Assembly: GCA_964370925.1 (NCBI GenBank) | Contig: CAYJLH010000004.1 | Location: 3,167-67,166 of the forward strand | Source: an uncultured Oscillospiraceae bacterium | GTDB taxonomy: Bacteria > Bacillota > Clostridia > Oscillospirales > Oscillospiraceae | Length of the DNA stretch: 64,000 nucleotides | Direction of reading: 5' to 3' | Shown: one piece after another, positions 1-64,000 of the stretch | How positions within the stretch are numbered: the first letter of the stretch is position 1 | How the letters are laid out: each line of letters begins with the position of its first letter | Notes under the pieces: generated by a model | Databases searched by the model: none | What the model saw: only the letters and a program-made list of their open reading frames with translations | What the model was told of the DNA's origin: nothing | Made by a program: the position numbers and the translations under genes

Positions 1-14
1 GCTTAGAATAGTTA

Positions 15-43
15 TTGACATAATCATGAGTTTAAAGTATAAT
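15..43 (+). promoter_or_regulatory. sigma-70-type promoter of the valS leader
   Basis: TTGACA 15-20, 17-nt spacer, TATAAT 38-43 (hand counted). Confidence 0.6.
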
Positions 44-298
44 GTATTCGTTAAATGCTGTGAAGAGAAGTAGTATCAAGCTTTTTTGCGTTTCAGAGAG
101 GCGATGTTTGGTGAAAATCGCCCGTAAATACTTGAGAAGTCGTCTCCGAGCTTTGTCGGTGAATTTTATGTAGCCAACAACGTATATTCTGCGTTAAAGA
201 ATTCGAGTGCGGAAATTTTATTTTTCCGAACACAGGTGGTACCACGGTATTTTTTAAAATTATCGCCCTGAGATTTTCTCGGGGCTTTTTTTATTTTT
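44..298 (+). ncRNA. T-box riboswitch leader, valine (GUC) specifier
   Basis: AGAGAG bulge and GGTGAAA distal-loop motif (~95-115). Specifier context GAGAA-GUC-G with GUC at 139-141. T-box core GGTGGTACCACG at 235-246. Terminator GCCCTGAGA/TCTCGGGGC at 265-285 plus T-run. Directly upstream of valS. Confidence 0.85.
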
Positions 299-319
299 AA
301 ATAAGGAGCATTTTTTACT

Positions 320-2941
320 ATGAAAGAACTTCCAAAGATTTACGACCCTAAAGCGGTTGAAAAAAAAATCTATGATATGTGGGTTAAAGGTGGTTATTTT
401 AAGGGCGTTATCGACCCCGAAAAGAAACCTTTTACTATAGTTATCCCACCACCAAATGTCACAGGTCAACTGCATCTTGGACATGCTTTTGACGAGACTA
501 TACAAGACGTTTTAACACGTGTTAAGCGTATGCAAGGCTATTCTGCGCTTTGGATTCCCGGAACTGACCACGCAGGCATAGCAACTCAAATCAAGGTCGA
601 AGAGGAACTTCGTGTTAAAGAGGGAAAAACTCGTTACGACCTCGGACGTGAGGCATTTTTAGAGCGTGTTTGGGATTGGAAGCACAAATACGGTAGCCGT
701 ATTGTCGAACAACTTAAAACTCTTGGTTGCTCATGTGACTGGGATAGAGAGCGCTTTACTATGGACGAGGGTTGCTCAAAAGCTGTGCGCGAAGTTTTTG
801 TTTCACTTTACGAAAAAGGGCTTATTTATAAAGGCAATCGCATTATCAACTGGTGTCCAACTTGCACAACTGCACTTTCTGATGCTGAGGTTAACCACGA
901 AGAAAAACCCGGTAACTTCTGGCACATTAAATATCCAATAAAAGACAGCGACGAATTCTTAATAATTGCCACCACTCGTCCCGAAACTATGCTCGGTGAC
1001 TCCGGTGTCGCTGTTAGCCCCGACGACGAGAGATATGCTCATCTAATCGGCAAAACATGCATACTTCCGCTGATGAACCGTGAAATGCCTATCATCGCCG
1101 ACGAATATGTTGACAAAGAATTTGGTACAGGTTGCGTTAAAATGACACCTTGTCATGACCCTAATGACTTTGAAGTCGGTCAACGTCACAATCTTGAGCA
1201 AATCCTTATCATGGATGAAAACGCTAAGATTATCAACGGCGGAAAATATAACGGCATGGACAGATACGAAGCTCGCCGTGAAATTATAAAAGACCTTGAA
1301 GAACTTGGTTTGTTAGTTAAAATAGAGCCACATAACCACAATGTCGGCACATGCTACCGCTGTGGAACTGTTGTCGAGCCTATCACAAGCCCACAATGGT
1401 TTGTTAAAATGGAACCTCTTGCGAAAGAAGCTATGGAAGTTGTTCGTGACGGGCAGATTAAATTTGTACCTGACCGCTTCGTAAAAACTTATGAAAATTG
1501 GATGGAAAATGCTCATGACTGGTGCATTTCTCGTCAACTTTGGTGGGGACATCGTATCCCTGTTTGGTACTGCTCAGACTGCGACCACATGACAGTTTCT
1601 CGTGAAGATGTCTGCGAATGTGAAAAATGCCAAAGCAAAAATATCGAGCGTGATGAAGATGTTTTGGACACTTGGTTCTCTTCTGCGCTTTGGCCTTTCT
1701 CAACTTTGGGCTGGCCTGATAAAACACCTGATTTAGATTATTTCTACCCAACTGACGTCCTTGTCACAGGTTATGATATTCTATTTTTCTGGGTTGCTCG
1801 TATGATTTTCTCTGCCAATGAGCACACAAAACAAGTGCCTTTCCACACTGTATTTTTCCACGGATTAATCCGTGATGCAGAGGGCAGAAAAATGAGTAAG
1901 AGCCTTGGAAATGGCGTTGACCCACTTGATGTCATCGACACTTACGGCGCTGACGCACTGCGCTTCAACATCATCACAGGCAACAGCCCAGGAAACGACA
2001 TGCGCTATTATAACGAGCGTTGTGAGGCTATGAGAAACTTTGCAAATAAGGTCTTTAATGCTTCTCGTTTCGTTATGATGAACCTTACAATCGAGAAAAA
2101 CGAGCTTCCCGAAAAACTTGAACTTGAGGATAGATGGATTTTATCAAAACTCAATACTCTTGCAAAAGATGTCTGCGACAACTTCGACAAATACGAGCTT
2201 GGAATTGCCGCCGGTAAAATTTATGACTTCATTTGGGACAGCTATTGTGACTGGTATATCGAGCTAATCAAACCACGTCTAAACGGTGACGACAAAGAAC
2301 TAAATCTTTCCGCTCAAAAAGTTATGCTTTATGTTTTGACAGAAATTTTGAAGTTACTACACCCATTTATGCCTTTCATCACAGAGGAAATTTGGCAAGC
2401 ACTCCCCCACGAGGGCGAGGCACTTATGATAGAGCGCTATCCGGAATTCACAGAAAAACTAAACTTCCCACAGGACGAAACTGACTTCGAAACCATCATG
2501 TCTGCTATACGCTCTGTTAGAAGCACACGTGCTGAAATGAATGTTCCTCCATCCAAAAAACCAACTTTGATTATCGTAACAGAGAAAACAGCTGTGTTTG
2601 AAAAAGGCCTAGTTTTCCTATCAAAACTTGCATATGCAGGTAGCGTTGAAATCTCAACAACTGCACCCGAAAGCCTCGACGGAATGGTTAGCGTCGTGAC
2701 TGATGAGGCGAAGATGTTCATGCCAATGGCAGAGCTTGTCGACCTCGACAAGGAGCGTGCGAGAATTCAAAAAGAAATCGAAAAAGCCGAAAAAGAGCTT
2801 GCAATGCAAGAGGGCAAACTGAAAAATGAAAAATTCATTTCAAAAGCGCCCGAGAATATAGTTGCTCAAGAGCGTGAAAAAGCCGAGAAAACAAAAGCAC
2901 TTCTTGAAAACCTCAAAGAGAGCTTAAAAAACCTAGGTTAA
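320..2941 (+). CDS. valS: valyl-tRNA synthetase
   Basis: 873-aa ORF. HIGH-type motif ([13 protein letters not shown]), KMSKS ([10 protein letters not shown]), C-terminal coiled coil. GGAG RBS. Preceded by a Val T-box. Confidence 0.98.
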
Positions 2942-2985
2942 TCGACAACTTTCGAGAGCTTTTTAACTAAATAATGTATAAAATA

Positions 2986-3016
2986 ACACTGTGCAAAATC
3001 GCACAGTGTTTTTTTA
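2986..3016 (+). terminator. rho-independent terminator after valS
   Basis: ACACTGTGC-aaaatc-GCACAGTGT followed by a T7 run. Confidence 0.8.
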
Positions 3017-3055
3017 TACAAAAAATTTCACATACATTCAGAAAGCGGTGAATTA

Positions 3056-3385
3056 ATGAAAATTACATCAAGTAGAAATGACGGGCATCTCTATATTTTT
3101 TTATCTGGAGAGTTAGACCACCATGGAGCAAAGGATGGATTTGTAAAAATCTCAGCCATTTTGGACGAATACATGCCACAAAGTTGCATAATTGATATGT
3201 CAGGACTAACTTTTATGGACAGCTCAGGCATCGCTTTGGTGCTTCGAGTATATAAAACTGTTTCAAATTACGGCGGTGCGACCATGGTCCAAAATCCTTC
3301 AAGGCAACCGTTTAAGGTCTTGGAAGCGGCAAAACTTGAAAGAATTGTAAAAATATTATGTACAACAGCGGAGGGCGAAAGATGA
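3056..3385 (+). CDS. spoIIAA: anti-sigma-F factor antagonist (STAS domain)
   Basis: 109 aa. STAS pattern (FMDSSGIALVLRV). First gene of the conserved spoIIAA-spoIIAB-sigF order. ATGA overlap with the next gene. Confidence 0.9.
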   Translation: MKITSSRNDGHLYIFLSGELDHHGAKDGFVKISAILDEYMPQSCIIDMSGLTFMDSSGIALVLRVYKTVSNYGGATMVQNPSRQPFKVLEAAKLERIVKILCTTAEGER

Positions 3386-3825
3386 ACAAACTAAACTATA
3401 TAAGACTAGAAATTCCAAGTAAAAGTATTAATGAATCCTTTGCGAGGGCAGCGGTTGCGTGCTTTGCGGCACAAACCGACCCTACGCTTGAGGAATTAAA
3501 TGACATAAAAACAGCAGTTAGTGAGGCAATCACCAACTGCATTGTACATGCCTATCCCGAAGAAATCGGCAAAATTTTACTTAAGGCGACAATTTACGAA
3601 GATAACAGCATCGAAATCATCATCCGTGATTGGGGTAACGGAATTTCCGATATTACTAAGGCTCGTGAGCCGATGTTCACAACAGGTGGCGACGACAGGA
3701 GCGGAATGGGTTTTACAATTATGGAGAGTTTTATGGACGAGCTTAAAGTTCGTTCGACAAACGGACGTGGCACGACGGTGACACTCAGACGAAAAATCAC
3801 CAACAGAGGAAAGAGAGCTGAATGA
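3382..3825 (+). CDS. spoIIAB: anti-sigma-F factor / serine kinase
   Basis: HATPase-type motifs EAITNCIVHAY, DWGNGI, SGMGFTIM. Start placed at ATG 3382 (ATGA overlap with the spoIIAA stop) instead of ORF-track 3358. Confidence 0.9.
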   Translation: MNKLNYIRLEIPSKSINESFARAAVACFAAQTDPTLEELNDIKTAVSEAITNCIVHAYPEEIGKILLKATIYEDNSIEIIIRDWGNGISDITKAREPMFTTGGDDRSGMGFTIMESFMDELKVRSTNGRGTTVTLRRKITNRGKRAE

Positions 3826-4526
3826 CGTCAAACGAAGAGCTAATCCGTGCCGCACAACAGGGCGACAACGACGCTATGGAGGCAGTTGTCACCGAAAACA
3901 CCGGTCTTATTTGGAGTGTTGCTAGGAGGTTTTGCGGTCGTGGTGTTGACCTTGACGACCTCTATCAGCTCGGTTGTGTTGGTTTTATTAAAGCGGTGCA
4001 AGGCTTTGACGAGAGCTATGGCACTCGCTTTTCCACCTATGCTGTGCCAAAAATTTCGGGTGAAATTCGCAGATTTTTGCGAGATGACGGCAGTGTTAAA
4101 GTCAGCCGTGGCATAAAAGAGCGTGCAAATGTTATCCGAACCGCACGAAATGTGCTTGAGCAAAAACTGGGAAGAGAGCCTACAATCTCAGAGATTTCAG
4201 AAGAAACCGGTCTTGATATCGAAGAAATTGCAATCGCCGAAACCGCCACAGGACCGACAGAATCGCTCAACCGTGAAAGCGGCGAGGACGGTTTCACTCT
4301 TGAGCATGTCTTGGGAGATTTTAACCAGGAGGAGCGTATGCTCGAGCGTGTCGCTCTCAAAGAAGCGCTTGCTGTGCTTTCTGAACGGGAACAAATGGTT
4401 ATTTCTTTGAGGTTTTTCCATGGACTTACACAGGATAAGACAGCGAAATCTTTGGGTGTTTCTCAGGTTCAAGTTTCTAGGCTTGAGAGGAAGGCTTTGG
4501 TGGCATTACGGGAGTTTTTGGAGTAA
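3822..4526 (+). CDS. sigF: sporulation sigma factor F
   Basis: 234-aa sigma-70 family (FSTYAVPKISGEIRRFLRD; TQDKTAKSLGVSQVQVSRLERKAL). Overlaps the spoIIAB stop. Operon context. Confidence 0.9.
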   Translation: MTSNEELIRAAQQGDNDAMEAVVTENTGLIWSVARRFCGRGVDLDDLYQLGCVGFIKAVQGFDESYGTRFSTYAVPKISGEIRRFLRDDGSVKVSRGIKERANVIRTARNVLEQKLGREPTISEISEETGLDIEEIAIAETATGPTESLNRESGEDGFTLEHVLGDFNQEERMLERVALKEALAVLSEREQMVISLRFFHGLTQDKTAKSLGVSQVQVSRLERKALVALREFLE

Positions 4527-4556
4527 TTTTATCTATGCAAGAACGTGTCTCCGACG

Positions 4557-4584
4557 GTATACTTTTTGAAACCAAAAAGTATAC
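4557..4584. repeat. left terminal 28-nt palindrome (12-bp stem, loop AAAC)
   Basis: GTATACTTTTTG AAAC CAAAAAGTATAC. Confidence 0.9.
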
Positions 4585-4981
4585 AAAAAGTTTCGGGGGT
4601 TTCGTCCCCCGAGCGCCGAAGAGGCGGAAAGGGTGCTGAGAAAGCCACAAAAAAAGTTTGCAAACCCAGAAGCAGTTGCAAACGCACGAAAATATTCATA
4701 ATCCACGGCTATCGCCGCCTCAGCCCGCATCTACTCACTTGCAAAACTTAAAAAGAAAAGCGTATCTTTTTGCGAACTAAATCCCAAGTACAGGCTGACC
4801 TTGCGACTTGTCGCAAATGCGGGGGTATTCCAAAAGGGGGTCAGGCGACCCCCTTTGGTCGCTGGGGTGAGGATTTTTAAGGAGAGGGGAATCACGAAAT
4901 TCCCTCTCCTTAAACGTGTCTTTGCTTACTTTCTGCTCGTACAGAAAGTAAGTCATCGAAGATTATCCTCTACTAATATTT

Positions 4982-5009
4982 GTATACTTTTTGGTTTCAA
5001 AAAGTATAC
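4982..5009. repeat. right terminal 28-nt palindrome (12-bp stem, loop GTTT), exact reverse complement of 4557-4584
   Basis: GTATACTTTTTG GTTT CAAAAAGTATAC. Confidence 0.9.
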
Positions 5010-5050
5010 CCACGGAGTGAACTATTTCAATATCATAAAAAAGGATAAAT

Positions 5051-6682
5051 TCAATTACCTTGTTTCTCTAACGCCGCTCCAACAAGCCCCAAAAACAAAG
5101 GATGCGGATTATTCGGTCTGGTTTTAAACTCAGGATGAAATTGCACTGCCACAAAATAGCTATGCTCTTTTATTTCAACGGCTTCAACTAAACTTCCATC
5201 GGGCGATAAACCTGAAATCAAAAGTCCTTTTTCCGCCATCACTTCCCTATATGAATTATTAAACTCATATCTGTGTCTGTGTCGCTCTGAAATGCTCTTT
5301 TTCGCATACAGTTCCCTCATTTTGCTGTTGTCTTGCAACTCACAAGGGAAAGCTCCAAGGCGCATTGTGCCACCTTTTTCGTTAATATTTATCTGTTCCT
5401 CCATTATGTGAACAACGGGATGCGGCGATATTTCGTCAAATTCTGTCGAATGTGCTTTGTCAAGTTTACATACATTTCTAGCGAATTCAATCGCAGCAAC
5501 TTGCATCCCAAGACAAATCCCAAGAAAAGGCAAATCATTTTCTCTCGCATATTTGCAAGCAGAAATCATGCCCTCAACTCCCCTGTCACCAAAGCCACCG
5601 GGGAGTACCATTCCGTCAACGTCGCCAAGCTCTTCGGCGACATTTTTTTCTGTCAAAAATTCGCTGTCGACCCACTTAATTTCTATTTCTGCACCCTTAC
5701 CATAACCTGCGTGCTCAAGTGCTTCATTGACTGAAAAATACGCGTCGTGGAACTGAACATATTTCCCAACCATCGCAATTCTAACCTGTCTTTTTCGATT
5801 TGCGATTTTTTGGAGCATCTCTTTCCACTCCCTTAAATCACAGTCGTTAGCTTCGATTTCAAACTCACGGCAAACAACCTCATCCAAACCTTTTTCATGT
5901 AGCATTATCGGCGCTTCGTAAAGACATGGAAGAGTATAATTTTCTATGACGCAGTCGGGTTTTACATTGCAAAACATAGATATTTTTTGGAGAATACTGG
6001 GGTTAATCGGCTCGTCAGCTCTCGCTACGATTATGTCAGGTGAAATACCTATAGAGCGCAGTTCTTTGACCGAGTGTTGAGTTGGTTTCGACTTATGTTC
6101 TCCACCGCCTTTTAGATATGGAACTAGGGTCACATGGATAAAAAGACAGTTCGTTTTTCCAACTTCAAGTGCAACTTGTCTTATAGTCTCTAAAAACGGT
6201 TGGCACTCGATATCACCTGTCGTCCCACCTATTTCGGTAATTAAAACATCCGCTCCACTTTGCTCTGCACCGGCATAAATGAACTTTTTAATTTCGTTTG
6301 TAATATGCGGAATTACTTGAACAGTTTGCCCTAAATACCCACCTTTTCTTTCACGACTGAGAACATTATCATAAACTTTTCCCGAAGTCAAATTTGAAAG
6401 TTTTGATAGATTTTCATCTATAAAACGCTCATAATGCCCCAAATCAAGGTCAGTTTCAGCACCGTCATCAGTTACATAAACTTCGCCATGTTGAAATGGA
6501 CTCATAGTTCCGGGGTCAATGTTCATATAAGGGTCGAGTTTTTGAGCTGTCACTTTTAAGCCTCTTTGCTTCAAAAGTCTGCCCAAACTCGCTGCCGTAA
6601 TTCCTTTGCCCAAACCAGAAACAACACCGCCGGTTACAAATATAAATTTAGTATTTCTCTGCTTATTATCACTTGTTTTCAT
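5051..6682 (-). CDS. pyrG: CTP synthase
   Basis: 543 aa. [17 protein letters not shown]-terminus. C-terminal glutamine amidotransferase ([15 protein letters not shown]). Confidence 0.97.
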
Positions 6683-7250
6683 ACAATTTTAAAATCCCCT
6701 CTGCTATTGCTCGCCTTGTCGACCGTGAATCCATCGCCTGTCTTTCTATATACTTGTGTGCCTCCTGCTCGGACATGCTCAAATAAGAAACAAGCACATG
6801 TTTCGCCCTGTCGACTATCCTAATATCTTCAATTTTTTGTACTAACTTTTGGTTTTCTTTTTGCATTTGCGACATTCTTCTATGTGCTGCCCTCGCAAGT
6901 TTTAATGAAAACCAGAACATATTTTTATTTATCGGTTTGGCAACAGTTATAACTCCATAATCTTCAACCAATTCCGATATTTCTTCATAATGCTCACTTT
7001 TTACGATTAATATAACAGTGCTTTTACTTTGTGTTGCAATGAAAGTCGAAAGTTTCTCACCTGATTCGTCTTTCATCGGCGCATTGATAACAACTAAGTC
7101 GAAATCCTGTCCTTGAATTAACCGTCTAGCCTCTGAACCGCTGGTGACAGTCACTATTCTTTCAAGTGAAAAATCTTTCAATGTGTCACTCACAAAAGCT
7201 GTTCCCTTTTCAAATCCGGATACTATAAGAGCCGTTTCAATAACTTCCAC
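6669..7250 (-). CDS. ANTAR-domain RNA-binding antiterminator with pseudo-receiver domain
   Basis: C-terminal ANTAR pattern ([43 protein letters not shown]). The receiver-like N-terminus has Asn at the acceptor position (DLVVINAPM) and no DD pair. Located downstream of glnA. Confidence 0.85.
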
Positions 7251-7276
7251 CGCCTTTACTGTTTACTGAATTTCGA

Positions 7277-8596
7277 TTAATATTGATTAAAATAATTCGC
7301 TTTTACAAACAGTTCTTTATCGCTTGCATTTTCAAGCTCAAGGATTTCATCCGCTTTAATATCTGAATATTTTGACAGTAATTCCTCACCCAAAACCGCC
7401 TTTACAAGCTCAGATTTTTCCGCAATTTTAATCGCTTCAATAAGATTTTCGGGAAGTTTTCGCATTTTTTTCGAAGTATCCGCATTCAATTCCCTGATTT
7501 CTATATCGGTAGGCGCAGGCAGTTTCAACCCATTTTCCATGCCATATAATCCCGCTCCTATGATGAGCGCAAAGGCAATATATGGATTTATAGTTGGGTC
7601 AGGCGAGCGAAGCTCCATTCTCATTCTATCGCCCGACGCTGTTGGAATTCTCACAAGTTGCGACCTATTTTGAGCCGACCACGACACATAAGACGGGGCT
7701 GCTAGTTTTCCAAATCTGTCATATGAATTTATAGTCGGATTTAAAAACAGAGTTATCTCTTCAATTTTTTCAAGCACGCCGGCAACAAAGCTCTCGGCAG
7801 CTTCGCTTAACATTTCGTCCTTTGATCCGAAAATATTTTCACCATTTTTGAAAAGAGAAATGTTTACATGAAGTCCGCTTCCGCTATAATCTTTCAGTGG
7901 TTTTGGCATGAATGATGCGAAAAGTCCATTTCTCGCCGCTATGGCTTTCACGACAGATTTAAAGGTCAACAGATTGTCAGCACAACTTAGCGCATCGCTG
8001 TATTTAAAGTCAATTTCGTTTTGTCCTGGCCCTTTTTCATGGTGAGATGCCTCGGGTTTTAGTCCCATTTCCTCGAGGTTTAAGCAAATATCTCGTCTGA
8101 TATTCTCACCCTTATCGAGCGGTGATATGTCGAGGTAACTACCATAATCTAAGGTGTCATAGGTTGGGTTTGAGTCGTCATCAGTTTTAAATAAGTAAAA
8201 CTCACACTCAACACCGATTTTGCAAACATAGCCTTTTTCCTCAATTTGCTGTAACACTCTTTTTAATATGTATCTGCTGTCCTGAGAAAAAAGCTTCCCG
8301 TCAGGAGTTTTAATATCGCAGTAAAAACGCAAAACCCTCCCCGGTCCCGGTCTCCATGGCAAAACAGTTAATGTATCAGGATCTGGAAACAAAAGAAGGT
8401 CTGATGTCGTGATATCTTTAAATCCGTGTATGGACGATGCATCAAAAGGCACACCGTTTTCGAAAGCGTGTCCCAGCTCTTCGGACATAAGCGAAATGTT
8501 CTTGTGTACTCCAAACGGGTCACAAAAGCTCAGCCTAACAAATCTTACGTCATTTTCTCTTACGAATTGCAGGACCTCTTTCACTGTACTATTCAT
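7277..8596 (-). CDS. glnA: glutamine synthetase, type I
   Basis: 439 aa. Motifs GSGLHVNISL and NRSQLVRIP. Length and N-terminal beta-grasp are typical of GSI. Confidence 0.95.
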   Translation of the reverse strand: MNSTVKEVLQFVRENDVRFVRLSFCDPFGVHKNISLMSEELGHAFENGVPFDASSIHGFKDITTSDLLLFPDPDTLTVLPWRPGPGRVLRFYCDIKTPDGKLFSQDSRYILKRVLQQIEEKGYVCKIGVECEFYLFKTDDDSNPTYDTLDYGSYLDISPLDKGENIRRDICLNLEEMGLKPEASHHEKGPGQNEIDFKYSDALSCADNLLTFKSVVKAIAARNGLFASFMPKPLKDYSGSGLHVNISLFKNGENIFGSKDEMLSEAAESFVAGVLEKIEEITLFLNPTINSYDRFGKLAAPSYVSWSAQNRSQLVRIPTASGDRMRMELRSPDPTINPYIAFALIIGAGLYGMENGLKLPAPTDIEIRELNADTSKKMRKLPENLIEAIKIAEKSELVKAVLGEELLSKYSDIKADEILELENASDKELFVKANYFNQY

Positions 8597-8715
8597 AAAT
8601 CCCTCTCCTCACATTATTAAAATCGTCATAAAAGCGAAAAACGCCCATCAAAACGCAGAAAGAGGCAAAGCCCTCCCCCTGATATGTTTGATGAACGCCC
8701 TTGTTCATTGCTGTC
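8597..8715 (-). promoter_or_regulatory. glnA 5' leader with hexaloop hairpin and terminator-like structure (candidate ANTAR target)
   Basis: RNA sense: ATGAAC-AAGGGC-GTTCAT (8691-8708). Its 3' arm overlaps CATCAAA, which pairs with TTTGATG (8646-8652). That pairing encloses a 10-bp hairpin (8656-8681) and is followed by GGGCGTTTTTCGCTTTT. Confidence 0.45.
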
Positions 8716-8744
8716 AGTATACATGTTTTATCAGTATTTGTCAA
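8716..8744 (-). promoter_or_regulatory. glnA promoter
   Basis: Minus strand: TTGACA (8744-8739), 17 nt, TATACT (8721-8716). Confidence 0.6.
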
Positions 8745-8766
8745 TAAATAATTACTATCTTTTCTG

Positions 8767-8785
8767 TGTAATTCTAACAATTACA
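8767..8785. promoter_or_regulatory. 19-bp perfect palindrome between divergent glnA and asnA promoters (candidate operator)
   Basis: TGTAATT-ctaac-AATTACA. Confidence 0.3.
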
Positions 8786-8835
8786 ATGTATATTAGGCTA
8801 ATTTCAAAAAATTCAGGTTTTTTTCAAAAAAGCTA

Positions 8836-8864
8836 TTGACAAGGCACAATTACTGTGATATACT
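8836..8864 (+). promoter_or_regulatory. asnA promoter
   Basis: TTGACA 8836-8841, 17 nt, TATACT 8859-8864. Confidence 0.6.
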
Positions 8865-8874
8865 TCGGGACATG

Positions 8875-8919
8875 ACAGCAAAGGCGCTGTGAGCTTATGG
8901 CTCGCAGTGCCATTTTTTT
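8875..8919 (+). terminator. leader terminator/attenuator upstream of asnA with overlapping hexaloop hairpin
   Basis: 12-bp stem GGCGCTGTGAGC (8883-8894) / GCTCGCAGTGCC (8900-8911) with 2 G-U pairs, then A+T7. The alternative hairpin ACAGC-AAAGGC-GCTGT (8875-8890) uses the 5' arm. Confidence 0.7.
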
Positions 8920-8938
8920 ATATTTGAAAGGGGCCATC

Positions 8939-9943
8939 ATGAGTATTTTAGAACAAAAAGACTACACTTCCGCATTATCATTGTATTCAACACAAAAAGC
9001 AATCGGAGCACTGAAGAGGATTTTCGAAGATAACTTGGCTCAAGCTTTAAATCTAACACGAGTTTCAGCTCCTCTTATCGTTGAGCCACACACAGGACTA
9101 AACGATGACCTTAACGGTATCGAGCGTCCAGTTGAATTCGATATTAAAGCAACAGAAACTAATGCACAAATCGTTCACTCTCTTGCAAAATGGAAGAGAA
9201 TGGCACTACATAAATACGGCTTCCCTGTCGGCGAAGGATTATACACAGACATGAACGCAATTCGCCGTGATGAGGACATGGACGCACTTCACTCTATATA
9301 TGTTGACCAATGGGATTGGGAAAAAGTTATTGATTTAGAGACTAGAACTGTGGTAACATTGAAAGATATTGCAACAAAAATCATCAATTCAATTTGCGAT
9401 ACACAGGATAAACTCAAAGCTCTATACCCTGAGCTTAAAACAACACTTACTAAAGAAATCGCTTTTATAACAACTCAAGAGCTTGAGGACATGTACCCAG
9501 AGTTAACATCCAAAGAGCGCGAGAATACATATCTAAAAGAACATAAAACAGCATTTGTTATGCAAATCGGCGACAAACTTAAATCCGGTGAAAAGCATGA
9601 CGGCAGAGCGCCTGACTATGACGACTGGTCACTAAACGGCGACATTCTTTTCTGGAACGAAACTTTGCAACAGGCTTTTGAAGTTTCTTCAATGGGTATC
9701 AGAGTTGACCCCAAGGCAATGGATGAGCAGCTCGCAAAAGCAAACTGTGACGACCGCCGTGAAATGCCTTTCCACAAAGCACTTCTAAATAATGAACTCC
9801 CACTTACAATCGGTGGCGGTATCGGTCAATCAAGACTTTGTATGTTATTACTTGAAAAAGCACACATCGGTGAAGTCCAAGTTTCTATCTGGGACAATAA
9901 AACAAAAGAATCATGCGCAAAAGCAGGAATTATATTACTATAG
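8939..9943 (+). CDS. asnA: aspartate-ammonia ligase (asparagine synthetase A)
   Basis: AsnA pattern (VDQWDWEKVI, SSMGIRVD, GGGIGQSRLCMLLL). Start moved to ATG 8939 (RBS GAAAGGGG), because ORF-track start 8897 lies in the terminator loop. Confidence 0.93.
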   Translation: MSILEQKDYTSALSLYSTQKAIGALKRIFEDNLAQALNLTRVSAPLIVEPHTGLNDDLNGIERPVEFDIKATETNAQIVHSLAKWKRMALHKYGFPVGEGLYTDMNAIRRDEDMDALHSIYVDQWDWEKVIDLETRTVVTLKDIATKIINSICDTQDKLKALYPELKTTLTKEIAFITTQELEDMYPELTSKERENTYLKEHKTAFVMQIGDKLKSGEKHDGRAPDYDDWSLNGDILFWNETLQQAFEVSSMGIRVDPKAMDEQLAKANCDDRREMPFHKALLNNELPLTIGGGIGQSRLCMLLLEKAHIGEVQVSIWDNKTKESCAKAGIILL

Positions 9944-9955
9944 GAGAAGATAATA

Positions 9956-12046
9956 ATGAATAATATTCCTAATATGTTTGGTTGCAAAGTTTTTAACGAT
10001 AATGTTATGCGTACCAGACTTCCAAAAGACGTTTACAAAGCACTTCATAAAACTATTGCTGAAGGAAAACAGCTCGATGTTAAAGTTGCAAATGTTATCG
10101 CCACTGCTATGAAAGAGTGGGCAGTTGAAAACGGCGCAACTCACTACACTCACTGGTTCCAACCCATGACAGGGTCAACCGCTGAAAAGCATGATAGCTT
10201 TATTTCTCCTATTAATAATTGTGAAATTATTATGGAGTTTTCAGGTAAAGAGCTTGTTCGTGGTGAACCCGATGCATCAAGCTTCCCCTCTGGTGGACTT
10301 CGTGCGACTTTCGAAGCTAGAGGATACACAGTCTGGGACACAACTTCTTATGCTTTTATAAAAGACGATTCCCTCTGTATCCCAACAGCTTTCTGCTCAT
10401 ACAGCGGTGAGTCGCTCGACAAAAAAACTCCTCTACTACGTTCTATGGAAGCTATTAACAAGCAAGGTTTGCGTATTATCAAGCTTTTCGGTAATAGCAC
10501 TGCAAAGAGAATTATCACAACAGTTGGTGCTGAACAGGAATATTTTCTCGTAGACAAAGAAGTTTATCTAAAACGCCCCGACCTTATAAACTGCGGTAGA
10601 ACTTTATTCGGCGCTCGCCCTCCCAAGGGTCAAGAGCTTGAAGACCACTACTTCGGTTCTATAAAACCAAGAGTTTCGGCTTATATGAAAGAGCTTGACG
10701 AAGAACTTTGGAAAGTTGGCGTTTTCTCAAAAACAAAACATAACGAGGTTGCTCCGGCTCAACATGAGCTTGCGCCCGTTTTCACAACAACTAACCTAGC
10801 GACTGACCAAAACCAAATCACTATGGCACTTATGAAAGACATCGCCCAAAAGCACGGACTTGTTTGTCTTTTACATGAAAAACCCTTTGCTGGGGTTAAT
10901 GGTAGCGGTAAGCACAATAACTGGGCAATTTCGACAGATACAGGTATTAATCTACTTGAACCAGGTGAAACACCTCATGAAAATGCTCAATTCCTATTGT
11001 TCCTAACTGCAATCATCAAAGCCGTTGACGTTTATCAAGACTTGCTCAGAATTTCTGTTGCAAGTGCCGGAAACGACCACAGACTGGGCGCTAACGAAGC
11101 TCCCCCTGCTATTGTTTCTATCTTCCTCGGCGATGAACTTACTGAAATTTTAGACGCACTAAAAAGTGATTCTGATTACGAAGGTAAAGAGCGTATCCAA
11201 ATGGAAATCGGCACAACCGTTCTTCCTCCGTTCCCAAAAGACACAACAGACCGCAACAGAACTTCACCTTTTGCTTTCACAGGCAATAAGTTTGAGTTCA
11301 GAATGCTCGGTTCTTCAATTTCAATCGCAGGTGCAAACATCATCCTAAACTCTGCTGTTGCAGAAATTTTCGAAGAGTTTGCAGATACACTTGAAAAAGC
11401 AGACGATTTCAAATCGGCTCTTACAAAACTTATTAGAGACACAATCAATAAGCACGACCGTATTATTTTCAACGGAAATAACTACTCTCAGGAGTGGGTT
11501 GAAGAAGCAAAAAGACGTGGTCTATCTAACCTACAGACAACTGTTGACGCTCTTCCAACTTTCCGCAGTGAAGAGAGCAAGAGAATGTTTGCTAATCAAT
11601 GTGTTTTCTCTGGTACAGAAATTGATGCGAGATACGAAATCCTTATGGAGGGCTATTGTAAGACCATACATATTGAGGCTCTCACAATGATTGACCTTAC
11701 TAAAAAGGAAATTTTGGCTTCATCTTTTGAGTATCAATCAGAACTTGTTACACTTTTAAACGGCAAAAAAGCAGTTGGAATTGACACAAGCTCAGAGGAA
11801 GCACTTGTTAAGAAGCTAACAGCTTTGACAAAAGATTTGCTTGCAAAAGTCGATCTACTCGAAACAAATGTCATGAAAGCGTCTGAAACTTCAAATGACA
11901 TTTTAGCTCACGCACAGTATTACAGAAATTCTATTTTCTCTGTCATGAATGAACTTAGACTAGTAGTCGACGAGTTGGAAACCATAGTTGCAAAGAAGCA
12001 CTGGAAATTCCCCTCATACATGGAACTACTATACAGTGTAAACTAG
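9956..12046 (+). CDS. glnN: glutamine synthetase, type III
   Basis: 696 aa, the GSIII length class. Motifs NEVAPAQHELAPVF and NGSGKHNNWAIS. Confidence 0.92.
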   Translation: MNNIPNMFGCKVFNDNVMRTRLPKDVYKALHKTIAEGKQLDVKVANVIATAMKEWAVENGATHYTHWFQPMTGSTAEKHDSFISPINNCEIIMEFSGKELVRGEPDASSFPSGGLRATFEARGYTVWDTTSYAFIKDDSLCIPTAFCSYSGESLDKKTPLLRSMEAINKQGLRIIKLFGNSTAKRIITTVGAEQEYFLVDKEVYLKRPDLINCGRTLFGARPPKGQELEDHYFGSIKPRVSAYMKELDEELWKVGVFSKTKHNEVAPAQHELAPVFTTTNLATDQNQITMALMKDIAQKHGLVCLLHEKPFAGVNGSGKHNNWAISTDTGINLLEPGETPHENAQFLLFLTAIIKAVDVYQDLLRISVASAGNDHRLGANEAPPAIVSIFLGDELTEILDALKSDSDYEGKERIQMEIGTTVLPPFPKDTTDRNRTSPFAFTGNKFEFRMLGSSISIAGANIILNSAVAEIFEEFADTLEKADDFKSALTKLIRDTINKHDRIIFNGNNYSQEWVEEAKRRGLSNLQTTVDALPTFRSEESKRMFANQCVFSGTEIDARYEILMEGYCKTIHIEALTMIDLTKKEILASSFEYQSELVTLLNGKKAVGIDTSSEEALVKKLTALTKDLLAKVDLLETNVMKASETSNDILAHAQYYRNSIFSVMNELRLVVDELETIVAKKHWKFPSYMELLYSVN

Positions 12047-12073
12047 TTTAAATCATACAAAAGAATACAAAAA

Positions 12074-12133
12074 GCACAATGACGTGTATTTTCCGAATTA
12101 ATTTTCGGGAACTACACGTCTAATTTTATTTTT
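12074..12133 (+). terminator. intercistronic terminator/attenuator between glnN and amtB
   Basis: Long hairpin GACGTGTA...TACACGTC (12081-12120) with inner TTCCGAA/TTCGGGAA pairing, then TAATTTTATTTTT. The hexaloop hairpin GCAC-AATGAC-GTGT (12074-12087) overlaps its 5' arm. Confidence 0.65.
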
Positions 12134-12146
12134 GGAGGTATTTATT

Positions 12147-13826
12147 ATGTTCTCAGCAGTTGATACAATTTGGACCTTACTAGCCGCCGCATTGGTTTTT
12201 TTCATGCAGGCTGGATTTGCAATGGTGGAAACAGGCTTTACAAGAGCAAAAAACGCCGGTAACATCATCATGAAAAACATCATGGACTTTTCACTGGGCA
12301 CTCTTATGTTCTGGCTAATCGGTTTTGGCTTAATGTTTGGCGGTGATGGAGCATTTATCGGTGGTTTCGACCCCTTTATCAGAGGCGATTATAGCTCATC
12401 TATCCCAACATCAGCTTTCGTAATATTTCAAACAGTTTTCTGTGCAACAGCTGCAACCATCGTTTCGGGTGCAATGGCAGAGCGCACAAAATTTTCAACC
12501 TACTGCATGTACAGCGTTATTTTAAGTGCTATTGTCTACCCAATTTCAGGTCACTGGATATGGGGCGGCGGTTGGCTTTCACAGCTAGGATTTCATGATT
12601 TTGCCGGCTCAACAGCCGTCCACATGGTTGGTGGTGTTGCCGCTTTAATCGGCGCAAAAACTCTTGGTCCTCGTATAGGAAAATACACTAAAGACGGAAA
12701 ATCAAAAGCTATCCCAGGGCACAGCTTAACTCTTGGCGCATTGGGCGTTTTCATTCTTTGGTTCTGCTGGTTTGGATTTAACGGTGGTTCAACCGTTTCA
12801 ATGACAGACGGTTCTATAGAAGCAGCATCAAACATTTTTGTAACCACAAACATAGCTGCCGCTGCAGCAACAGCAGTTGTAATGGTCATCACATGGGTTC
12901 GCTACAAAAAACCTGACGTTTCAATGACATTAAACGGCGCTCTTGCCGGTCTTGTTGCAATCACAGCAGGCTGTGACGTAGTCACTCCAGCAGGTGCATT
13001 CGCAATTGGTATTATAGCTGGTTTCGTTGTCGTATTTGGAATCGAATTTGTTGACAAAGTTCTAAAAATTGACGACCCTGTCGGCGCTGTCGGAGTTCAC
13101 GGCATGGCAGGTGCTGTTGGTACTATCTTAGTCGGTGTGTTCGCCGTTGACGGTGGTTTGCTATATGGCGGTGGGTTTGCTTATCTTGGTGTGCAAACTA
13201 TCGGTGTTCTAGCAGTTATCGCTTGGGTTTCTGTCACAATGTCTATCGTTTTCACAGTTCTTAAAAACACTGTTGGACTACGTGTTACACACGCAGAAGA
13301 AATTGCCGGTCTTGACATTGAGGAACATGGACTATCAAGCAGTTACGCAGACTTTATGCCTGTTCCAATGGGAACAAACTTCAAACGCAGTGAAGATATT
13401 GAAGAAATCCCAGTCGCAGCAGTTGACGTTGACGAGGCTGTCCCTGTAATTAACACAGCAAAAGCAGGCACAAAAATGTCTAAAGTCGTTATTGTCACAA
13501 GTCAGACCAAGTTTGAAACGCTTAAAAAAGCCTTAGACGGGCTTGGAATTACAGGTATGACTGTAACTCAAGTTTTGGGTTGCGGTATGCAGAAAGGCTC
13601 TACAGCGCTTTACCGCGGTGTTCCGGTAGAGACAAAACTTCTTCCCAAAATCAAAATCGAGATTGTTATATGCAAGGTACCGCTATTGCTTTTCATTAAC
13701 ACAGTTAAAAAGGCACTATACACTGGCAACATCGGCGATGGAAAAATCTTCATCTATGACGTTGAAAATGTAATTAAAGTCAGCACAGGCGAAGAGGGAT
13801 ATGAAGCTCTTCAAGACATAGTTTAA
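12147..13826 (+). CDS. amtB: ammonium transporter fused to a C-terminal P-II (GlnK/GlnB-like) domain
   Basis: Amt multi-TM core (FAMVETGFTRAKN, HMVGGVAALIGA, DPVGAVGVHG). A ~50-aa linker. P-II domain (MSKVVIVT...GMTVTQVLGCGMQKGSTALYRG...GDGKIFIYDV). One uninterrupted frame. ATG 12147 after GGAGG. Confidence 0.9.
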   Translation: MFSAVDTIWTLLAAALVFFMQAGFAMVETGFTRAKNAGNIIMKNIMDFSLGTLMFWLIGFGLMFGGDGAFIGGFDPFIRGDYSSSIPTSAFVIFQTVFCATAATIVSGAMAERTKFSTYCMYSVILSAIVYPISGHWIWGGGWLSQLGFHDFAGSTAVHMVGGVAALIGAKTLGPRIGKYTKDGKSKAIPGHSLTLGALGVFILWFCWFGFNGGSTVSMTDGSIEAASNIFVTTNIAAAAATAVVMVITWVRYKKPDVSMTLNGALAGLVAITAGCDVVTPAGAFAIGIIAGFVVVFGIEFVDKVLKIDDPVGAVGVHGMAGAVGTILVGVFAVDGGLLYGGGFAYLGVQTIGVLAVIAWVSVTMSIVFTVLKNTVGLRVTHAEEIAGLDIEEHGLSSSYADFMPVPMGTNFKRSEDIEEIPVAAVDVDEAVPVINTAKAGTKMSKVVIVTSQTKFETLKKALDGLGITGMTVTQVLGCGMQKGSTALYRGVPVETKLLPKIKIEIVICKVPLLLFINTVKKALYTGNIGDGKIFIYDVENVIKVSTGEEGYEALQDIV

Positions 13827-13830
13827 ACAT

Positions 13831-13863
13831 AAAATCCGCTCAAATTTCTTTGAGCGGATTTTG
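13831..13863 (+). terminator. rho-independent terminator after amtB
   Basis: AAAATCCGCTCAAA...TTTGAGCGGATTTT. Confidence 0.85.
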
Positions 13864-14047
13864 CTGTAGAAAACATATTTCGGGGGAGCTTGAGGGGGCG
13901 AAGCCCTCCTCAAATTGGATAAACCGATGTCATTTTCATGTGTGTAATGCACGAAAATGAGCCACTAGGCATTATTTTTCGCAGAAAAATAATCATCGGC
14001 AACTTGCTCGAAAAGTCCTAAAGGATTTTTTGGACAAGCTGAAATAA

Positions 14048-15676
14048 CTAAGATTTTGGTATAATACCATACCCATTTGCGAGTGCATAGTCATGAGCAT
14101 ATGTTCCCACATTACAGCGAATATCGACTTCCATTGCACCCATGCTAAAACCTGTGTCCAATCTACCCTCAATGTTGACAACACTATCAGGTAAGTCGAT
14201 TATGATATCTTCTTGTCCACTAAACATGAATGCACTTCTTCCTATTTCTGTAACACCCTCTGGAACTATAATTTCATCAGGGTCTTCCTTTTGGATGATG
14301 ATAACATAATTACTTGCAATTCGTTTGACTTCCGGAAGATAAACTATCTTCTCGCCATACTCAACAACGTAGTGAACAAGGTTGCTGTCACCAATTATCC
14401 ACGAAGTTCTACCGCCGATATAGTTATCATAATACCAAGCACTGTAAACAAATGAATCACCCGTAACATCAGTCAAACTGTTTGGAATGTATAGTTCATG
14501 CAAGGATTCGCACCCAGAAAAAATATCATCACCCGCAGTGGTCATGCCCTCGGGCAAATATGCCGCTTGCAATTTTTCACTGCCATAAAATGCCTCGTCC
14601 GATATTGATTTTAGGTTGGTTGAAAAAGTCACAGTTGTCAAACTGTCATTTTTGTAAAATGAACGCACACCAATTCTCTCGACAGTGTTTGCCATTACAA
14701 CAGTTTCTATGGATTCATTTTCCAAAAATGCAAAGGCATCTATAACTCTAATCCCCTCGGGAATTGTAATATTTTTACTACTTCCGACATATTTAACCAA
14801 GACATCGTTTATTATAACCATTCCATCTTGTGCATCGCCAATCGGATAATCAGAAAAATCGAAAGATGCTATACCTAGCTTCAAGTTTCGCGGAATATCT
14901 TGTAACGCCCAGCCACTGTAAGCCATTTGGTCTGAAAGACTGTCTTCGTTCCAATGGCTAAACGCAAAGTCGCCGACTTCTTCAAGTGTAGATGGCAAAT
15001 CACCAAAAACTATACTATCTTCGTCTGCATCATAACCACTGAAAGCTCGATTTCCTACATATTTCAGACCCTCATTTAATTTGGCATACTCCAAACTATA
15101 GCAACTGAAAAATGCGTAATCGCCTATAGATTCAAGGGTTTCTGGGAAAATTACCGCCGTTATATAGTCATCATAGAATGCATATTCGGGAATGTGTTTT
15201 GCACCCTCAGGGATGACTAAAACTGCATAATCAGGTACTTCCATAGGAATTACATTTCCATTTTCATCGATTTCAGCCGTAAATTGCTCACGGCTTGCAT
15301 ACTCAGACGGAATTCCTGTCTCATCTTCTACAGGCTCTTGTATAGCCACTTCTTCTGAATAATCAACAGTTTCAGATGTAAATATACCCATAATAGACGA
15401 GAAATTGGACATTATAGCAAAAAATGCAATCAAAAATACAATTGAAACTAAAGGATTTCTTTTCTTGCTTTTAGAACCAGCTTTTGTATTTTTCATTCGC
15501 TCTTTTTCCTCAGCTAGTTCTCTTGCTCTTCTTGCCAGTTCTTGAACTTCATCAAAATCTTTTTGTTTTTGGCTTTTTTCTTTTCCAAAATCTACTGTGT
15601 GAAGTCCGCCACAACCTGGGCAAACTCCCTCACTTTTCTTTTCGTTAAAACTTCTTCCACACCAATCGCAATTCAT
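14048..15676 (-). CDS. membrane-anchored BspA-type leucine-rich-repeat protein with N-terminal zinc ribbon
   Basis: CDWCG...CPGCGG, one TM segment, then repeated IPEG..xIgxxAF modules (IPEGVTEIGRSAF, IPEGIRVIDAFAF). Confidence 0.7.
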   Translation of the reverse strand: MNCDWCGRSFNEKKSEGVCPGCGGLHTVDFGKEKSQKQKDFDEVQELARRARELAEEKERMKNTKAGSKSKKRNPLVSIVFLIAFFAIMSNFSSIMGIFTSETVDYSEEVAIQEPVEDETGIPSEYASREQFTAEIDENGNVIPMEVPDYAVLVIPEGAKHIPEYAFYDDYITAVIFPETLESIGDYAFFSCYSLEYAKLNEGLKYVGNRAFSGYDADEDSIVFGDLPSTLEEVGDFAFSHWNEDSLSDQMAYSGWALQDIPRNLKLGIASFDFSDYPIGDAQDGMVIINDVLVKYVGSSKNITIPEGIRVIDAFAFLENESIETVVMANTVERIGVRSFYKNDSLTTVTFSTNLKSISDEAFYGSEKLQAAYLPEGMTTAGDDIFSGCESLHELYIPNSLTDVTGDSFVYSAWYYDNYIGGRTSWIIGDSNLVHYVVEYGEKIVYLPEVKRIASNYVIIIQKEDPDEIIVPEGVTEIGRSAFMFSGQEDIIIDLPDSVVNIEGRLDTGFSMGAMEVDIRCNVGTYAHDYALANGYGIIPKS

Positions 15677-15723
15677 TTAACTTCTCCGTTTTCTTATTTA
15701 AAAATCACTGTTTTACCGAATTT

Positions 15724-15753
15724 GAGTGGATAGGCTAAATTACCTATCCACTC
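15724..15753 (-). terminator. hairpin downstream of the signalling operon
   Basis: GAGTGGATAGG-8 nt-CCTATCCACTC (11-bp perfect stem). No clean U-run on the minus strand. Confidence 0.45.
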
Positions 15754-15759
15754 AATAAT

Positions 15760-17292
15760 TTAAAATTGTGCTATAAATCTGTCTAAAATGACTGCCATTT
15801 CAGCGCGAGTTAGTAGTTTATCAGGAGCTAAAAGTCCCTCGTCAGTACCTTTTACTATGCCAGCGGAAACGGCCCACTGCATAGCCTGAACCGACCAATC
15901 AGGCAGGCTTGAGGCATCCGAAAATTCATCAAGAGTTGCCACTTCAAAATCTTCCATTCCCAAATCAATCCCGTAGCGATATAGGAAAGTTACGCATTGC
16001 GCTCTTGTGAGTGAATCATTTGGCAAAAATCTATCCCCGTCGCCCTGTGCAATTTCTGTAAATGCCGCCCATTTCGCAGCTTTTTCATAGTATGAATTTG
16101 CCTCCAAATCGGAGAAGCTCACGCTTCCATCAATGACAGTATTTGGACGAAGTGCTGTTTCAACTCTTGAGAGCGAGGTAATGAACATCGCACGATTTAC
16201 AGTTGAATTCGGTGAAAATTCACCACCACCTGTGCCATTTACAATTTTATCAGCACTGATTTCAGCAACGGCAGAAGCAAACCAATCACTTGCATTGACA
16301 TCACTAAAAGTAGTATTATTAGCGCTTAAATCTAAAGTGTTAACCATATTAGTGAAGCTATCTGCGATATAAAGTTCGTCGTCTACAAGCGCTAATCCAA
16401 CCGGGTTTACAGGCGATAGACCATCTTCAAATCCACCTGTCAAAATCACCGTTTCAGCTCTGCCATCGACAATTTTTCTAACCGCACCATTTCCACTATC
16501 CGAAATGTACAATTCTCCATCATTTGCTATAACTTCTATAGGAGCAGAGAAAAGTGCATTTTTGCCGTTTATAAATCCGTCAATGCCCTCTGTAGAGCCT
16601 GTCAAAGTTGTAACAACTCCATCTTCAATTGCACAAATGCGGTTATTTTCAGTGTCAGCCACATATAAAATTCCATTTTCGTATTCAAGCCCTGTTGGTG
16701 AATTGAAAAGTGCGTCGTCGACGTCTCCATCTGCCCTACCCGCTTCATTTGGTGTTCCTGCAAAGAGTGTAACTTTGCCGTCAGTGTCCATTTTTCTTAT
16801 AACATGGTTGCCACTGTCAGAAATATACACGTTACCCTCTTCATCAACTGCAAGACCTGTCGGGCGGTTGAATTCAACGTCACGGCGTGTTCCATTGCTG
16901 TAACCCTCGTCACTGCCAGCGATTAGTTCAACTGTTCCATTTTCGAGATTTAGCAGTCTAATTCTATGGTTTTCGCTGTCACTAATTGCGTATCCGTCAC
17001 CATATTCCACAATATCCCAAGGAGAGAAAAATCTCGCCTCTTCAACAGTTCCATCTCTATAACTGCCCGAGGGTGTTCCATCAGCATTAGTAGCTCCAAG
17101 CGCACCGGCAATTACTGTAAACTCACCATTTTCAAGTTGCCAAATTTGATGATTATATGTATCTGTAATAATCATACTCCCATCACTGTCAGCTAAAATT
17201 GACGAAGCCGAAATAGGCGTTTCTGCTGCCAAAGTTGTCACACTTCCGACCAAACCTATGGCAAAAGCAGTGGATAAAATTGTCTTTTTCAT
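15760..17292 (-). CDS. secreted NHL-repeat protein with C-terminal SLH (S-layer homology) domains
   Basis: Signal peptide. NHL-like repeats (SDSGNHVIRKMD, ADTENNRICAI, SDSENHRIRLL). Three SLH-like segments (FSDV..WFA.., FSDL..YYEKAAKWA, FSDA..WSVQAMQWA). Confidence 0.8.
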   Translation of the reverse strand: MKKTILSTAFAIGLVGSVTTLAAETPISASSILADSDGSMIITDTYNHQIWQLENGEFTVIAGALGATNADGTPSGSYRDGTVEEARFFSPWDIVEYGDGYAISDSENHRIRLLNLENGTVELIAGSDEGYSNGTRRDVEFNRPTGLAVDEEGNVYISDSGNHVIRKMDTDGKVTLFAGTPNEAGRADGDVDDALFNSPTGLEYENGILYVADTENNRICAIEDGVVTTLTGSTEGIDGFINGKNALFSAPIEVIANDGELYISDSGNGAVRKIVDGRAETVILTGGFEDGLSPVNPVGLALVDDELYIADSFTNMVNTLDLSANNTTFSDVNASDWFASAVAEISADKIVNGTGGGEFSPNSTVNRAMFITSLSRVETALRPNTVIDGSVSFSDLEANSYYEKAAKWAAFTEIAQGDGDRFLPNDSLTRAQCVTFLYRYGIDLGMEDFEVATLDEFSDASSLPDWSVQAMQWAVSAGIVKGTDEGLLAPDKLLTRAEMAVILDRFIAQF

Positions 17293-17319
17293 TTCTATAT
17301 CTCCTAACTACCTTTTGTA

Positions 17320-19125
17320 CTACAGAATTTTCTCAACTGAAAAGACTTCAAATGGTTCACTTTTTCCTTTTAAACTTAGAGTTCCAAGCGATTTGAATTC
17401 ACCTTGGCCTTCAAGTGCATCCGCAACCGCACGACTTACCAATATTTGTCCTGATTTGGAATTGCTTTCAAGTCTTGCCGCTGTGTTAACTGTATCGCCG
17501 ATAGCTGTGTAGTCCATTCTTTTCGGAGAACCTATGTTACCGACAACAGCAGAACCAAAGTGAACACCAATACCAAAGTCAACACTATGTCCAAATTCTG
17601 CCATCAGTTCTTCTCCAAGAGCTTTTGCACCCTCTCTCATGTCAACCGCAGCTTTGACTGCAAGGTAAATCGGGTTTTCCTGTGGAAGTGGCGCTCCCCA
17701 AAATGCCATGGTGCAGTCACCGATATACTTATCAAGTGTGCCTCGATTTTGGAAAATACAGCTACTTGTTAATGTCAAATATTTATTTACTATTTCAACA
17801 ACCTGTCTTGCGTCAAGTTTTTCTGACATAGTCGTAAAGCCTCGAATGTCGACAAATAAAACAGCAATATCTTTCAAATCTCCGCCAAGTTCAAGTGCTT
17901 GTGGGTCGCCTTTTAAAAGCTCGTTTGCAATTTCAGGCGCGAGGTATCTGTGCAATGTATTTGTAACTTTTCGCTTTTCAAATGTTGCTCTTGTGTAGTT
18001 TGCTCCTACCGAAATCACGTACGCAACCGTCAGTGCTAATGGCAAATACACGATATGTATTACATATCCCGAGTTAAACGCAAAGATACAAAATCCTACG
18101 CACGCTAGGACAGACGCAAACCAAACTGCTGTCGAAATGCGTATTCCTCGGTCATAGAACCAGAAAAACGCTAAAAATGTGATTAAAAATATCGCTATTG
18201 CCTGAGGAACTTTTGATACTTCTTCTTTTAGTTCTCCGCTCAAAAGTGCTGCGACTGCGTTAGCTTGGTATTCAACTCCGTACATTTTTACAGAGTGGTC
18301 TACAGCTGTAATGTAGTCGTCCTGCATCCCCTGTGAGTATGGCCCGATTAGTACAATTTTGTCTGCAAATAGCTGTGGGTCAAGCTCTTGATATACAAGG
18401 TCTGCAATAGAAAATCCATCGTCAAACGCACCTGGCGCAGATTGATAATTCAAATACCACATATGCCTTGGGTCTGTGGGTGGAACTGCAAAATCAGTCT
18501 CGCCCTGAGATTCCATATACATATTATATACAGCGCGGTGAAACGAGGGTATTTCTCTTCCATCGGGTAAGTCAATTTGCCAAATAGCATGGCGCAAAAT
18601 TCCATCAAAGTCTAACATACCGTTGATGTGACCTTGCTCTGTGACTTCTTTTAAAGCTTCGTACGGTTCTTCATACTGCAAAACTGCAAAAGTATCCAGA
18701 TAAAAAGAGCCGTCGTCGTTTACAACAAGTTCCTCGCCAAATGTTGCCGTTGAACCTGTAACGACATTTCCATATCTTCCCGATGCTTCAACCAAGGCGG
18801 CGTCGGCGTCGGGATATTCACTTTCACCTATATAAGTCGTATCAATTCCGATTACTGCCGGGCGATTTTCGGGATCTTGATTTAAATACTCAATCGCCTC
18901 CGCCATGATATCTCTAGGCCACGGCATAGGGCCGAATTCATCAACCGCCCTTTCATCCATACCAATAAGTATTATTTCGGATGGTGGGGTTTTCGGCTGT
19001 TGGTAGGCTACGTCGGCTAACACGTTAGCCTGTGTGAGCATGATATCAGTGGAATAGAGCACTGTGAAAAACAGTGCTCCAACCGTAGCTAGCAGAAAAC
19101 GCTGAATTTGCTTGCGTTTATTCAT
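17320..19125 (-). CDS. CHASE2-domain class III adenylate/guanylate cyclase
   Basis: N-terminal TM. Periplasmic-type CHASE2 pattern (IILIGMDERAVDEFGPMPWPRD). Three TMs. Cyclase core (VLFVDIRGFTTMSE, KYIGDCTMAFWG, IGDTVNTAARLES). Confidence 0.85.
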   Translation of the reverse strand: MNKRKQIQRFLLATVGALFFTVLYSTDIMLTQANVLADVAYQQPKTPPSEIILIGMDERAVDEFGPMPWPRDIMAEAIEYLNQDPENRPAVIGIDTTYIGESEYPDADAALVEASGRYGNVVTGSTATFGEELVVNDDGSFYLDTFAVLQYEEPYEALKEVTEQGHINGMLDFDGILRHAIWQIDLPDGREIPSFHRAVYNMYMESQGETDFAVPPTDPRHMWYLNYQSAPGAFDDGFSIADLVYQELDPQLFADKIVLIGPYSQGMQDDYITAVDHSVKMYGVEYQANAVAALLSGELKEEVSKVPQAIAIFLITFLAFFWFYDRGIRISTAVWFASVLACVGFCIFAFNSGYVIHIVYLPLALTVAYVISVGANYTRATFEKRKVTNTLHRYLAPEIANELLKGDPQALELGGDLKDIAVLFVDIRGFTTMSEKLDARQVVEIVNKYLTLTSSCIFQNRGTLDKYIGDCTMAFWGAPLPQENPIYLAVKAAVDMREGAKALGEELMAEFGHSVDFGIGVHFGSAVVGNIGSPKRMDYTAIGDTVNTAARLESNSKSGQILVSRAVADALEGQGEFKSLGTLSLKGKSEPFEVFSVEKIL

Positions 19126-19148
19126 TTTAGCTCCTTTTAGTCATATCA

Positions 19149-21707
19149 TTAATAATTTGTCATAATAAAATATCCTGAAGCATCGGCATTATCTGCCACT
19201 GTTCCACCGCTAGAAATAACATCCGTTTTATCTTTCGCCCTTGCAACCGCAGCTGCATAGGCATAAGTTATACTTGGACTTCCAGACATAATATCAACAG
19301 CATATCCTTCACCGACTGTATCTTTTGTGATAAATCCCTTTACGAAGTTGAGAGTTGATGTGCCATCTTCTAGTGATACCGCCGAGCCATCTGTACTTGA
19401 ATTTGATATTTCTACACCATTAATTGTCAATTCACTTCCCGAAGAAACCAAAACAGTTTTATCATCACTAGAAATTAGTTTTCCATTTCCACCGACTATG
19501 GTCACATCATTATCTATTGTCATACGTGCTTCTTGAGTATCTGATGGGTTCACTCCCAAGTCGAATGTAAAGCCTCCAAGATTTAATTCTATTTCATTAT
19601 CGATAATCAAACCATTAAATGAATCAGAGAGCGCAGTATTTTCGTATAAGCTGATAGTATCACCATCTACAGCACTGTCAAAAACCGCTTGTAGACTTTG
19701 CTCATACATGTATCCATTGCCTCTTTCTCCATCAAATCTCATTGAAATAAGGTCAACATTATTAGATAATTTAGATATTAACCCAGAAGTTTTTAGCAAG
19801 AATAATTCACCAACATTCGACACTAGGCAACCATTAAATTCAACATCACCACTGCCACTATCAAAAACACCTGTATTTTCTAGTGTCTTATCCGACAATG
19901 TAATATCACCTTTATTTATTATTGTCCCTGTGTTATGAAGTTGGACTCCGGCTGGTGCAGTCAATTCACCCCCAACTGTTAAGGTGCCATAAGCTTCATT
20001 TGTAAATCTACCAGCATTTCCAAATCCACCATTGGCTGTTACATCACCGTTGTTTACAACTGTTCCAAAGGTAGATGCAGCATTGTCTTCAAGATTTAAG
20101 AACGAACCCTCAGTTTCGACAGTACCGTTCAAAGTCATCACACCTTGGTTTTGGATTTGATTAGCTGTGATACTTGCAGAATTTCCGTTTGTAAACTCAC
20201 CACCAAAATCATTTAGAAAAACATCTGCAACTTCAATTTTTCCTTGGTTTGTGATTTTTCCTACGGAGCGTAAATCTTGTGAAACTTTTATTTCTGATAA
20301 AGCTGTATTGTTTGTAATTTCACCATTGTTATAACAGGTCATCTTGCTCGCATCAGAATTTGTAATTTCCAATATTCCGTCGTTTGAAAGTATGCCCTCT
20401 TCAACAGATAATTGATTTACAGTTAGTTTGTCACCTGATGAAATGTAAACTCTGGCTGACTTGCCAAGGCTTGTCGAACCAACATACAAGACATCTTCTA
20501 ATGTTGCATTTCCATTTAAAATAAAGCTGTTATTGCTTAGAATAAATGTTTGAATTCCAGCACCTATTTTAAGTTCACCACCATCAGAAACGACAAGTGA
20601 ACCCTCAACTTGAATTTGTGGAGTTCCTGATGCTGCAATGAATTCAACATCCGCACCCGACTGAATATAAACACCTTTTCCTGTTGGAATTAGTGCAGAT
20701 TCACTAATTGTAATGTCTTTTTCTCCTGAAATTACAACATTTTTAACACCCTCAACACTTAGCTGAGTTATTAGTTCTTCAAATGTAGAGCCTGTAAAGA
20801 GTACTGTGGGTGATACATTTCCATCGCTATCATCGTCACTGCTTCCACCGCTACTGGGTCGGCTTGGTTCTTCCTCTTCTGCGGCTTCTTCGTCTAATTT
20901 TTCGTTCTCTTCGGCCTCAACATCGATTTCAGCTTGTGCAGTTTCGACAATGGCTTCTTGTTTTTCTTCTTCCGCTTTTAATTCTTCTTGCGCATTCTCA
21001 ATTAGAGTATTCGAATCTAAACCACTTTGTTCCTGAACAACCGCTTGAAGCTCTTCGTCTTTCTCAACTTCAACTTTTACGAAAGCCGGAACTATTTCCT
21101 CTGTAAGTGGAGTGATTTCGGGCGCATTTCCGCTTTGTTCTTCGACACTGGCTTTGAAGCCCGCTTCTAAAATTTCTGTTTCGACTTCTGTTGTCCCTTG
21201 CTTTACAGAACTGACTTCAACGCGACCCGAAAGCAAAGAAACTTCACTGCCATTTTCATTCAATTCAACAAATCCTGATGTCCCTCTGATACCTGTAACC
21301 ATACTAGACGTTCTGACTGTCATGGTTTCGGTTTCTTTAAGAGGCGCTGTTACATTGAAAAATAGCTTTCCTGTTGACAGTAAAAGCTCAAGCTGTTCGC
21401 CTTTCTTTTTAACTGTGCAAGTTGTCAATGAGTCGAGCTTCACGACCTTATCATCATCAAGGCTTATATAAGCATAGCTTGAAGATGAAGTTGTGATTTT
21501 ATACCCATTATTGAGTTTCATTCCCTCTCTTGCGGTTATCGTGTTGCCTGCTGCGTTTTTTAAAGTTATAGTTCCCTCTATAACTTCAAGGCGCAAAGTT
21601 GATGAAACTGCGCTGTCCGCAGCTATAGCCACTGTTCCCAAAAGCATTGCAACTATTAGGAAAATTGCAACTGATTTGGAAGCACCGGCAAGTTTTGATT
21701 GATGCAT
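19149..21707 (-). CDS. exported FecR-domain protein with acidic linker and long beta-helix-like repeat region
   Basis: Start at ATG 21707 (RBS AGGGGGA). Signal/anchor sequence. FecR-like N-domain (GYKITTSSSSYAYISLDDDKVVKL...VRTSSMVTGIRGT). Glu/Asp-rich linker. Repeats of the xNxGxIxxxG type. Confidence 0.65.
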   Translation of the reverse strand: MHQSKLAGASKSVAIFLIVAMLLGTVAIAADSAVSSTLRLEVIEGTITLKNAAGNTITAREGMKLNNGYKITTSSSSYAYISLDDDKVVKLDSLTTCTVKKKGEQLELLLSTGKLFFNVTAPLKETETMTVRTSSMVTGIRGTSGFVELNENGSEVSLLSGRVEVSSVKQGTTEVETEILEAGFKASVEEQSGNAPEITPLTEEIVPAFVKVEVEKDEELQAVVQEQSGLDSNTLIENAQEELKAEEEKQEAIVETAQAEIDVEAEENEKLDEEAAEEEEPSRPSSGGSSDDDSDGNVSPTVLFTGSTFEELITQLSVEGVKNVVISGEKDITISESALIPTGKGVYIQSGADVEFIAASGTPQIQVEGSLVVSDGGELKIGAGIQTFILSNNSFILNGNATLEDVLYVGSTSLGKSARVYISSGDKLTVNQLSVEEGILSNDGILEITNSDASKMTCYNNGEITNNTALSEIKVSQDLRSVGKITNQGKIEVADVFLNDFGGEFTNGNSASITANQIQNQGVMTLNGTVETEGSFLNLEDNAASTFGTVVNNGDVTANGGFGNAGRFTNEAYGTLTVGGELTAPAGVQLHNTGTIINKGDITLSDKTLENTGVFDSGSGDVEFNGCLVSNVGELFLLKTSGLISKLSNNVDLISMRFDGERGNGYMYEQSLQAVFDSAVDGDTISLYENTALSDSFNGLIIDNEIELNLGGFTFDLGVNPSDTQEARMTIDNDVTIVGGNGKLISSDDKTVLVSSGSELTINGVEISNSSTDGSAVSLEDGTSTLNFVKGFITKDTVGEGYAVDIMSGSPSITYAYAAAVARAKDKTDVISSGGTVADNADASGYFIMTNY

Positions 21708-21735
21708 TTGTTTTTTCCCCCTAAAACTTTTCAAG

Positions 21736-23184
21736 TTAAATATAAAGTGCTTTTTCCCAAGCACGACTATCCGCAAACAGTCTGAATAATTCTCGATCGA
21801 GTTTTCCCTCTTCGACCATTTCTGCCAAAATTATCAGAGCTTTTTCAGGTGAAACACCGCTTTTATATGGTCTATCCAATGCAGTTATCCCCTCAAATAT
21901 ATCCAAAATTGTCAAAAGCCTTGTTTCCATGTCTAGTGTTTCACCACTTTTGCAGTCGGGATAGCCTGTCCCGTCTAAAAACTCATGGTGCGCCCCTGCC
22001 CATTTCGGTACATTTTTATAGTCACCGTCAAACCTAATTTTTTCAAGTATATCGCGAGTGACTCTTACATGGCTTTCCATTACCTGTCTTTCCGTCGCTG
22101 TCAACGTGCCTTTTCTGATACACAGTGCATCGATTTCATCCTCTGTCAGCCAAGTACATTCCTCGCCATGTTGGTTTGTATATTTACGTCTGCCCAATGC
22201 AATTATTTCCTCGAGTCGTGAATCTTCAACATATCCCATGGAATTAATTACAATAACTTGCTCTCTTGCATAGTTTAGCTCTTCTAAAAACTTTGTGCAG
22301 TCTTTCTGTTGTTCCAAGGCTTCGACCTTACCCAGAAGCGCAATTATGTCAAATCTTGTCATAATCTCTTCCAATTTTTCTTCAAGCCTTGTTCCCTTGT
22401 TCATAACTTCAAGCGGTATGACAAGTTTTCCAACATCATGTAGCCAAATACTCATCAAAAATTGGCGTCTGTGTCGCTCATCAAATTTAATGCTTGAATT
22501 TATTTCATCCAAATAGTCCATGAAAGCATTGGCATATTTAACCATATTCGTCGTGTGATGGACATTATATGGTGTTCTATGGTAAATTACAGTTGAAAAA
22601 GTCTCAACAATAGACTCCATCAAGTCCTGCATTTTTCTTGTGTAATTCATATTCGTAAGGCTTACAGCCGCTTGTGATGCCAAAGCAAGCAAAATAATTT
22701 CGCTCTCAGGGATAAATGCAATAGTCACATCATCCTCATCTTTTGCATTAATCAACTGCATAACGCCAATGATTTCGCCCCTGTCATTTTCCATAGGAAC
22801 AACCATCATAGATTTAGTTACATAACCTGTTAAAGAATCGTAACGAATAGGCCCTGAGAAGTCGAAAAGTTCACTTCTTCTAACATCAGGGATATTCACC
22901 AAACGATTTTCAAGCACAGAATAAGCGCAGACATGCGAGTGATTTAGGGCAACAGGCGGTAAGTCAATTTTTCCGTGTACGCCACCCTTTAAAATATCGA
23001 GCGACTTTGTCACCATCACTTTAAATTCAAGTGCATCATTTTCTAAAATATATATCGTTCCACCATCACATTGAGTGATGCTCATTGCTTCTGTCAATAT
23101 GCGTTCCAAAAGTCGGTCGCCGTTTTTCTCAACCGCCATTGCAATATTTAAAGCTAAAAGTCTATGGATACTTACACCTTTCAT
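21736..23184 (-). CDS. GAF-domain HD-GYP phosphodiesterase
   Basis: GAF-like N-terminus (GGTIYILEND...GVMQLINA). HD (WLHDVGKL) and HHEFLDGTGYP motifs. Confidence 0.85.
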   Translation of the reverse strand: MKGVSIHRLLALNIAMAVEKNGDRLLERILTEAMSITQCDGGTIYILENDALEFKVMVTKSLDILKGGVHGKIDLPPVALNHSHVCAYSVLENRLVNIPDVRRSELFDFSGPIRYDSLTGYVTKSMMVVPMENDRGEIIGVMQLINAKDEDDVTIAFIPESEIILLALASQAAVSLTNMNYTRKMQDLMESIVETFSTVIYHRTPYNVHHTTNMVKYANAFMDYLDEINSSIKFDERHRRQFLMSIWLHDVGKLVIPLEVMNKGTRLEEKLEEIMTRFDIIALLGKVEALEQQKDCTKFLEELNYAREQVIVINSMGYVEDSRLEEIIALGRRKYTNQHGEECTWLTEDEIDALCIRKGTLTATERQVMESHVRVTRDILEKIRFDGDYKNVPKWAGAHHEFLDGTGYPDCKSGETLDMETRLLTILDIFEGITALDRPYKSGVSPEKALIILAEMVEEGKLDRELFRLFADSRAWEKALYI

Positions 23185-23987
23185 ATGGAGAAAACCTCCC
23201 CTCTTTTTGCGAAAAAGCTATTTTCCATCTCGGATTTCAGCTTATTTTCCTCAAATTTGAGTTCGTCATCGGTGCGATTTGGGTCGTGGTGGAAAATACA
23301 AAGGTGCTCAGCGCCGGCTTCCTTTGCTAGTTTTGCCGTTGTCATTATACTAGAATGACCAAAACCTCTGTGAGTTTCAAGCTCCTCTTCCGTATACTGT
23401 CCATCGCAAATTAAAAGTGAGCAGTTTTTTGCAAACTCAATAAGCTTGCCACGGCTGTTTTCCGTAATTTCATAATCGGTTGAATACACCAAGGTTTTTC
23501 CGTCATAACTGATTTTATAGGCGGTACAACCACCGGGGTGTTGACCTTCCATGATTTCTATTTCAACATCGCCAATAGAAAATCCACCTGTAAGCTCTTT
23601 AAATTCAACTTTCGATGTAAATGCACCAGAATCAACCGCCCAAAGTGGAGGTTTCATCAGAGTTTCAAGTTGCTCCCTCGGCCCTCCGACTGCACGTTTC
23701 ACCGCATAAATCGTCACTTGGCAGTTTTCGTTATACAATATTCTTGAAATAGGCAGACCCAACAAATGGTCAGCATGGGGATGTGAAATCAAAATATGTA
23801 GATTATTTTCGTTTTCCTTTAGCAGAGCAGGTAAAGAAACAAAACCACTGCCCGCGTCCAAAACTATGCATTGTTCGCCAACACGCAAAAACACACATGC
23901 CGTCGCCCCTCCGTATTCAGAGTACATAGGCCCATCAATGGGAACTGAACCACGCGCTCCGAGTATTGTGGCTTCGAATTTTCGCAT
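23181..23987 (-). CDS. metallo-beta-lactamase-fold hydrolase
   Basis: HxHxDH motif (ISHPHADHLLG). ATG 23987 after GGAG. ATGA-type overlap with the HD-GYP gene. Confidence 0.8.
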   Translation of the reverse strand: MRKFEATILGARGSVPIDGPMYSEYGGATACVFLRVGEQCIVLDAGSGFVSLPALLKENENNLHILISHPHADHLLGLPISRILYNENCQVTIYAVKRAVGGPREQLETLMKPPLWAVDSGAFTSKVEFKELTGGFSIGDVEIEIMEGQHPGGCTAYKISYDGKTLVYSTDYEITENSRGKLIEFAKNCSLLICDGQYTEEELETHRGFGHSSIMTTAKLAKEAGAEHLCIFHHDPNRTDDELKFEENKLKSEMENSFFAKRGEVFSI

Positions 23988-24141
23988 TAACAATCTCCTT
24001 TTATTATAAATAGTATTATTTTATATTTTCAAAAAATTTTTATTAAGACCAGACAATATTTTATCATAACTCGCGAATTTTGAAAAGACGTTATGTGTGA
24101 ACATTTCGATAATTTTCGCCAAAATTCGTAAGTTTTTCTTG

Positions 24142-25653
24142 TTACTGTTTATACGTTCCATCAGTATCGACTATAACTGCACCGATACTCTCGTCCCAGA
24201 CTAGCGAAAAGTCAATAATTTCCGCTAAATCCCTAAGTTTTATGAAGTTATTTCCATTTATATTGTACGCTGTTGGCGACACAATTTCTGAGTTAAATTC
24301 GAGCTGTGAATTACTCAAAGCAAAGGATGACGGCGCACCCTGAGCGAGTGATGCCATTTCTCCACCGACCGTGCTATATTCACTGTTCGGCATAATAGAA
24401 ACCATGTTTTGTGAAGCAACCCAATTTACTGCAAATTGCTTCTCTGTTCCGTCCAGCACATAGGCAAGGTCACGCAATTTTACATAGTTATTTCCTGAAA
24501 CATTATAGGTCGGAAACTTCACAAGTTCTCCATTTACATAAACATCTGATGAAGTTGGAATTGCAGCTGTTTTAGTGAATACCAAAACAGACGCAAGCTC
24601 TCGCCCTGCGCTTGTCACAAATGAACCATTTTCATAGAGCATACTCGATGCTCCTCCGTCAAGGCTCATTGCATTTGTTGCGCCAATTGATTGTAAATAG
24701 CTTGCAATTTGTGCAAACGATGCTGTTCCTGTGCCTAGGACAACACTTCCGTCGGACATTGTTGCGACAAAACTTCTCTGTAAAACAGATGTAGCATTTT
24801 GTTTTGGGTCTGCGTCTAGGGATGCGTTGTATGAAGAGTTACCATTTACATTTTGCCCATTGTGGATTAACATTCTTCCGCCACCCACAATATCAACTCC
24901 ACTGCCCGAAAGCGAGCCACCAGAATAGCTTATGCTCGGTTTAAACTCCACACTGCTTCCAACAGAGGGCACCATGCCCCACGCAGAATGTGAACTTCTT
25001 GAACCTGCATTGAAAACAAGCAAAGCTTGACCACTTTGCAAAGTCACGCTTTGACCTTCTGAATAAGTAGTTGAAACCATACCATTTTGAATTAGATAAG
25101 CCGTTGCACCACTTCCAACTGTGTATGGCAAGGTCATTTCATCTGTTATTTTTATTATTGCCTCTGAATTTTCATTTTTTCCGTTAACTGTCCAGATATT
25201 AGCCGGACCATTTCCATTTACGTATGCTTGAGGTGTGATATCAACTCTGTCAATGATTGCCTTTCCATCTTGTGTCAAAATCAAGGCATTGTGCTCACCA
25301 CCGCCGGCGAGAACTTCCCCGTTTTGCACTAGGTTTGTCAAAATCAGTGGGCAATTGTCAGGAAAAGTAATATTTGAATCACTGTAATATGAGTTGAAAA
25401 ATAATCCGTTGACAGCTGCAACCACATTTTTGCCGCTACCTGCCGCTGTATTAATAAATTCTGATGCTGAAATGTCATGATTTACTGAACCATAGGCGGT
25501 CATAACTTCGCCTATAACCGTTCCATCCATCGGAACTCTAACAATATTTAGTGAACTACCACCTGCCGAAACTGTTTCGTATGCTGATGCCGAAATCGAA
25601 AGCGCCGAAAAGCATAAAGTTAAACCCATAAGCAAACTCAAAATTTTTTTCAT
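24142..25653 (-). CDS. secreted phosphodiester glycosidase (NAGPA/DUF2233-like) with copper-amine-oxidase-N-like repeats
   Basis: Signal peptide. AAVNGLFFNS...MSLDGGASSML pattern. Two C-terminal YVKLRDLA/FIKLRDLA stalk repeats. Confidence 0.65.
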   Translation of the reverse strand: MKKILSLLMGLTLCFSALSISASAYETVSAGGSSLNIVRVPMDGTVIGEVMTAYGSVNHDISASEFINTAAGSGKNVVAAVNGLFFNSYYSDSNITFPDNCPLILTNLVQNGEVLAGGGEHNALILTQDGKAIIDRVDITPQAYVNGNGPANIWTVNGKNENSEAIIKITDEMTLPYTVGSGATAYLIQNGMVSTTYSEGQSVTLQSGQALLVFNAGSRSSHSAWGMVPSVGSSVEFKPSISYSGGSLSGSGVDIVGGGRMLIHNGQNVNGNSSYNASLDADPKQNATSVLQRSFVATMSDGSVVLGTGTASFAQIASYLQSIGATNAMSLDGGASSMLYENGSFVTSAGRELASVLVFTKTAAIPTSSDVYVNGELVKFPTYNVSGNNYVKLRDLAYVLDGTEKQFAVNWVASQNMVSIMPNSEYSTVGGEMASLAQGAPSSFALSNSQLEFNSEIVSPTAYNINGNNFIKLRDLAEIIDFSLVWDESIGAVIVDTDGTYKQ

Positions 25654-25795
25654 GACAGTTATTACCTTTCAAAACATATTGTAATTTTATTATTTTTCCA
25701 CTATGAAAATTATATCACTTTTTTTCTTCGTTGTAAACAATATATACTAGACTTTACTCATTTTCTGTAGTAAAATTGGTAAAGGTGGTGATTAT

Positions 25796-26302
25796 ATGAA
25801 ATGTACAAACTGTAATGAAGAATTCAGCATCAAACTTGACAGATGCCCATATTGTAAACAGGAAGTTATCACCTATGTTGTAAAGGAAGAGCAGTTTGTA
25901 AATCGTGGAAGAGTTAGAAATAACTGGGTAAAAGAGATGATAGACAGACCATATTTAAACGCACTTTTAGCCTCGAGTTTTGCAATTGTCTTATACAAGA
26001 GTGCAGATTTGTTTTATGTCTGGAGCAATCCTTTTTCTCTTGTTCCATTTATTGTAGTTTTATATACCCTCATATATTTCGTAATCCCATGGCTTTATTC
26101 GGATGCAATAATCCTCACAATGGCTTATATATACGAAGTTAAATACGGCACAGAAATTTTCGATTGGAAAGAAAAAAAAATTCAAATTGCCTGCTTTGCC
26201 ATACTCCCCTTCTATGTAAATGCGGTTTATATGATACTGAGCTTTGCTCTCATCATCGTATTTTTAATCGTAAAGCTTGTTTACAGAACAACGAGAAAAT
26301 AA
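25796..26302 (+). CDS. zinc-ribbon membrane protein, function unknown
   Basis: CTNC...CPYC N-terminus followed by ~4 hydrophobic segments. Confidence 0.5.
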   Translation: MKCTNCNEEFSIKLDRCPYCKQEVITYVVKEEQFVNRGRVRNNWVKEMIDRPYLNALLASSFAIVLYKSADLFYVWSNPFSLVPFIVVLYTLIYFVIPWLYSDAIILTMAYIYEVKYGTEIFDWKEKKIQIACFAILPFYVNAVYMILSFALIIVFLIVKLVYRTTRK

Positions 26303-26307
26303 AAAAC

Positions 26308-26358
26308 ACCGCAAGAATAAAGTTTCATTAGAAATTTTGTGCTTGCGGTATTATTTTT
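26308..26358. terminator. bidirectional terminator hairpin
   Basis: ACCGCAAG...CTTGCGGT flanked by an A-run and a T-run, between convergent genes. Confidence 0.6.
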
Positions 26359-26362
26359 GCAA

Positions 26363-27748
26363 TTAATGCTCTAGTTTTTTATCCGAAATTTTCGAGATTA
26401 CATTTTTGTTAATTCTAATTAGAAAAATCACACCTAGCGAGAGTGACATGAGTTCAGCAATTGGAATCGCCCACCAAACTGCATTTAGGTTTCCTGTCAA
26501 CGACAGCAAATAAGCTGCGGGTAAAAGTACAACAAGTTGTCTGCAAAACGACATTATCATACTGTACACTCCATTTCCCAAACCTTGGAAAACACCCGAG
26601 CTTGCCATACAAAATCCTCCAAACACATAGCTCAGAGCACCGACACGCATGGCAACTCTACCAATTTCTAGCATATCCTCCGACGCATCAAAGAGTAGCA
26701 ACAATTGGTCTGGAAATAATTGAAACACAACAAGTCCAACTAGCATCAAAGCTTCTGCATATAGTATGGCGAGTTTTATTGTTTTCTTAATCCTATCGCC
26801 GTTTCCGGCGCCGTAGTTATATGCAATTATAGGAATAACACCGCTGTTTAGTCCTAAAACAGGTAAAACAAAAAGGCTTTGAATTTTGAAATATATTCCA
26901 AGTATGGCAGTAGCTGTTTCAGTGAATGAAATTAAAATCAAGCTCAATCCATAAGATGTGACAGAACCAATCGACTGCATAATTATTGACGGCAAGCCAA
27001 CTTTGTAAATCGTTAGTATTGTCTTTTTATCTGGATATAGATTTTTCTTTTCGACCTTAATCTCATGGTTATATTTAATATTGAGCCAAATTCCCAGAGC
27101 CGCAGCAACCGCTTGACCTATAACAGTGGCAATAGCCGCACCCGAAATTCCAAGCTCAGGAAATCCGAACATACCAAAAATCAAAATTGGGTCTAAGATA
27201 ATATTGATTATAGCACCAACACCTTGAATAACCATGGATAAAACTGTTCGCCCTGTTGCCTGTAGCAATCGTTCGGTTATAATTTGAAAAAACACACCAA
27301 ACGAAAAAACACTGCAAATCATGAGGTACTCTGTTCCAAGTTCGACAATTTCCGTATTATCAGTTATGCTTCTGAAATAAACACCGCTGAAAAGCAGTCC
27401 TAATACTACAAAAAGCAATGAATTTATTATCGCAGTGAAATAACCATTGCCCGCAGTTTTGTTTACACTTTCATTGTCTTTTGCTCCGAGTGAGCGCGAA
27501 AGCGACGAGTTCATACCAACCGCTGCACCAACACCCATAGCGATTATTATAATTTGTACAGGGAAGGCAAGTGATACCGCTGTCAGTGCATTTTCCGAAA
27601 GTCGACTTACGAAAATGCTGTCAACGACATTATACAAAGCTTGAATTAGCATTGAAATAATAATAGGTGTTGACATAGTTATCAAAAGTTTTCCAACCGG
27701 AAGCGTGCCCATTTTGTTTTCTGCTACTGTTTTTAAATTGTTAGACAT
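26363..27748 (-). CDS. MATE family efflux transporter
   Basis: 461 aa, 12-TM pattern, typical MATE N-terminus (LLITMSTPIIISMLIQALYNVVDSIFV). Confidence 0.9.
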   Translation of the reverse strand: MSNNLKTVAENKMGTLPVGKLLITMSTPIIISMLIQALYNVVDSIFVSRLSENALTAVSLAFPVQIIIIAMGVGAAVGMNSSLSRSLGAKDNESVNKTAGNGYFTAIINSLLFVVLGLLFSGVYFRSITDNTEIVELGTEYLMICSVFSFGVFFQIITERLLQATGRTVLSMVIQGVGAIINIILDPILIFGMFGFPELGISGAAIATVIGQAVAAALGIWLNIKYNHEIKVEKKNLYPDKKTILTIYKVGLPSIIMQSIGSVTSYGLSLILISFTETATAILGIYFKIQSLFVLPVLGLNSGVIPIIAYNYGAGNGDRIKKTIKLAILYAEALMLVGLVVFQLFPDQLLLLFDASEDMLEIGRVAMRVGALSYVFGGFCMASSGVFQGLGNGVYSMIMSFCRQLVVLLPAAYLLSLTGNLNAVWWAIPIAELMSLSLGVIFLIRINKNVISKISDKKLEH

Positions 27749-27931
27749 TTATTATTCCTCTTTATCTGCGTGAAAAGTTTCGTTATTTATCATACCATAG
27801 ATTATTTTATATTCAAGACAAGAAAAACTTTTAGTATGATTACACAAAGTTTTTTGTCCATTAAGTACTTTTTAGTGCATTAGAACAGTGTGGATTGACA
27901 AAATATATTCAAATTGTCCTGTTTGGAGATA

Positions 27932-27960
27932 TTGACTACCATTTTTATATGTGATATAAT
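27932..27960 (+). promoter_or_regulatory. promoter of the XRE-cupin regulator gene
   Basis: TTGACT 27932-27937, 17 nt (with TG at -15/-14), TATAAT 27955-27960. Confidence 0.6.
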
Positions 27961-27990
27961 TCTACTATAATAAAAAGGGGAGGGTTTTCG

Positions 27991-28560
27991 ATGATAGGAG
28001 GCAAACTTAAAGACATCCGAAAAAGCGCTGGGATGACCTTACAAGAGTTGTCCGCTATGACTGAACTGTCTACCGCTTACCTTAGCAACGTCGAACGTGA
28101 AGCCACCAGTCCCACCTTGCAAAATTTGGCAAAAATCTCAAAATCTTTGAGAATTGAAATTACCGAACTTTTTTCCGGTGAGCCTTCATTAAAAGAAGTT
28201 GTGCGTAAAGATGAGCGTCGTGAAGTTTTTCATAATAATTCAGTAGCAAAATACGAACTCACAACCAATGGTTCTGAGAACATCAAGGGACTTTGTGTCA
28301 CCTTGCCCGCAGACTTTAAAGATGAAATCGTTTCCGTTGGTCATGACGGGGACGAATTTGGAATCATCACTGAGGGAAAAGTACTTGTGCGAATCACCGG
28401 CAATGAATACGTTTTAGAGCCGGGTGACTCCGTATATATCCCTGCGCATACGCCACATAACATACGCAATGTCGGAGATTTAGACGCTGTTTCGTATTGG
28501 TCATTTGTTCGTAAATCACCCGAAGCCAGTTATGTAGATACCGACCACTTTTTCTCATAA
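27991..28560 (+). CDS. XRE-family HTH regulator with C-terminal cupin domain
   Basis: HTH (LKDIRKSAGMTLQELSAMTELSTAYLSNVERE) plus cupin motif (GDSVYIPAHTPHNIRNVG). Confidence 0.85.
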   Translation: MIGGKLKDIRKSAGMTLQELSAMTELSTAYLSNVEREATSPTLQNLAKISKSLRIEITELFSGEPSLKEVVRKDERREVFHNNSVAKYELTTNGSENIKGLCVTLPADFKDEIVSVGHDGDEFGIITEGKVLVRITGNEYVLEPGDSVYIPAHTPHNIRNVGDLDAVSYWSFVRKSPEASYVDTDHFFS

Positions 28561-28578
28561 TTACATAAAATCGAATTT

Positions 28579-28610
28579 ACAGGACTGCTTAACGCAGTCC
28601 TGTATTTTTA
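28579..28610. terminator. terminator between convergent genes
   Basis: ACAGGACTGC-ttaac-GCAGTCCTGT then ATTTTTAT. Confidence 0.75.
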
Positions 28611-28624
28611 TATAGTATATTTTG

Positions 28625-29998
28625 CTAGTTTTGTTTTAAATGCTTTGAATCTTCACCATACATAAGCTTCTTAAATGTAAATTTAAACATAATTGCCGTT
28701 GTTGTAACAGCGATAATATCCGCAACAGCTTCCGCCAAGAAAACAGCTGTCGCTTTGTCCTCAAAAAACATAGGTAAAATATGTATCAGAGGCACAAGAA
28801 GGATTACTTTTCGCAAAAATGCAAGGAAAAGAGAAATTTTTGCGTATCCGACCGCTAAATATGTAGTTTGGCAAGCAATTTGAATTCCAAAAATCACCAT
28901 ACCTGCAAAATAAATTCGCATAGGTCTTACAGAATACGCAAGAAGCTCTGGGTCACTGTTAAAAATCCTCACAAGTTGCTCAGGGAAAAGCATTATAACT
29001 GTACACATTACTACAGAATATGTGAGACAGATTTTTAGCATTACAAAAAAACTTTCTCTGAGTCTGTCTAACTTTTTTGCACCGAAATTGTAACTTAAAA
29101 TAGGCTGTGCGCCCTGAGTAAATCCAAACATTGGCATAGTCATAAACTGCATCAATTTCAAAAACACTGTCATTGCACCAACAGCAATATCGCCTCCATA
29201 AATTTGAAGTGAGCGATTGAAAGTGACAAGCACTAAGCTCTCAGTAATTGCCATTACAAAAGGAGCCGATCCTAAAGAAACGCTTTTTTTAAGTAAAACG
29301 GGGTCAATTTTCATGTACTGTGGCTTAATTTTTAGCGCCGATTTTCTAAACAAAAACACTGTAGCCCAAACAGCTGAAATTGCCTGAGAAATAACAGTGG
29401 CAACCGCCGCGCCTTTAACGCCCATGTTGAGTAGGAATATGAAAATGGGGTCAAGTATAATGTTTGCAACCGCACCGACAGCAACCGTCACCATCGCAAT
29501 TTTTGTATAACCCTGTGCCGTTATAAATGCATTCAGCCCTAGAGATAACATGACAAATACAGTTCCGATTAAATATGTATCTGTATAATCTTTAGCATAG
29601 CCTATAGTGTCTTCACTTGCGCCAAAGGTCATCAAAATCGTTTCCGATGATGCGAGCAAAGCAAAAGTCAGGGCAATTCCGATTATAATTAGTGCTGAAA
29701 AACATGTGCCTAAAATCCGCTCGGCTCTCTCGAGATTTTTCTCACCCATACTTATGGACACAAGTGGCGCACCACCTCTTGCAATAAGCGAGGAAAACGC
29801 CGCAACCGCTACCAGAACGGGCATACTAACACCAACACCTGTCAGGGCGAGTCTGCCAATTTCGGGGATATTACCGATATAAATACTGTCAACAACATTG
29901 TACAGCACATTTACTAATTGAGCTACCACAACCGGCATGGCAAGTCTCAACATCAATGGTCTTATAGGCTCTGTTCCTAAAAACTCTCTATTGTTCAC
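28625..29998 (-). CDS. MATE family efflux transporter
   Basis: 457 aa, MATE N-terminal pattern (LRLAMPVVVAQLVNVLYNVVDSIYIG). GTG start 6 nt after AGGAGGG. Confidence 0.9.
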   Translation of the reverse strand: MNNREFLGTEPIRPLMLRLAMPVVVAQLVNVLYNVVDSIYIGNIPEIGRLALTGVGVSMPVLVAVAAFSSLIARGGAPLVSISMGEKNLERAERILGTCFSALIIIGIALTFALLASSETILMTFGASEDTIGYAKDYTDTYLIGTVFVMLSLGLNAFITAQGYTKIAMVTVAVGAVANIILDPIFIFLLNMGVKGAAVATVISQAISAVWATVFLFRKSALKIKPQYMKIDPVLLKKSVSLGSAPFVMAITESLVLVTFNRSLQIYGGDIAVGAMTVFLKLMQFMTMPMFGFTQGAQPILSYNFGAKKLDRLRESFFVMLKICLTYSVVMCTVIMLFPEQLVRIFNSDPELLAYSVRPMRIYFAGMVIFGIQIACQTTYLAVGYAKISLFLAFLRKVILLVPLIHILPMFFEDKATAVFLAEAVADIIAVTTTAIMFKFTFKKLMYGEDSKHLKQN

Positions 29999-30218
29999 TT
30001 AGTCCCTCCTTGAAAACGAATGTTTCTATTATATACCCATTCTCGCAATATTTCAAGTTTTTTAACTAATTTTTATGGACAGCTAAAATCCCCTACGCCA
30101 CAGTAAGCACACAGGCGACCCGATGATACCTCCGAAAATTTGGTTTGAACTAAACTTTCAGAACGGCTCAAAGGGTCGCCCATTTTAATTTTTATTCACT
30201 TTTATGGAGCGCTACAAC

Positions 30219-30440
30219 TCAGCCTCCGGCAACTGGTGGAAATAATGCGACAATGTCGTCAGCTTTCACAGTGTCCTCAGGTTTTGAGTGCATACCATTA
30301 ATAAGACAAATTGCAAGGTCATCAACAGAGATATTAAGTTCTGCCAAAATATCAGAAATTGTATTCATTTTTTCAGGTGACATGAAGATTATTTTATCTC
30401 TGCCCTCTCTGAAAAATGCAAAAAGTCTCACTTCAATCAT
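30219..30440 (-). CDS. MoaD/ThiS-family ubiquitin-like sulfur-carrier protein
   Basis: 73 aa ending FPPVAGG (C-terminal Gly-Gly). Immediately downstream of AOR. Confidence 0.75.
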   Translation of the reverse strand: MIEVRLFAFFREGRDKIIFMSPEKMNTISDILAELNISVDDLAICLINGMHSKPEDTVKADDIVALFPPVAGG

Positions 30441-30462
30441 AGTTATGCTCCATTCGATTTAC

Positions 30463-32268
30463 TTATTTATATTCGCTAAGTCCCAAACGCTCAAGAGTTG
30501 CCTCTGTTGGGAAAGCAGAATCCCAACCACGTACGTCATAATATTGTGGAAGAGTTACAGGTAGTTCACTAATCATACCCTTAGATGGGCCGTCTGGGAT
30601 AACTTCTTCAAGCAAACGCTTAGGAAGCTTATCGTCCTCGGGTTTCATGCCTGCGTGCTTATTAAATTGGCGCTCAATATTATAAATACGCTCACCAACT
30701 TCAAGCAATTGCTCCGGTGTGTAAGTTGTGCCTGTTGCAGCATTTAAAAGACCTGCATATTGTGGCGCACCCATAGCAAATGATGAGAACAAGCAAAGTC
30801 CCATGCTGTCAATAACAGCAGTTAGGTCTTGGAATATTTTACACCAAGTTGCTTTGCCCTCTGTTGCTGTGCGGTCTAGTTGCTCAGGAAGTCCTAGAAC
30901 CTCTGGGGAAATTAGATATCCACGAACATGGCAACCGCCACGGTTACTTGTTGCATAAGTTATGCCAATTCCTTGAATAGCACGTGGGTCATATGCTGGA
31001 AGCTCTTGCTTCTTAACGCTCATTGAAACTTCTGGATGACCATAATGCTCACAAAGTCTAAAGCTACCGTCAGCCATTAGTTTTGCAAGTGGAATTTTTC
31101 CTTCACCCATGCGCTTTGTCCACTCGATGATAGCTTCTGAACTACCCCAAGCTAGTGGAACACCCTCACATTCCTCTTCCTTGATTGCGCCGATTTGGTA
31201 AAGTTCCATAGCCGCAGCGATAGTACAAGGAGTTGAAATCGCATCGAGTCCGTATTCATTACACCAGTAGTTTGCCTCATTGATAGCAGTAAGGTCACTG
31301 ATATTACAGTTACCGCCGTATGCCCATAGTGGCTCATACTCAGGGCCACCAGTGACTTTTCCGTCGATTTCAATCATACGACCGCAACCCATAGGACAGC
31401 GATGGCAGAAACTTTGCTTTACAAGGTGTTTTTCTCTTAATGTTTCTCCCGATGTCTCGTCAGCCGGTGGGAAATATGCTTCTTGCCAGTTACGAGTTGG
31501 GAAAGCTCCTGTGTTATTGATAATGTTAACCAGAACAGCTGTACCATAAGTTGGTAGACCCTGACCGGTAACACCGTTTTCACGAATTAGTTTCATGCTC
31601 TCAGCTGTTACCGCTTTCAAAGCGTCAGCATCAGCTGGTTTAATAACTGTACGTGATGCACTTACTGTGATAGCCTTAAAATTCTTGCTACCCATAACCG
31701 CACCAACACCACTACGACCTGCCGCACGGTGCTTATCATTCATGATACATGCAAGCAGTGATAGATTTTCACCTGATGGGCCAATGTTCAAAACTGCACA
31801 CTTTGGATAAATTTCTTTCAATTTATCGTCAATGTGTTCGCTCATCATGCCCATATAGGGACTTGCGTCCAAAAGTTCAATCTTATCGTCCTCAATGTTG
31901 AGGTAAACAGGTTTTTCTGATTTTCCCTCGACAATAATTCCGTCATAACCTGCATATTTAAGTTTTGCACCCCAAACACCACCTGAGTTTGATGACGCAA
32001 TCATGCCTGTTAGCGGTGATTTTGTCACAACCATGTATCTACCGGCTGTTGGTGAAGCTGTTCCTGTCATTGGACCTGCTAGGAACACCAATTTGTTTTG
32101 TGGGCTTAGTGGTTCAACAGTTGCGACACCCTCATCCATCAAAATTTTTGTACCCAATCCACGACCGCCAATAAACTTTATAGCATCGTCTAAGTTTAGG
32201 TCTTCAACTTTGATAGCGCCCTCTGTTAGGTTAACACGAATAATTTTTCCGCAATATGATGTTGACAT
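30463..32268 (-). CDS. aor: aldehyde:ferredoxin oxidoreductase (tungstopterin enzyme family)
   Basis: AOR pattern (GKIIRVNLT...GGRGLG..., CHRCPMGCGR Fe-S motif, YATSNRGGCH). Start at ATG 32268 after GAGGAGGA. ORF-track extension to 32394 rejected. Confidence 0.93.
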   Translation of the reverse strand: MSTSYCGKIIRVNLTEGAIKVEDLNLDDAIKFIGGRGLGTKILMDEGVATVEPLSPQNKLVFLAGPMTGTASPTAGRYMVVTKSPLTGMIASSNSGGVWGAKLKYAGYDGIIVEGKSEKPVYLNIEDDKIELLDASPYMGMMSEHIDDKLKEIYPKCAVLNIGPSGENLSLLACIMNDKHRAAGRSGVGAVMGSKNFKAITVSASRTVIKPADADALKAVTAESMKLIRENGVTGQGLPTYGTAVLVNIINNTGAFPTRNWQEAYFPPADETSGETLREKHLVKQSFCHRCPMGCGRMIEIDGKVTGGPEYEPLWAYGGNCNISDLTAINEANYWCNEYGLDAISTPCTIAAAMELYQIGAIKEEECEGVPLAWGSSEAIIEWTKRMGEGKIPLAKLMADGSFRLCEHYGHPEVSMSVKKQELPAYDPRAIQGIGITYATSNRGGCHVRGYLISPEVLGLPEQLDRTATEGKATWCKIFQDLTAVIDSMGLCLFSSFAMGAPQYAGLLNAATGTTYTPEQLLEVGERIYNIERQFNKHAGMKPEDDKLPKRLLEEVIPDGPSKGMISELPVTLPQYYDVRGWDSAFPTEATLERLGLSEYK

Positions 32269-32313
32269 AAAAAAATCCTCCTCATTTTTGAATAATATTT
32301 CGATTTTACGTAA

Positions 32314-32390
32314 AAATAAGCACGCAAAACCAAAATCCTTTCCAAATACGGGAGGCATCACAATTACGGCGGATACCCTTAGGCTTATTT
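32314..32390 (-). ncRNA. candidate Moco/Wco (molybdenum/tungsten cofactor) riboswitch aptamer
   Basis: RNA: AAAUAAGC-CUAAGGGUAUCCGCCGUAAUUGUGAUGCCUCCCGUAUUUGGAAAGGAUUUUGGUUUUGCGU-GCUUAUUU. It has an 8-bp closing helix and an internal GGUAUC/GAUGCC helix. GCCUCCC and GGAAAGG strings match my memory of the Moco motif. Located in the AOR 5' UTR. Confidence 0.5.
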
Positions 32391-32421
32391 CCATATCAAA
32401 TAAGCTCGGATTTATAGTACT

Positions 32422-32450
32422 ATATTACCATAATTCAAATCGACTGTCAA
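32422..32450 (-). promoter_or_regulatory. promoter of the riboswitch-aor-moaD unit
   Basis: Minus strand: TTGACA (32450-32445), 17 nt, TAATAT (32427-32422). A second TTGACA lies 8 nt upstream. Confidence 0.55.
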
Positions 32451-32472
32451 TTATAGTCTGTCAAAAAAGTAT

Positions 32473-32512
32473 AAAAAGGACCATGGGAATGTTTAGTTAA
32501 CCTCCCATGGTC
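32473..32512 (-). terminator. terminator of the ECF operon (overlaps the stop of its last gene)
   Basis: GACCATGGGA-14 nt-TCCCATGGTC (10-bp stem) followed on the minus strand by CTTTTTATACTTTTTT. Confidence 0.7.
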
Positions 32513-33411
32513 ATATGATTTACCAAAAATCTCCTGTAAAATTCCTCTCTAATCTGAAAACTACCAATCATTTTAAGTTCCGACCTCGTAATAGGGATAT
32601 TAAACCTATTATCTGCGCCAATTTCTGTCACGCTAAGTCTTATATCTTTGAAAGCAAACAAGTCCTCCGCCAGCGAATAAACACCGTCCATTTCATCGAA
32701 AAATGAAAAAAGTTGCGCCCTTGAATATGCTAGATTTTTGACTTCAAGTTCCTCTTTCGTATCGCTGTTCCAAAAAAGTTCTTCTTTGACCTCAGCATAA
32801 AAAGCAGTAGCCCTTTCTAGCATATCTTCCTCAGTTCGTCTGCGTTTGCACATTTCAGAAATTTCAAGTTTGTACATTTCTTCGATACGTTTTCCGCAAA
32901 TTCCACGCATAGTAAAAGTGCGAATTAGCAAAGCACATGTCCGCTTTTTCCAGTCTGTAAAACTTGGATTATATGTGGCGGCAAATGCAATGATTTTTCC
33001 GCAATCTTCTGCGATATCGCCCTCCGAAATGTGGCTTTCGAAGTCAATTCCGACACAAATTTCGTCTTTTTCACTGAAAATATAGTTGCGTAAATTGTTA
33101 TCAACACGCAGTTTACCAGTCGCTTTGTGGTATTCTAGTAACCACTCCGCGAGTGCTATTGCGTGTTTTTCCTCCATATTTTCCACTAATTCGGAGTATA
33201 AAATTCCGTCGATATGCTTGTAACAGAGCATGTTTTCTGATGTCGAAACCAAGCTTGGAACTGCAACTTTTTTTGACTGTAAAAGGGCAATCATAGCCTT
33301 TTCACGTTCAAAATCCTCTGTATTTTTGAAAAGTTTTTTTACAATTTCCCCATCACCCCTTACAGTATTTCTTTTGGAAATAAAGGTGATTTCAGTGGAA
33401 TTTTCTTGCAT
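32497..33411 (-). CDS. hypothetical protein with protein-kinase/APH-like N-terminal fold (tentative)
   Basis: 304 aa. IVKKLF...EREKAMIALL...YKHIDG...RVDNNLRNYIF...VGIDFE resembles the Lys/Glu/catalytic-loop/DFG-like order of small kinases. TAATG overlap with the upstream gene. Confidence 0.4.
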   Translation of the reverse strand: MQENSTEITFISKRNTVRGDGEIVKKLFKNTEDFEREKAMIALLQSKKVAVPSLVSTSENMLCYKHIDGILYSELVENMEEKHAIALAEWLLEYHKATGKLRVDNNLRNYIFSEKDEICVGIDFESHISEGDIAEDCGKIIAFAATYNPSFTDWKKRTCALLIRTFTMRGICGKRIEEMYKLEISEMCKRRRTEEDMLERATAFYAEVKEELFWNSDTKEELEVKNLAYSRAQLFSFFDEMDGVYSLAEDLFAFKDIRLSVTEIGADNRFNIPITRSELKMIGSFQIREEFYRRFLVNHMTMGG

Positions 33412-34175
33412 TATTTCAAGCCTCCACGCTTAAAGCTAATCTCAATATCTCCGTCCTCAGTATAGCCGTTTAGCTCTTTAACTACAGACAAAACAGCATT
33501 TTTTAAGAGATTTTCGACAAACGGAACCATTTCAATGTTATGACCATCGACCTTTAGCTCAATACTTGGCTTTTTCAGTACGCAATCCTCGGCTGTCGCC
33601 TGTTTTTTCAAGATTTTACCTGTCAATTCCCTACATGTACAGCCACACGCATCACAACATTTCGGATCCATATTCGGCATAGGTGAAATCGCATGTTGCA
33701 TGACAAATTGAACGAGTTTTTCAGGCTCGTCAAGAGCATGAATTACGGGATAATCACCAAAACTTTTTCTCCCATCATTTGCCAAAACACCCGAAACTCC
33801 GACCACTCTTTCGTCAAGTCTCTCCAAAACTTCTTGCTCAGTGTGAGCCGTCAAAATTCTGGGGACATTGAGGTCCGTAACTCCCTCTAAAATCACATAA
33901 TCATGGTCATAGTGTCGCAAAATATCCTCAATCGGTAGCATGGTTTGGTACAGAACATCTGTCTCAAACATTCCTCTCGCTGTGACTAATTGCGAGCCTG
34001 CATTTTTATGACGGTTAGTATTTGAGTCCTCCACAGGGTCAATTTTAAAAAGTTCGAAGTGTATTTCTTTAACCGAGCCGACAGAAAACCCAAGCTTTCT
34101 AAGTCCGCTGATAATCGTCTCGCACACAGTTGTTTTTCCAGACTTTGTAATGCCATTAACTGCAATAACTTTCAT
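33411..34175 (-). CDS. MobB-like P-loop protein with Cys-rich C-terminal extension
   Basis: MKVIAVNGITKSGKTT...VGSVKEIHFE...NRHKNAGS resembles MobB. Extra domain with CCDACGCTC. Confidence 0.65.
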   Translation of the reverse strand: MKVIAVNGITKSGKTTVCETIISGLRKLGFSVGSVKEIHFELFKIDPVEDSNTNRHKNAGSQLVTARGMFETDVLYQTMLPIEDILRHYDHDYVILEGVTDLNVPRILTAHTEQEVLERLDERVVGVSGVLANDGRKSFGDYPVIHALDEPEKLVQFVMQHAISPMPNMDPKCCDACGCTCRELTGKILKKQATAEDCVLKKPSIELKVDGHNIEMVPFVENLLKNAVLSVVKELNGYTEDGDIEISFKRGGLK

Positions 34176-34187
34176 AATTTTTCCTCC

Positions 34188-34916
34188 CTATCCATAGTAA
34201 AAAATCATAGTCGTAGCCGAAATTGCGAGCAATAAAACTATGGCGACAACATCAATTCCAACCATTTTTACTTCTATAAAACTCGTGCGTTTTTTCATTG
34301 CACCAAAACCTCTAGCCTCCATTGCCATTGCCAAATCCTGTGATTTTATAACAGCGTCGGCAACAACAGGCGAGAGTAAATATCCGTATAATTTTATCCT
34401 TTTTCCGAAGGGAATTTTTTCAACTTCAATCCCTCTAAGTTGAATTGAAACCATTGCATCTGTAAAACTTTCCATAAAAAATGGAATAAATCTTAGCGTC
34501 AACATAATCATAAATGAAAAAGTATAAGGCACATGCAATTTTGAAAGCGAGGCTATAACCCGCCTGCTGTTTTCACTTTCCATGATTGCCGCTGAGGAAA
34601 TCAATGTAAAAAATCGAAGTCCCATGGTCACACCACGCAAAAATCCGTCGGTGTAAATAATTACGAATTCCCCGTATGAAAGCAGTGGTTCACCCGACCT
34701 TACAAATATAATTTGAATCACGCAAACTCCGATTAATATGTTTATAAAGCGTTTTAATTTGTTAAAAAGGAATTTGTAATTCGCCCCAAAAAGTAGCATT
34801 AACACAAAGGAAAACACGGCAATTCCGAGCAAATACAGCCAATCTTTGAACAAAATCGACATTGATGTCGTTAACAAAATCCCAAGCAGTTTTACCCGTG
34901 GGTCAGCATTTTTCAT
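34188..34916 (-). CDS. ecfT: ECF transporter transmembrane (T) component
   Basis: 242 aa, CbiQ/EcfT-like multi-TM protein with ARG motif (AMAMEARGFG). Follows two ECF-type ATPases. Confidence 0.85.
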   Translation of the reverse strand: MKNADPRVKLLGILLTTSMSILFKDWLYLLGIAVFSFVLMLLFGANYKFLFNKLKRFINILIGVCVIQIIFVRSGEPLLSYGEFVIIYTDGFLRGVTMGLRFFTLISSAAIMESENSRRVIASLSKLHVPYTFSFMIMLTLRFIPFFMESFTDAMVSIQLRGIEVEKIPFGKRIKLYGYLLSPVVADAVIKSQDLAMAMEARGFGAMKKRTSFIEVKMVGIDVVAIVLLLAISATTMIFYYG

Positions 34917-35574
34917 TTACAATTCCTCCTTTCGACACTTTGACAATGCGTGCCTCAGGAAAGCGAGAAAAAAGCTCCGTATCATGGGAAATCACAGCAA
35001 TTCCAAGTCCTGATTTCACAAGCTCATCCATAATCGTGTATAAGGTTTTGCGGTTTGCCACATCTAAGCCTGTTGTAGGCTCGTCAAGCATGAGATATTT
35101 GATGTCTTGCATAAGAATTGAGGCAAGCGCAAGCCTTTGTTTTTCGCCACGACTGAGACGATATGTGCTTCGTTTTGCCAGATGTTTTAGTGAAAATCTG
35201 TCCAAAAGTTCTATGGCTTTTTTTGCGATTTCATCGGGGTTTTGGTCTAAAACCGAACCTATAAATGTCATCTCATCCCAGACTGTTGCCGTAAAAATCT
35301 GCTTTGACGGCTCTTGAAAAAGGTAGCCTACATATTTTCCCATTTGCCCAAGAGTGAAGTTTGTTGCGTCATTTCCAAAAACCGTATGCCCCATGCCCTC
35401 ACATTTTAAAATCCCTGCACAGAGCTTCAAAAGAGTTGATTTTCCGCTTCCGTTATTCCCCTCAACAAGACAAATTTCGCCTGTTTTCAAGGTGAATTCT
35501 TCGGCAGTAAATCTAAAAGCGTTTCTTGGATACTGAAAGGAAATATTTTTAAGTGTGATTGCATGTTCACTCAT
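34903..35574 (-). CDS. ecfA: ECF transporter ATPase component
   Basis: Walker A GNNGSGKST, signature LSRGEKQRLALA, Walker B LMLDEPT. Confidence 0.9.
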   Translation of the reverse strand: MSEHAITLKNISFQYPRNAFRFTAEEFTLKTGEICLVEGNNGSGKSTLLKLCAGILKCEGMGHTVFGNDATNFTLGQMGKYVGYLFQEPSKQIFTATVWDEMTFIGSVLDQNPDEIAKKAIELLDRFSLKHLAKRSTYRLSRGEKQRLALASILMQDIKYLMLDEPTTGLDVANRKTLYTIMDELVKSGLGIAVISHDTELFSRFPEARIVKVSKGGIVNEKC

Positions 35575-36263
35575 AAACTCTCTCCTCCGCTCCCCTTTTG
35601 TGCCACAAGTTTTCCATCAATAAATGCATAAATTTTATCAGCAATAAACAGATTTTCCTCGTCGTGTTCGACCATCAAAATTGCTTTCCCACGCTTTTTC
35701 AGCTCGACTATACAATCCATAATCCTTGCTGTTGCCTCCCTGTCGAGCTGGCTTAAAGCCTCGTCGAACAATAGCACCTGTGGGTCTAGCGTTAAAACTG
35801 CCCCCAAGGCAACAAGCTGTTTTTGGCCACCCGAAAGACGTGTAGGACTGTGAAATCTATAGTCCTCCATGCCGACAATTTTTAGAGCTTCATCAATTCT
35901 TTTTGCGATTTCTTCCCTCGGTAAACCTATGTTTTCAGGACCAAAAGCGAGTTCATCCTCAACCGTAGGTGCAAAAAGTTGTGCATCAGGATTTTGGAAA
36001 ACTATGCCGACTTGTCGCACAACTTCATGCAACGGCATTTCGGCTACAGCCTTACCCGAAAGTAGTGCTTCGCCCTTTAATTCGCCCTCTATACTCCTCG
36101 GAATTAGCCCCGCTAATATCAGACAAAGTGTTGATTTTCCGCAACCTGATGGCCCTGTAATCGCAACACATTCACCCGAATTTATAGATAGATTTGCACC
36201 GCTTATAAGTGGATTTTGCCCTAGGTAGGAGAAGAAAATCTCCCTTGCTTCAAGCTGTATCAT
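35571..36263 (-). CDS. ecfA: ECF transporter ATPase component (second)
   Basis: Walker A GPSGCGKST, LSGGQKQLVALG, LLFDEAL. Start at ATG 36263 (ATGA overlap with the upstream stop). Confidence 0.9.
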   Translation of the reverse strand: MIQLEAREIFFSYLGQNPLISGANLSINSGECVAITGPSGCGKSTLCLILAGLIPRSIEGELKGEALLSGKAVAEMPLHEVVRQVGIVFQNPDAQLFAPTVEDELAFGPENIGLPREEIAKRIDEALKIVGMEDYRFHSPTRLSGGQKQLVALGAVLTLDPQVLLFDEALSQLDREATARIMDCIVELKKRGKAILMVEHDEENLFIADKIYAFIDGKLVAQKGSGGESL

Positions 36264-36793
36264 TGTATCACAACTTCCTGTACAAATTTGCACCAACGCT
36301 GTGAAAATTCTGAGCTTTTTATAATCATTAGGTATGGCCCCATGCCACCCTCTGATTTTGGTTTTAACGGTTCATCATCCATCGCAAGGCAGATATAAAC
36401 ATTATCCTCCGTCATGATTTCCTCTTTTGTCAGCGCTGAGGTATAACCGTCAAGTGAGCGCACTTCTATAGTTTCACTCGAAATTTCCATATCCGCAAAT
36501 TCGAAAACATCCTTTAATTCAACGCCCGAAAAACTAACATCAGTCGGGTCTGTATTGCTCGTATCCATAACCGCAGAAACGGGTACAGGGTTAAGTGACA
36601 ACATGTCATCCATAGTGATTTGAACCGTTGTTTCACCTGATTTTAGCTCAAAAACCGCATTCATTTCAAGCTCTTTTTTGTAGCTGACATCGCCGGCATT
36701 TAGCCTTGAAAAAATTGTAATCATAATAACAAGCACTGCAATGATTACAAGCAATATTTTTGCCTGATTATTAACATTTTTCTTGTATTCCAT
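36260..36793 (-). CDS. membrane-anchored exported protein with one YedY/sulfite-oxidase-like molybdopterin-binding-type module
   Basis: N-terminal TM. FSGVELKDVF..IEVRSLDGYTSALTKEEI..YICLAMDDEPL..GPYLMIIKSSEFSQRWCKFVQEVVI. Confidence 0.5.
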   Translation of the reverse strand: MEYKKNVNNQAKILLVIIAVLVIMITIFSRLNAGDVSYKKELEMNAVFELKSGETTVQITMDDMLSLNPVPVSAVMDTSNTDPTDVSFSGVELKDVFEFADMEISSETIEVRSLDGYTSALTKEEIMTEDNVYICLAMDDEPLKPKSEGGMGPYLMIIKSSEFSQRWCKFVQEVVIQ

Positions 36794-36805
36794 AGTTTTA
36801 CCCCT

Positions 36806-38287
36806 CTATTTTATCGTGAAAAATGGAATACACATATCTTCGTACTTAAACTCGCCGTGGTCTCCCAATTTTTCACCAATACTTGTGTCATGTTGTCCGT
36901 GGTCAGAAATTATATAAGTAGTCCCCGAAAAAGCGGAAAGCATTTCGTTGACATAGCCCTCGATTTCATCGAGTTTTTTTATTGCTTCGTCTGAATACGT
37001 CCCATAAGTGTGGGAAATATCGTCATAGCCGTGGAAGTGTACAAAGACTAATTCGTGTTCCTCTTCTATCGTTTTCATGGCAGAAGCAAAAACTTCATCG
37101 TCAGTCGAGCCGTCAGCATTTTCATCTGCGTTTAAAATCGGCGAAACACTTGAATTCACAAGTTTTGAATATCCCTCAACCAAAACACCATCGACATTTT
37201 CAAACATGTCAGGCACTAAAAGTTCACGCTCTGAGCGCTCAGTTACGCCGTTTATGTCCGGTGTTTCCCCAGTTATCATCGCCGCAAGTGCCACATTTGA
37301 TATACTGGGCATAACTGTACGCATTTTTTCCACTGTATGCTCTTTCGAAAGTTCTAAGCCGTGCATTTCGTATGCTTTATAGCCCAGCCCGTCGATATGA
37401 ATTACCAAAACATCTCCCTCAGTGTTTTCAACTATGCCTTTCAGGTCTGTTATAGATGCCTCGGGTGCATCTTCCCAAACTCCAACTATGTCATGAATTC
37501 GGGTTTTTCCGTCGGCATCAACGTAGTCGGCAGTGTTTCCTCTCCAGTCGAAATAACCGTCAAGAGATACCATTTGCTCTGACCCATCACCGAAATAAGC
37601 AAGCGCTTCCCCACCATTTGAGTCAATATAGCTCGAAATCGGAACCATAGGTCGGCGAGTATAGGCGCTAACACCAAGTCCGTTTTTTTCTGCATTTCCC
37701 TCGACGACAGACATTATAACACTATCTTCAAGGAACAAATTTCCGTACGAAATTTCATAACCGCTCTCACCCGAAATTGTGCGCAAACACGCCTGTTCAG
37801 GGTGCATAATTTCTGCAACTAGTACAATATAGTCGATGTTTCTGATGCCTGCCTGTGGCGGAAAATTGGGAGCACTTATGGAAAATCCCGCAGTTTCATT
37901 CCAATAAAGCAAAATACTTTCATCAATATCATCTTTTGAGATTTCAGCCATAACACCATCCGGTGAATGAAAAATCACTTTAATTTCACTACCCAAAGGA
38001 ACAGCTTCATTTAGCACATTTATAAGCGGTATTGCCGGAAAATTTTCTCCATCTTTTTCAACTGTTGTGGTTTCATAATCCGAAAAGTCCGTCAGCGTAA
38101 TTTCGGTTTCGACATCGCCTGTTATGGTAATAGGGCTTCGCTCTCCCGACAAAAATGAGATTTCAGTCGGTGCAACTTCTTCTGTTTGTGGTGATATCTG
38201 AGGTGAGTTACTCGCCTGTTCCTGACATCCCGAGAATATAAAAAGCGTCGCAAGCGATAGAACTGTTAAGCTAATTTTCTTTTTCAC
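36806..38287 (-). CDS. lipoprotein: YedY-like module plus alkaline-phosphatase-superfamily (NPP-type phosphodiesterase/pyrophosphatase) domain
   Basis: GTG 38287, 6 nt after GGAGG. Lipobox IFSGC. FPAIPLINVLNEA..VIFHSPDGVMAEISKDDI module. AP-type motifs VIHIDGLGY, MPSISNVALAAMITGETP, FVHFHGYDDISH, ISDHGQHD. Confidence 0.6.
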   Translation of the reverse strand: MKKKISLTVLSLATLFIFSGCQEQASNSPQISPQTEEVAPTEISFLSGERSPITITGDVETEITLTDFSDYETTTVEKDGENFPAIPLINVLNEAVPLGSEIKVIFHSPDGVMAEISKDDIDESILLYWNETAGFSISAPNFPPQAGIRNIDYIVLVAEIMHPEQACLRTISGESGYEISYGNLFLEDSVIMSVVEGNAEKNGLGVSAYTRRPMVPISSYIDSNGGEALAYFGDGSEQMVSLDGYFDWRGNTADYVDADGKTRIHDIVGVWEDAPEASITDLKGIVENTEGDVLVIHIDGLGYKAYEMHGLELSKEHTVEKMRTVMPSISNVALAAMITGETPDINGVTERSERELLVPDMFENVDGVLVEGYSKLVNSSVSPILNADENADGSTDDEVFASAMKTIEEEHELVFVHFHGYDDISHTYGTYSDEAIKKLDEIEGYVNEMLSAFSGTTYIISDHGQHDTSIGEKLGDHGEFKYEDMCIPFFTIK

Positions 38288-38918
38288 TGGTTTCCTCCAA
38301 CTCTTTGGGCATAGGTACTGAAAAACCATTGCCTTTTTGTTTTTCATCTTTTGTGATTTGTCTGCCTTGCAAAATCCCGAGGCGTCTTACGTTAGAGCCG
38401 ATTGAATGTGCAACCAAACCACCCAAACCGCCAGATAGTGCAGATGCAGTTAGTGATAGCATCAATGGAACAAAAGATAGGTTGAAAATCGCAAGATTCA
38501 CCGAAAAGCTACCTGCCATGTTGGCAACAACTCCGCCAAGAAAACAGCAAATCGCACAATCTGCCCTGTGCCTCATAATCAAATATAAAAGGTCAATTGC
38601 AATTCCGGGCATGGTGTAAGTTAGAATACTCGCCGCACCATGAGAGCCAAGCGCGCCTGTTAGTGTAACAACCGCACCTTGTATCAAAGCAACGACAAAA
38701 GCCGTTCCCCATTTTCCTGTAATGCTCTCCCCCAACACAAGGAAAGCCATATAAAAACCGCCTGCAACCACACCGCCGGGTATAAAAAGTGGCCCTGTGA
38801 TGATTTGTGCAAGCGGAACAATAATCGCCTTAATTGCTATGCCCATAGCAGCAACCATGGACATAATGCAGTAATCTGCCAGTGTGAAATATGGTCTTTT
38901 TATTTTCAAGAGTAACAC
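38271..38918 (-). CDS. ECF transporter substrate-specific (S) component-like membrane protein, unknown specificity
   Basis: ~6 hydrophobic helices, Gly/Ala-rich (PLFIPGGVVAGGFYMAFLV). Located inside the ECF operon. The true start is possibly TTG 38909. Confidence 0.55.
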   Translation of the reverse strand: MLLLKIKRPYFTLADYCIMSMVAAMGIAIKAIIVPLAQIITGPLFIPGGVVAGGFYMAFLVLGESITGKWGTAFVVALIQGAVVTLTGALGSHGAASILTYTMPGIAIDLLYLIMRHRADCAICCFLGGVVANMAGSFSVNLAIFNLSFVPLMLSLTASALSGGLGGLVAHSIGSNVRRLGILQGRQITKDEKQKGNGFSVPMPKELEETSEKEN

Positions 38919-38929
38919 TCCTTTTCACT

Positions 38930-38961
38930 ATTAGGGCAGATGCATCTGCACCTACCCTAAT
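38930..38961 (-). other. intercistronic stem-loop between the lipoprotein and S-component genes
   Basis: ATTAGGG...CCCTAAT enclosing the palindrome CAGATGCATCTG. No U-run. Confidence 0.35.
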
Positions 38962-38994
38962 AAAATAACTCGTCATCTTGTAGTATTACAAGAA

Positions 38995-40575
38995 TTAATC
39001 AATAACAATTTGAACTAGATATTTCGCCCAGTTATTTGCTGTGAAGTTTTCGCTGACTGCAAACCAAACTTTGCCGTCGCCATCGCTTTCGATATATTCG
39101 CCATCTTGATATAGTGCAAACATTGATTGTGGGTCGTTTAGCATGTCGGGTGTTAGTTTGATTTCATATCCGTCAGAAGCGATAACTGTTATTGTGCTTT
39201 CTGGGTCAGCACCAACAAAGTTTGCAATTTCTGACCAGTGAACACCTTTGTAAACACCGACAACTGTTTCACCAAAAGAGTTTGTGCGTGAGATTTCATG
39301 CTCTAGTTGTGGTAGTGCCATAAAATCTTCTTCTGTGATAGCTTTTGCTTCGCCACCAACTGTGATAGTTAAAAGTGCGCCTTCAACAGCTTCTGTTTCA
39401 ACTTCTTCGCCTGCTTCTTCTGACACTGTTTCACCTGAAACCAATTCGCCTGATGGAACAATTGAAGCTAGGTATTTGACTTTTCCGCCGCCTTTAGCAT
39501 CGCCAAAGTCATAACCTTCGAATTCAGCTCTGATATAGCCCTCTTCTTCGTCTGGATAGATTTTTCCGAATTCAATAGCGTCACCAGGAATAACTGTCTC
39601 ATATCCGTCGCTTGCGATGAATTTATACTCGCTGTAACCGTTAATTCCCAGTGTATCAAGTAGTGTTGCAACATCTGTTTCTGTTCCGAAATAAATAGCT
39701 GTTGAACCAGCTTTAACTAGGTCAAGTTGCTTAACACGCATGCCTAGGTTTAGTGTTTCTGAGAAATATTGTGGTGCATTTGTTTCCATATCTTCGCTAC
39801 CCTCAAGTTTTGAAACATAGCAAGTGAAGAATACATCAGCATTTTCTGTTTTTTCGTGTCCATCACGAGCAATTAAAGTAAATACTTCTGTTTCATTTTC
39901 AGGAAGGAATGCATCAAAATATGCTTGAAGTGAGTATGATTCAACCATTGTTCCGTCATAGTCTAAAGTTTCAGGTGTTAAAGTTGTCGCATTTTCAAAG
40001 AAAAATTGAACTTCTGCAACCATTTCTTCGCTTGCAGCCGCAGCTTCACCTGCACCAATTTCAATCATTGATAAATCTTTAACCCAGAACATAGCGCGTT
40101 TTTCAGGAACTGCACTTCTAGGTGTTTCAAGGACTTCACCGTTAAATGTAAGAACGATGTAAGCGCCTGTTTCTGCATATTCGTCGGCTGGTACGTTCAT
40201 AACATAACCGTCAGCCGCTGTGAAAGTCAAGCCACCGACATCTGCCAAGTTGATTCCATTTTCTTCAAGAACTTTTGCAATTGAAATGCCCTCAAAAACG
40301 ATTTCTGAGCTTTCGCCTTTTGAGTCTAGTGATGTTGTTTCAATTGTTTCAAGCTCCATAGCTTTCATGTCTGCACCGGTAAGTACGATGTCAACACCCT
40401 CACCTTTGATTGCAATTTCATAATCGTCAGCAAGTCCGCCCTCAGTTGATGCCTCGGGGCTAACTTCAGCACTTGCCACGGGGCTTTCTTCCGGAGCATC
40501 TGTTTCACTTGAACATCCGGCAAACACCAGCATAAGCAAAACAAGCGCAAGGGATAATAGTGTATGCTTTTTCAT
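38995..40575 (-). CDS. lipoprotein with three YedY/sulfite-oxidase-like molybdopterin-binding-type modules
   Basis: Lipobox VFAGC. Modules FEGISIAKVLEENGI..TFTAADGYVMNVPADEY..LTFNGEVL..MFWVKDLSMIEI; LLDTLGINGYSEYKFIASDGYETVIPGDAIE; YKGVHWSEIANFVG..VIASDGYEIKLTPDML..ALYQDGEYI..NNWAKYLVQIVI. Confidence 0.55.
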   Translation of the reverse strand: MKKHTLLSLALVLLMLVFAGCSSETDAPEESPVASAEVSPEASTEGGLADDYEIAIKGEGVDIVLTGADMKAMELETIETTSLDSKGESSEIVFEGISIAKVLEENGINLADVGGLTFTAADGYVMNVPADEYAETGAYIVLTFNGEVLETPRSAVPEKRAMFWVKDLSMIEIGAGEAAAASEEMVAEVQFFFENATTLTPETLDYDGTMVESYSLQAYFDAFLPENETEVFTLIARDGHEKTENADVFFTCYVSKLEGSEDMETNAPQYFSETLNLGMRVKQLDLVKAGSTAIYFGTETDVATLLDTLGINGYSEYKFIASDGYETVIPGDAIEFGKIYPDEEEGYIRAEFEGYDFGDAKGGGKVKYLASIVPSGELVSGETVSEEAGEEVETEAVEGALLTITVGGEAKAITEEDFMALPQLEHEISRTNSFGETVVGVYKGVHWSEIANFVGADPESTITVIASDGYEIKLTPDMLNDPQSMFALYQDGEYIESDGDGKVWFAVSENFTANNWAKYLVQIVID

Positions 40576-40624
40576 TCTGTTTCTCCTTATTTCATCTTCA
40601 TTTTTTCAGCTTTCGCATCATGGT

Positions 40625-40664
40625 ATTTTAACATATTTTCTTGATAAATGTCAAGCAATGTCAA
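40625..40664 (-). promoter_or_regulatory. promoter of the ECF operon
   Basis: Minus strand: tandem TTGACA boxes (40664-40659 and 40654-40649). The proximal box is 18 nt from TAAAAT (40630-40625). Confidence 0.5.
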
Positions 40665-40702
40665 CATTTTCGAATAGTCAAAATGCCCAAATCACAAACT
40701 TT

Positions 40703-41359
40703 TCAAAGCAGTATTTCAAACTCATTTTTTGAAAATTTTATTATGCCCTCTTTCTGCATTTTCGATAGTTCATTTGAAAGCGCACTTCTATCCGCACATA
40801 GAAAACTCGCGAGTTGTTCACGATTTAACTCTATAGTAAACTTTTTAGCGCCTCTCCTTGAATAGTTGAAATATGCCATAATCTTTTCCCTCAGAGTTTT
40901 CTTAGAAATAATATCAATTTTTTGGTTTAGATACAGACTTTTTCTGGCTATAACCTTTAGCATATTGGAAATTAGTGTCTGATGAAACCTACATGATGAA
41001 CTACATGTCGTAACAATTTTCCTATAGTCTAAAAACAAAACCCGACTTTTCGCCCCTGCGACTATCGAAACAGGGCTTTGAAAAATATCCGCACACGCGA
41101 AAACCTCCAAAAAGATATCCCCGTCAGATATCTCGGCAATTATTGTTTCATTTCCGTTTTCATCAGACTTCATAACTCTAACTTCACCCGAAATTACTAT
41201 TCCTACAAAATCTATTTTGTCACCTAAGTGTAAAATATACTCATTTTTGGCGTAGCTCTTTTCAAATGCGGATATGCAATTAAACATAGCATTAAAATCT
41301 TCTCTTGTGATATTATCGAATATAGGATGTGCACATACTAAATCAAAATAATTTTTCAT
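40703..41359 (-). CDS. Crp/Fnr-family transcriptional regulator (HcpR-like by context)
   Basis: cNMP-binding-like N-terminus and C-terminal HTH (REQLASFLCADRSALSNELSKMQKEGII). Start at ATG 41359 after AAAGGGG. Divergent from hcp. Confidence 0.8.
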   Translation of the reverse strand: MKNYFDLVCAHPIFDNITREDFNAMFNCISAFEKSYAKNEYILHLGDKIDFVGIVISGEVRVMKSDENGNETIIAEISDGDIFLEVFACADIFQSPVSIVAGAKSRVLFLDYRKIVTTCSSSCRFHQTLISNMLKVIARKSLYLNQKIDIISKKTLREKIMAYFNYSRRGAKKFTIELNREQLASFLCADRSALSNELSKMQKEGIIKFSKNEFEILL

Positions 41360-41373
41360 AATACCCCTTTTTC

Positions 41374-41398
41374 GTTGTGTAGACAACAGATTTGTTGT
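41374..41398. promoter_or_regulatory. overlapping palindromes in the crp/hcp intergenic region (candidate operator)
   Basis: GTTGT-gtag-ACAAC (41374-41387) and ACAACA-gatt-TGTTGT (41383-41398), just upstream of TATAAT 41405-41410. Confidence 0.35.
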
Positions 41399-41445
41399 GT
41401 TGATTATAATACAATGTGGATACAGAAGTCAAGGAGGCTTAACAA

Positions 41446-42117
41446 ATGAGCAAAAAAGTTATAAAGATAGATGCCGACAAATGCATAGGCTGTGGTCTAT
41501 GTGCAGCGACATGTAAGCAAAGTGCAATCGAAATGATTGACGGAAAAGCAGTTGTAACATCAGAAGATTATTGCGACGGAATTGGAAATTGTCTTCGCGT
41601 ATGCCCTGTAAACGCAATTAGTTTTTCAGATAAAGATGTAAGCAAATCAGAGGACAGACCCAAACATTCAACTTGCCCCGGTAGCAGAGCAAAAATGATT
41701 TCATCTGACGAAAATGTTGCAGATGTAAAAATAAAATCCGCCCTACGTCAATGGCCAGTGCAAATTAAATTAATTCCCGAAAGTGCGCCTTATTTTGAAA
41801 ATGCAGACTTGCTTATCGCCGCAGATTGCTCCGCATTTGCATATGCAAATTTTCATGCGGAATTTATCAAAGATAAGATTACTATAATCGGATGTCCAAA
41901 ACTCGATAGTGTTGACTACACGAATAAATTAAGTTCAATCATCAATAATAACAGTATCAAGTCAGTTACAGTCGTGAGAATGGAAGTTCCATGCTGTGGT
42001 GGTATCGAAAACGCCGCAGTTAACGCAGTGAAAAACAGTGGAAAAAAATTACCGCTTAATGTAGTTACTATTACAATTAACGGTGAAATTTTAAAAAATA
42101 AGAAAGTTGAGGATTAG
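41446..42117 (+). CDS. 4Fe-4S dicluster ferredoxin-domain protein
   Basis: CIGCGLCAATC and CDGIGNCLRVCP motifs. Co-oriented with and adjacent to hcp. Confidence 0.75.
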   Translation: MSKKVIKIDADKCIGCGLCAATCKQSAIEMIDGKAVVTSEDYCDGIGNCLRVCPVNAISFSDKDVSKSEDRPKHSTCPGSRAKMISSDENVADVKIKSALRQWPVQIKLIPESAPYFENADLLIAADCSAFAYANFHAEFIKDKITIIGCPKLDSVDYTNKLSSIINNNSIKSVTVVRMEVPCCGGIENAAVNAVKNSGKKLPLNVVTITINGEILKNKKVED

Positions 42118-42121
42118 TCAA

Positions 42122-43732
42122 ATGAGTGAAATGTTCTGTTTCCAATGTCAGCAGACCGCACACAACGTCGCTTGCGAAGGCAAGAGCGGTGTTTGCGGAA
42201 AAAAATCCAACAATGCACAGCTTCAAGACGAATTGACAAGTGCATTAATCGGGCTTGCACGTTGCCTAGACGGTGATACAAAACCCACAGAGGACACAGC
42301 AAGAATTGTAATCGAGGGGCTTTTTACCACCATTACGAACGTAAACTTCAACGATGACACAGTGCAGAAAATGATTGAGCTTGTCCACAATGAAAAGTCT
42401 GTAATCGTTCCCGGTTGTGCCGGATGCACCTCTGCATGTAACAGAAACGATGATTATCACATGGACTATCTTTGGAAAGAACACGAAGATATTCGCTCGC
42501 TGAAATCATTGATTTTGTTCGGTATTCGTGGTATGTCCGCTTATGCACATCATGCGATGGTTTTAGGCTACGAAAGCGAAGAAATCAACCAATTTTTGTA
42601 CAAGGCGCTGTTTTATATCGGCTCTGATTGTGGCGCGAATGAACTTCTTCCAATCGTACTTGAAGTCGGAAAAGTGAACTTACAGTGCATGGAACTTCTG
42701 GACAAAGCCAACACCGAAAGTTACGGCACACCAGTGCCCACAAGCGTTTCACTAACTATTGAAAAAGGCCCATTTATCGTCATCAGCGGACATGATTTGC
42801 ACGATCTTAAACTTCTTTTAGAACAAACAAAAGACAAGGGCATAAACATCTATACACACAGCGAAATGCTACCAGCTCACGCCTATCCAAAACTCAAAGA
42901 GTACAAGCATTTAAAAGGAAATTTCGGCACTGCGTGGCAAAGTCAGCAGAGCGAATTCCACAACATTCCCGCACCGATTTTGTTCACCACTAACTGCCTA
43001 ATGCCAGTTCGTGAGAGCTATAAAGACAGAGTTTTCACAACGTCTGTTGTGTCATATCCAGAGCTTGTGCACATTGGAAACGACAAAGATTTTTCGGCTG
43101 TAATCGCAAAGGCCTTAGAGTGTGGCGGTTACGACGAGGACAAGCAAATGACAGGCATCAACGGCGGTAAAACTGTCATGACAGGCTTTGGTCACGGTAC
43201 TGTTTTATCTGTTGCAGATAAGGTCATTGACGCCGTTAAGGGTGGAAAAATCAAACACTTTTTCCTAGTCGGCGGTTGTGATGGCGCTCAATCTGGCAGA
43301 AACTATTACACTGAGTTTGTAAAACAAAGCCCTAAGGACAGCATTATTTTAACTCTCGCTTGTGGTAAATATCGTTTCAATGATTTAGACCTTGGAGATA
43401 TAGAGGGCTTGCCTCGTATCATGGACATGGGACAATGTAACGACGCTTATAGTGCAATTAAAGTTGCCGTTGCTTTGTCTGAGGCTTTTGGATGCACAGT
43501 CAATGAATTACCTCTATCCATGGTGCTTTCTTGGTACGAACAAAAAGCGGTTGCAATACTTCTAACACTTCTTTACCTCGGAATTAAAGACATCTATTTA
43601 GGGCCAACTCTACCAGCTTTTGTGTCAAAAAATGTGCTTGATATTTTGGTCAAAAACTATAATATTTCGCCAATTAGCACTCCTGAAGAGGACTTAAAAA
43701 AAATTCTTGGTGAAGTTGCTGTCGCAAACTAA
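42122..43732 (+). CDS. hcp: hydroxylamine reductase / hybrid-cluster protein
   Basis: N-terminal CFQCQQT...C...C cluster motif, ~536 aa, conserved GGCDG and MGQCNDAYS segments. ATG 42122 is 8 nt after GAGGA. Confidence 0.93.
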   Translation: MSEMFCFQCQQTAHNVACEGKSGVCGKKSNNAQLQDELTSALIGLARCLDGDTKPTEDTARIVIEGLFTTITNVNFNDDTVQKMIELVHNEKSVIVPGCAGCTSACNRNDDYHMDYLWKEHEDIRSLKSLILFGIRGMSAYAHHAMVLGYESEEINQFLYKALFYIGSDCGANELLPIVLEVGKVNLQCMELLDKANTESYGTPVPTSVSLTIEKGPFIVISGHDLHDLKLLLEQTKDKGINIYTHSEMLPAHAYPKLKEYKHLKGNFGTAWQSQQSEFHNIPAPILFTTNCLMPVRESYKDRVFTTSVVSYPELVHIGNDKDFSAVIAKALECGGYDEDKQMTGINGGKTVMTGFGHGTVLSVADKVIDAVKGGKIKHFFLVGGCDGAQSGRNYYTEFVKQSPKDSIILTLACGKYRFNDLDLGDIEGLPRIMDMGQCNDAYSAIKVAVALSEAFGCTVNELPLSMVLSWYEQKAVAILLTLLYLGIKDIYLGPTLPAFVSKNVLDILVKNYNISPISTPEEDLKKILGEVAVAN

Positions 43733-43753
43733 ATTTTCATCCCCCTAGGGGGC

Positions 43754-43782
43754 TTGCGAAAGTGTTTTTTACACTGTACAAT
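43754..43782 (+). promoter_or_regulatory. promoter of the PIG-L-like gene
   Basis: TTGCGA, 17 nt, TACAAT. Confidence 0.45.
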
Positions 43783-43811
43783 GGTAAAAAATATAAGTAG
43801 CGGAGGAAATT

Positions 43812-44555
43812 ATGGCTAAGAGAATTTTGTTACTGGGTGTTTATGGAATGGAGCTTGTCGAGTGCGGTGGAGTGCTCGCCAAGAATGTAATAGATGGTGG
43901 AAAAAGTTATGCTTCTATAATGCTTGCCGGCCCTTTGATGAGGGATAATGTATCGCAAGCAGCGGAAATACTTGGAGTAAACAAAGTATATTTTAACGAT
44001 TTCAAAACAGGCGAAGTTAATTTCGACAGAGAGCATAAATTAGCTCTTATCAAAATTATTCGTGAAGTAAAGCCTGATATCGTAATCACTCAGGACCCTG
44101 AGCACATAGTTTCAGACCTTGACCCTGACAGACGGCCCGCAATGATTTTAATACTTGAAGCACTAGCACTTGCGTCTAGGGACTTCGGTCTTGACGCAAT
44201 GCCAGAGCTTGAGCCACATTCTGTTCCCAAAATTTACTACATGAGCCCTGTAAATCCAAACTGCACCGTTAATATCGCAAGCGTTTGGCATTTAAAGGAA
44301 AAAGGCATGGATGTTTTAGAGTCTCAAATGACATTTAGTGGTAAATATTATGAGAGAAAGTTCTCAGAAACTGAACTAGAAGTTTTAGTACCTGGTTTCA
44401 AGAACTTAGACTCTTACTACAAAAAAGGCAGAAGTGTTGCAAGCTCCATTGACAAAGCCATACACATGTTTTATGGCGCTGGCGGACATGGAACTTTCGC
44501 TCTAGCCGAGGCATATAGATTTGAAGGTCGATTTGAATTCGAAGAATTATGGTAA
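43812..44555 (+). CDS. LmbE/PIG-L-like protein lacking the canonical metal-binding motifs (tentative)
   Basis: Layout ILLLGVYGMELVECGGVLAK...AAEILGV...IREVKPDIVITQDP resembles PIG-L deacetylases. The HPDD and HxDH positions read YGME and DPDR. Confidence 0.45.
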   Translation: MAKRILLLGVYGMELVECGGVLAKNVIDGGKSYASIMLAGPLMRDNVSQAAEILGVNKVYFNDFKTGEVNFDREHKLALIKIIREVKPDIVITQDPEHIVSDLDPDRRPAMILILEALALASRDFGLDAMPELEPHSVPKIYYMSPVNPNCTVNIASVWHLKEKGMDVLESQMTFSGKYYERKFSETELEVLVPGFKNLDSYYKKGRSVASSIDKAIHMFYGAGGHGTFALAEAYRFEGRFEFEELW

Positions 44556-44592
44556 TTATCCTTGAATTTCAGCCCCAAAGATTTACAATATT

Positions 44593-44631
44593 AAAAACAA
44601 GCTCTCCGACACCATTGGAGAGCTTGTTTTT
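44593..44631. terminator. bidirectional terminator
   Basis: AAAAACAAGCTCTCC-9 nt-GGAGAGCTTGTTTTT. Confidence 0.85.
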
Positions 44632-44691
44632 GATTTATTATTCAATAAATTAGTTCAAATAGAAAAAGCCTAAGTTGTGGCATTTTGGAGT

Positions 44692-45399
44692 TTAATTACA
44701 CGCTTTTATAAACTCGTCAAATAAAATTTTCATGCTGTTTTCAGCCACAAGCATAGCCTCAGGATGCCATTGAACACTTACGCAAAATGGATAGTCTTCA
44801 AATTCTACAGCTTCAATTATTCCATCAGATGTATGACCTACAGCTACTAAGCCTTTGCCAAGGTCTTTTATGCTTTGGTGGTGAAAACTGCTCGCCATAA
44901 CTTCATCGCCGTAATACTCGTGAAGTTTAGAACCTTTTTTAATTGTAACTTTATGGCATATATCGCTATAAGAGCCTGTTTGATAATGCTTCATAACTTT
45001 ACATTGTGAGGGAATATCTTGATAAAGCGTTCCGCCACACACTATATTTAATGCTTGATGACCACGGCAGATTGCCAAAATCGGTTTTTTTGCCTCTATC
45101 GCCTTTTTGGTAATCTCAAGGTGACATTTATCGACAAACATAAATGTTTCACCTAATTGTGGATGTGGTTCTTCGTTGTAAAACAGTGGGTTAATATCAT
45201 CCCCACCACTCAAAACAAAGCCATCCATAGCTTCTATAGTTTCATTTAAAAGGATTTCGTCCGTCATATTTGGAATTAAAAATGGAAGTCCGCCCGATTT
45301 TATAACAGCATCACTATATGCTGCGTTTAGTGCATTTCTCGGTAATCCACTTGTCGGATTGACCATTTGAAAAGTTGTTATGCCTATTCTGGGTTTCAT
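44692..45399 (-). CDS. class I glutamine amidotransferase, gamma-glutamyl hydrolase (peptidase C26) family
   Basis: ILAICRGHQALN nucleophile-elbow Cys, SFHHQ, VQWHPE. Confidence 0.85.
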   Translation of the reverse strand: MKPRIGITTFQMVNPTSGLPRNALNAAYSDAVIKSGGLPFLIPNMTDEILLNETIEAMDGFVLSGGDDINPLFYNEEPHPQLGETFMFVDKCHLEITKKAIEAKKPILAICRGHQALNIVCGGTLYQDIPSQCKVMKHYQTGSYSDICHKVTIKKGSKLHEYYGDEVMASSFHHQSIKDLGKGLVAVGHTSDGIIEAVEFEDYPFCVSVQWHPEAMLVAENSMKILFDEFIKACN

Positions 45400-45640
45400 G
45401 TGTTACCTCTCTCATTTTACTTCAACACAGTATATCATTACACCAGAATTTTATCAAGTACTGATATATAATATATTAATATGTCACGTCATAGCATGTG
45501 TACTCTTTATCGAAATTGTATCCTTGTTTTTTCGAAAGTTCGAGTGAATGTAAATTCGCCGCTTCACGCCCTTTTCTCTATTATAACAGATGAGTTCTCT
45601 TTGACAAGTAGGCGTTGACATTTTTTAGGTATCTCATCTC

Positions 45641-45669
45641 TTGCATTTTTTAATAACTAGCAGTATAAT
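45641..45669 (+). promoter_or_regulatory. promoter of the C11 peptidase gene
   Basis: TTGCAT, 17 nt, TATAAT. Confidence 0.6.
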
Positions 45670-45709
45670 TGTAAATATGAGGTAATTACAAATTTTTAAG
45701 GAGGCTGTT

Positions 45710-47752
45710 ATGAAAAAAATAATTCCTATCATACTTGCACTTGTATTGGTAATTGGTTTCTTCGCATGTGATGACGAGGGCTACGAAGATTATGACGACG
45801 AATACGAGGCTTATAACGACAGAGACGATGAGAATGAAGACGATGAGGATGAGACATATTTCGACGACGACGAGGACGACGTTTATCGTGGAGACCACGA
45901 CCTTGAATGGGTTATGTACTGGTATCTCTGTGGTAGTGACCTCGAATCTTATTACGGCAGTGCATCTGATGATTTATTCGAAATGATGGATGTTGATTTA
46001 CCCGAAAATGTCGCAATTATTATTCAAACAGGCGGTGCTACTTCTTGGTACAACGATTTTGTTGACCCGAATTATTTAGAGCGTTACATCTACAGCAGTG
46101 ATGGCTTAGAATTAATCGAGCAAGCACCACTTGCAAACATGGGCGAAGCATCGACGCTCAGTGACTTTTTGAATTTTGCCGAAACAAACTACCCTGCAAA
46201 TCGCACTATGTTGAATTTCTGGAATCACGGCGGTGGTTCTTTAACAGGTGCAGCTTTTGATGAGCTATTCTACAACGACTCACTTACTTTAGGTGAGATG
46301 TACAGCTCACTTGAACAAGTTTACGGAGCAAATCCAGAAACTTATCCGCTTGATATTGTCGGTTTTGATACTTGTCTAATGGCAACGCTCTCAACCGCCA
46401 ATGCTTTTGCAAGCCACGCAAATTACTTGGTTGCTTCGCAAGAGCTCGAACCGGGAAATGGTTGGTATTACAGCGGAATTATGGATGCACTAGCTGAAAA
46501 TCCAACAATCAGCCCCAAAAATTTGGGGGTTGTCATTTGTGATACATATGTTGATGGTTGCGAATATTGGGATACAGATGACGAAATCACTCTGTCTGTC
46601 ACCGACCTTTCAAAGCTCCCAGAACTCATTGATGCTTATGAACGATTTGGAATTGAAGCATTTAGCTTTGCAATTGAAAATCCGGTTTTCTTTAACCACC
46701 TAGCTCAAACCGCAAAAGAATCCGAGAACTACGGCGGAAACACTCGTCAACAGGGTTACACAAACATGGTTGACCTTGGGCAGTTGGTTCTTAACACGCA
46801 AGATATGCTCCCCGAAAACTCACAGGCTGTTCTCGATGCATTGGACGAAGCTGTTGTTTACAAAGTCGACAGCATTTATCGCCCCGACGGCATGGGACTT
46901 TCAACTTATTACACCTATGACAAGGACATAGATAACCTCTATGCATTTATGGACGTAAACCCTGCTCCCGCCTTTAACTACTTATACCACTATGGACTCA
47001 CAGGGCATTTGGACGAAAATGGAGTTCAATACCTCAATGATTCATTAAATTACTACGAACCACTTCCGGTAATTAAAACGCTCAGCTCTGTTTCACAATG
47101 GGAGGGAATTATCCCCTATATTGACGACGAGGGCAGTGCAGTCATCGACCTCGGTCCTGAGGCTTACGACATTTTATCTTTCATAACTTTTGAATTATAT
47201 TATTCGCCTGTTGAGGACGATTTACTTCTGTCACTTGGCTCTGACAATGACATAAACGCAGACTGGGACAACGGAGTTTTTGCCGATAACTTCCGCGGCG
47301 TTTGGGGGCATTTAGACGGCGCTCTTTGCTATATGGATTTAGTTTATGAGGGTGACGACTTCAACGAATATTCCGTTCCTGTTTATTTAAATGGAGAAGA
47401 ATATAACCTAAATGTCATTTATGACTTTAACTATGAGGAATATATAATTCTAGGCGCAAGAAAACCACTTTCTGACCTTGGTGCAGCCGATAAAAACATG
47501 GTCGATTTGGAAGTTGGTAACACAGTGGATATCATAAGCTACGCAAGCTCTTTTGACCCTGATGAAGATTTCTATGCTGTTGTGACTGATAGCATAGTCG
47601 TCAGTGAATACACATCGTTCACCGAAGAATCACTACCTGATGGATATTATTTCCTAACTTTCCGCATGGAAGATGCCCAAGGAAACATATATTACTCAGA
47701 TATCGTGACATATGAGTCATATGAGGGTGAATGGTTCACTTATTACGAATAA
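45710..47752 (+). CDS. clostripain-family (C11) cysteine peptidase lipoprotein with polyacidic N-terminal region
   Basis: Lipobox GFFAC. ~45-aa Asp/Glu/Tyr-rich tract. Catalytic His/Cys contexts NFWNHGGG and VGFDTCLMA. Confidence 0.8.
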   Translation: MKKIIPIILALVLVIGFFACDDEGYEDYDDEYEAYNDRDDENEDDEDETYFDDDEDDVYRGDHDLEWVMYWYLCGSDLESYYGSASDDLFEMMDVDLPENVAIIIQTGGATSWYNDFVDPNYLERYIYSSDGLELIEQAPLANMGEASTLSDFLNFAETNYPANRTMLNFWNHGGGSLTGAAFDELFYNDSLTLGEMYSSLEQVYGANPETYPLDIVGFDTCLMATLSTANAFASHANYLVASQELEPGNGWYYSGIMDALAENPTISPKNLGVVICDTYVDGCEYWDTDDEITLSVTDLSKLPELIDAYERFGIEAFSFAIENPVFFNHLAQTAKESENYGGNTRQQGYTNMVDLGQLVLNTQDMLPENSQAVLDALDEAVVYKVDSIYRPDGMGLSTYYTYDKDIDNLYAFMDVNPAPAFNYLYHYGLTGHLDENGVQYLNDSLNYYEPLPVIKTLSSVSQWEGIIPYIDDEGSAVIDLGPEAYDILSFITFELYYSPVEDDLLLSLGSDNDINADWDNGVFADNFRGVWGHLDGALCYMDLVYEGDDFNEYSVPVYLNGEEYNLNVIYDFNYEEYIILGARKPLSDLGAADKNMVDLEVGNTVDIISYASSFDPDEDFYAVVTDSIVVSEYTSFTEESLPDGYYFLTFRMEDAQGNIYYSDIVTYESYEGEWFTYYE

Positions 47753-47818
47753 TCATAAAATCCCCCTTTACAATCACGTGACCATGTGATATAATCATAG
47801 CATAAAGGTGGTGAGGCA

Positions 47819-48346
47819 ATGATAAGACTGCCGGGAACGATTATCGAAACCGAAGAAAACAACGCAAGACAGGTTTTCACTTCCATTTTTTCAACGGGTG
47901 GTGTAACACTTTCACAGGTCTGCAATATAACCGAACTTGAAACATATGTCATTCAAAACTGGGTAAAGAGGGGATATATCGCGTCTCCTACGAACAAAAA
48001 GTATGATGTTAATCAGCTTTGTCGAATTATTATCGTCAATATTTTGAAAGATGTATTTTCAATTGAGCAAGTATGCGGAATTTTGGAAGCCGCTTCTCGT
48101 TGCCCCGATGTCGACGACAGTAAGCTTTATTTTCTGTTCGTGGATGTAGTCTTTTTTTCAAAATCAAGCATGTCTAATTTTGAAAATGCCATTGCTGAGA
48201 TAAAACCTAAGCTCGGTAACAGCAAGGCTTATGAAAAACACCTATGCGCAATTTTGAAAATTATGTTCACCGCTTATGTTTCAAAAAAGCACAAACAAGA
48301 TGCATTATCACAATACAAATCACTGGGAATTTCAGAGAAAGGGTGA
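47819..48346 (+). CDS. DUF1836-like protein (from memory)
   Basis: TLSQVCNITELETYVIQNWVKRGYIASPTNKKYDVNQLCRIIIVNILKDVFSIEQV matches my recollection of the family pattern. Confidence 0.45.
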   Translation: MIRLPGTIIETEENNARQVFTSIFSTGGVTLSQVCNITELETYVIQNWVKRGYIASPTNKKYDVNQLCRIIIVNILKDVFSIEQVCGILEAASRCPDVDDSKLYFLFVDVVFFSKSSMSNFENAIAEIKPKLGNSKAYEKHLCAILKIMFTAYVSKKHKQDALSQYKSLGISEKG

Positions 48347-48353
48347 GGAATTT

Positions 48354-48941
48354 ATGTTAGAATGGTGGAACAGTTTAAGTTTTATACAGCAGATTTTAGG
48401 CGCAGTCGCCATACCATCGACCGTTATTTTATTGATACAAACCATTGCCGTTGCAGCCTCAGGTTTTGATGGTGACGGAGATATAGACACAGTCGATGTA
48501 GACGATGTTGATGATATCTCAAGTTTTGACGCAGCAGGAGTACAAATTTTTACAATTCGTGGGTTTATAACTTTCTTCTGCATTTTCGGTTGGTCGGGCA
48601 TTTGGCTTTTAGGAACTGACCTTGGCACAGTAATTTCATTTTTTGTCGCTTTTCTCCTCGGCGCTTCGGCGATGATGGGAACAGCTTATCTTGTGAAATT
48701 TTTTCTCACTCTCCAAGACAAGGGAAACCAGAATATCAATGACGCGCTTGGCTCAAGCGGAACTGTCTACATAAATGTACCGAAAGACCGCAACGGGCTT
48801 GGAAAAGTAACCGCCATTGTTTCTGGTCGATTGTCAGAGTTTGACGCCATGACAGACGACGAAGAAGACCTGAAAACAGGCGCATCTGTGACTATAATTT
48901 CAATAACCGAGCCAAATATTTTGATAGTCACAAAAAAATAG
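48354..48941 (+). CDS. NfeD-like membrane protein
   Basis: ATG 48354 after GGGTGAGGA. TM segments and a C-terminal OB-like tail (GLGKVTAIVSGRLSEFDAMT). Immediately upstream of flotillin. Confidence 0.7.
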   Translation: MLEWWNSLSFIQQILGAVAIPSTVILLIQTIAVAASGFDGDGDIDTVDVDDVDDISSFDAAGVQIFTIRGFITFFCIFGWSGIWLLGTDLGTVISFFVAFLLGASAMMGTAYLVKFFLTLQDKGNQNINDALGSSGTVYINVPKDRNGLGKVTAIVSGRLSEFDAMTDDEEDLKTGASVTIISITEPNILIVTKK

Positions 48942-48989
48942 TTTATTCCAATTTGGTTTAAAAAATATATATTTGAAGGAGTGTATCTT

Positions 48990-50444
48990 ATGCCATTAGA
49001 AGTATTAATCCTAATCGTTGTAGTCGTTGTGCTCATCTTTTCACTGCTCATAGTTTTACTGACAAGATACCGAAAATGCCCATCCGACAAAATCATGGTC
49101 ATCTACGGTAAAGTTGGTCAAAACAAAGACGGCTCGGCAAGAAGCGCCAGATGTATTCATGGTGGTGCGGCATTTATCGTGCCTGTCATCCAATCGTATG
49201 AATACCTAGACCTAACTCCCCTATCTATCCCTGTCGACCTTAGAAACGCACTTTCAAGGCAGAACATACGTATAGACGTACCCAGTAGATTTACTGTCGG
49301 TATTTCAACAGAACATGGCGTTATGCAAAACGCAGCCGAAAGACTTTTGGGTCTTAAATTACCTGAAATTCAAGAGCTTGCAAAGGACATTATCTTCGGT
49401 CAATTAAGACTTATCATCGCAACTATGGATATCGAGGAAATTAACACAGACCGTGATAAATTCCTTGCTGCTGTCTCGAATAACGTCGAAACTGAGCTTA
49501 AGAAAATTGGTCTTAGACTGATTAACGTCAACGTAACTGACATCACTGATGAATCAGGATATATCTTGGCTCTTGGTAAAGAAGCCGCTGCAAAAGCGAT
49601 AAATGACGCTAAAAAATCTGTTGCAGAAAAAGAGCGTGATGGTGCTATCGGTCAAGCAATTGCCGAAACCGACCAACGTGTTAAAGTTTCTGACGCCGAG
49701 GCTCAGGCGATTAGTGGTGAAAACGATGCACAAGTTGCAATTTCACTCAGCCACGCCCAACGTCGTGAAAAAGAAGCGGAAGCTCTTAAAATCGCTACCA
49801 GTGCCGAAAAAATCCAAGCCGCTAAAGCACTTGAAGATGCTTATGCTGCTGAAAAAGAAGCCGAAGCTGCTCGTTTCGCAAGAGAGCAAGCGACACTCGA
49901 AGCCGATGTTATCGTTAAAGCTCAAATCGCAAAACGTAAGCTTGAACTAGAAGCGGAAGCAAAAGCGGAAGAAACTCGCCGACATGCAAAGGGTGAAGCT
50001 GACGCTATATTCATGAAAATGGAAGCCGAAGCTCGTGGTATCGAAGAAATTCTAACCCGTCAGGCGAAAGGTCTTGCAGAGATTGTCAGAGCCGCCGGCG
50101 GAGATGCGAACAGCGCATTAAAGCTTATGCTTACTGACAAAATGGAAGAGCTACTTCGTATTCAAGTTGACTCTATCAAGAATATCAAGTTCGATAAAAT
50201 CACTGTTTGGGATGGTGGCAACGGAACTGCCGACGGCAAAACTTCAACCGCAAATTTCCTCTCCGGTCTTATGAAGAGCATCCCCCCTATTAACGACATG
50301 TTTGATATGGCTGGAATGAAGCTACCCGAATATCTCGGAAAAAATGCCGGTGATATTTCTGACATTGAGGACTTGATAAGCCAGAAATTGTCTGCTCAAA
50401 TACCAGTCCCCGTTCAGGCTGTGGAAGTGGAAGAAGAGGCATAA
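48990..50444 (+). CDS. flotillin-like SPFH/Band-7 protein
   Basis: N-terminal TM, SPFH core, long Ala/Glu-rich coiled coil (EAEALKIATSAEKIQAAKALEDAYAAEKEAEAAR). ATG 48990 is 8 nt after GAAGGAG. Confidence 0.85.
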   Translation: MPLEVLILIVVVVVLIFSLLIVLLTRYRKCPSDKIMVIYGKVGQNKDGSARSARCIHGGAAFIVPVIQSYEYLDLTPLSIPVDLRNALSRQNIRIDVPSRFTVGISTEHGVMQNAAERLLGLKLPEIQELAKDIIFGQLRLIIATMDIEEINTDRDKFLAAVSNNVETELKKIGLRLINVNVTDITDESGYILALGKEAAAKAINDAKKSVAEKERDGAIGQAIAETDQRVKVSDAEAQAISGENDAQVAISLSHAQRREKEAEALKIATSAEKIQAAKALEDAYAAEKEAEAARFAREQATLEADVIVKAQIAKRKLELEAEAKAEETRRHAKGEADAIFMKMEAEARGIEEILTRQAKGLAEIVRAAGGDANSALKLMLTDKMEELLRIQVDSIKNIKFDKITVWDGGNGTADGKTSTANFLSGLMKSIPPINDMFDMAGMKLPEYLGKNAGDISDIEDLISQKLSAQIPVPVQAVEVEEEA

Positions 50445-50472
50445 ATTAAACAAAAAAATTGTTTTGTTTAAT
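50445..50472 (+). terminator. AT-rich hairpin after the flotillin gene
   Basis: ATTAAACAAAA-6 nt-TTTTGTTTAAT. Confidence 0.5.
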
Positions 50473-50498
50473 TTATAATAAGAAATGAACTAAAATTC

Positions 50499-50560
50499 AA
50501 AAACACCGTAATTCAGATGGCAGAGTTTTTAATTAAATTTTGCAATTACGGTGTTTTTTT
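50499..50560 (+). terminator. second terminator-like hairpin (15-bp stem, 30-nt loop)
   Basis: AAAAACACCGTAATT...AATTACGGTGTTTTT plus T-run. Confidence 0.6.
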
Positions 50561-50618
50561 ACTTTCAATATTCAATTTTGGGTTAAACTATGCTATAGTA
50601 ATATTATTAAACTAACAG

Positions 50619-52394
50619 ATGAGTAAAGGAATGGTCATATTTATGTCAAATTGGAACTTAGATGCACTCTATAAAGGATACGACAGCGCAGAATTTTTGG
50701 CTGACTTCAAAAGCTTACCTAAGCTAATCAATATGCTTGACGAGTTCACAGCGAAAAACAAGGAGCTAAGTGTTAAAACTTGTGATGAACTTCTCGAACT
50801 TTTGATGAAATTCGAGGTACTCGCCAGCAAATTACAAAGCTACATTTTCCTAAATTCCGCTACTGATACCACCGACGCCGTCACAATAGGATATCGCACT
50901 AAAATAGGTGTTATTTTGTCAAAATCCGCAAAAAGTATGAGTATAATAAAGAAATTACTCACAAATATCGACCTTGAAGCTTTCGAAAAAGAGAGTAAAT
51001 TAATAGCTGAACACCACTTCATGATAAGCGAAATTAAGGAAACAGGCAAATATTTGCTTAGCGATGAAGTCGAAGAAGTTATCAGCAAAATGCAACTTAA
51101 TGCCGCCGAAGCGTGGAGCAACTTACAAGAATATTTGACCTCAACTGTTAAAGTTGACTACGACGGCAAGGAAGTGACACTTTCAGAAATCCGAAATTTA
51201 GCCTACAGCAGTGATGCCTCTGTCCGCAAATCCGCCTACGAGGCCGAGATTTCCGCTTACGAAAAAATCAAAGATGCGACTGCATTTTCACTTAACAGCA
51301 TTAAGGGGCAGGCTGATATGCTCGCCGAGCTTCGTGGCTATAAATCTGTTCTTGATATGACCCTGATTGACTCTCGCATGAGCGAAGAAACGCTAAAATC
51401 TATGTTTAGTGCGATTAAAAAATATCTTCCGAAATTTCATGAGTATCTAGCGCATAAGGCTACTTTACTCGGACACAAAAACGGACTCCCCTTCTACGAT
51501 TTATTCGCGGAAATGAAGTCCGAAAACCCTCAAAAATTCACAATAGAAGAGGCAAAAGACTATTTAGTCAAGAATTTTGCGAGCTTCTCCCCTGCTGTCA
51601 GTGATTTAGTCATAGAGGCATATGAAAATGACTGGATAGATTTTTACCCTCAAAAAGGAAAAGTCGGTGGCGCTTTTTGTGATAATTTACCCTATATAAA
51701 ACAGAGCCGAATTTTACTAAATTTCGACGGTTCTATGTCGGATATTGTCACATTGGCGCATGAATTGGGACACGCTTATCACGGAAAATGCATAGAAAAC
51801 GAGTCTGCTTTAAACACAAATTACACCATGCCCGTTGCCGAAACTGCCTCAACTTTCAACGAAACTATCATCATGAATGCTGCGATAGCGGATGCAAAAA
51901 GCAAAGACGAAAAAGCCATGCTTATCGAGACTATGCTACAGGATTTCACACAGGTTATATGCGATATTTACTCACGATTCATCTTCGAAAGTGAAGTTGT
52001 AGACCGCAGAAAAACCGAATTTTTGCAAAGTTCTGACCTGTGCTCTATTATGATTAATGCACAAAAAGAAGCCTATGGAAAGGGTCTTGACGAGAATTTC
52101 TTGCATCCGTATATGTGGGTTAATAAAGGTCACTATTATATTGCCGGCTTGAATTTTTATAATTTCCCCTATGCATTTGGCGCACTTTTTGCAAAAGGTT
52201 TGTTTGCTCAATTCAAAAAAGAGCCACAGATTTTTGTTGAAAAATACGATAAACTTCTAAATGCAACCGTCACCGCAACTTGTGAAGATGTCGCAAAAAT
52301 GGCTGATATTGATATCACTAAAGAGGATTTTTGGCTGGATTCATTGGAGCTTATGTGCGAATATATAGATGAATTTATTAAACTTACAAGTTAA
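50619..52394 (+). CDS. pepF: oligoendopeptidase F family (M3B) metallopeptidase
   Basis: HELGHAYH zinc motif, ~590 aa. The start could be ATG 50619, 50631 or 50643. Confidence 0.85.
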   Translation: MSKGMVIFMSNWNLDALYKGYDSAEFLADFKSLPKLINMLDEFTAKNKELSVKTCDELLELLMKFEVLASKLQSYIFLNSATDTTDAVTIGYRTKIGVILSKSAKSMSIIKKLLTNIDLEAFEKESKLIAEHHFMISEIKETGKYLLSDEVEEVISKMQLNAAEAWSNLQEYLTSTVKVDYDGKEVTLSEIRNLAYSSDASVRKSAYEAEISAYEKIKDATAFSLNSIKGQADMLAELRGYKSVLDMTLIDSRMSEETLKSMFSAIKKYLPKFHEYLAHKATLLGHKNGLPFYDLFAEMKSENPQKFTIEEAKDYLVKNFASFSPAVSDLVIEAYENDWIDFYPQKGKVGGAFCDNLPYIKQSRILLNFDGSMSDIVTLAHELGHAYHGKCIENESALNTNYTMPVAETASTFNETIIMNAAIADAKSKDEKAMLIETMLQDFTQVICDIYSRFIFESEVVDRRKTEFLQSSDLCSIMINAQKEAYGKGLDENFLHPYMWVNKGHYYIAGLNFYNFPYAFGALFAKGLFAQFKKEPQIFVEKYDKLLNATVTATCEDVAKMADIDITKEDFWLDSLELMCEYIDEFIKLTS

Positions 52395-52401
52395 TGAAAA
52401 T

Positions 52402-52431
52402 AAAAAAATCCGCCTCACGGCGGATTTTTTT
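52402..52431. terminator. bidirectional terminator
   Basis: AAAAAAATCCGCC-tcac-GGCGGATTTTTTT. Confidence 0.85.
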
Positions 52432-52438
52432 ATAAGAT

Positions 52439-54061
52439 TTAGCCAACAGTGCTGACTTTTTCACGTACTGAAAGTACAGAAGTCGGTGTAACTGATAGCT
52501 CGTCAATTCCAATTCTGCAGAAGAACTCAGTTAGTTCTAAATCTGCACCAAGCTCACCACAAATACCAATCATGATACCGTTATCGTGAGCATTTTTTGC
52601 TGCTGTTTCGATTAGACGCAAAATAGCATCGTGGTGGATATCGCAGAACTGTTCAATGCTCTCATTTTGACGGTCAACAGCCATTGTGTATTGTGTCAAG
52701 TCGTTTGTTCCTACGCTGAAGAAGTCAACTTCTTTTGCAAGTAGGTCAGAAATAATCGCAGCAGCTGGAGTTTCAATCATAATTCCAACTGGAACTTCAA
52801 GTTTGAATTCAACTTTTTCTGCAATTAGTTCTCTCTTAACTTCTTCTAGGATTTCTTTTGCCTTACGTACTTCCCATACAGATGTTACCATAGGTAGCAT
52901 GATGTAGATATTTCCGTGTGTAGCCGCTCTCAAAAGTGCTCTAAGTTGAGTTTTGAAAATTTCTGGCTTTGTTAGGCAAATTCTAAGCGCACGAAGACCC
53001 ATAGCTGGATTTTCTTCGATTGGTAGGTTGAAATATGATGCTTGTTTATCAGCACCAATGTCAAGTGTACGGATGATGACGGGTTTGCCATTCATTTTCT
53101 TTGCAACTGCGCTGTATGCACTGTATTGCTCTTCCTCTGTGGGATAGTCATTGCTCTCAAGGTATAGGAATTCACTTCTGAATAGACCAATACCCTCTGC
53201 GCCGTTTTCAAGAACTGCATCAACGTCAGCAACACAACCGATATTTGCATAAACACCCATGTGTCTGCCTGATTTTGTTACTGTTTCTTTGTCTTTAAAC
53301 TTTAGAAGTCTGTCTTGCTCTTCTTCAAGTTTCTTTTTCTTTGCCATTTTGTCGGCTAGAATTGCCTCATCAGGCTCAACAATAACTTCACCTGTTTCAC
53401 CATCTAGGACTATCATTTTTCCGTCATATTCTTCAAGTAGACTTTCACCTAGACCGATAACAGCAGGAATTCCCAATGTTCTTGAGAAAATCGCTGTGTG
53501 TGAATTTTTACTACCCATTGCTGTCGCAATGCCGAGAACTCTTTCACGATCAAATTGAGCGGTTTCACTTGGAGTAAAGTCGTCACCAGCATAGATTGAT
53601 GGCTCTGAGTATGAAGCCTTGTCCATAGCAACACCCATCAAAATTTCAATAACTCTGCGTGAAACGTCGAAAACGTCAACCGCACGAGCTTTCATATATT
53701 CATCTTCCATCTCAGCAAACATAGAAGAAAATTGCTTTGCAACTTCGCTAACCGCATATTCTGCGTTTGACTTATTATCTTTTATGTAATCCACAATTGT
53801 GTCGTGGTAATCTAAGTCCTCGAGCATCATTTGGTGAATTTCAAATAGCAGTGAGTTTTGTTGTCCGAGTTTTGCAGCAGTTTCAACCGCAAGATGTCCC
53901 AGTTGAGTTATTGCTAGGCTTCTTGCTTTTTCAAAGCGGTCTACTTCCGCCTCTACGTCTGCAACCTCTGTAAAACTGACTTCTAGTGCCTTTTGTCCGC
54001 AGAAATTTATTTTTCCGATTGCTATACCCTTTGATACGCCTGTTCCCTGTAGCTTAATCAT
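52439..54061 (-). CDS. ptsI: phosphoenolpyruvate-protein phosphotransferase (PTS enzyme I)
   Basis: 540 aa. Phospho-His region GSKNSHTAIFSRTLGIPAV. C-terminal PEP-utilising motif (SVGTNDLTQY). Confidence 0.95.
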   Translation of the reverse strand: MIKLQGTGVSKGIAIGKINFCGQKALEVSFTEVADVEAEVDRFEKARSLAITQLGHLAVETAAKLGQQNSLLFEIHQMMLEDLDYHDTIVDYIKDNKSNAEYAVSEVAKQFSSMFAEMEDEYMKARAVDVFDVSRRVIEILMGVAMDKASYSEPSIYAGDDFTPSETAQFDRERVLGIATAMGSKNSHTAIFSRTLGIPAVIGLGESLLEEYDGKMIVLDGETGEVIVEPDEAILADKMAKKKKLEEEQDRLLKFKDKETVTKSGRHMGVYANIGCVADVDAVLENGAEGIGLFRSEFLYLESNDYPTEEEQYSAYSAVAKKMNGKPVIIRTLDIGADKQASYFNLPIEENPAMGLRALRICLTKPEIFKTQLRALLRAATHGNIYIMLPMVTSVWEVRKAKEILEEVKRELIAEKVEFKLEVPVGIMIETPAAAIISDLLAKEVDFFSVGTNDLTQYTMAVDRQNESIEQFCDIHHDAILRLIETAAKNAHDNGIMIGICGELGADLELTEFFCRIGIDELSVTPTSVLSVREKVSTVG

Positions 54062-54079
54062 TAATATTCCTCCAAGATT

Positions 54080-55027
54080 TTATTTTTTCTCCATGAAATC
54101 CTTAATTTTTGCATAGATGCCATCTGCATCCAAACCATATTTTTTGATAAGTTCTGCCGCTGGGCCAGACTCGCCAAATACATCATTGATACCGATTTTC
54201 AAAACTTTTGTCGGTGCATTTTCGGATAGTGTATCACAAACTGCACTTCCAAGTCCGCCAATAACGGAATGCTCTTCAATAGTAACAACTCTGCCTGTTT
54301 CTTTCGCAGCAGAAATGATTAGTTCTTCATCTAGGGGCTTAATTGTGTGTATATTTATAACTTTTGCTTCGATTCCCTCTTGCGCCAATCTTTCGGCAAC
54401 AACCAATGTTTCGGATACGGGCAGACCTGTAGCAACCAAAGTTATGTCTTTACCCTCACGCAAAACGATTCCTTTTCCGATTTCGAACTTGTAATCGGGT
54501 TTATCATTGATAACAGGAACAGGCATTCTTCCAAAACGTAGATACACAGGGCCATAATGCTCATAAGCTGCTTCAACTGCTGCTTTTGCCTCTACATCGT
54601 CTGATGGATTTAAAACAACCATTCCGGGAATTGTTCTCATAAGCGCAAGGTCTTCGTTGCATTGGTGAGTTGCACCGTCTTCACCAACAGAAATTCCGGC
54701 ATGAGTTGCGCCGATTTTTACATTTAATTTTGGGTAGCCAACAGAGTTTCTAACTTGCTCGAAAGCTCTTCCAGCTGCAAACATAGCAAATGAGCTTGCA
54801 AATGCAACTTTTCCTGTTGCTGCAAGACCTGCTGCTACGCCAACCATGTTAGATTCTGCAATACCGCAGTTTATGTGTCTTTCAGGGAATGCCTTTTTGA
54901 AAACACCTGTTTTTGTTGCACCGGCTAAGTCAGAATCAAGCACAACAACATTGTCATATTTCTCGCCTAAAGTAACCAAAGCGTTACCATAGCTATCTCT
55001 AGTTGCAATCTTTTTTACTTCTGACAT
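54080..55027 (-). CDS. transketolase, C-terminal subunit
   Basis: 315 aa, pyrimidine-binding and C-terminal domains (GIAESNMVGVAAGLA). Overlaps the N-terminal subunit gene. Confidence 0.93.
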   Translation of the reverse strand: MSEVKKIATRDSYGNALVTLGEKYDNVVVLDSDLAGATKTGVFKKAFPERHINCGIAESNMVGVAAGLAATGKVAFASSFAMFAAGRAFEQVRNSVGYPKLNVKIGATHAGISVGEDGATHQCNEDLALMRTIPGMVVLNPSDDVEAKAAVEAAYEHYGPVYLRFGRMPVPVINDKPDYKFEIGKGIVLREGKDITLVATGLPVSETLVVAERLAQEGIEAKVINIHTIKPLDEELIISAAKETGRVVTIEEHSVIGGLGSAVCDTLSENAPTKVLKIGINDVFGESGPAAELIKKYGLDADGIYAKIKDFMEKK

Positions 55028-55851
55028 ATAGCTTCACCAACCTTTTCTAATTCTGCCATTGCAATTTCAAATTCCTCAGCATTAGGAGCTTTACCATGCC
55101 AACCAGCGTTGTTTTCCATAAAGCTGATGCTTTTTCCTTTAACGGTTTTTGCAATGATTGCTGTGGGTTTTCCTTTAATCGTCTTTGCTTCGTCAAATGC
55201 AGCTTGCAATTCTTCGAAATTATGACCATCGACATTAATAACATGAAAATTGAAAGCTTCAAATTTCTTGTCAATTGGATATGGTGAGTTGACATCGCAA
55301 ACAGCACCGTCGATTTGCAAGTTGTTATTGTCAACAATAACGACTAGATTATCTAGGTTTCTGTGTCCTGCAAGCATAGAAGCTTCCCAAACTTGACCCT
55401 CTTGAAGTTCACCATCGCCGACCAATGTGTAAACTCTGTAATCATCATTTGATAGCTTAGCGGAAATCGCCATTCCAACAGCAGTCGAAATACCTTGTCC
55501 CAGTGAACCTGAGGACATGTCAACTCCTGGAATATTTTTCATATCGGGATGTCCTTGAAGATAAGAGCCCACCTTACGTAGTGTTGCTAAATCCTCAACA
55601 GGGAAAAATCCTCTGTGCGCAAGCGCTGAGTAATAACCCGGCGCTGTGTGTCCTTTTGAAAGAACAAAGCGATCACGCTTCTCCATTTTGGGGTTTTTAG
55701 GGTCGATGTTTAGTTCTTTGAAGAAAAGATATGTATATATCTCTGTTGCAGACAAAGAACCACCGGGATGACCTGATTTTGCATTGAAAACAGCAGTTAG
55801 AATACCTTTTCTAACTTCGTTTGCCATCTTCTTAAGTTCTAATAAATTCAT
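55015..55851 (-). CDS. transketolase, N-terminal (TPP-binding) subunit
   Basis: GHPGGSLS, GDGELQEG motifs. ATG 55851 is 5-6 nt after GAAGGAG. Confidence 0.93.
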   Translation of the reverse strand: MNLLELKKMANEVRKGILTAVFNAKSGHPGGSLSATEIYTYLFFKELNIDPKNPKMEKRDRFVLSKGHTAPGYYSALAHRGFFPVEDLATLRKVGSYLQGHPDMKNIPGVDMSSGSLGQGISTAVGMAISAKLSNDDYRVYTLVGDGELQEGQVWEASMLAGHRNLDNLVVIVDNNNLQIDGAVCDVNSPYPIDKKFEAFNFHVINVDGHNFEELQAAFDEAKTIKGKPTAIIAKTVKGKSISFMENNAGWHGKAPNAEEFEIAMAELEKVGEAICQK

Positions 55852-56089
55852 GTACGCTCCTTCACTCATCAATAGTTTTTGACAAATTTTTACTCAAATA
55901 AGTTTAGCTAATAACATTTTTACATTGTATCATTTTTCTTGCTTTCAGTCACTACTTTTTCAAAATTTTTTTTGCAAATTATCATACAAATAAAATCATT
56001 TTTTTGTAACATTTGTCAATTTCTTAGCGAATGTTCATAAAAAATGACTGATATGATAATTACCTAAATTATCCTAAAAACTTATATCC

Positions 56090-57454
56090 CTAGATTGACG
56101 ATAAATATAGGTCTAACATTATCGCAACCATAATATTATATCTATATCTTGTTACTGGCTCTTCCTCTTCATTTTCAGCTAATTCTGTCGCTTCTTCCTT
56201 GGCAATTGTCACCTCATCGACTAGGCTCATATCCACAGAGTTTGAGCGAAATGTAGAAATTTTAATGCTGTCATCTGTTATTATTACATTTGAAATATTC
56301 GGCACATATTCCTGATTTGCAACCGCAACATAGTTAAAACTTGAAAGCTCGTTATGCAATCCATAATACTTGCTGCCACTAGTTGAATTTGCGGTGATAT
56401 AAAGCACTTCGCCCTCTTTTGGCATTAGTATATCACCAGATTTCGCAGGCTCACTTGGTATAACAGGGTTTGCGCCATTCATCAAATGGCTTCTCGTGTA
56501 AACATGGTCATGCCCTGTGAAAACCACATCAACACCAAGCTGACTGAACACAGGCACAAGGCTATCACGCATACTGTAAACTATTGGATCTTTTGCATGT
56601 GAACCCGCGCTATATGGGGCATAATGAGTGTATACAATCGCCCACTCGTGAGGAACAGCGCTCATAGTTTCTTGCATAAATTGTGCGTGGTTTGCCTCAC
56701 TCAAACTGCTATTCGTATTTAAATTCATAAATAGCACATCGCCTTGGACGAAATACGAGTTTGCACCGTCGACCCCTGTTTTACTAACTGTAGACCCATA
56801 TCCGCTTACGTTTGGCACTGCAAAATGGGCAGAATAAATATCACTGTTTACATCGTGATTGCCAACCGTGACAGCAACAGGAAATTTTCTGACCTGTTCG
56901 GGAGTTGTAAATGCGTCATATTCCGCCTCATTAGATGGGTTGTCTACTTGGTCACCCATGGACAAAACGAAGTCTGTTTCAGGGAATTTTGCTATTCCAT
57001 TTGAAATACTTGTGACCCAAGCATTTGTAAGTCCACTCAGATTGTATGTTCCAAATTGCGTGTCCCCTACCACCAGAAAATTGAGCTCCGCTTCAACATC
57101 GGTCGTGGTGAATGAATAAATTTCAGACCCAGTACTACCGCAGTAGACCTGATAGTAATAGTCTGTATTTTGTTCTAAATCTGTCGCTTTTGCAGAATAT
57201 CCGAAAGTTCCGGTTTTGCTTGCGGTTATTTCCGCCGTTAGTTCTGTCGCTTCGCTCATGTCAGCATTTCTTGAAATATACGCCTTGCTTCCCTCCGCTT
57301 TTTGATTGCTGTACCACGCGAACATGCGCTCTGTTTCGTCACTTCCAACCTGTAAAATAATATTCTCAGGAGCGATTAAGCTTGCGCTTGCAAGCACTCC
57401 TATATTTATAAAAGTCGAAAAAATTAGCGCCGTGCTTAAAAGTAGTTTTTTCAT
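56090..57454 (-). CDS. secreted metallophosphoesterase (purple-acid-phosphatase-like) with C-terminal hydrophobic anchor
   Basis: Signal peptide. GDTQ, GDQVD, GNHD, GHDHVY calcineurin-like motifs. Confidence 0.75.
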   Translation of the reverse strand: MKKLLLSTALIFSTFINIGVLASASLIAPENIILQVGSDETERMFAWYSNQKAEGSKAYISRNADMSEATELTAEITASKTGTFGYSAKATDLEQNTDYYYQVYCGSTGSEIYSFTTTDVEAELNFLVVGDTQFGTYNLSGLTNAWVTSISNGIAKFPETDFVLSMGDQVDNPSNEAEYDAFTTPEQVRKFPVAVTVGNHDVNSDIYSAHFAVPNVSGYGSTVSKTGVDGANSYFVQGDVLFMNLNTNSSLSEANHAQFMQETMSAVPHEWAIVYTHYAPYSAGSHAKDPIVYSMRDSLVPVFSQLGVDVVFTGHDHVYTRSHLMNGANPVIPSEPAKSGDILMPKEGEVLYITANSTSGSKYYGLHNELSSFNYVAVANQEYVPNISNVIITDDSIKISTFRSNSVDMSLVDEVTIAKEEATELAENEEEEPVTRYRYNIMVAIMLDLYLSSI

Positions 57455-57466
57455 ACATCCGTCCTT

Positions 57467-57820
57467 TTAATAGCTTTTTAAAAATGCCTTTATTTCTTTA
57501 ATCTCAGCCTCCGTTAGCTCTTTTTTCGAACCGAGCGCCGTCAAAAATTTCGCCAGCGAGCCATCGAAGTTGTCGTCTAAAAACTTCATACTCATAGTCG
57601 CCTCGAGTTCAGTTTTTGACACTAGTGAGGTTACTATACCGCAATCATTGCGAAAAATTTCCCTGTCGCAAAGTCGCTTTAGTATAGTGTATGTAGTTGA
57701 TTTTTTCCAGCTCAACTCCGCTTCGGCGATTTTAACCAAACCGCCCGAGGTCAATGGTTCGTTATCCCATATTAAGTTTGCAAAACGCATTTCAACTTCG
57801 CCTAGTCTATATTCCGCCAT
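57467..57820 (-). CDS. BlaI/MecI/CopY-family transcriptional repressor
   Basis: 117 aa winged helix (WKKSTTYTILKRLCDREI). Confidence 0.85.
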   Translation of the reverse strand: MAEYRLGEVEMRFANLIWDNEPLTSGGLVKIAEAELSWKKSTTYTILKRLCDREIFRNDCGIVTSLVSKTELEATMSMKFLDDNFDGSLAKFLTALGSKKELTEAEIKEIKAFLKSY

Positions 57821-57850
57821 AATTCTACCTCTTTCAAAGTTTTTAGCTAC

Positions 57851-57879
57851 AGTTTACACCATGTAGACCGATTTGTCAA
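57851..57879 (-). promoter_or_regulatory. promoter of the blaI-like operon with embedded TACA-N3-TGTA dyad
   Basis: Minus strand: TTGACA (57879-57874), 17 nt, TAAACT (57856-57851). Dyad TACAccaTGTA at 57855-57865. Confidence 0.45.
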
Positions 57880-57898
57880 TTATTCTCAATTAATAAAA

Positions 57899-57927
57899 TT
57901 GACAATCGAACTCACATTTATTATAAT
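57899..57927 (+). promoter_or_regulatory. consensus promoter of the divergent lipoprotein gene
   Basis: TTGACA, 17 nt, TATAAT (both hexamers perfect). Confidence 0.65.
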
Positions 57928-57961
57928 GGTTGCACATCAAAAATTTGACAGGAGACTTAAA

Positions 57962-59080
57962 ATGAAAAAGGTAACCCTTTCCATATTATTTTCTATTTTT
58001 GCTTTTTCAGCAACTGCTTGTGGAGCACCAGGTGCTGATGTTATAGTAACTCCCACACCCGAGCCAGAGGACAAGGTCTCGGAAATTGTTGACGATGCAT
58101 TGAATTTGGTCGACTCTACTTTAGACTTTGCCACTGATATTTTAGGTGGCGATGATGAAAATTCAGACAGTACAAATACAGATGTCGATACCACTAGCGG
58201 AGACAAAATCGGCGATATTGTCGACACTGCCTTGGATTTAACGGGTGAAGTTTTGGATGTAACCATTGACGTAGTTTCAGAAATCGGTAACAATGATGAC
58301 GACACAAATGATAATGGCAGAACTTGGCAAGACGAGGCAATAGCTGTCGCCACACAAATTCACACCGCTTTAAGCACGCATGACAGTGCTTTAGTGAAAA
58401 GTTTGTTCTCAACTAAAATTCAAAATATTTCAGATATTGACTCACAAATAGACAGTTTTTTGTCGAATTTTGATGGAAGTGATTTTGAGTATGAAGATGT
58501 AACAATTGAAAAACTTGAAAATGATGGTCTTGGAATTTGGGAAGATGTAGAAACTATTGCTACTTTTTTCGATGTCACGACAAATACCGGTAAGGAATAT
58601 GACCAAATTTCAATCGCTATGATTTTTTCCAGTGGTGAGGATGAATTAGTCGGCTTGAAGAGTATCACATTGATTGAGTCGAGCGGAAAAAGCGCTTTTT
58701 CACTCAGACCGCTAACTATAAATTTCTTCGAAGATATGGACGGAGATGACCTACCTGCTGAAATTGAAAATGCAATCGGCACTAGCGACACCATTTGGGA
58801 CACAGACGGCGACGGAATTCGTGATGTTAATGAATTTTTGCCCAGCGAAATGCTGTTTGGAGGCTCAAGCACAAAATATGTTGATAGACTTGAAATAGCC
58901 GAGGAGTATTTGAGCCGAAAAATCGAAACTCTTGTCATGGTCGACTCTTACCATCTTGGTGAGGAAATTTCTGTATATTACGACTACGATTTTGACGGAA
59001 ACGGCTACCTAAGCGAGGGTGAATATGACATGTTTTCCCAAAAACATGGAACTTTGCCCTCATATCGCCTAAATTATTGA
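57962..59080 (+). CDS. acidic lipoprotein with Ca-binding-loop-like motifs, function unknown
   Basis: ATG 57962. Lipobox SATAC. DTDGDGIRDVNEF and DYDFDGNGYLSEGEYD loops. Confidence 0.5.
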   Translation: MKKVTLSILFSIFAFSATACGAPGADVIVTPTPEPEDKVSEIVDDALNLVDSTLDFATDILGGDDENSDSTNTDVDTTSGDKIGDIVDTALDLTGEVLDVTIDVVSEIGNNDDDTNDNGRTWQDEAIAVATQIHTALSTHDSALVKSLFSTKIQNISDIDSQIDSFLSNFDGSDFEYEDVTIEKLENDGLGIWEDVETIATFFDVTTNTGKEYDQISIAMIFSSGEDELVGLKSITLIESSGKSAFSLRPLTINFFEDMDGDDLPAEIENAIGTSDTIWDTDGDGIRDVNEFLPSEMLFGGSSTKYVDRLEIAEEYLSRKIETLVMVDSYHLGEEISVYYDYDFDGNGYLSEGEYDMFSQKHGTLPSYRLNY

Positions 59081-59169
59081 TAATATTTTAACTTAACATA
59101 TTTACAATTATGTAATTTGGCTGTATAATGATTTAATGTATTAAACTAATAGAAAGTCTGAGGTCCACC

Positions 59170-61047
59170 ATGATTAACGCACTGGAAAATTTTATTTTAC
59201 CACCAGAGCTTGAGGACATTATTTACAAATGCAAAAGTGTTATTGTCCCCCAAAGCAAAAATAGCCTTTATCAGTTCATTTTCGGTAATGAATACATAGA
59301 CGAAATTGATGTCTATTATAAGATAGGTGACAAGAAAGTTCCCGAAGCCACGGTTACACGTTGTAAAAACGGCGCTGTTGTTAACTACTGCGAAGATTAT
59401 ATGAGACGACGTGACCCAAACTGCATGTATATTTCCGACGATAAGCCAACAGATAAGCCACTTTTTAGTGAGGCATTCGGCTATGACTTTTCGGAATTAC
59501 AAGAGGACACATTCAGCTGGCTAAAAAAACAGGAACTGATTATCGTTCCTTTCCGTGTTGGTAGTTTAGAATATGGCTATGACACATTGTTAGTTTGTCC
59601 AAGAAATGCGGCTTTCTTTGCTTTTGCGCTATCACAGCTTCAATTCTTCCTACCTCCACAATCAATCAGCAAATTTAAACCCAGAGCGATTGTCTACGTC
59701 GCTCCACCTTTTAGACATACCCATTTCAAAGGCAAACAAGTTTGTGTTCACAACCGCCTTGACGATTGCCACGAAATCTATGCATATAACCTCTACCCAG
59801 GCCCATCTGCGAAAAAAGGCATTTATAGTGTTTTGCTCGACATCGGTGAGCAAGAGGGTTGGGTAACTGCTCACGCATCCGCTTGTACGGTCATTACACC
59901 TTATGAAAACACGCTCGTAATGATGCACGAGGGTGCTTCCGGTGGTGGTAAAAGTGAGTTACTCCAAGACGTTAGACGTGAAATTGACGGTCGTGTTTTG
60001 GTCGGTGTTAACACGCTTACAGGCGAATCAACGCATATCACAATGAGTGATACGTGTACACTTATGCCGATTACAGACGACATTGCAATGTGTCACCCAA
60101 AATTCCAGTCTGACAGCGGAAAACTTGCTCTCTATGACGGTGAGGCTGGTTGGTTTTTGCGTGTTGACGGCATTACGGAATATGGTTCTGACCCACTTTA
60201 TGAGAGAATTTCTCTACATTCAAAAGAACCTCTTGTATTTTTCAATTTGCAAGCTGTTCCTCAGTCAACTTGTCTTTTATGGGAACACACTTTGGACAGC
60301 ACAGGCGAGCCTTGCCCAAATCCACGTGTTATCATCCCACGTGAAATGGTCAGCAATATAGTTTCTGAATATGCAGAGGTTGATGTGCGTAGCTTTGGTG
60401 TTCGTATGCCACCATCATATTCCGCAAAAGTCGACTACGGCATCATGGGACTAATGCAAATCGTACCCCCTGCTTTGGCTTGGCTTTGGAGACTTGTCGC
60501 TCCTCGTGGATTTAAAAACCCAAGTATCAATAGTGGTTCAGCACTTGTCAGTGAGGGTGTTGGCTCTTATTGGCCATTCGCAACGGGAAAACGTGTAAAA
60601 CAAGCAAATTTACTTTTGGAGCAAATTTTAAACACTCCAAATACAAAATACATCCTACTTCCAAACCAACATATCGGTGTTTATAAAGTTGGATTTAGTC
60701 CTGAATGGATTTCTCGTGAATATCTCGCACGTCGTGGTGGTGTTAATATGAAAATGGATAGACTAACACCTGCACGTTGCCCTCTAATGGGTTATTCCTT
60801 AAACGAAATGAAGCTTGACGGTCAAAAAATCCGTTCAAAATTCTTGCATCCCGAAGTTCAAGATACTTTAGGACTTGACGGTTATGACAAGGGTGCAAAA
60901 ATTCTTTACGACTTTTTTGCACAAGAGCTTGCACTATTCGATGTTGAAGACCTCCACCCTATCGGAAAAGAGATTTTAGAAGTTTTCAAAAACAATGGTA
61001 CAGTCAAAGACTACGAAGCAATTATTCCAATGGGTCTACCCAGATAA
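59170..61047 (+). CDS. uncharacterised 625-aa protein with HprK/PEPCK-like P-loop (possibly the DUF4914 family, from memory)
   Basis: MHEGASGGGKSELLQD Walker-A-like motif in mid-protein. No TM segments. Confidence 0.4.
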   Translation: MINALENFILPPELEDIIYKCKSVIVPQSKNSLYQFIFGNEYIDEIDVYYKIGDKKVPEATVTRCKNGAVVNYCEDYMRRRDPNCMYISDDKPTDKPLFSEAFGYDFSELQEDTFSWLKKQELIIVPFRVGSLEYGYDTLLVCPRNAAFFAFALSQLQFFLPPQSISKFKPRAIVYVAPPFRHTHFKGKQVCVHNRLDDCHEIYAYNLYPGPSAKKGIYSVLLDIGEQEGWVTAHASACTVITPYENTLVMMHEGASGGGKSELLQDVRREIDGRVLVGVNTLTGESTHITMSDTCTLMPITDDIAMCHPKFQSDSGKLALYDGEAGWFLRVDGITEYGSDPLYERISLHSKEPLVFFNLQAVPQSTCLLWEHTLDSTGEPCPNPRVIIPREMVSNIVSEYAEVDVRSFGVRMPPSYSAKVDYGIMGLMQIVPPALAWLWRLVAPRGFKNPSINSGSALVSEGVGSYWPFATGKRVKQANLLLEQILNTPNTKYILLPNQHIGVYKVGFSPEWISREYLARRGGVNMKMDRLTPARCPLMGYSLNEMKLDGQKIRSKFLHPEVQDTLGLDGYDKGAKILYDFFAQELALFDVEDLHPIGKEILEVFKNNGTVKDYEAIIPMGLPR

Positions 61048-61060
61048 TAATAGTAACATG

Positions 61061-61088
61061 AAAAAATCCGCTTTTTAGCGGATTTTTT
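61061..61088 (+). terminator. rho-independent terminator
   Basis: AAAAAATCCGCT-tttt-AGCGGATTTTTT. Confidence 0.85.
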
Positions 61089-61221
61089 CTCGTATTATTA
61101 AGTATTTTTACAATTTACAACAATTTTTTTATTAGAGTAAAAAAACTATTTACCAAATAGCCCCTTTTGTGATAAAATAGAGTAGGGAAAACCTTTTAAT
61201 TTGACTATGAGGAGAATATAT

Positions 61222-61596
61222 ATGATATCTAACGGAAGAAAAGTCCACCACATCAACATGCAAGTCCCTAATTTAGAAAAAGCAATTGAATTTTACACCA
61301 CTGCTCTCGGTTACGAAGTTAAGGCTCGTTATAATAACGGTATTCGTGACATAATTTTCATCACAGATGGAAATACCATTTTTGAACTTATTGAAGAAGC
61401 TTCACTTGAAACCTCTGTCATGGAGCATATCGCCTATGTTTCCGAGGATATTGAAGCGGAATATAAATATTTCCAAGAACTTGATAGTAGTATGATTCTA
61501 ACTGAAATCAAATACGTAGATTTTTTGAATATTTATATCTTTTTCATCAAAGGCGCAGGCAATGAGAGAATTGAATTTTGTCAGGAGAAAGGGTGA
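61222..61596 (+). CDS. VOC (glyoxalase/bleomycin-resistance) family protein
   Basis: KVHHINMQVPNLEKAIEFYTTALGYEV. ATG 61222 is 6 nt after GAGGAGA. Confidence 0.75.
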   Translation: MISNGRKVHHINMQVPNLEKAIEFYTTALGYEVKARYNNGIRDIIFITDGNTIFELIEEASLETSVMEHIAYVSEDIEAEYKYFQELDSSMILTEIKYVDFLNIYIFFIKGAGNERIEFCQEKG

Positions 61597-61601
61597 TTTT
61601 T

Positions 61602-62105
61602 GTGAATTCAATTTTTAAAAGACGAAGCGTTAGAGCTTTTACACAAAGAGAAGTTGAAAACGAGAAAATAGATCAAGTAATTAGAGCTGCTATGCAAGCT
61701 CCCTCCGCTGCAAATCAGCAGCCTTGGGAATTTATTGTCGTTAGAGGTGCTGAAAATTTAGAGGCACTTTCCTTATACAGCCCATATGCAGCATGTCTTA
61801 AAGGTGCTGATGTCGGAATTGTCGTCGTCGGAAACCAAAGCAAGTTTAAATTCCCCGATCTTTGGGAACAAGACCTAGCCGCTGCAACACAAAATTTGAT
61901 GTTACAGGCAACAGAGCTCGGTTTGGGAACTGTTTGGTTTGGAACTGCACCTGACACCGCTAGAATGTTGTATATCAAAAGGCTCTATAATTTAGCTGAT
62001 GACCTACTTCCTTTTAGTGTAATCGCAGTGGGTTATCCTCAGGACGAAAATGCAAATCAGTTCATTGACAGATATGATGAATCAAGAATCAGATATGTTG
62101 GCTAA
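61602..62105 (+). CDS. nitroreductase family protein
   Basis: FKRRSVRAF...APSAANQQPWEF. GTG 61602 follows the VOC stop and AGGAGAAAGGG (ATG 61578 is the alternative). Confidence 0.8.
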   Translation: MNSIFKRRSVRAFTQREVENEKIDQVIRAAMQAPSAANQQPWEFIVVRGAENLEALSLYSPYAACLKGADVGIVVVGNQSKFKFPDLWEQDLAAATQNLMLQATELGLGTVWFGTAPDTARMLYIKRLYNLADDLLPFSVIAVGYPQDENANQFIDRYDESRIRYVG

Positions 62106-62109
62106 AGCA

Positions 62110-62140
62110 GAAAATCCGCTCTATTTTGAGCGGATTTTTT
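62110..62140. terminator. bidirectional terminator
   Basis: GAAAATCCGCTC-6 nt-GAGCGGATTTTTT. Confidence 0.85.
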
Positions 62141-62146
62141 AATTTA

Positions 62147-63421
62147 CTACACTTCCTTAGGCAAATATTTCTTCGACATTTGAAGTAAAACTCCACCAAC
62201 AAGAAAAAATACAGTAATAGATAAAATTGACAGGGAACTACGTCCGGTTACACTTTTCGTGAATGCATACATCGCAGGCCCGAGAACTGATGCAAATTTA
62301 CCGAAAATCTCATAAAAACCAAAATATTCGTTTGATTTTTCCTTGGGCACCATCATACCAAAGTAAGAGCGTGAAAGTGCTTGAATTCCACCCTGAGCAG
62401 TTCCAACCAAAATTGCCAAAGCCCAAAACAGAACCAACGCTTGGGAGTTATTCAAATATCCTTCTTCAATTCCAAATCCCATATAAAAACCAAGCACACA
62501 AATCACCAGATAAATTCCTATCGCAAGGCTTATAATATTAAGCGTTCCAAATTTTCCGGCAAGTTTGCTGAACAAAATCGCAAAAGGAAACGCAACCAAT
62601 TGCGTCACCAATAGCGCCAAAATCATTCCAACAGAGTCGAGTCCCAATGATGCACCATAAGCCGTCGACATTTTTATAACCGTTCCAACACCGTCTATAT
62701 AGAAAAAGTATGAGACTATAAAAAGTGCAAGTCCACGATTTTTCAAAATTTCTCGAAAGCATTTATAAACAGAGGAAAATGCCTCTTTCACTTGTCCACT
62801 TTCGGGGATATCTCTGCCGTATGTTTGCTTGTAGTTTGTCAAAATCGGAATCGAAAATACTGTCCACCAAATTACGCAGAGTACAATTGAAATTTTTGTC
62901 GCTGTTATTGTGTCAATTCCTATAGACTCACCAAAGCTAATTAACAAAATAGAAATCACAAACGGAATCGTGCTTCCGCCTATATAACCCATAGAATATG
63001 CCCACGCAGAAACTCTATTCATGCGGTCCGGCGTTGTGATATCAGTTAGCATACTGTCGGCAAAAAGTAAAGAGCCATTAAATCCAACATTTGACAATAC
63101 ATAGCCAAGCAAAAGCAATTGCCAGCTGTTAAAAATTGCACATGACGCCGTCGCCACTAGCCCCAAAATCAAAAAAATCAAAAAGAGCTTCTTTTTGTAG
63201 CCTTTATAATCTCCAAAAGAACCTAAAATCGGAGCAAGTACAGCAGAAATTGAGGTTGCAATCGAACCACCAATACCCAACCACATATCCCCATCCCCAC
63301 CTGATACCATACCGGTGAAATACACAGGAAAAATTGCCGCGAGCATAATAGTAGCAAAGGAGGAATTTGCCCAGTCGTAGGTAATCCAGCTCTTTTCAAG
63401 GCGCGTGAATTTTTTGTCCAT
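62147..63421 (-). CDS. MFS transporter, UMF1/Atg22-like family
   Basis: WITYDWANSSFATIM N-terminal signature, ~12 TM. ATG 63421 after GGGAGA. Confidence 0.8.
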   Translation of the reverse strand: MDKKFTRLEKSWITYDWANSSFATIMLAAIFPVYFTGMVSGGDGDMWLGIGGSIATSISAVLAPILGSFGDYKGYKKKLFLIFLILGLVATASCAIFNSWQLLLLGYVLSNVGFNGSLLFADSMLTDITTPDRMNRVSAWAYSMGYIGGSTIPFVISILLISFGESIGIDTITATKISIVLCVIWWTVFSIPILTNYKQTYGRDIPESGQVKEAFSSVYKCFREILKNRGLALFIVSYFFYIDGVGTVIKMSTAYGASLGLDSVGMILALLVTQLVAFPFAILFSKLAGKFGTLNIISLAIGIYLVICVLGFYMGFGIEEGYLNNSQALVLFWALAILVGTAQGGIQALSRSYFGMMVPKEKSNEYFGFYEIFGKFASVLGPAMYAFTKSVTGRSSLSILSITVFFLVGGVLLQMSKKYLPKEV

Positions 63422-63527
63422 GTAAATTTTTCTCCCTAAATTAATCGTATTGCCTATTATATCAAAATTTTCCTCTTTTTTCAATTAATTTAGAGTAAAA
63501 TTAAAAATTTGACATGCATTTTACAAG

Positions 63528-63560
63528 AAAAATCTATGTGAAAAAATTCACATAGATTTT
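63528..63560. terminator. terminator after the MCP gene
   Basis: TCTATGTGAA-aaaa-TTCACATAGA flanked by A and T runs. Confidence 0.75.
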
Positions 63561-63579
63561 AGTTTAATTGTTTTATAAA

Positions 63580-64000
63580 TTAATATTCGTCTGTATTGTA
63601 TCCGCTGTAATCCGCCTCACTGAGAACAAATCCAGAAACAAGTTCATTAAGGATTTCAGATTGCCCTGAAAGTTCTTCACTCGCCGCCGCGCTTTCCTCA
63701 GCTGTTGCTGTGTTTGTTTGAACAACTGCGGAAATTTGTTCAATACCGTTACCGACAACCTGTGCGCCTGCCGACTGTGCAATTGCCGCTGAAGCAATGT
63801 TGTCAACTAATGTGCTTAGTTCGTCAGCATTTTTAATCGCTTCACTAATAGATTCAGATGTGTCATGTGCGATTTTGCTACCAACGCCGACAACCGCAAC
63901 CGTTTCTTCAATAAGCACAGCAGTGTCTTTTGCGGACTGTGCAGATTTTGTCGCAAGGCTACGAACTTCATCAGCAACAACAGCAAAACCTTTACCAGCA
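63580..64000 (-). CDS. methyl-accepting chemotaxis protein, C-terminal part (5' end outside window)
   Basis: The frame stays open to the window edge. Signalling-domain pattern GKGFAVVADEVRSLATKSAQSAKDT...EQISAVVQTNTATAEESAAASEEL. Confidence 0.85.
   Translation of the reverse strand, partial: AGKGFAVVADEVRSLATKSAQSAKDTAVLIEETVAVVGVGSKIAHDTSESISEAIKNADELSTLVDNIASAAIAQSAGAQVVGNGIEQISAVVQTNTATAEESAAASEELSGQSEILNELVSGFVLSEADYSGYNTDEY

Follow-up and report, generated by a model that had tools for sequence, protein, structure and literature searches.

The convergent genes sigF and pyrG of an uncultured Oscillospiraceae bacterium are separated by the longest gap in a crude gene map of the 64-kb stretch of DNA analyzed here (64,000 nucleotides, hereafter the window), and the question raised by this locus is what fills that gap. 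A preliminary description had recorded a 469-bp, hairpin-dense, non-coding element bounded by inverted copies of a 28-nt perfect palindrome and had offered three readings of it: a non-autonomous mobile element of the MITE/PATE type, an invertible segment (inverton) or a large structured RNA. We consider it likely that the spacer is a diverged and partly decayed copy of an uncatalogued, non-coding palindromic DNA repeat family of Oscillospiraceae-type Clostridia. The spacer is essentially this repeat element and its remnants, whose coordinates are collected in Table 1.

An inverted-repeat search confirmed the bounding palindromes. The two arms of 39 nt are complementary at 37 of 39 positions (95%), are separated by 391 nt and each contain a perfect 12-4-12 palindrome, GTATACTTTTTG-N4-CAAAAAGTATAC (4557-4584 and 4982-5009), with AAAC as the loop in the left arm and GTTT in the right one. 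The 12-mer half-site occurs four times exactly in the window, always inside the element, and five times when up to one mismatch is allowed, against a mean of 0.64 in shuffled sequences. A hairpin scan recovered all the interior stems listed in the preliminary description, at 4593-4612 (7 bp), 4656-4683 (8 bp), 4801-4816 (7 bp, 2-nt centre), 4833-4856 (10 bp perfect, or 12 bp with one bulge over 4830-4858), 4876-4914 (13 bp) and 4925-4952 (11 bp), and added one of 7 bp at 4750-4771. Eight perfect hairpins with a stem of at least 7 bp fall in positions 4501-5000, against three or fewer in every other of the 128 500-nt bins of the window, and 5 of the 18 hairpins in the window with a stem of at least 10 bp lie in the element. 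The element as a whole folded with z-scores of -11.6 (plus strand) and -13.0 (minus strand), its interior by itself with -5.3 and -6.8, respectively. The G+C content is 45.4% in the element and 47.8% in its interior, compared with about 40% in the window and 21-44% in the other spacers; the claim that it exceeds that of the neighbouring genes is right for pyrG but wrong for sigF (46-51%). The terminal hairpins do lack U-tracts, as had been noticed, and AACGTGTCT occurs twice, each copy (4542-4550, 4913-4921) being shifted by one base from the position first given. The second copy falls inside the match to the family model described below, aligned to the linker beside hairpin A, and the first lies outside the left arm.

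Relatives of the element were traced through a 59-aa reading frame on its minus strand (P0243), which led to the frames P0241 and P0242. A search pattern derived from these two relatives, GAGAGGG..CCCTCTC..CCTCACCC, gave 108 genome matches, and 27 loci in 11 Clostridia MAGs carry the whole module, in 41 copies. Exact-pattern copies numbered 5, 4, 2, 6 and 4 in five single MAGs, six being the maximum per MAG. A covariance model, R1, was built from 19 family modules with the window left out. The family module is about 150 nt long and consists of a 5' flank CTCCG(C/T)GG(G), hairpin A (11-12 bp), CAAAGA and hairpin B, followed in the 3' half by the motif AACCCTCACCC, a terminator-like hairpin C and sometimes a hairpin D. 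R1 matches showed the modules as singlets (L017, L020, L046, L096 and L102 among others) or paired tail-to-tail in doublets of about 420-480 bp (including L014, L026, L040, L068 and L072), as in L014, where inverted matches lie at 6757-6911(+) and 6980-7131(-). The 5' ends of a doublet point outward, and therefore the flank and hairpin A form its terminal inverted repeat. Long members have dyad symmetry over the whole element, with terminal repeats of 63-87 nt that are 75-84% identical. The family was found in gut and rumen Oscillospiraceae-type Clostridia. The exact 28-mer of the window had no match in 185,579 species genomes or in viral contigs and two in metagenomes; one of these (L007) belongs to a distant family member (hairpins A and B, 28 bits by R1) and the other (L006) was rejected as a chance match inside a gene. 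A blastn comparison of the sigF-pyrG element with plasmids and phages returned nothing. A family doublet had no match among plasmids; among phages, 60 nt of its end matched an isolated hairpin A, and nothing more, on an unverified 'phage' scaffold.

Against this family, the right-hand part of the element at 4958-4807 (-) is the only full-length R1 match in the window. It aligns with L010, itself aligned over hairpins A-B-C with compensatory changes, and with the rest of the family. Its parts on the minus strand are hairpin A (4952-4925), the linker CAAAGA (4924-4919), hairpin B (4914-4876), CCTCACCC (plus-strand GGGTGAGG, 4865-4872) and hairpin C (4858-4830), and its 3' end falls within hairpin D (4816-4801). 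The module's own 5' flank, CTTCGATGA, is degenerate and the intact CTCCG flank is found on the two outer arms instead; the other ordered parts, from hairpin A to hairpin C, are all in this module. The left module on the plus strand retains hairpin A, a CAAAAAG linker, a truncated hairpin B and a degenerate 3' part that includes the hairpin at 4656-4683. Read on the minus strand (4612-4593), the truncated hairpin B is the sole consensus intrinsic-terminator-like site in the element. The left arm aligns with the family end CGCTCCGCGGG and hairpin A. A further 'type 2' module is represented, in isolation, by its 5' end alone, which makes up the right arm; this fragment is near-identical to the family end CACTCCGTGGGCATACTTTCTG...GTATGCAAAG of L057 and L063, and its hairpin A is matched by R1. 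With the filters off, both 28-mers in the window match R1 as hairpin A; the palindrome that had been taken for a special boundary site is instead this hairpin of the family module. The 469 bp of the element compare with 419-477 bp in the family, and its organization is that of a doublet with one extra 5'-end fragment. Neither blastn-short nor R1 detected another family copy in the window, which holds this one locus.

Table 1. Features of the sigF-pyrG spacer (positions are those of the window)
Feature	Positions	Strand	Remarks
Whole sigF-pyrG spacer	4527..5050	.	524 nt; sigF end 4526, pyrG end 5051
Left inverted-repeat arm	4549..4587	+	5' end of left module: flank CTCCGACGG, hairpin A, AAA
Decayed second module, 'type 2'-like	4552..4682	+	unfiltered R1 search: 21.6 bits, E 3.7e-7, model positions 1-151
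Perfect palindrome of 28 nt (left-module hairpin A)	4557..4584	.	R1 positions 7-34, E 0.0035
Truncated hairpin B of left module	4593..4612	-	T-run 3' of the stem on the minus strand
Central spacer between the two modules	4683..4806	.	hairpin 4750-4771; TTGCAAAA/TTTTTGCGAA motifs resembling the family spacer
59-aa reading frame P0243	4780..4956	-	annotated protein in the source record; no Pfam match
Intact family module, 'type 1'	4807..4958	-	R1: 120.4 bits, E 8e-36, model positions 1-151
Right inverted-repeat arm	4979..5017	-	flank CACTCCGTGGG, hairpin A 5009-4982, CAAAT; outside the intact module
Promoter-like TTGAAA-16-TATACT	5003..5030	-	overlaps right arm; 1 found against 1.3 expected in shuffles; not significant

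The reading frame that led to the family is not a gene. It passes through hairpins A, B and C, the stems that lie under it covary as pairs, and its length varies among relatives (38, 59 and 101 aa). The statement that the frames over the element lack ribosome-binding sites needed amendment, since GAGGA stands 9 nt upstream of the 59-aa frame (4956->4780) and AAGGAGAGGG 6 nt before the GTG of a 54-aa frame; these motifs are hairpin arms. A promoter scan found no significant internal promoter in the element, and a reading of GTATA as a sigma-F/G/E promoter was discarded by eye for lack of fit.

How the copies behave among genomes bears on their mobility. Family copies resemble copies of the same genome more than those of other genomes. 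The two copies L057 and L063, from one MAG, have unrelated flanks and are 99.05% identical over 419 nt; this tract stops within the terminal repeats, a boundary that fits gene conversion equally well or better than transposition. Several copies occupy orthologous loci in different species-level MAGs with about 90-94% identity. This makes them long-lived, and a host function would be consistent with that as well. The sigF-pyrG element sits where synteny with relatives stops on both sides, between a valS-spoIIA-sigF block and a glnA-ANTAR-pyrG block. In the closest relative, L002 (valS 95%, sigF 88%), it is absent after sigF and trkA follows 4 nt downstream. More distant relatives have other neighbours at both gene ends, and L009 keeps the glnA-ANTAR ... 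pyrG order with purF and dapF in between. The best non-self relatives of pyrG reach only 76% identity, whereas valS has a relative at 95%. L001 was dismissed as the closest pyrG relative and as an 'empty site', its identity being 62-74% and its score raised by an internal duplication. Two pairs of family loci (L014 and L068, L053 and L072) share one flank, conserved at 91-97%, and carry the interior in opposite orientations next to an unrelated second flank. Such orientation flips, accompanied by a changed distal flank, are more readily explained by recombination between copies than by a local switch. A replication terminus or dif site was also considered and rejected, as the GC skew merely tracks gene orientation and the 28-mer is unlike any dif site known to us.

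Among the three readings originally proposed, the non-autonomous MITE/PATE-like one is the best supported. The element is 469 bp long, has no coding capacity (its ORFs gave no Pfam match), carries terminal inverted repeats and belongs to a multi-copy non-coding family with inverted repeats, to which R1 assigns it with an E value of 8e-36. Strict membership among MITEs is not established because no target-site duplication, parent IS or extra copy in the 64-kb window was found. In the window the arms are not bordered by direct repeats, and no target-site duplication was recognisable at the family copies, the exact termini of the family ends not being fixed. No transposase or autonomous relative lies beside the family copies, whose neighbours read as ordinary genes; the ORF clusters from around the 27 loci were either spurious frames across the element or ordinary genes, with no conserved neighbour. 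The gene map of the window likewise contains no recombinase or transposase, RAYT-type included, among its 50 ORFs of at least 100 aa. The best reading of the element is that of a non-autonomous MITE/REPIN-like repeat; it is of a kind already known, selfish or recombining, and neither a new RNA nor a proven genetic switch.

In a covariation analysis of the hairpins over 38 modules, 98.0% of the cells were paired and 20 of 24 pairs had changed on both sides (158 such cells); none of 500 shuffles reached this level and slid controls paired at 50-62%. This very strong covariation, seen in hairpins A and B, speaks for the RNA proposal, in which the module would be transcribed on the minus strand as a 3' extension of pyrG or from the promoter-like site at 5030-5003 and would act, for instance, by stabilising 3' ends or terminating transcripts, or as an sRNA bound by a protein, its spread being secondary. 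Such an RNA would also agree with the conservation of unpaired motifs (CAAAGA and CCTCACCC could be RNA- or protein-binding sites, as candidates only), with a G+C-rich spacer in a 40% G+C genome, with the resemblance of hairpin C to a weak bidirectional terminator, with the persistence of copies at orthologous loci and with the position of the module, in our reading of the ORF listing, shortly 3' of the stop codon of a co-oriented ORF at many loci. A crude gene map of the family loci showed mixed contexts, and a preference for any genomic context was set aside because such ORF maps proved too unreliable. We nevertheless hold the RNA reading to be unlikely. G-U pairs occupy only 6 of 868 cells, a near-absence that points to DNA-level palindromes, and A-C-type mismatches are about as frequent, so neither strand is favoured. 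The modules form palindromic doublets, lie in either orientation relative to their neighbours and are homogenised within genomes. In the sigF-pyrG element, promoter and terminator predictions were no more numerous than chance would give. No matching family was found in Rfam 15: searches with the entire window at gathering score and with the region at E<=10 gave chance matches only, and 20 family loci gave only TPP riboswitches located elsewhere than the element; the best match in the element or the family loci scored 26 bits against a cut-off of 218 and none reached its gathering score. A scan for tRNA and tmRNA was also negative.

Among members, the sequence of hairpin A varies freely by covariation (GTGAC/GTCAC, CATAC/GTATG, TCCAT/ATGGA). 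On this ground a reading as two operators for one repressor was dropped, and the palindrome, being hairpin A of a multi-copy module, is thereby unlike a conserved recombinase site. In the inverton proposal a site-specific recombinase would act at the two 12-4-12 palindromes with their inverted asymmetric 4-bp centres and would flip the 391-bp interior, so that orientation-dependent signals such as the minus-strand terminator would pass from one of the two convergent transcripts (sigF and pyrG) to the other. The crossover sites of small serine recombinases include res site I and hix, which is 12-2-12, and dif-type sites are 11-6-11; a 12-4-12 site of 28 bp with an asymmetric inverted centre recalls both kinds. 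The near-identity of the arms (37/39), the strand specificity of the lone consensus terminator and the opposite orientations, relative to a conserved flank, of family elements in related genomes could be taken in the same sense. Yet we judge this inversion very unlikely, because the 50 window ORFs include no recombinase or transposase, the one promoter-like site is no more than chance would give, sigF and pyrG both face the element with their 3' ends, the exact 28-mer was absent from all 185,579 species genomes and the distal flank had changed in both observed flips. That the locus is a non-functional decayed spacer, or an assembly artefact at the chimeric join of two organisms, is hardly credible. 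Either would account for an element placed exactly where synteny ends on both sides and for the weaker relatives of pyrG (76%) than of valS (95%). However, the full-length family match (E 8e-36) already refutes a chance spacer, and the hairpin density far exceeds that of all other bins of the window. Against an artefact, the tetranucleotide profiles of the left 4.5 kb and of the rest show a correlation of r = 0.90, other chunks giving 0.88-0.97, and the right side retains the glnA-ANTAR ... pyrG order of L009.

The repeat family may be compared with several known systems. REPINs are doublets of REP sequences that form hairpins and are moved by RAYT Y1 transposases (Bertels & Rainey, PMC3337134; Nunvar et al., PMC2817692). 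The family resembles them in its palindromic unit with a conserved 5' flank, in its singlets and inverted doublets with a spacer in between, in the compensatory changes that keep the hairpins while the sequence drifts and in its genome-specific, intergenic distribution; a target-site duplication is not expected in either. It differs in the size of the unit (about 150 nt with three or four hairpins, against 20-40 nt for REP) and of the doublets (about 420-480 bp, against about 90-150 bp), whose two modules are just about 66-84% complementary, in having a handful of copies per MAG instead of hundreds, in the lack of a linked RAYT gene in the 64-kb window and among the neighbours of the copies, and in its hosts, which are Clostridia and not Proteobacteria. 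Prokaryotic MITEs such as Correia, ERIC/RU-1, RUP and QMITE (reviewed in PMC10969869 and PMC3184786) share with the family a length below 600 bp, terminal inverted repeats around a non-coding sequence with a stable predicted fold, multiple intergenic copies, a tie to genome rearrangement and the potential to supply terminators. Unlike them, the family showed neither direct repeats nor target-site duplications and no parent IS with the same ends in the window or beside the copies; its terminal repeats are long (60-90 nt), each with a perfect hairpin, and it is G+C-rich relative to its host whereas MITEs are A+T-rich. Invertons of the kind catalogued with PhaseFinder are invertible promoters (e.g. 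PMC5903667, PMC11602134), over 75% of them shorter than 300 bases (PMC11602134). The element is like them in having a few hundred bp between inverted repeats and palindromic arms whose asymmetric centre is like a recombinase core site, but it lacks a promoter, a nearby recombinase and an adjacent regulated 5' gene end, and its arms are part of a dispersed repeat family. The BOX elements of Streptococcus pneumoniae, built of boxA, boxB and boxC modules arranged head-to-tail, and the BIMEs of enterobacteria are also modular. The family has in common with these a few conserved sub-elements in variable composition, with truncated or extra modules as in the window, a strong secondary structure and a mobilising enzyme that is not known for either. 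No sequence relation to them is known, and the head-to-tail order of the BOX modules differs from the tail-to-tail inverted doublets of the family.

Returning to the MITE/REPIN-like repeat, we propose that the element is non-autonomous and acts at the DNA level, where its palindromes would be kept strictly Watson-Crick. An enzyme supplied in trans may duplicate or homogenise the copies within a genome; a candidate is a transposase that recognises hairpin-bearing ends, as with MITEs or REPINs, and gene conversion may add to the homogenisation. Recombination between the terminal repeats of different copies would then rearrange the chromosome, which would explain why the element lies exactly at a synteny break. 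Its local role is probably only that of a 3' spacer and putative terminator region for the convergent sigF and pyrG. A more speculative version, unlikely in our estimation, is that the family represents a REPIN-like system of Clostridia with unusually large multi-hairpin units, in which a putative single-copy transposase of the HUH/Y1 type or another kind reads single-stranded DNA hairpins (the CTCCGYGG flank and hairpin A). Its copies would be vertically inherited, homogenised within genomes and built-in hot spots of chromosomal inversion, and perhaps co-opted as bidirectional terminators.

Dispersed palindromic repeats have been much studied in Proteobacteria and scarcely in gut Clostridia. 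The present analysis turns an unannotatable spacer into an identifiable repeat and shows the 59-aa 'hypothetical protein' of the source record to be spurious; the element produces false small ORFs in Oscillospiraceae MAGs, and it may break or mis-join assemblies. R1 and the search pattern can be used to mask or annotate it in many gut and rumen Oscillospiraceae MAGs. Because its compensatory evolution is Watson-Crick only, its copies within a genome are near-identical and those at breakpoints have flipped interiors, the family offers a handle on genome rearrangement in these bacteria and on the search for the mobilising enzyme.

The hairpin density of the 469-bp element between sigF and pyrG is exceptional within the window. 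The stretch 4501-5000 has eight perfect hairpins whose stems reach 7 bp or more, and no other 500-nt bin has more than three; of the 18 hairpins in the window with stems of 10 bp or longer, 5 are here. The folding energy of the element is 5-13 standard deviations below that of shuffles on both strands. The inverted copies of a 28-mer were found as described, within arms that form a 39-nt inverted repeat with 2 mismatches. Both arms contain the perfect palindrome GTATACTTTTTG-N4-CAAAAAGTATAC, and since its 4-nt centre is AAAC in the left arm and GTTT in the right arm, the two copies are truly inverted; the half-site does not occur in the window outside the element. The interior stems listed in the preliminary description are all present, along with an extra one, and both copies of AACGTGTCT exist, one base away from the reported positions. 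The G+C content (45-48%) is indeed above that of the window average, pyrG and the other spacers, though not above that of sigF. Two of the small frames described as lacking ribosome-binding sites do carry Shine-Dalgarno-like motifs, although hairpin arms supply these. The element's sole consensus matches to a promoter and a terminator are no more frequent than expected by chance.

A comparison with Rfam, proposed to identify a structured RNA, matched no known family to the element. No tRNA or tmRNA was found, plasmid and phage collections showed no similarity to it, the 64-kb window holds no second copy, and the exact 28-mer was found in none of 185,579 species genomes and in no viral contigs. 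A slightly relaxed 28-mer pattern gave two metagenome sites, one a chance match within a gene and the other (L007) having, like the element, the palindrome with an A-run after it and a G-rich hairpin. The small frames were tested for coding by a sensitive search with a 59-aa minus-strand frame, P0243, an annotated protein in the source record, which has two relatives of 38 and 101 aa. The 101-aa relative is located on L010, a 618-bp Hadza gut contig whose DNA aligns with the window minus strand over three successive hairpins, with the linker CCTCACCC kept and compensatory stem differences (CTTACTTTCTG/CAGAAAGTAAG versus GTGACTTTCTG/CAGAAAGTCAC; AAGGAGAGGG/CCCTCTCCTT versus CAGGGAGAGGG/CCCTCTCCCTG; GGGGGTC/GACCCCC versus GGGGGATC/GATCCCCC). 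The unequal ORF lengths and the paired stem changes show structure and not a protein; P0243 is a frame running through hairpins A-B-C of a repeat. The same artefact yields the 38-aa and 101-aa "proteins" in other assemblies, and clusters of spurious ORFs overlie family copies. On L010 the family element breaks off after about 220 nt. The sequence that interrupts it contains recurring TGGACA motifs and the beginning of an HTH-like ORF (VKYTKEERLDIGRRIY...), and resembles an IS that has inserted into the repeat.

The conserved core (GAGAGGG N8-16 CCCTCTC N6-13 CCTCACCC) was found at 108 sites in the species-genome collection, and the whole module arrangement at 27 of these, in 11 MAGs labelled Oscillospiraceae, Clostridiales, Eubacteriales, Pseudoflavonifractor and Pelethomonas, plus one labelled Bacteroidaceae; five carriers have 5, 4, 2, 6 and 4 copies. 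In the unit, which is about 150 nt long, the flank CGCTCCGCGGGG is followed in order by hairpin A, CAAAGA, hairpin B, AACCCTCACCC and hairpin C, and often also by hairpin D; no Rfam family covers it. A covariance model built from 19 members, with the window left out, identified 41 strong module copies across the fetched loci and a single full module copy in the 64 kb, on the minus strand of the element. The earlier lead L007 is explained by a score of 28 bits across hairpins A and B. Long members are doublets of 419-477 bp (for example in L014), in which two full-length model matches are inverted tail-to-tail about 70 nt apart, with dyad symmetry of the whole element and terminal repeats that are 63-87 nt long and 75-84% identical; the remaining copies have one module each. 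Doublet modules are of two types: hairpin B is GGGAGAGGG/CCCTCTCCC in type 1 and GGGGCGGGG/CCCCGCCCC in type 2, where hairpin A is often CATACTTTCTG/CAGAAAGTATG.

Run with filters off, the model detected a decayed module on the plus strand as well. Model hairpin A is matched by both 28-mers, and the right arm reads, on the minus strand, TCACTCCGTGGGTATACTTTTTG...GTATACAAAT, nearly the type-2 end TCACTCCGTGGGCATACTTTCTG...GTATGCAAAG of the copies L057 and L063. These matches make the 469-bp element a doublet of the family in three parts. On the left is a decayed type-2 module; on the right is an intact type-1 module, which has the right-hand AACGTGTCT in the linker beside its hairpin A; and outside the intact module lies an extra type-2 5'-end fragment. 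High identity between the arms is the usual look of one-subfamily copies within a genome and need not mean that they work as a pair. The feature is real and can be accounted for as a copy of an uncatalogued repeat family.

Coordinates of the element, its surroundings and the compared loci
Feature	Sequence	Position	Strand	Remarks
Left arm	window	4549-4587		
Right arm	window	4979-5017		
Extra interior stem	window	4750-4771		
Decayed module	window	4552-4682	+	21.6 bits, E 3.7e-7; hairpin A, left 28-mer; linker CAAAAAG; hairpin B, shortened stem 4593-4612
Intact module	window	4958-4807	-	120.4 bits, E 8e-36, full length
Frame P0243	window	4780-4956	-	
Left gene block	window		+	T-box, valS, spoIIAA, spoIIAB, sigF
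Right gene block	window		-	pyrG, ANTAR regulator, glnA
T-box leader	window	51-273	+	directly upstream of valS (320-2941)
Aldehyde:ferredoxin oxidoreductase gene	window	30463-32394	-	
Moco/tungsten-cofactor riboswitch	window	32319-32423	-	directly upstream of the oxidoreductase gene
Molybdopterin and ECF-type (CbiQ plus ABC ATPase) transporter cluster	window	32497-36793		adjoins the oxidoreductase/riboswitch locus
Long spacer	window	38348-38994		647 nt, G+C 0.44
Long spacer	window	47753-48275		523 nt, G+C 0.38
Doublet	L014	6757-6911, 6980-7131	+, -	
Facing modules	L097	2215-2367, 4231-4387	+, -	1.86 kb apart, three ORFs between
Isolated family end	L119	3343-3402		flank and hairpin A, between two ORFs
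Broken-off element	L010	~400-618		
CTP synthase P0002	L001	6001-7989		662 aa, internal duplication ~residues 37-190

Several other loci were recorded. The facing modules of L097 may form a composite unit, or an insertion may have split a doublet. The four copies (L021, L071, L099, L117) in CAVFGM01, the MAG labelled Bacteroidaceae, suggest a binning or taxonomy problem. L119 belongs to MT838697.1, an unverified "Bacteriophage sp." scaffold from human faeces that is probably a bacterial fragment. The remaining pattern sites are unrelated G+C-rich repeats of Proteobacteria and others. One of them, GGGAGAGGGAGAAGGAATTCTCCCTCTCCCCGGACCCCTCACCC followed by a second hairpin, occurs at least nine times in an Acetobacteraceae chromosome, that of Muricoccus radiodurans (L013, L050, L051, L056, L080, L082, L083, L092, L113), and also in Roseomonas species (L027, L037, L111, L115). 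Many Sphingomonas species have a conserved cluster of GGGAGAGGG/CCCTCTCCC hairpins by the same gene end (L018, L022, L033, L078, L094, L104, L108, L077), likewise unrelated to the family.

The sigF-pyrG gap (524 nt) is among the longest in the window's crude gene map; the two other long spacers have neither a family module nor a hairpin cluster. In L002, the closest relative found (valS 95%, sigF 88% identical), trkA lies 4 nt past sigF, and in relatives at 79-80% pcrA comes next. The pyrG relatives (76%) have an aminotransferase gene next after pyrG and keep the upstream glnA-ANTAR arrangement, in L009 with purF and dapF inserted. These differing neighbours place the element exactly at a synteny break, and it is absent from the compared loci of relatives. 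The score of L001 as "closest" pyrG relative is inflated because its CTP synthase is internally duplicated.

Two copies of one MAG, L057 and L063, lie on different contigs with unrelated flanks and are 99.05% identical over 419 nt. Their identical tract ends within the terminal repeats, making gene conversion no less likely than fresh transposition. In MAG RGIG6097, most of the six copies are 81-95% alike, and one divergent copy (L042) is only about 75% like the others. No recurring transposase was found near family copies, whose neighbouring genes are ordinary. Two independent comparisons between related genomes (L014/L068 and L053/L072) each show one conserved flank (91-97%), an element with an inverted interior, and no relation between the flanks on the other side. 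Recombination between the left terminal repeat of one copy and the right terminal repeat of another would be expected to give this product, flipping the interior and exchanging one flank in a single step, and would match the place of the window copy at a synteny break.

Concerning the nature of the element, the evidence best fits a non-autonomous palindromic repeat that works at the DNA level, of the MITE/REPIN type. Among 38 modules, 98.0% of cells pair and both-sided changes occur at 20 of 24 pairs (158 cells); 0 of 500 shuffles reach this covariation, and pairing falls to 50-62% when stem partners are slid. A structured RNA would account for the strong covariation and for the conserved single-stranded motifs. 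However, G-U pairs occupy only 6 of 868 cells and A-C-type mismatches are about as frequent, so the stems are kept Watson-Crick on both strands, as expected of DNA palindromes (hairpins recognised by a protein or transposase, or quasi-palindromes corrected by template switching) and unusual for RNA selected on one strand; we consider the RNA explanation improbable.

Even less probable is the inverton suggested in the preliminary description, in which a recombinase would flip the segment between the palindromic arms. Its 12-4-12 geometry with an asymmetric inverted centre resembles a recombinase core site, but hairpin A varies freely in sequence across the family, the element has no promoter and no adjacent 5' gene end, the window gene map, built of 50 ORFs of at least 100 aa, includes no recombinase or transposase, and both flips seen come with changed flanks. 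A chance spacer or an assembly artefact is hardly credible in view of the family match, and the contig shows no compositional sign of being chimeric.

BOX elements and BIMEs have a similarly modular composition. Like REPINs, the family combines a palindrome and a conserved flank, exists both as singlets and as inverted doublets, and has a compensated structure (PMC3337134), but its unit is several times larger, its copies are few and no RAYT is known for it. As to the MITE-like option of the preliminary description, the element resembles MITEs in size, terminal repeats and lack of coding (PMC10969869, PMC3184786), whereas neither target-site duplications nor a parent IS were found for the family. 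We therefore file it as a dispersed palindromic repeat, not as a strict MITE or REPIN. As to enzyme and mode of movement, we infer that the family may be copied or homogenised in trans, its copies being presumably prone to recombination. Locally, the element is probably a passive 3' spacer of two convergent genes, in which hairpin C and the 4612-4593 stem might act as terminators. The annotated 59-aa protein of the source record is spurious, and other Clostridia genomes from gut and rumen can be annotated for the family with the model and the pattern.

Follow-up and report, generated by a model that had tools for sequence, protein, structure and literature searches.

A predicted single-hexaloop ANTAR-type attenuator ahead of asnA-glnN in an uncultured Oscillospiraceae bacterium

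The leader of asnA in an uncultured Oscillospiraceae bacterium probably attenuates transcription in a protein-dependent, ANTAR-type manner and belongs to a small regulon for nitrogen assimilation, made up of asnA-glnN, amt-PII and glnA-ANTAR-pyrG. ANTAR proteins, widespread regulators of nitrogen metabolism, are generally held to recognize RNAs that carry two hexaloop hairpins. Judged from its sequence, the asnA leader is a single-hexaloop variant of this dual-hexaloop target. It is most likely operated by the neighbouring ANTAR protein, whose binding to the hairpin we infer. The stretch of DNA analysed here, referred to as the window, is 64,000 nucleotides long.

Results

Organization of the asnA leader

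An earlier note on this DNA had described a TTGACA-17-TATACT promoter ahead of asnA. Such a promoter is present on the plus strand at 8836..8864, with a -35 box TTGACA (8836-8841), a 17-nt spacer and an extended -10 element, TGaTATACT (8856-8864). It has 11 out of 12 consensus matches, in addition to the TG at 8856-8857 that precedes TATACT (8859-8864), and the only other site with 11 out of 12 matches within 8000-13000 is the divergent glnA promoter (8744..8716). The -35/-10 pair is equally spaced in L002, L005, L016, L024, L099, L109 and L110, and its -10 stops 10-12 nt short of the hairpin described below. From this conserved promoter spacing, asnA transcription would start at about 8870-8872.

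The hairpin, ACAGC-AAAGGC-GCTGT, lies on the plus strand at 8875..8890, where the note had placed it. It consists of a 5-bp stem (ACAGC 8875-8879 and GCTGT 8886-8890) with a closing C-G pair and a hexaloop, AAAGGC (8880-8885), in which A1 is at 8880 and G4 at 8883, and the ANTAR protein is predicted to bind here. It forms first during transcription, with an energy of -5.8 to -6.6 kcal/mol. An intrinsic terminator occupies 8883..8919 of the same strand, with a G+C-rich stem-loop (8883-8911, -24.3 kcal/mol) followed by A8912 and a U7 tract (8913-8919). All 12 stem pairs counted previously are there, and a closing U-G pair brings the total to 13, of which 8 are G-C. For its lower 8 bp, the terminator re-uses the 3' arm of the antiterminator hairpin together with loop positions G4-G5-C6; positions 8883-8890 are common to both structures, which are mutually exclusive. 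The same overlap between the 3' part of the hexaloop hairpin and the 5' arm of the terminator is seen in all 21 curated cases. The folding energy of the 80-nt asnA leader is -31 kcal/mol (z = -4.1).

The terminator lies just upstream of the asnA RBS, GAAAGGGG (8926-8933), and the start codon is ATG 8939, at the equivalent of which the asnA orthologues also start. There is no plus-strand gene upstream of the leader, the neighbour being glnA on the minus strand, which agrees with the earlier statement that the terminator serves no such gene. The note had further pointed to an ATG at 8897, in the terminator loop and in frame. This ATG is present, 42 nt upstream of the asnA start, but it is irrelevant: no RBS precedes it, and neither L109 and L110 nor the other orthologous leaders in the alignment have it. 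A 9-mer, TGACAGCAA, occurs downstream of both window promoters (asnA and glnA); it is not kept in the glnA/GOGAT leaders of other loci, and we rejected it as a conserved element and took it as a coincidence.

Similarity to published ANTAR substrates

We built a covariance model, R1, solely from 13 published EutV/NasR substrate hairpins (Ramesh 2012, Fig. S1). In a search of both strands of the window (64 kb, that is, 128 kb), the asnA hairpin ranked first, with 20.2 bits and an E-value of ~0.009, which is rough, as are all E-values of this 16-position model. The hairpins before glnA and amt-PII ranked second (18.1 bits) and seventh (13.7 bits), respectively. The top 13 R1 matches in 231 kb of ANTAR-gene loci were nitrogen leaders, and all matches of at least 19 bits in 633 kb of AsnA loci, except one, were such leaders. 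The window matches at 57481-57496, 10551-10566 and 6557-6572 lie in coding sequence, lack a terminator and were taken as chance.

The asnA hairpin has the A1, the G4 and the stem of at least 3 bp that characterize the hexaloop of ANTAR targets, and the C-AA.G..-G core is the consensus of the published EutV/NasR hairpins. Of the other characteristics of such targets, resemblance to known substrates, overlap with a terminator and an ANTAR gene in the genome were found as well.

Conservation across related genomes

We scanned 918 kb for an AA[ACG]GG[CA] hexaloop with an overlapping terminator, using ten dinucleotide shuffles as a control. The combination was found 23 times, compared with 0-2 times per shuffle (mean 0.9), and such leaders recur ahead of nitrogen-assimilation operons in related genomes. 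Among the candidates with any A..G.. hexaloop and a terminator, 20 carry AAAGGC or AAGGGC, and every other loop is represented by at most 3. The eight-base core CAANGRCG by itself occurs in the window at chance frequency (17 matches versus 12.9 expected); therefore, the signal resides in the hairpin-plus-terminator context. The asnA-type leader is present in only 5 out of 80 AsnA loci.

A comparison of asnA leaders across genomes had been set in advance as a test, and the orthologous leaders keep both the hairpin and the terminator. Over 10 of them, the terminator helix is 96.7% paired with 14 double-sided changes, a result reached by none of 500 shuffles. The hairpin is retained in the orthologous asnA, glnN and amt leaders, and the sequence upstream of it and the top of the terminator vary. 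The 5' arm of the hairpin, which lies outside the terminator, and the loop are better conserved than the terminator top, whose loops of 2 to 6 nt are unconserved. Thirteen related hairpins all have A1, A2, G4 and the closing C-G pair, and the invariant C-AA.G..-G core is common to differing stems across operon classes, stem covariation being measured on hairpins partly selected by a scan that requires a stem. One loop is combined with differing stems in three operon classes, each devoted to ammonium assimilation.

Operons and sister leaders in the window

Downstream of the leader, asnA (8939..9943, plus strand) encodes an aspartate-ammonia ligase (Pfam AsnA, 1.1e-105), whose closest matches are from uncultured Bacillota and Herbinix (73-74% identity). 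It is followed by glnN (9956..12046, plus strand), a type III glutamine synthetase gene (Pfam GSIII_N, Gln-synt_C and Gln-synt_C-ter) taken as co-transcribed with asnA; the asnA-glnN synteny is kept in L002, L005, L016, L024, L109 and L110. Within this operon, 28 nt past the glnN stop, an internal attenuator (12074..12133, plus strand) precedes amt-PII. Its hairpin, GCAC-AATGAC-GTGT (12074-12087), overlaps a terminator, GACGTGTA...TACACGTC (12081-12120, -22.6 kcal/mol), that continues into a U-rich tail, and equivalent amt leaders are found in L092 (11885-11900) and L024 (7565-7580). The gene amt-PII (12147..13826, plus strand) encodes an ammonium transporter fused to a P-II domain (Pfam Ammonium_transp and P-II), and its true start is ATG 12147, preceded by GGAGG.

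On the minus strand, the divergent glnA leader (8630..8744) has its own TTGACA-17-TATACT promoter (8744..8716) and a hairpin, ATGAAC-AAGGGC-GTTCAT (8708..8691), that overlaps a terminator. The AA(A/G)GGC loop family that had been proposed to link the asnA and glnA leaders is therefore borne out by this hairpin, and the design occurs a third time before amt-PII. The glnA terminator is long (-30.2 kcal/mol): an outer helix (8700..8642) takes in the loop and the 3' arm and encloses an inner hairpin, and U tracts are located at 8641..8637 and 8633..8630. Hairpins of the glnA type also precede GOGAT/glnA operons in L001, L005, L016, L024, L088, L091, L092, L096-L099, L110 and L111. The leader is followed on the minus strand by glnA (7277..8596), encoding a type I glutamine synthetase (Pfam Gln-synt_C and Gln-synt_N), the ANTAR gene (6669..7250) and pyrG (5051..6682), encoding CTP synthase (Pfam CTP_synth_N and GATase). 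The start of pyrG overlaps the ANTAR gene by 14 nt, ANTAR-pyrG synteny is seen in relatives, and pyrG is probably the last gene of a glnA-ANTAR-pyrG operon.

The ANTAR protein

The proposed antiterminator is an ANTAR protein with a pseudo-receiver domain, similar to NitR and AmiR (Pfam ANTAR and Response_reg). Its ANTAR domain scores 50.5 bits, above the curated PF03861 cut-off of 27.3, and the Response_reg domain scores 32 bits; its homologues of solved structure are Rv1626 (5e-13), AmiR, EutV and NasR. On both counts it belongs to the ANTAR-domain antiterminator proteins. In the EutV-RNA structure, the residues in contact with the RNA include an aromatic one that stacks on G4, a Met that acts as a plug and an Arg that binds the backbone (PMC8934654). 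His165, Met173 and Arg176 of the ANTAR protein align with EutV Tyr164, Met172 and Arg175 and are invariant across 112 homologues. The expected RNA-contact residues are thus present, and AmiR also has a His at the Tyr164 position.

Position 56 of the receiver domain is Asn instead of the phospho-acceptor Asp in 111 out of 112 homologues, and the acidic pair after beta-1 is replaced by Ser/Thr, so that both hallmarks of a phosphorylated two-component receiver, the Asp at the end of beta-3 and the acidic pair, are missing. No kinase gene adjoins the ANTAR gene among its neighbours in the window. By these residues, the receiver is a pseudo-receiver, as in AmiR. Because Asn occupies this position in the family, the input signal cannot be phosphorylation at the canonical Asp.

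The ANTAR ORF is located 1.6 kb from the asnA hairpin, in the divergent operon, a linkage kept in L109 and L110, and in both the window and its relatives the gene sits in an operon behind a glnA or GOGAT leader. Together with the R1 ranking and the conservation of the leaders, this position lends computational support to the ANTAR-mediated attenuation put forward in the note.

A single hexaloop in the asnA leader

No second R1 match of at least 9.8 bits was found within 8800-8940. A scan of the CAGC-stem asnA, glnN and amt leaders retrieved no second A..G.. hexaloop (stem of at least 3 bp), either upstream of the hairpin or from there to the U tract, and each of 10 asnA-type leaders has just one A1/G4 hexaloop. 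One candidate for a second hexaloop, GAC-AAAGGT-GTC, occurs in L097 and L098, in their GOGAT leaders; L088 and L091, which are related to them, carry it with mismatches, it is absent elsewhere, including every asnA-type leader, and we rejected it. The asnA leader accordingly lacks the tandem P1 and P2 hairpins, with a short linker between them, of the dual-hexaloop motif. We assigned it to a single-hexaloop type because the -10 ends 10-12 nt before the hairpin and there is no second A1/G4 hexaloop. The hairpin lies 3-5 nt from the predicted 5' end, therefore leaving no room for an upstream P1.

Discussion

Proposed mechanism

Transcription from the strong sigma-70-type promoter would begin 3-5 nt ahead of ACAGC-AAAGGC-GCUGU, and this hairpin, at about -6 kcal/mol, would be the first to fold. 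If nothing holds it, G4-G5-C6 of the loop and the 3' arm would be drawn into the 13-bp terminator (-24 kcal/mol) with its U7 tract, and transcription would end about 50 nt after the start. Active ANTAR protein (6669-7250) would bind the hexaloop and closing pairs and thereby block the lower 8 bp of the terminator, leaving a stub of 4-5 bp located 8 nt from the U tract. RNA polymerase would then read into asnA-glnN, and the same choice would recur before amt-PII. By analogy with Clostridium saccharobutylicum NitR, the protein is presumably activated when nitrogen is limiting.

Antitermination by EutV needs both hairpins, in vivo and in vitro (PMC3369931, PMC8934654), yet the ANTAR dimer touches only one hexaloop at a time (PMC8934654), a puzzle for which single-hexaloop leaders offer a simple system, since they allow one to ask what the second hairpin is for. 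The authors of the EutV-RNA structure suggested that single-hexaloop sites might be confined to cases that involve no race against the polymerase (PMC8934654). In the compact, conserved leaders described here, one hexaloop appears to do the whole job co-transcriptionally, although, given the two-hairpin need of EutV, it may require additional help.

A broader reading, which we put forward tentatively and hold to be somewhat less probable than not, is that these leaders represent a natural class of single-hexaloop ANTAR antiterminators, in which one hexaloop at the 5' end is enough in vivo and a phosphorylation-independent pseudo-receiver regulator senses nitrogen by way of a partner, for which the glutamine synthetase encoded immediately upstream and a P-II protein are the most plausible candidates. 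If this were true, the dual hexaloop would not be a defining property of ANTAR control, and much of the nitrogen regulon of Clostridia would have been overlooked or wrongly described by dual-hexaloop searches. For a large group of Clostridia from gut and rumen, the leaders also trace out the regulon of ammonium assimilation, which includes GS I, GS III, AsnA, split GOGAT, Amt-PII and possibly CTP synthase. A single hexaloop overlapping a terminator should be admitted when ANTAR targets are searched for.

Alternative explanations

The same attenuator could be run by a different trans-acting factor, such as a small RNA, a different RNA-binding protein or a complex of P-II or GS that acts directly on the RNA, with the ANTAR protein serving other targets. 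The atypical receiver domain is compatible with this explanation, a single hexaloop is not an accepted ANTAR substrate (PMC3369931), and L002, from the cultivable relative Herbinix hemicellulosilytica, carries the leader with no ANTAR gene within 4 kb. However, validated ANTAR substrates have this very loop and closing pair, which stand at the top of the ranking by an independent model, the ANTAR gene lies in an operon bearing the same hairpin, and all homologues keep Met, Arg and His at the positions of RNA contact; we therefore regard a different factor as unlikely. It is improbable that the leader is unregulated, being a leaky terminator or a 5'-terminal stabilizing hairpin that sets a constitutive level, with the alternative hairpin incidental. 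Strong promoters with partial terminators downstream do occur, and the hairpin is weak (-6 kcal/mol) compared to the terminator (-24), but an incidental hairpin fits poorly with a 5' arm outside the terminator and a loop that are more conserved than the terminator top, with the recurrence of one loop on different stems in three ammonium-assimilation operon classes, or with an enrichment of 23 against about 1 in shuffles.

The perfect inverted repeat CAGC-N6-GCTG lies near the promoter, at about +4 to +20, and glnA is under GlnR/TnrA control in many Firmicutes, so the repeat might be supposed to act as DNA rather than RNA, as the operator of a dimeric factor such as a roadblock repressor or a TnrA/GlnR-like regulator. 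The pattern of variation is the reverse of what a palindromic operator would give: the half-sites differ between operons (CAGC, GAAC, CACAC and GCAC), whereas the asymmetric spacer AAAGGC is invariant. In addition, every copy of the repeat points in the direction of transcription and overlaps a terminator, and one copy is found inside an operon, beyond glnN. No TnrA/GlnR box (TGTNAN7TNACA, at most 1 mismatch) occurs in 7734-9491, and the window-wide count of such boxes is that expected by chance. We rejected this very improbable reading on the variable stems and the invariant asymmetric loop. Control by a metabolite riboswitch, a T-box or a leader peptide using ATG 8897 is scarcely credible. 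Glutamine riboswitches exist in other phyla, and an ATG does stand in the terminator loop; against this, the roughly 12 nt ahead of the terminator leave no space for an aptamer or a T-box, as the note had argued for a riboswitch. A search of the whole window with Rfam 15 gave no match at the gathering score near the leader, and hits with E-values of up to 10 in 8560-8980 were snoRNA noise only. A leader peptide was rejected on the missing RBS and the absence of the ATG in orthologues.

Comparison with known systems

The ANTAR-type attenuator proposed here follows the same logic as the RAT antiterminators of the BglG/SacY/LicT family, in which one protein-stabilized hairpin overlaps a terminator. 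Those systems use a CAT-domain protein and a 29-30-nt RAT with internal loops, so that both the protein and the RNA are unrelated to the ones described here. AmiR is a pseudo-receiver ANTAR protein controlled by AmiC, and NasT is controlled by NasS. The receiver-like domain of the regulator in the window likewise has no phospho-acceptor, with Asn at position 56, which implies that a ligand or a partner protein controls it, not a kinase. In contrast to AmiR and NasT, no AmiC-like or NasS-like gene adjoins it, the conserved neighbours being glnA and pyrG.

ANTAR/NitR control of nitrogen assimilation, including asparagine synthase, is already known or predicted (Stutz 2007; Ramesh 2012). NitR of C. 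saccharobutylicum (glnA-nitR and the gltAB cluster) is described in PMC6316151, citing Stutz 2007, as acting by antitermination of GS/GOGAT genes, and the Clo1313_2030-2036 cluster of C. thermocellum is a comparable system (PMC4676874). In these clusters, as in the window, the ANTAR protein is encoded directly after glnA in the same neighbourhood, and it is thought to antiterminate GS/GOGAT under nitrogen limitation. They differ in that asnA-glnN and amt-PII targets and a single hexaloop at the 5' end are not mentioned in the texts consulted. Table S2 of Ramesh 2012 (PMC3369931) lists predicted terminator-overlapping ANTAR RNAs in Firmicutes, with matches before glutamine synthetase, glutamate-synthase-like, ammonium transporter/P-II and 'asparagine synthase' genes in Clostridia and relatives, a regulon theme in common with the window. 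That table, which gives no sequences, is based on a dual-hairpin model and does not list the organism of the window.

The closest RNA counterparts are the dual-hexaloop ANTAR targets of EutV (eut leaders of E. faecalis and Listeria), NasR (K. oxytoca nasF) and AmiR (P. aeruginosa amiE) (PMC3369931). These share with the leaders described here the C-G pair that closes the loop, A1 and G4 within the hexaloop, and identical loops such as AAAGGC and AAUGGC, as well as an ANTAR-domain regulator and a hairpin that overlaps the 5' arm of the terminator and serves as antiterminator. They need two tandem hairpins, P1 and P2, whereas the asnA leader has only the terminator-overlapping one, at its extreme 5' end.

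Gene layout and anatomy of the asnA leader

Pfam annotation of the locus placed pyrG (5051-6682), a gene encoding an ANTAR protein with a weak receiver domain (6669-7250) and glnA (7277-8596) on the minus strand. On the plus strand, divergent from glnA, are asnA (8939-9943), glnN, encoding a type III glutamine synthetase (9956-12046), and a gene for an ammonium transporter fused to P-II (amt-PII, 12147-13826). The true start of amt-PII is the ATG at 12147, the TTG at 12132 given by the ORF finder being wrong.

A promoter scan located the asnA promoter, with 11 out of 12 consensus matches, at a -35 TTGACA (8836-8841, plus strand) and, after a 17-nt spacer, a -10 TATACT preceded by TG (8859-8864). 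Within 8000-13000 just one more site matches as well (11/12), the divergent promoter on the opposite strand (8744..8716). The hairpin ACAGC-AAAGGC-GCTGT (8875-8890) starts ten nt past the -10 box, and a terminator stem of 13 pairs, 8 of them G-C (8883-8911), is followed by an A and seven T. The ribosome-binding site (8926-8933) and the asnA ATG (8939) complete the leader; sequence and scans place all these elements where the earlier note had put them. The same note had pointed to an ATG at 8897, which does lie in the terminator loop in frame with asnA; it has no ribosome-binding site and is not kept in orthologous leaders. The exact 334-aa AsnA starting at 8939 had no match in the protein collection. 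Gene callers may have chosen ATG 8897 as the AsnA start, and a protein called from there would carry 14 spurious extra residues.

The folding energy of the asnA leader is -31 kcal/mol (z=-4.1 compared to shuffles), the hairpin by itself contributing about -6 kcal/mol. Computed folding predicts the hairpin as the structure at transcript lengths of 20-33 nt, and the 13-bp terminator (-24.3 kcal/mol) would displace it once 8907-8911 are transcribed. If the hairpin were held, 8 of the 13 terminator pairs would be lost, leaving a 4-5-bp stub located 8 nt from the U tract.

This design recurs in the glnA leader, including the same TTGACA-17-TATACT promoter. Its hairpin, ATGAAC-AAGGGC-GTTCAT (8708..8691, minus strand), lies seven nt past the promoter, and the loop and 3' arm build the outer helix of a long terminator. 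The two leaders share a loop family, as previously proposed (AAAGGC vs AAGGGC, both overlapping terminators). A third attenuator (12074-12133) is internal to the asnA-glnN-amt operon, 28 nt past the glnN stop and directly before the amt-PII start; its hairpin, GCAC-AATGAC-GTGT (12074-12087, plus strand), overlaps the terminator GACGTGTA...TACACGTC, which has a U-rich tail. The sequence TGACAGCAA is present right after the -10 box in both promoter-proximal leaders (8865-8880; 8715-8700, minus strand). This 9-mer was discarded as a shared element and is probably a coincidence, since the glnA and GOGAT leaders at other loci do not retain it.

Elsewhere in the window, a T-box leader (51-273, plus strand, 143.9 bits) stands before a valyl-tRNA-synthetase-like gene (320-2941), and a molybdenum/tungsten cofactor riboswitch (32319-32423, minus strand, 45.8 bits) lies ahead of an aldehyde:ferredoxin oxidoreductase gene; the ORF listed for that gene, 30463-32394, probably starts further downstream.

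Match to published ANTAR substrates

The seed hairpins of EutV and NasR targets (Ramesh et al. 2012, Figure S1) have the consensus nnnnC-AAAGGC-Gnnnn, as found in the asnA hairpin. We searched the window, with filters off, using a covariance model of 16 positions built solely from 13 published EutV/NasR hairpins; E-values are rough for so short a model, and the rank order is the evidence. With 20.2 bits (E about 0.009), the asnA hairpin came out on top, followed directly by the glnA hairpin at 18.1 bits; the amt hairpin was seventh, at 13.7 bits. In 231 kb of ANTAR-homologue loci, the top 13 matches were all nitrogen-assimilation leaders. Seven matches reached 19 bits in the 633 kb of AsnA loci, six of them being leaders of this kind.

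The third-ranked hairpin, GCGACC-AAAGGG-GGTCGC (4846-4861, minus strand, 16.9 bits), lies in the 3' untranslated region past pyrG and overlaps an alternative hairpin, CCAAAGGGGGTC/GACCCCCTTTGG, without a U tract; judged by its sequence, it could be a chance match or an EutX-like decoy site. A 16.2-bit match within the 5' end of the pyrG coding sequence (6557-6572, minus strand), also present in the closest relative (L109, 5787-5802), probably reflects coding conservation.

Conservation in other genomes

We compared 80 loci encoding AsnA relatives, 28 metagenome loci encoding ANTAR-protein relatives and three contigs with the closest homologues of the latter. The asnA leader described in the earlier note was kept, hairpin and terminator alike, in locus L002 (Herbinix) and in L005, L016, L024, L109 and L110, each with a -35/-10 pair, 10-12 nt, (A/G/T)CAGC-AA[ACG]GGC-GCTG(T/C), a terminator and a U tract; the copy in L001 is degraded. 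The asnA-type (CAGC-stem) hairpin also occurs upstream of glnN in L099 and of amt-PII in L092. Just five of the 80 AsnA loci carry the leader, indicating that it is restricted to one lineage rather than general to asnA.

The glnA-type hairpin, with consensus (A)TGAAC-AA[AG]GG[CA]-GTTCA(T), was found upstream of glnA in L111 and before a split glutamate synthase operon in L001, L005, L016, L024, L088, L091, L092, L096-L099 and L110; in L110 this operon continues into glnA, the ANTAR gene and pyrG. In L111, a McrBC/SduA-type defence cluster (545-5209) and a prophage tail and lysis module (10811-16582) flank the glnA-ANTAR pair. A site in L089 (4063-4076) may be a version of this control that acts on translation.

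Across all 918 kb, 23 hairpins with an AA[ACG]GG[CA] loop overlap a terminator, compared with 0-2 per shuffle in ten dinucleotide shuffles. Among A..G.. hexaloops overlapping a terminator, AAAGGC (16) and AAGGGC (4) are the commonest, every other loop occurring at most three times. Stems vary by operon class (CAGC, GAAC, CACAC, GCAC) around an invariant C-AA.G..-G, although these stem statistics are inflated because most hairpins came from a stem-requiring scan.

The ANTAR protein and alternative explanations

The ANTAR protein matches Rv1626, AmiR, EutV and NasR. In the EutV-RNA complex, Tyr164 stacks on G4 (the fourth loop base), Met172 acts as a plug and Arg175 is a further contact (PMC8934654); the equivalent residues here are His, Met and Arg, invariant among 112 homologues, and AmiR likewise has His at the first position. 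The phospho-acceptor position of the receiver domain is Asn in 111 of the 112 homologues, the acidic pair is missing and no kinase gene was found in the Pfam-annotated neighbourhood. The domain thus counts as a pseudo-receiver like that of AmiR, and a route other than phosphorylation must bring the signal to the protein. The adjacency of glnA and the ANTAR gene occurs in more than 15 loci, often with pyrG next; glnA upstream and pyrG downstream are the conserved neighbours, and the ANTAR gene and the pyrG start overlap by 14 nt.

In ten aligned leaders, the hairpin 5' arm and loop are almost invariant, while variation falls in the bases preceding the hairpin and at the terminator top. Pairing reaches 96.7% in the terminator helix, where 14 changes are double-sided; none of 500 shuffles attains this level. 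An unregulated, leaky terminator, which we regard as very unlikely, would leave the conserved 5' arm and loop, outside the terminator, unexplained. Were the inverted repeat a DNA operator, constant half-sites and a variable spacer would be expected, and the opposite is observed; moreover, one repeat copy sits within an operon and no TnrA/GlnR box is present, making this reading highly improbable. A riboswitch or T-box is scarcely credible, given that about 12 nt ahead of the terminator leave too little room for an aptamer, as the earlier note had argued, or for a T-box, and that no Rfam family matches the leader. That a different trans-acting factor works the attenuator we consider unlikely. 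ANTAR-mediated attenuation of asnA, the reading proposed in the earlier note, is supported by independent computational tests and is the likely one.

One hexaloop versus two

The regulon theme has precedents. NitR, an ANTAR protein encoded past glnA in Clostridium saccharobutylicum, reportedly antiterminates GS/GOGAT genes under nitrogen limitation (PMC6316151), and C. thermocellum has a comparable cluster (PMC4676874). For Clostridia and relatives, Table S2 of Ramesh 2012 already records terminator-overlapping ANTAR-RNA matches in front of genes for glutamine synthetase, ammonium transporter/P-II and 'asparagine synthase', and of glutamate-synthase-like genes. Neither this theme nor the control of an asparagine synthetase gene by ANTAR is, therefore, new; the novelty lies in the asnA leader itself, the locus with three attenuators and the single-hexaloop design located at the 5' end.

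Between the end of the -10 box and the hairpin there are 10-12 nt in asnA-type leaders and 5-8 nt in most glnA-type ones, so few that the hairpin begins a few nt from the inferred 5' end. In none of the asnA-type leaders does another A..G.. hexaloop hairpin occur, either upstream or in the stretch from the hairpin to the U tract, and the published-hairpin model gave no second match of at least 9.8 bits within 8800-8940. Loop size in the small hairpin atop the terminator ranges over 2-6 nt, and the loop bases are not conserved. The GOGAT leaders of L097 and L098 (first hairpin at 1994 and 1962, respectively) have a possible second hexaloop hairpin, GAC-AAAGGT-GTC, about 22 nt past those positions and 6 nt past the first hairpin; the counterpart in L088 and L091 is GAC-A[GC]AGGT-GCC with a mismatch, and other loci lack it.

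By the accepted view, an ANTAR target comprises two hexaloop hairpins, the loss of either abolishing EutV action (PMC3369931), and a 2025 review lists dual hairpins as the sole targets. The EutV dimer touches one hexaloop at a time, and the minimal binding motif was redefined as a single hexaloop, with antitermination still requiring two (Walshe et al. 2022, PMC8934654). In the literature, whose coverage was incomplete, we found no description of natural single-hexaloop antiterminators. Whereas EutV targets carry a hexaloop pair, the asnA leader carries a single hexaloop, at its predicted 5' end and overlapping the terminator.

Follow-up and report, generated by a model that had tools for sequence, protein, structure and literature searches.

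Five neighbouring genes of an uncultured gut-type bacterium (Clostridia, Oscillospiraceae) place surface proteins beside enzymes of cyclic-nucleotide turnover, which raises the question of whether their products work as one signalling system. The window, i.e. the whole stretch of DNA analysed, is 64 kb long, and all features given below lie on its minus strand. The cassette is real and probably functional, and the reading of the five genes as one signalling cassette, in which surface control, cAMP, a GAF-HD-GYP protein and a reset by an MBL-fold protein follow on one another, is moderately favoured. A preliminary description had already interpreted the locus in this way; its gene linkage, enzyme types and FecR-CHASE2 association were borne out, whereas strict gene order, the sensing roles and self-containment were not.

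Layout and transcription signals

The five ORFs (23987..15760) encode, in order, an MBL-fold protein, a GAF-HD-GYP protein, a FecR-module protein, a CHASE2 cyclase and an NHL-SLH protein. The start of the second gene overlaps the stop of the first by 4 nt, and the remaining gaps are 28 nt (before the FecR gene), 23 nt (before the cyclase gene) and 27 nt (before the NHL-SLH gene). All five Pfam architectures scored above the gathering cut-offs, a ribosome-binding site of GGAG or GGGG type stands before every ATG, and the motifs HPHADH, WLHDVGKL, HHEFLDGTGYP, FVDIRGFT, KYIGD and IGDTVNTAARLES were all found in the translations. The arrangement, positions, domains and motifs described earlier were thus confirmed, and the Pfam calls match the earlier domain reading.

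The AT-rich gap of 154 nt located 5' of the first gene (23988..24141) is the probable promoter region, with several sigma-70-like matches; the top match (24032..24003) ends 15 nt from the MBL ATG, which is so near that a transcript starting from it would lack a ribosome-binding site. A terminator scan found no terminator-like site 3' of the upstream NAGPA gene, and read-through from that gene into the cassette may therefore occur. Directly 3' of the last stop codon, RNA folding gave a stable hairpin (15722..15755) with a 14-bp stem, a folding energy of -23.2 kcal/mol and z = -6.1, and 0 of 200 shuffled sequences folded as well. The terminator-like hairpin previously placed at 15724-15753 is a real hairpin, but it has no U-tract and received no call in the terminator scan; it is possibly a terminator or an RNA-stabilising element. 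The five genes are probably transcribed together as a single transcript.

Gene linkage around the cyclase

The exact five-gene order was found only in the nearest relative, whose cyclase is 80% identical, and since the flanking genes are also the same there, this is plain synteny. Conservation of the strict order was therefore not upheld; the conserved unit is the trio of MBL, GAF-HD-GYP and CHASE2 cyclase genes. This trio recurs in unrelated contexts (L082, L083 and also L001, L005, L006, L035, L041 and L042), and the claim that the genes belong together holds for these three recurrent neighbours in many Clostridia. The relatives with 60% identity, L082 and L083, have kept the trio and lack the FecR and NHL-SLH genes, while Clostridium aestuarii (L027) has all five parts in another order.

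For 50 Clostridia-type loci, the three ORFs on either side of the cyclase were surveyed. A FecR gene was found in 30 of these loci, GAF-HD-GYP in 20, a TIM-barrel gene, which takes the slot of the MBL gene, in 19, MBL in 15, GAF-GGDEF (free or fused) in 10, NHL in 6 and cNMP-binding proteins in 5. On comparing near and far ORFs of the same loci, these neighbours were commoner near the cyclase, with odds ratios of 16-50 (19 for FecR) and p = 1e-5 to 1e-11, in a comparison made across phylogenetically dependent loci and with search profiles that had this window as their seed. Of 28 loci from other phyla, 11 have a FecR ORF at most three ORFs away from the CHASE2 cyclase. The association of the FecR module with CHASE2 extends across phyla, and NHL joins CHASE2 occasionally. 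The FecR/CHASE2 neighbourhood, mentioned in the preliminary description, is real and has been published for both CHASE2 histidine kinases and cyclases (PMC5192318, PMC9239204).

It was also observed that, next to this same cyclase, one type of GAF domain is joined to HD-GYP or to GGDEF, depending on the locus. The GAFs of such loci match CyaB2 (1.4e-24), PDE10 GAF-B, PDE5 GAF-A and Lcd1, and on the basis of these sequences the GAF is proposed to be the coupling element between the cyclase and c-di-GMP enzymes.

The three nucleotide enzymes

The cyclase gene (17320..19125) encodes a predicted receptor-type class IIIb adenylate cyclase of 601 aa with Pfam matches to CHASE2 (124.9 bits) and Guanylate_cyc (94.4 bits) and 5793 homologues at E <= 1e-20. 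Its best PDB matches are CyaB of P. aeruginosa (3R5G, 2e-33) and CyaC of Spirulina (1WC0). Pfam and hydropathy place TM1 at aa 10-30, the CHASE2 ectodomain at aa 22-317 (18175..19062) and a block of TM segments at aa 303-376. In the catalytic domain (aa 418-590; 17356..17874), a residue alignment showed that the metal-binding D426 and D470, the substrate-binding K466 and T540, and the transition-state residues N547 and R551 are invariant in 22 homologues. This is the full class IIIb set with the Lys/Thr pair, and the cAMP synthesis assumed earlier remains the predicted activity. Synechocystis Cya2 (2W01), a member of a guanylate-cyclase lineage, is also among the close PDB matches, and the cassette GAF matches the cGMP-binding GAFs of PDE5 and PDE2 as well; a product such as cGMP or another cyclic nucleotide is nonetheless very unlikely, given that the invariant K466 and T540 align with the Lys and Thr of CyaB, whereas class III guanylate cyclases have Glu paired with Cys or Gly there.

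The second gene (21736..23184; Pfam GAF + HD_5) encodes a protein of 482 aa, predicted to be a cAMP-gated c-di-GMP phosphodiesterase, which matches V-cGAP3 (5Z7C) and PmGH (4MCW) in the PDB. The GAF domain (aa 23-177; 22654..23118) has PDB matches to PDE5 GAF-A (1.5e-10), CyaB2 (1YKD), PDE2A GAF-B and Lcd1 (5W10), and by sequence falls into this cNMP-binding PDE5/CyaB2/Lcd1 group. A D116-x2-T-G-Y-x-T123 motif is kept throughout the family. With respect to the cNMP-binding residues, the best matches are indeed cNMP-binding GAFs, but the NKFDE signature of such GAFs is only partly there (N-A-K...F-x3-S-E). The cAMP gating suggested earlier is consistent with the type of GAF and has an experimental precedent in Tlr0485.

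The HD-GYP domain (aa ~195-470; 21775..22602) shares with 21 family members the conserved residues H209, H249-D250, H372, H399-H400-E401, G406-Y-P, D428 and R437-P-Y-K440; an insert of ~90 aa at aa 262-350 is found in all of them but one. The metal ligands and the RxYK motif, defined in the literature as specific for c-di-GMP, are thus retained. It is highly improbable that the substrate is 3'3'-cGAMP, even though the C-terminal half is closest in sequence, among PDB entries, to V-cGAP3 of V. cholerae (1e-19) and the KPG motif, a contact of the second base, reads K-G-T here: RxYK is conserved, the same GAF is joined to the c-di-GMP synthase domain GGDEF in sister loci, the trio of L083 is flanked by GGDEF-EAL genes, and no cGAMP synthase was seen nearby.

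The first gene (23181..23987; longest ORF from a TTG at 23993) encodes an MBL-fold protein of 268 aa from the ATG, a predicted cAMP/cNMP phosphodiesterase assigned by Pfam to Lactamase_B_2 (PF12706, 59 bits). It carries the motif SHPHADH, and D44, H69, H71, D73, H74, H150, D171, H211 and H233 do not vary among 44 homologues. The AF2 model (pLDDT 96.6) has as Foldseek neighbours RNase Z, YhfI (6KNS), BA1088, the PhnP family, a Brucella MBL with bound AMP/GMP and Apyc1, all of them phosphodiesterases, with YhfI and RNase Z nearest. Among the curated orthologue families of NCBIfam, the protein scores below every cut-off, including those of cyc_nuc_deg_phdiest (E = 5e-16, 58.8 bits vs 400) and RNase Z (78 bits vs 252-293), and orthology to RNase Z or PhnP, raised earlier as a concern, was rejected. 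SHPHADH and PF12706 together fit the signature of atypical class-II phosphodiesterases of the Rv1339/YhfI type ([T/S]HxHxDH with PF12706), so that the earlier assignment as a class-II-like cNMP phosphodiesterase is supported by signature but not by the curated family cut-off. Fusions of this protein to GAF-GGDEF occur in 5 loci. Its linkage to the cyclase is subfamily-specific: when the surroundings of three distant homologues were inspected, a cyclase gene turned up in one case, at a distance of two genes, and in neither of the others.

It is conceivable that the three enzymes are linked but wired differently, the GAF sensing cGMP, a metabolite or nothing, and the MBL protein acting on pGpG, another nucleotide product of the HD-GYP domain or RNA. 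The sub-threshold family scores, the RNase Z and PhnP-type neighbours, the distant homologues, the incomplete NKFDE motif and the similar GAF of PmGH, which has no known ligand, would all agree with this. It is nevertheless considered improbable: the MBL/TIM slot adjoins the cyclase even in loci without HD-GYP (L022, L034, L036, L043, L049), which speaks against a function bound to what HD-GYP produces, proteins with a cNMP-binding domain cluster with the cyclases too, the best scores of the GAFs are to cAMP/cGMP-binding GAFs, and the same architectures are under cAMP control in Tlr0485 and Lcd1.

The surface proteins, the proposed mechanism and known systems

The third gene (19149..21707) encodes a membrane-anchored protein of 852 aa from the ATG (PF04773, AF2, Foldseek) with a single N-terminal hydrophobic segment, which is a TM helix in the AF2 model (mean pLDDT 79 over the whole protein). 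The Pfam match is confined to a stretch of ~100 aa in the N-terminal part (residues 93-187 of the ORF; ~aa 70-165 when counted from the ATG), within an all-beta FecR module (aa 38-200; 21108..21596) that resembles the C-terminal cell-surface signalling domain of PupR (6OVK) and BDI_1681 (4M0N) with Foldseek probability 1.0 and rmsd ~3 Å over ~145 residues. It is followed by an acidic helical stalk and a disordered Ser/Gly/Asp linker (aa 208-300; 20808..21086; 24% Glu), with a helix at aa 208-277 and pLDDT < 50 at aa 277-298. The hypervariable C-terminal region of short-strand repeats (aa 301-835; 19203..20807), a run of short strands with pLDDT ~90 at aa 301-630, has no Pfam match and is plausibly beta-helix-like in the model, with weak Foldseek matches (E 0.005-0.8) to the passenger domains of Ag43 and Hbp and to tailspikes. 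The whole protein is 42% identical to its orthologue in the nearest relative (vs 80% for the cyclase), the C-terminal region being 32-35% identical, and the FecR module is 69% identical to the L081 orthologue. In FecR proteins of other loci, conservation is limited to this module, and their C-terminal regions differ in kind (beta-helix, RCC1 propeller, Flg_new, LRR), a pattern that fits a constant coupling module with exchangeable sensors.

The fifth gene (15760..17292) encodes a secreted protein of 510 aa with a single N-terminal hydrophobic segment, an NHL beta-propeller (aa ~30-325; 16318..17205; 97.7 bits) and three C-terminal SLH wall-anchor repeats (aa 326-510; 15763..16317; 107.7 bits in 3 stretches). 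NHL proteins adjoin CHASE2 cyclases in L004, L027, L030, L044, L047 and L048, and FecR, SLH and NHL occur on a single chain in P0239. A BspA-type LRR gene (14048..15676; LRR_5, 145.5 bits), whose product has an N-terminal CxxC..CxxC segment and one TM segment, lies 83 nt downstream on the same strand and is an uncertain sixth member: in L004 a BspA-LRR gene is followed by SLH-NHL and cyclase genes, and FecR+LRR_5 fusions are found (P0212, P0216, P0241, P0244), but beyond that, the nearest relative alone conserves the gene.

Sensing by the FecR and NHL-SLH proteins, put forward earlier, is conjectural, and surface proteins with a FecR module, among them the FecR+SLH+NHL fusion, are encoded far from any cyclase as well. 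They could be ordinary wall or surface proteins, e.g. adhesins, merely co-located or co-expressed with a cyclase whose CHASE2 domain senses its own ligand. Their absence from L082 and L083, the FecR fusions with SLH and NHL or with LRR away from cyclases, and the fast-evolving C-terminal region that weakly resembles self-associating adhesins (Ag43) point that way. This reading is somewhat unlikely in view of the frequency of FecR beside CHASE2 cyclases within and beyond Clostridia, the published pairing, the constant module with varying C-termini, and a fold known as a protein-protein signalling domain.

From these comparisons we infer the identities of ligands and substrates and the FecR-CHASE2 and FecR-NHL contacts, from which the favoured mechanism may be assembled. 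The receptor-type cyclase would be controlled from outside the membrane through its ectodomain, most likely by contact with the membrane-proximal FecR module of its neighbour rather than by a small ligand, because the same fold serves in protein-protein signalling in FecR/PupR-type regulators. The stalk would hold the beta-helix-like 'antenna' out through the wall, with the SLH-anchored NHL propeller as an optional wall-bound partner. The cAMP produced would bind the GAF domain; it is likely, from sequence and by analogy, that it switches on c-di-GMP hydrolysis. The MBL protein, presumably translationally coupled to the GAF-HD-GYP gene (the 4-nt overlap is also found in L001, L006, L041, L042, L082 and L083), would degrade cAMP as an Rv1339/YhfI-type phosphodiesterase and reset the signal. 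The term 'self-contained' was too strong, as neither the cassette nor the 64-kb window contains a cAMP or c-di-GMP effector or a diguanylate cyclase.

Systems of this kind have been published, and the cassette represents a new variant among them. A Campylobacterota cluster composed of a CHASE2 cyclase, a phosphodiesterase, FecR and TPR proteins is one precedent. Lcd1, a cAMP-activated GAF-GGDEF protein, has the architecture of the GAF-GGDEF proteins of sister loci, and Tlr0485, shown experimentally to be a cAMP-activated GAF-HD-GYP protein, has that of the cassette enzyme and exemplifies the proposed cross-talk.

Arrangement and conservation of the cassette

The cassette consists of five genes on the minus strand. 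The first (23987..23181) encodes an MBL-fold hydrolase (MBL) of 268 aa and overlaps by 4 nt the gene of a GAF-HD-GYP protein of 482 aa (23184..21736). After a gap of 28 nt follows the gene of a FecR-module protein (21707..19149; 852 aa from the ATG), which is separated by 23 nt from that of a CHASE2 cyclase (19125..17320; 601 aa); the latter is separated by 27 nt from the gene of an NHL-SLH protein (17292..15760; 510 aa). A ribosome-binding site is present at all five start codons. The preliminary description of these genes was borne out, in that the reading frames lie where it had placed them, the domain calls of all five proteins exceed the curated Pfam cut-offs and the motifs quoted were all found.

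The MBL gene is preceded by an AT-rich gap of 154 nt, in which promoter-like matches were not discriminating; the strongest of them (24032..24003) was rejected as a transcription start, since it would remove the ribosome-binding site. The last stop codon is followed by a hairpin of -23.2 kcal/mol (z = -6.1). This had been called terminator-like, and a very stable hairpin does exist; a classic intrinsic terminator is not supported and the label is tentative, because the U-tract is absent.

A Pfam scan of the neighbours showed that the flanks are functionally unrelated to the cassette. On the 5' side, an exported NAGPA/Cu_amine_oxidN1 protein and a MatE transporter are encoded; the former was rejected as a cassette member, as it has a counterpart in the nearest relative and in no other related locus. 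A small protein encoded at 25796-26302 on the plus strand has an N-terminal CxxC...CxxC followed by hydrophobic segments and no Pfam match. On the 3' side, 83 nt past the cassette, lies the minus-strand gene of a BspA-type LRR protein (14048-15676) with an N-terminal CxxC...CxxC zinc-ribbon-like segment and one transmembrane (TM) helix. It is a possible sixth member, because a BspA-LRR gene stands ahead of the SLH-NHL and cyclase genes in a related locus (L004). Beyond it, on the plus strand, an ammonium transporter and a P-II domain are fused in one 564-aa reading frame (12132-13826), which adjoins a type III glutamine synthetase gene (9956-12046). The sole other cyclic-nucleotide-related match within the 64-kb window is a Crp/Fnr-like protein of 227 aa with a cNMP-binding-type domain (40703-41386, minus strand), divergent from a 4Fe-4S protein gene; no GGDEF gene was found within the window.

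The cyclase has 5793 homologues at E <= 1e-20. In the locus of the nearest relative (L081; cyclase 80% identical), the same five genes occur in the same order; since the flanking genes are also shared, this match is ordinary synteny and not independent evidence. Two loci with cyclases about 60% identical (L082 and L083) retain the genes of MBL, GAF-HD-GYP protein and cyclase alone, in completely different surroundings. In the former, these are Rnf and hydrogenase genes, with a convergent cNMP-binding/DUF2225 gene adjoining the trio, and in the latter a ribosomal-protein operon, with GGDEF-EAL genes adjoining it. The strict five-gene unit proposed earlier was therefore overstated; the conserved unit is the three-enzyme core of MBL, GAF-HD-GYP protein and cyclase.

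Neighbours were surveyed in 80 loci from one-genome-per-species collections, using tblastn and iterated profiles; the window itself supplied the seeds of the profiles and the loci are phylogenetically non-independent, which has to be kept in mind when reading the counts. Within three ORFs of the cyclase, a FecR-module gene was found in 30 of the 50 Clostridia/Firmicutes-type loci and in 11 of the 28 loci from other phyla, and the FecR module is thus a frequent CHASE2 partner across phyla. GAF-HD-GYP genes (20/50) and GAF-GGDEF genes (10/50, of which five free and five fused as MBL-GAF-GGDEF) were present in none of the 28 other-phylum loci, and MBL, fusions included, was present in 15/50 and 1/28. 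A TIM-barrel protein of about 260 aa with an AP_endonuc_2 domain, counted in the Clostridia/Firmicutes-type loci only, occurred in 19 of the 50. The NHL propeller (6/50 and 0/28) is an occasional yet recurrent partner of CHASE2 cyclases, and proteins with a cNMP-binding domain were found in five loci of either group. When ORFs at most three genes from the cyclase were compared with more distant ORFs of the same loci as an internal control, the odds ratios were 19 for FecR, 33 for HD-GYP, 50 for GAF, 23 for MBL and 16 for the TIM-barrel (p 1e-5 to 1e-11).

The gene order is variable and includes MBL-GAFHDGYP-(FecR)-AC, AC-MBL-GAFHDGYP, AC-TIM-GAFHDGYP and AC-MBL~GAF~GGDEF, where AC is the cyclase and TIM the TIM-barrel protein. 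Clostridium aestuarii HY-45-18 (L027; cyclase 37% identical) has all five parts, in the order NHL-AC-FecR-MBL-GAFHDGYP. The cNMP-binding proteins that adjoin CHASE2 cyclases in several Clostridia (L082:11883-13061, L034:5073-6194, L021:8798-9982) combine a cNMP_binding domain with either DUF2225 or a SpoIIE/PP2C phosphatase, and are candidate direct cAMP effectors.

The CHASE2 cyclase and its candidate envelope partners

The catalytic domain of the cyclase matches PF00211 with 94.4 bits (cut-off 21.9). The six canonical residues of class III cyclases are all invariant in 22 homologues, namely D426 and D470 (metal), N547 and R551 (transition state) and K466 and T540 (substrate), the last two being aligned with the Lys and Thr of CyaB (3R5G). 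A substrate-defining Lys, with Thr replacing Asp, is the class IIIb signature. Among solved structures, those of two class IIIb adenylate cyclases come nearest, CyaB of P. aeruginosa (2e-33) and CyaC of Spirulina, with which the Lys/Thr pair aligns. Because the canonical residues are invariant and the nearest structures are of this class, cAMP is the expected product. The CHASE2 ectodomain (PF05226, 124.9 bits) lies between a TM helix at aa 10-30 and a TM block at aa 303-376 (Pfam, hydropathy), and hydropathy gives the layout TM, ectodomain, TM block and catalytic domain. To our knowledge, no ligand has been assigned to CHASE2 from the naming of the domain onwards, and for most CHASE2 receptors it is not known which signals they read.

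The FecR-module and NHL-SLH proteins have one N-terminal hydrophobic segment apiece (hydropathy). In the AF2 model of the former (pLDDT 79), a TM helix is followed by an all-beta module, a long acidic helix, a disordered linker and a run of short strands. The FecR domain (PF04773) scores 48.6 bits, and the N-terminal module matches the cell-surface signalling domain of PupR (6OVK) and BDI_1681 (4M0N) with a Foldseek probability of 1.0; the C-terminal part gave weak Foldseek matches to beta-helix adhesins and tailspikes. The module is shared with FecR-type anti-sigma factors, but the protein is not one of them: the stretch ahead of the TM helix has only about 8 residues, so that the cytoplasmic anti-sigma domain is absent, and neither an ECF sigma factor nor a TonB-dependent transducer is encoded among the scanned neighbours of the cassette.

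Identity to the nearest relative is 69% for the FecR module and 32-35% for the C-terminal region, against 80% for the cyclase. The beta-helix-like part encoded at 19203-20807 (aa 301-835) is thus a hypervariable surface region relative to this homologue, which reflects either diversifying selection or relaxed constraint. With the FecR proteins of other loci the module is the only part in common, their C-termini consisting of RCC1 propellers, Flg_new repeats or unassigned sequence, and the database homologues include FecR+LRR_5 fusions and one fusion of FecR, beta-helix-like, SLH and NHL parts (P0239, L084:2053-6498). In another natural one-polypeptide fusion, the FecR module is joined to Flg_new and BspA-type LRR (P0241, L085:4290-7481). 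No cyclase gene was found beside either fusion gene in these two loci, and FecR-module surface proteins therefore also exist on their own. Two further proteins, one with FecR and the second half of a cyclase (P0232) and one with MBL, CHASE2 pieces and a cyclase tail (P0176), were rejected as 'Rosetta-stone' fusions, as they lack the first metal-binding motif; their appearance suggests deletions, or chimeras of neighbouring genes created in assembly.

It is conceivable that CHASE2 is not a small-molecule sensor and may instead be the docking partner of the FecR-fold module of a separate envelope protein. Sensing may then fall to exchangeable outer parts, such as the beta-helix, NHL or RCC1 propellers, LRR and Flg_new repeats, and in Clostridia a relay from cAMP to GAF may lower c-di-GMP through HD-GYP or raise it through GGDEF.

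The predicted c-di-GMP enzymes and the phosphodiesterase-fold proteins

The GAF-HD-GYP protein matches the GAF-HD-GYP protein PmGH (4MCW) and V-cGAP3. Its GAF domain is nearest to PDE5 GAF-A (1.5e-10), CyaB2 (2.3e-7), PDE2A GAF-B (2.9e-5) and Lcd1 (2.2e-4), so that its closest sequence relatives are cAMP/cGMP-binding GAFs; matches to CyaB2 (1.4e-24) and Lcd1 (1e-11) were obtained with the GAFs of GAF-GGDEF proteins from sister loci. The signature of cNMP-binding GAFs is NKFDE. At this position the window protein has N-A-K...F-x3-S-E and the GAF-GGDEF protein of locus L025 has N-K...F-x3-E-D.

The HD-GYP metal ligands (H209, H249-D250, H372, HHE399-401, D428) and GYP406-408 are conserved in 21 family members, as is the RxY[K/R] motif, here R437-P-Y-K440. 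This motif reads the first guanine and confers c-di-GMP specificity, and KPG contacts the second base, flexible binding of which is linked to tolerance of adenine, i.e. of cGAMP (HD-GYP review). The KPG motif is altered in the window protein, which has N-K-G-T-R-L with K263 conserved and no Pro-Gly. The Glu of the trinuclear subgroup (PmGH E185) is absent, with Tyr in its place (P-Y-N-V-H-H) as read from separate alignments; this points to the binuclear subgroup and not to non-membership of HD-GYP. Between the HD and HHE motifs, 20 of the 21 members carry an insert of about 90 aa (aa 262-350; window 22137-22401), and therefore Pfam HD_5 matches the C-terminal half only.

The binuclear-metal site of MBL is complete and invariant in its homologues. 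The nearest structures to its AF2 model (pLDDT 96.6) are phosphodiesterases throughout: RNase Z, YhfI (6KNS), BA1088, a PhnP-family enzyme, a Brucella MBL with AMP/GMP bound and Apyc1. Orthology to RNase Z or PhnP, which would have spoken against a role in cyclic-nucleotide turnover, was not found, as all equivalog scores were below the curated cut-offs (RNase Z, 78.5 bits with a cut-off of 252 and 75.3 with one of 293; PhnP, 16.7 with one of 272). At 268 aa, MBL is also shorter than RNase Z chains (306-320 aa), and a beta-lactamase was rejected on curated cut-offs and length. The protein matches PF12706 (59 bits), and S68-H-P-H-A-D-H74 fits [T/S]HxHxDH; this combination is the published signature of the atypical class-II cNMP phosphodiesterases, of which Rv1339, modelled on YhfI, is the type example (PMC9293780). 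MBL shares both features with Rv1339, CpdA of C. glutamicum and YhfI, and 6KNS is among its top structural and sequence matches. It differs from them in its identity of about 20% to YhfI and in its score of 58.8 bits against NCBIfam equivalog NF041851 (cut-off 400; alignment over positions 3-229 of 253). MBL falls below all curated family cut-offs and is a separate, Clostridia-centred subfamily. Among three distant homologues (31-36% identity), a cyclase was found nearby in one, two genes away, and in neither of the others, so that they do not clearly support a linkage of MBL to cyclases.

In 19 loci, the TIM-barrel gene directly follows the CHASE2 cyclase, in the slot held by MBL elsewhere (for example L015:11830-12615, L025:11737-12513 and L034:8102-8875). 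Of the curated families, CbiR phosphodiesterase and endonuclease IV come nearest to it, with scores short of the cut-off in both cases, and MBL and TIM-barrel hardly ever occur in the same locus. The TIM-barrel may be a non-orthologous replacement of MBL and possibly a new class of cyclic-nucleotide phosphodiesterase. That this class exists and has gone unrecognised, and that CHASE2 docks to FecR-fold modules, are rather unlikely to hold jointly.

Single-chain MBL-GAF-GGDEF fusions lie directly 3' of CHASE2 cyclases in five loci (L009:11806-13518, L031:3071-4918, L010, L011 and L037) and recall eukaryotic GAF-regulated phosphodiesterases; free GAF-GGDEF genes adjoin the cyclase in L013, L025, L033, L039 and L051. 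Because GAF-GGDEF replaces GAF-HD-GYP there, lineages differ in their c-di-GMP output, some having synthesis and others hydrolysis.

The cassette is best read as a receptor-to-second-messenger relay, a moderately probable account for which we infer all ligands, substrates and protein contacts. The membrane-sited FecR module would link the CHASE2 ectodomain to an outer sensor that is exchangeable and evolves fast, with the SLH-anchored NHL propeller as an optional wall partner; the class IIIb cyclase would make cAMP, binding of which to GAF would switch on c-di-GMP hydrolysis, and MBL would hydrolyse cAMP and reset the system. This relay is supported by the fact that the same GAF drives HD-GYP or GGDEF beside the same cyclase, by the clustering of cNMP-binding proteins near the cyclase, by the presence of MBL or TIM-barrel next to the cyclase even where HD-GYP is absent, and by the five loci in which MBL is fused to GAF-GGDEF. 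In the earlier proposal, surface sensing led via cAMP to the GAF-HD-GYP protein in a self-contained circuit. Its functional linkage and wiring are plausible by analogy with precedents; the five-gene unit, the sensing roles and the term 'self-contained' went too far.

As far as we know, cAMP signalling in Clostridia has been little studied. Together with its numerous counterparts in Clostridia of the gut and rumen, the cassette makes a compact testable system, composed of a receptor cyclase and of one candidate each for co-sensor, reset enzyme and cross-talk enzyme. Natural experiments are offered by the exchange of HD-GYP and GGDEF under the same GAF, by that of MBL and TIM-barrel, and by the MBL-GAF-GGDEF fusions of some loci. 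If the predictions hold, cross-talk from cAMP to c-di-GMP would be a widespread operon-level design, beyond single cyanobacterial or Leptospira proteins; a new class of phosphodiesterase could be represented by the TIM-barrel, and FecR-fold modules could be the missing input of CHASE2 receptors.

Comparison with known systems

A full-text literature search returned no description of the Clostridia cassette, and several of its parts have precedents. Activation by cAMP was experimentally shown in 2020 for the GAF-HD-GYP protein Tlr0485, as stated in later papers (PMC8846402, PMC10124867, bioRxiv 10.1101/2021.11.05.467447); in the sources compared it is not described as part of a cyclase operon. 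Compared by description and not by sequence, the window protein shares with Tlr0485 the two-domain architecture and the proposed logic of cAMP, GAF and hydrolysis; it differs in the HD-GYP insert of about 90 aa and in its translational coupling to the MBL gene. Lcd1 of Leptospira interrogans (PDB 5W10) is a GAF-GGDEF diguanylate cyclase whose activation by cAMP was likewise shown experimentally. There, too, a GAF governs a c-di-GMP enzyme, and it is the sister GAF-GGDEF proteins that match well, the window GAF doing so weakly; Lcd1 catalyzes synthesis, whereas the window protein is of the hydrolytic HD-GYP type and the GGDEF version is confined to related loci.

The proximity of FecR and CHASE2 genes, mentioned in the preliminary description, is indeed published for Burkholderia kinases (PMC5192318) and Campylobacterota cyclases (PMC9239204). 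The Burkholderia BiofilmReg operon encodes a response regulator, a LysM-FecR protein, a CHASE2 histidine kinase and a DUF4136 protein (PMC5192318). As in the window, the genes of an exported FecR-domain protein and a CHASE2 receptor are immediate neighbours separated by very short gaps; unlike the window, the output is a histidine kinase, FecR is combined with LysM and not with a beta-helix, and cyclic-nucleotide enzymes are absent.

In S. meliloti, the CHASE2 adenylate cyclases CyaD1, CyaD2 and CyaK need the outer-membrane protein NsrA and respond to a protein signal (PMC13001267). That system resembles the window in its cyclase type, and its activation runs via a separate envelope protein with a protein and not a small molecule as signal. 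It differs in having a beta-barrel accessory in a diderm and the Crp-like Clr as effector, and a link to c-di-GMP is not described (PMC13001267).

The available part of the Campylobacterota report describes a conserved cluster of a CHASE2 adenylate cyclase, a cAMP phosphodiesterase whose family it does not name, a FecR-domain protein of the outer membrane, and a TPR protein (PMC9239204). CHASE2 cyclase, FecR-domain protein and a predicted phosphodiesterase (MBL) are neighbours in the window as well, in which no TPR-domain protein was found; relative to that description, the cassette of Clostridia has two additions, a GAF-linked c-di-GMP enzyme and a wall-anchored NHL-SLH protein. Among the surveyed loci, four from diderms only (L053:7170-8666, L058:4553-6142, L059:11969-13489 and L069:14866-16464) encode a protein of about 500-530 aa beside the CHASE2 cyclase and FecR genes. 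Its N-terminal TPR repeats and C-terminal beta-barrel recall the Slam (surface lipoprotein assembly modifier) proteins. This protein may correspond to the published 'TPR protein' of Campylobacterota, with a possible role in exporting the FecR protein to the surface. In L061 and L067, an HbpS-like protein takes its place.

FecR-CHASE2 pairing, clusters of CHASE2 cyclases with phosphodiesterases and cAMP-activated GAF-HD-GYP or GAF-GGDEF enzymes are thus already known kinds of system. Relative to the literature compared, the new elements are the coupling, at operon level and in Clostridia, of a CHASE2 cyclase with GAF-linked c-di-GMP enzymes, the swap of HD-GYP for GGDEF, that of MBL for the TIM-barrel, and the monoderm accessory set of beta-helix, NHL-SLH and LRR proteins.
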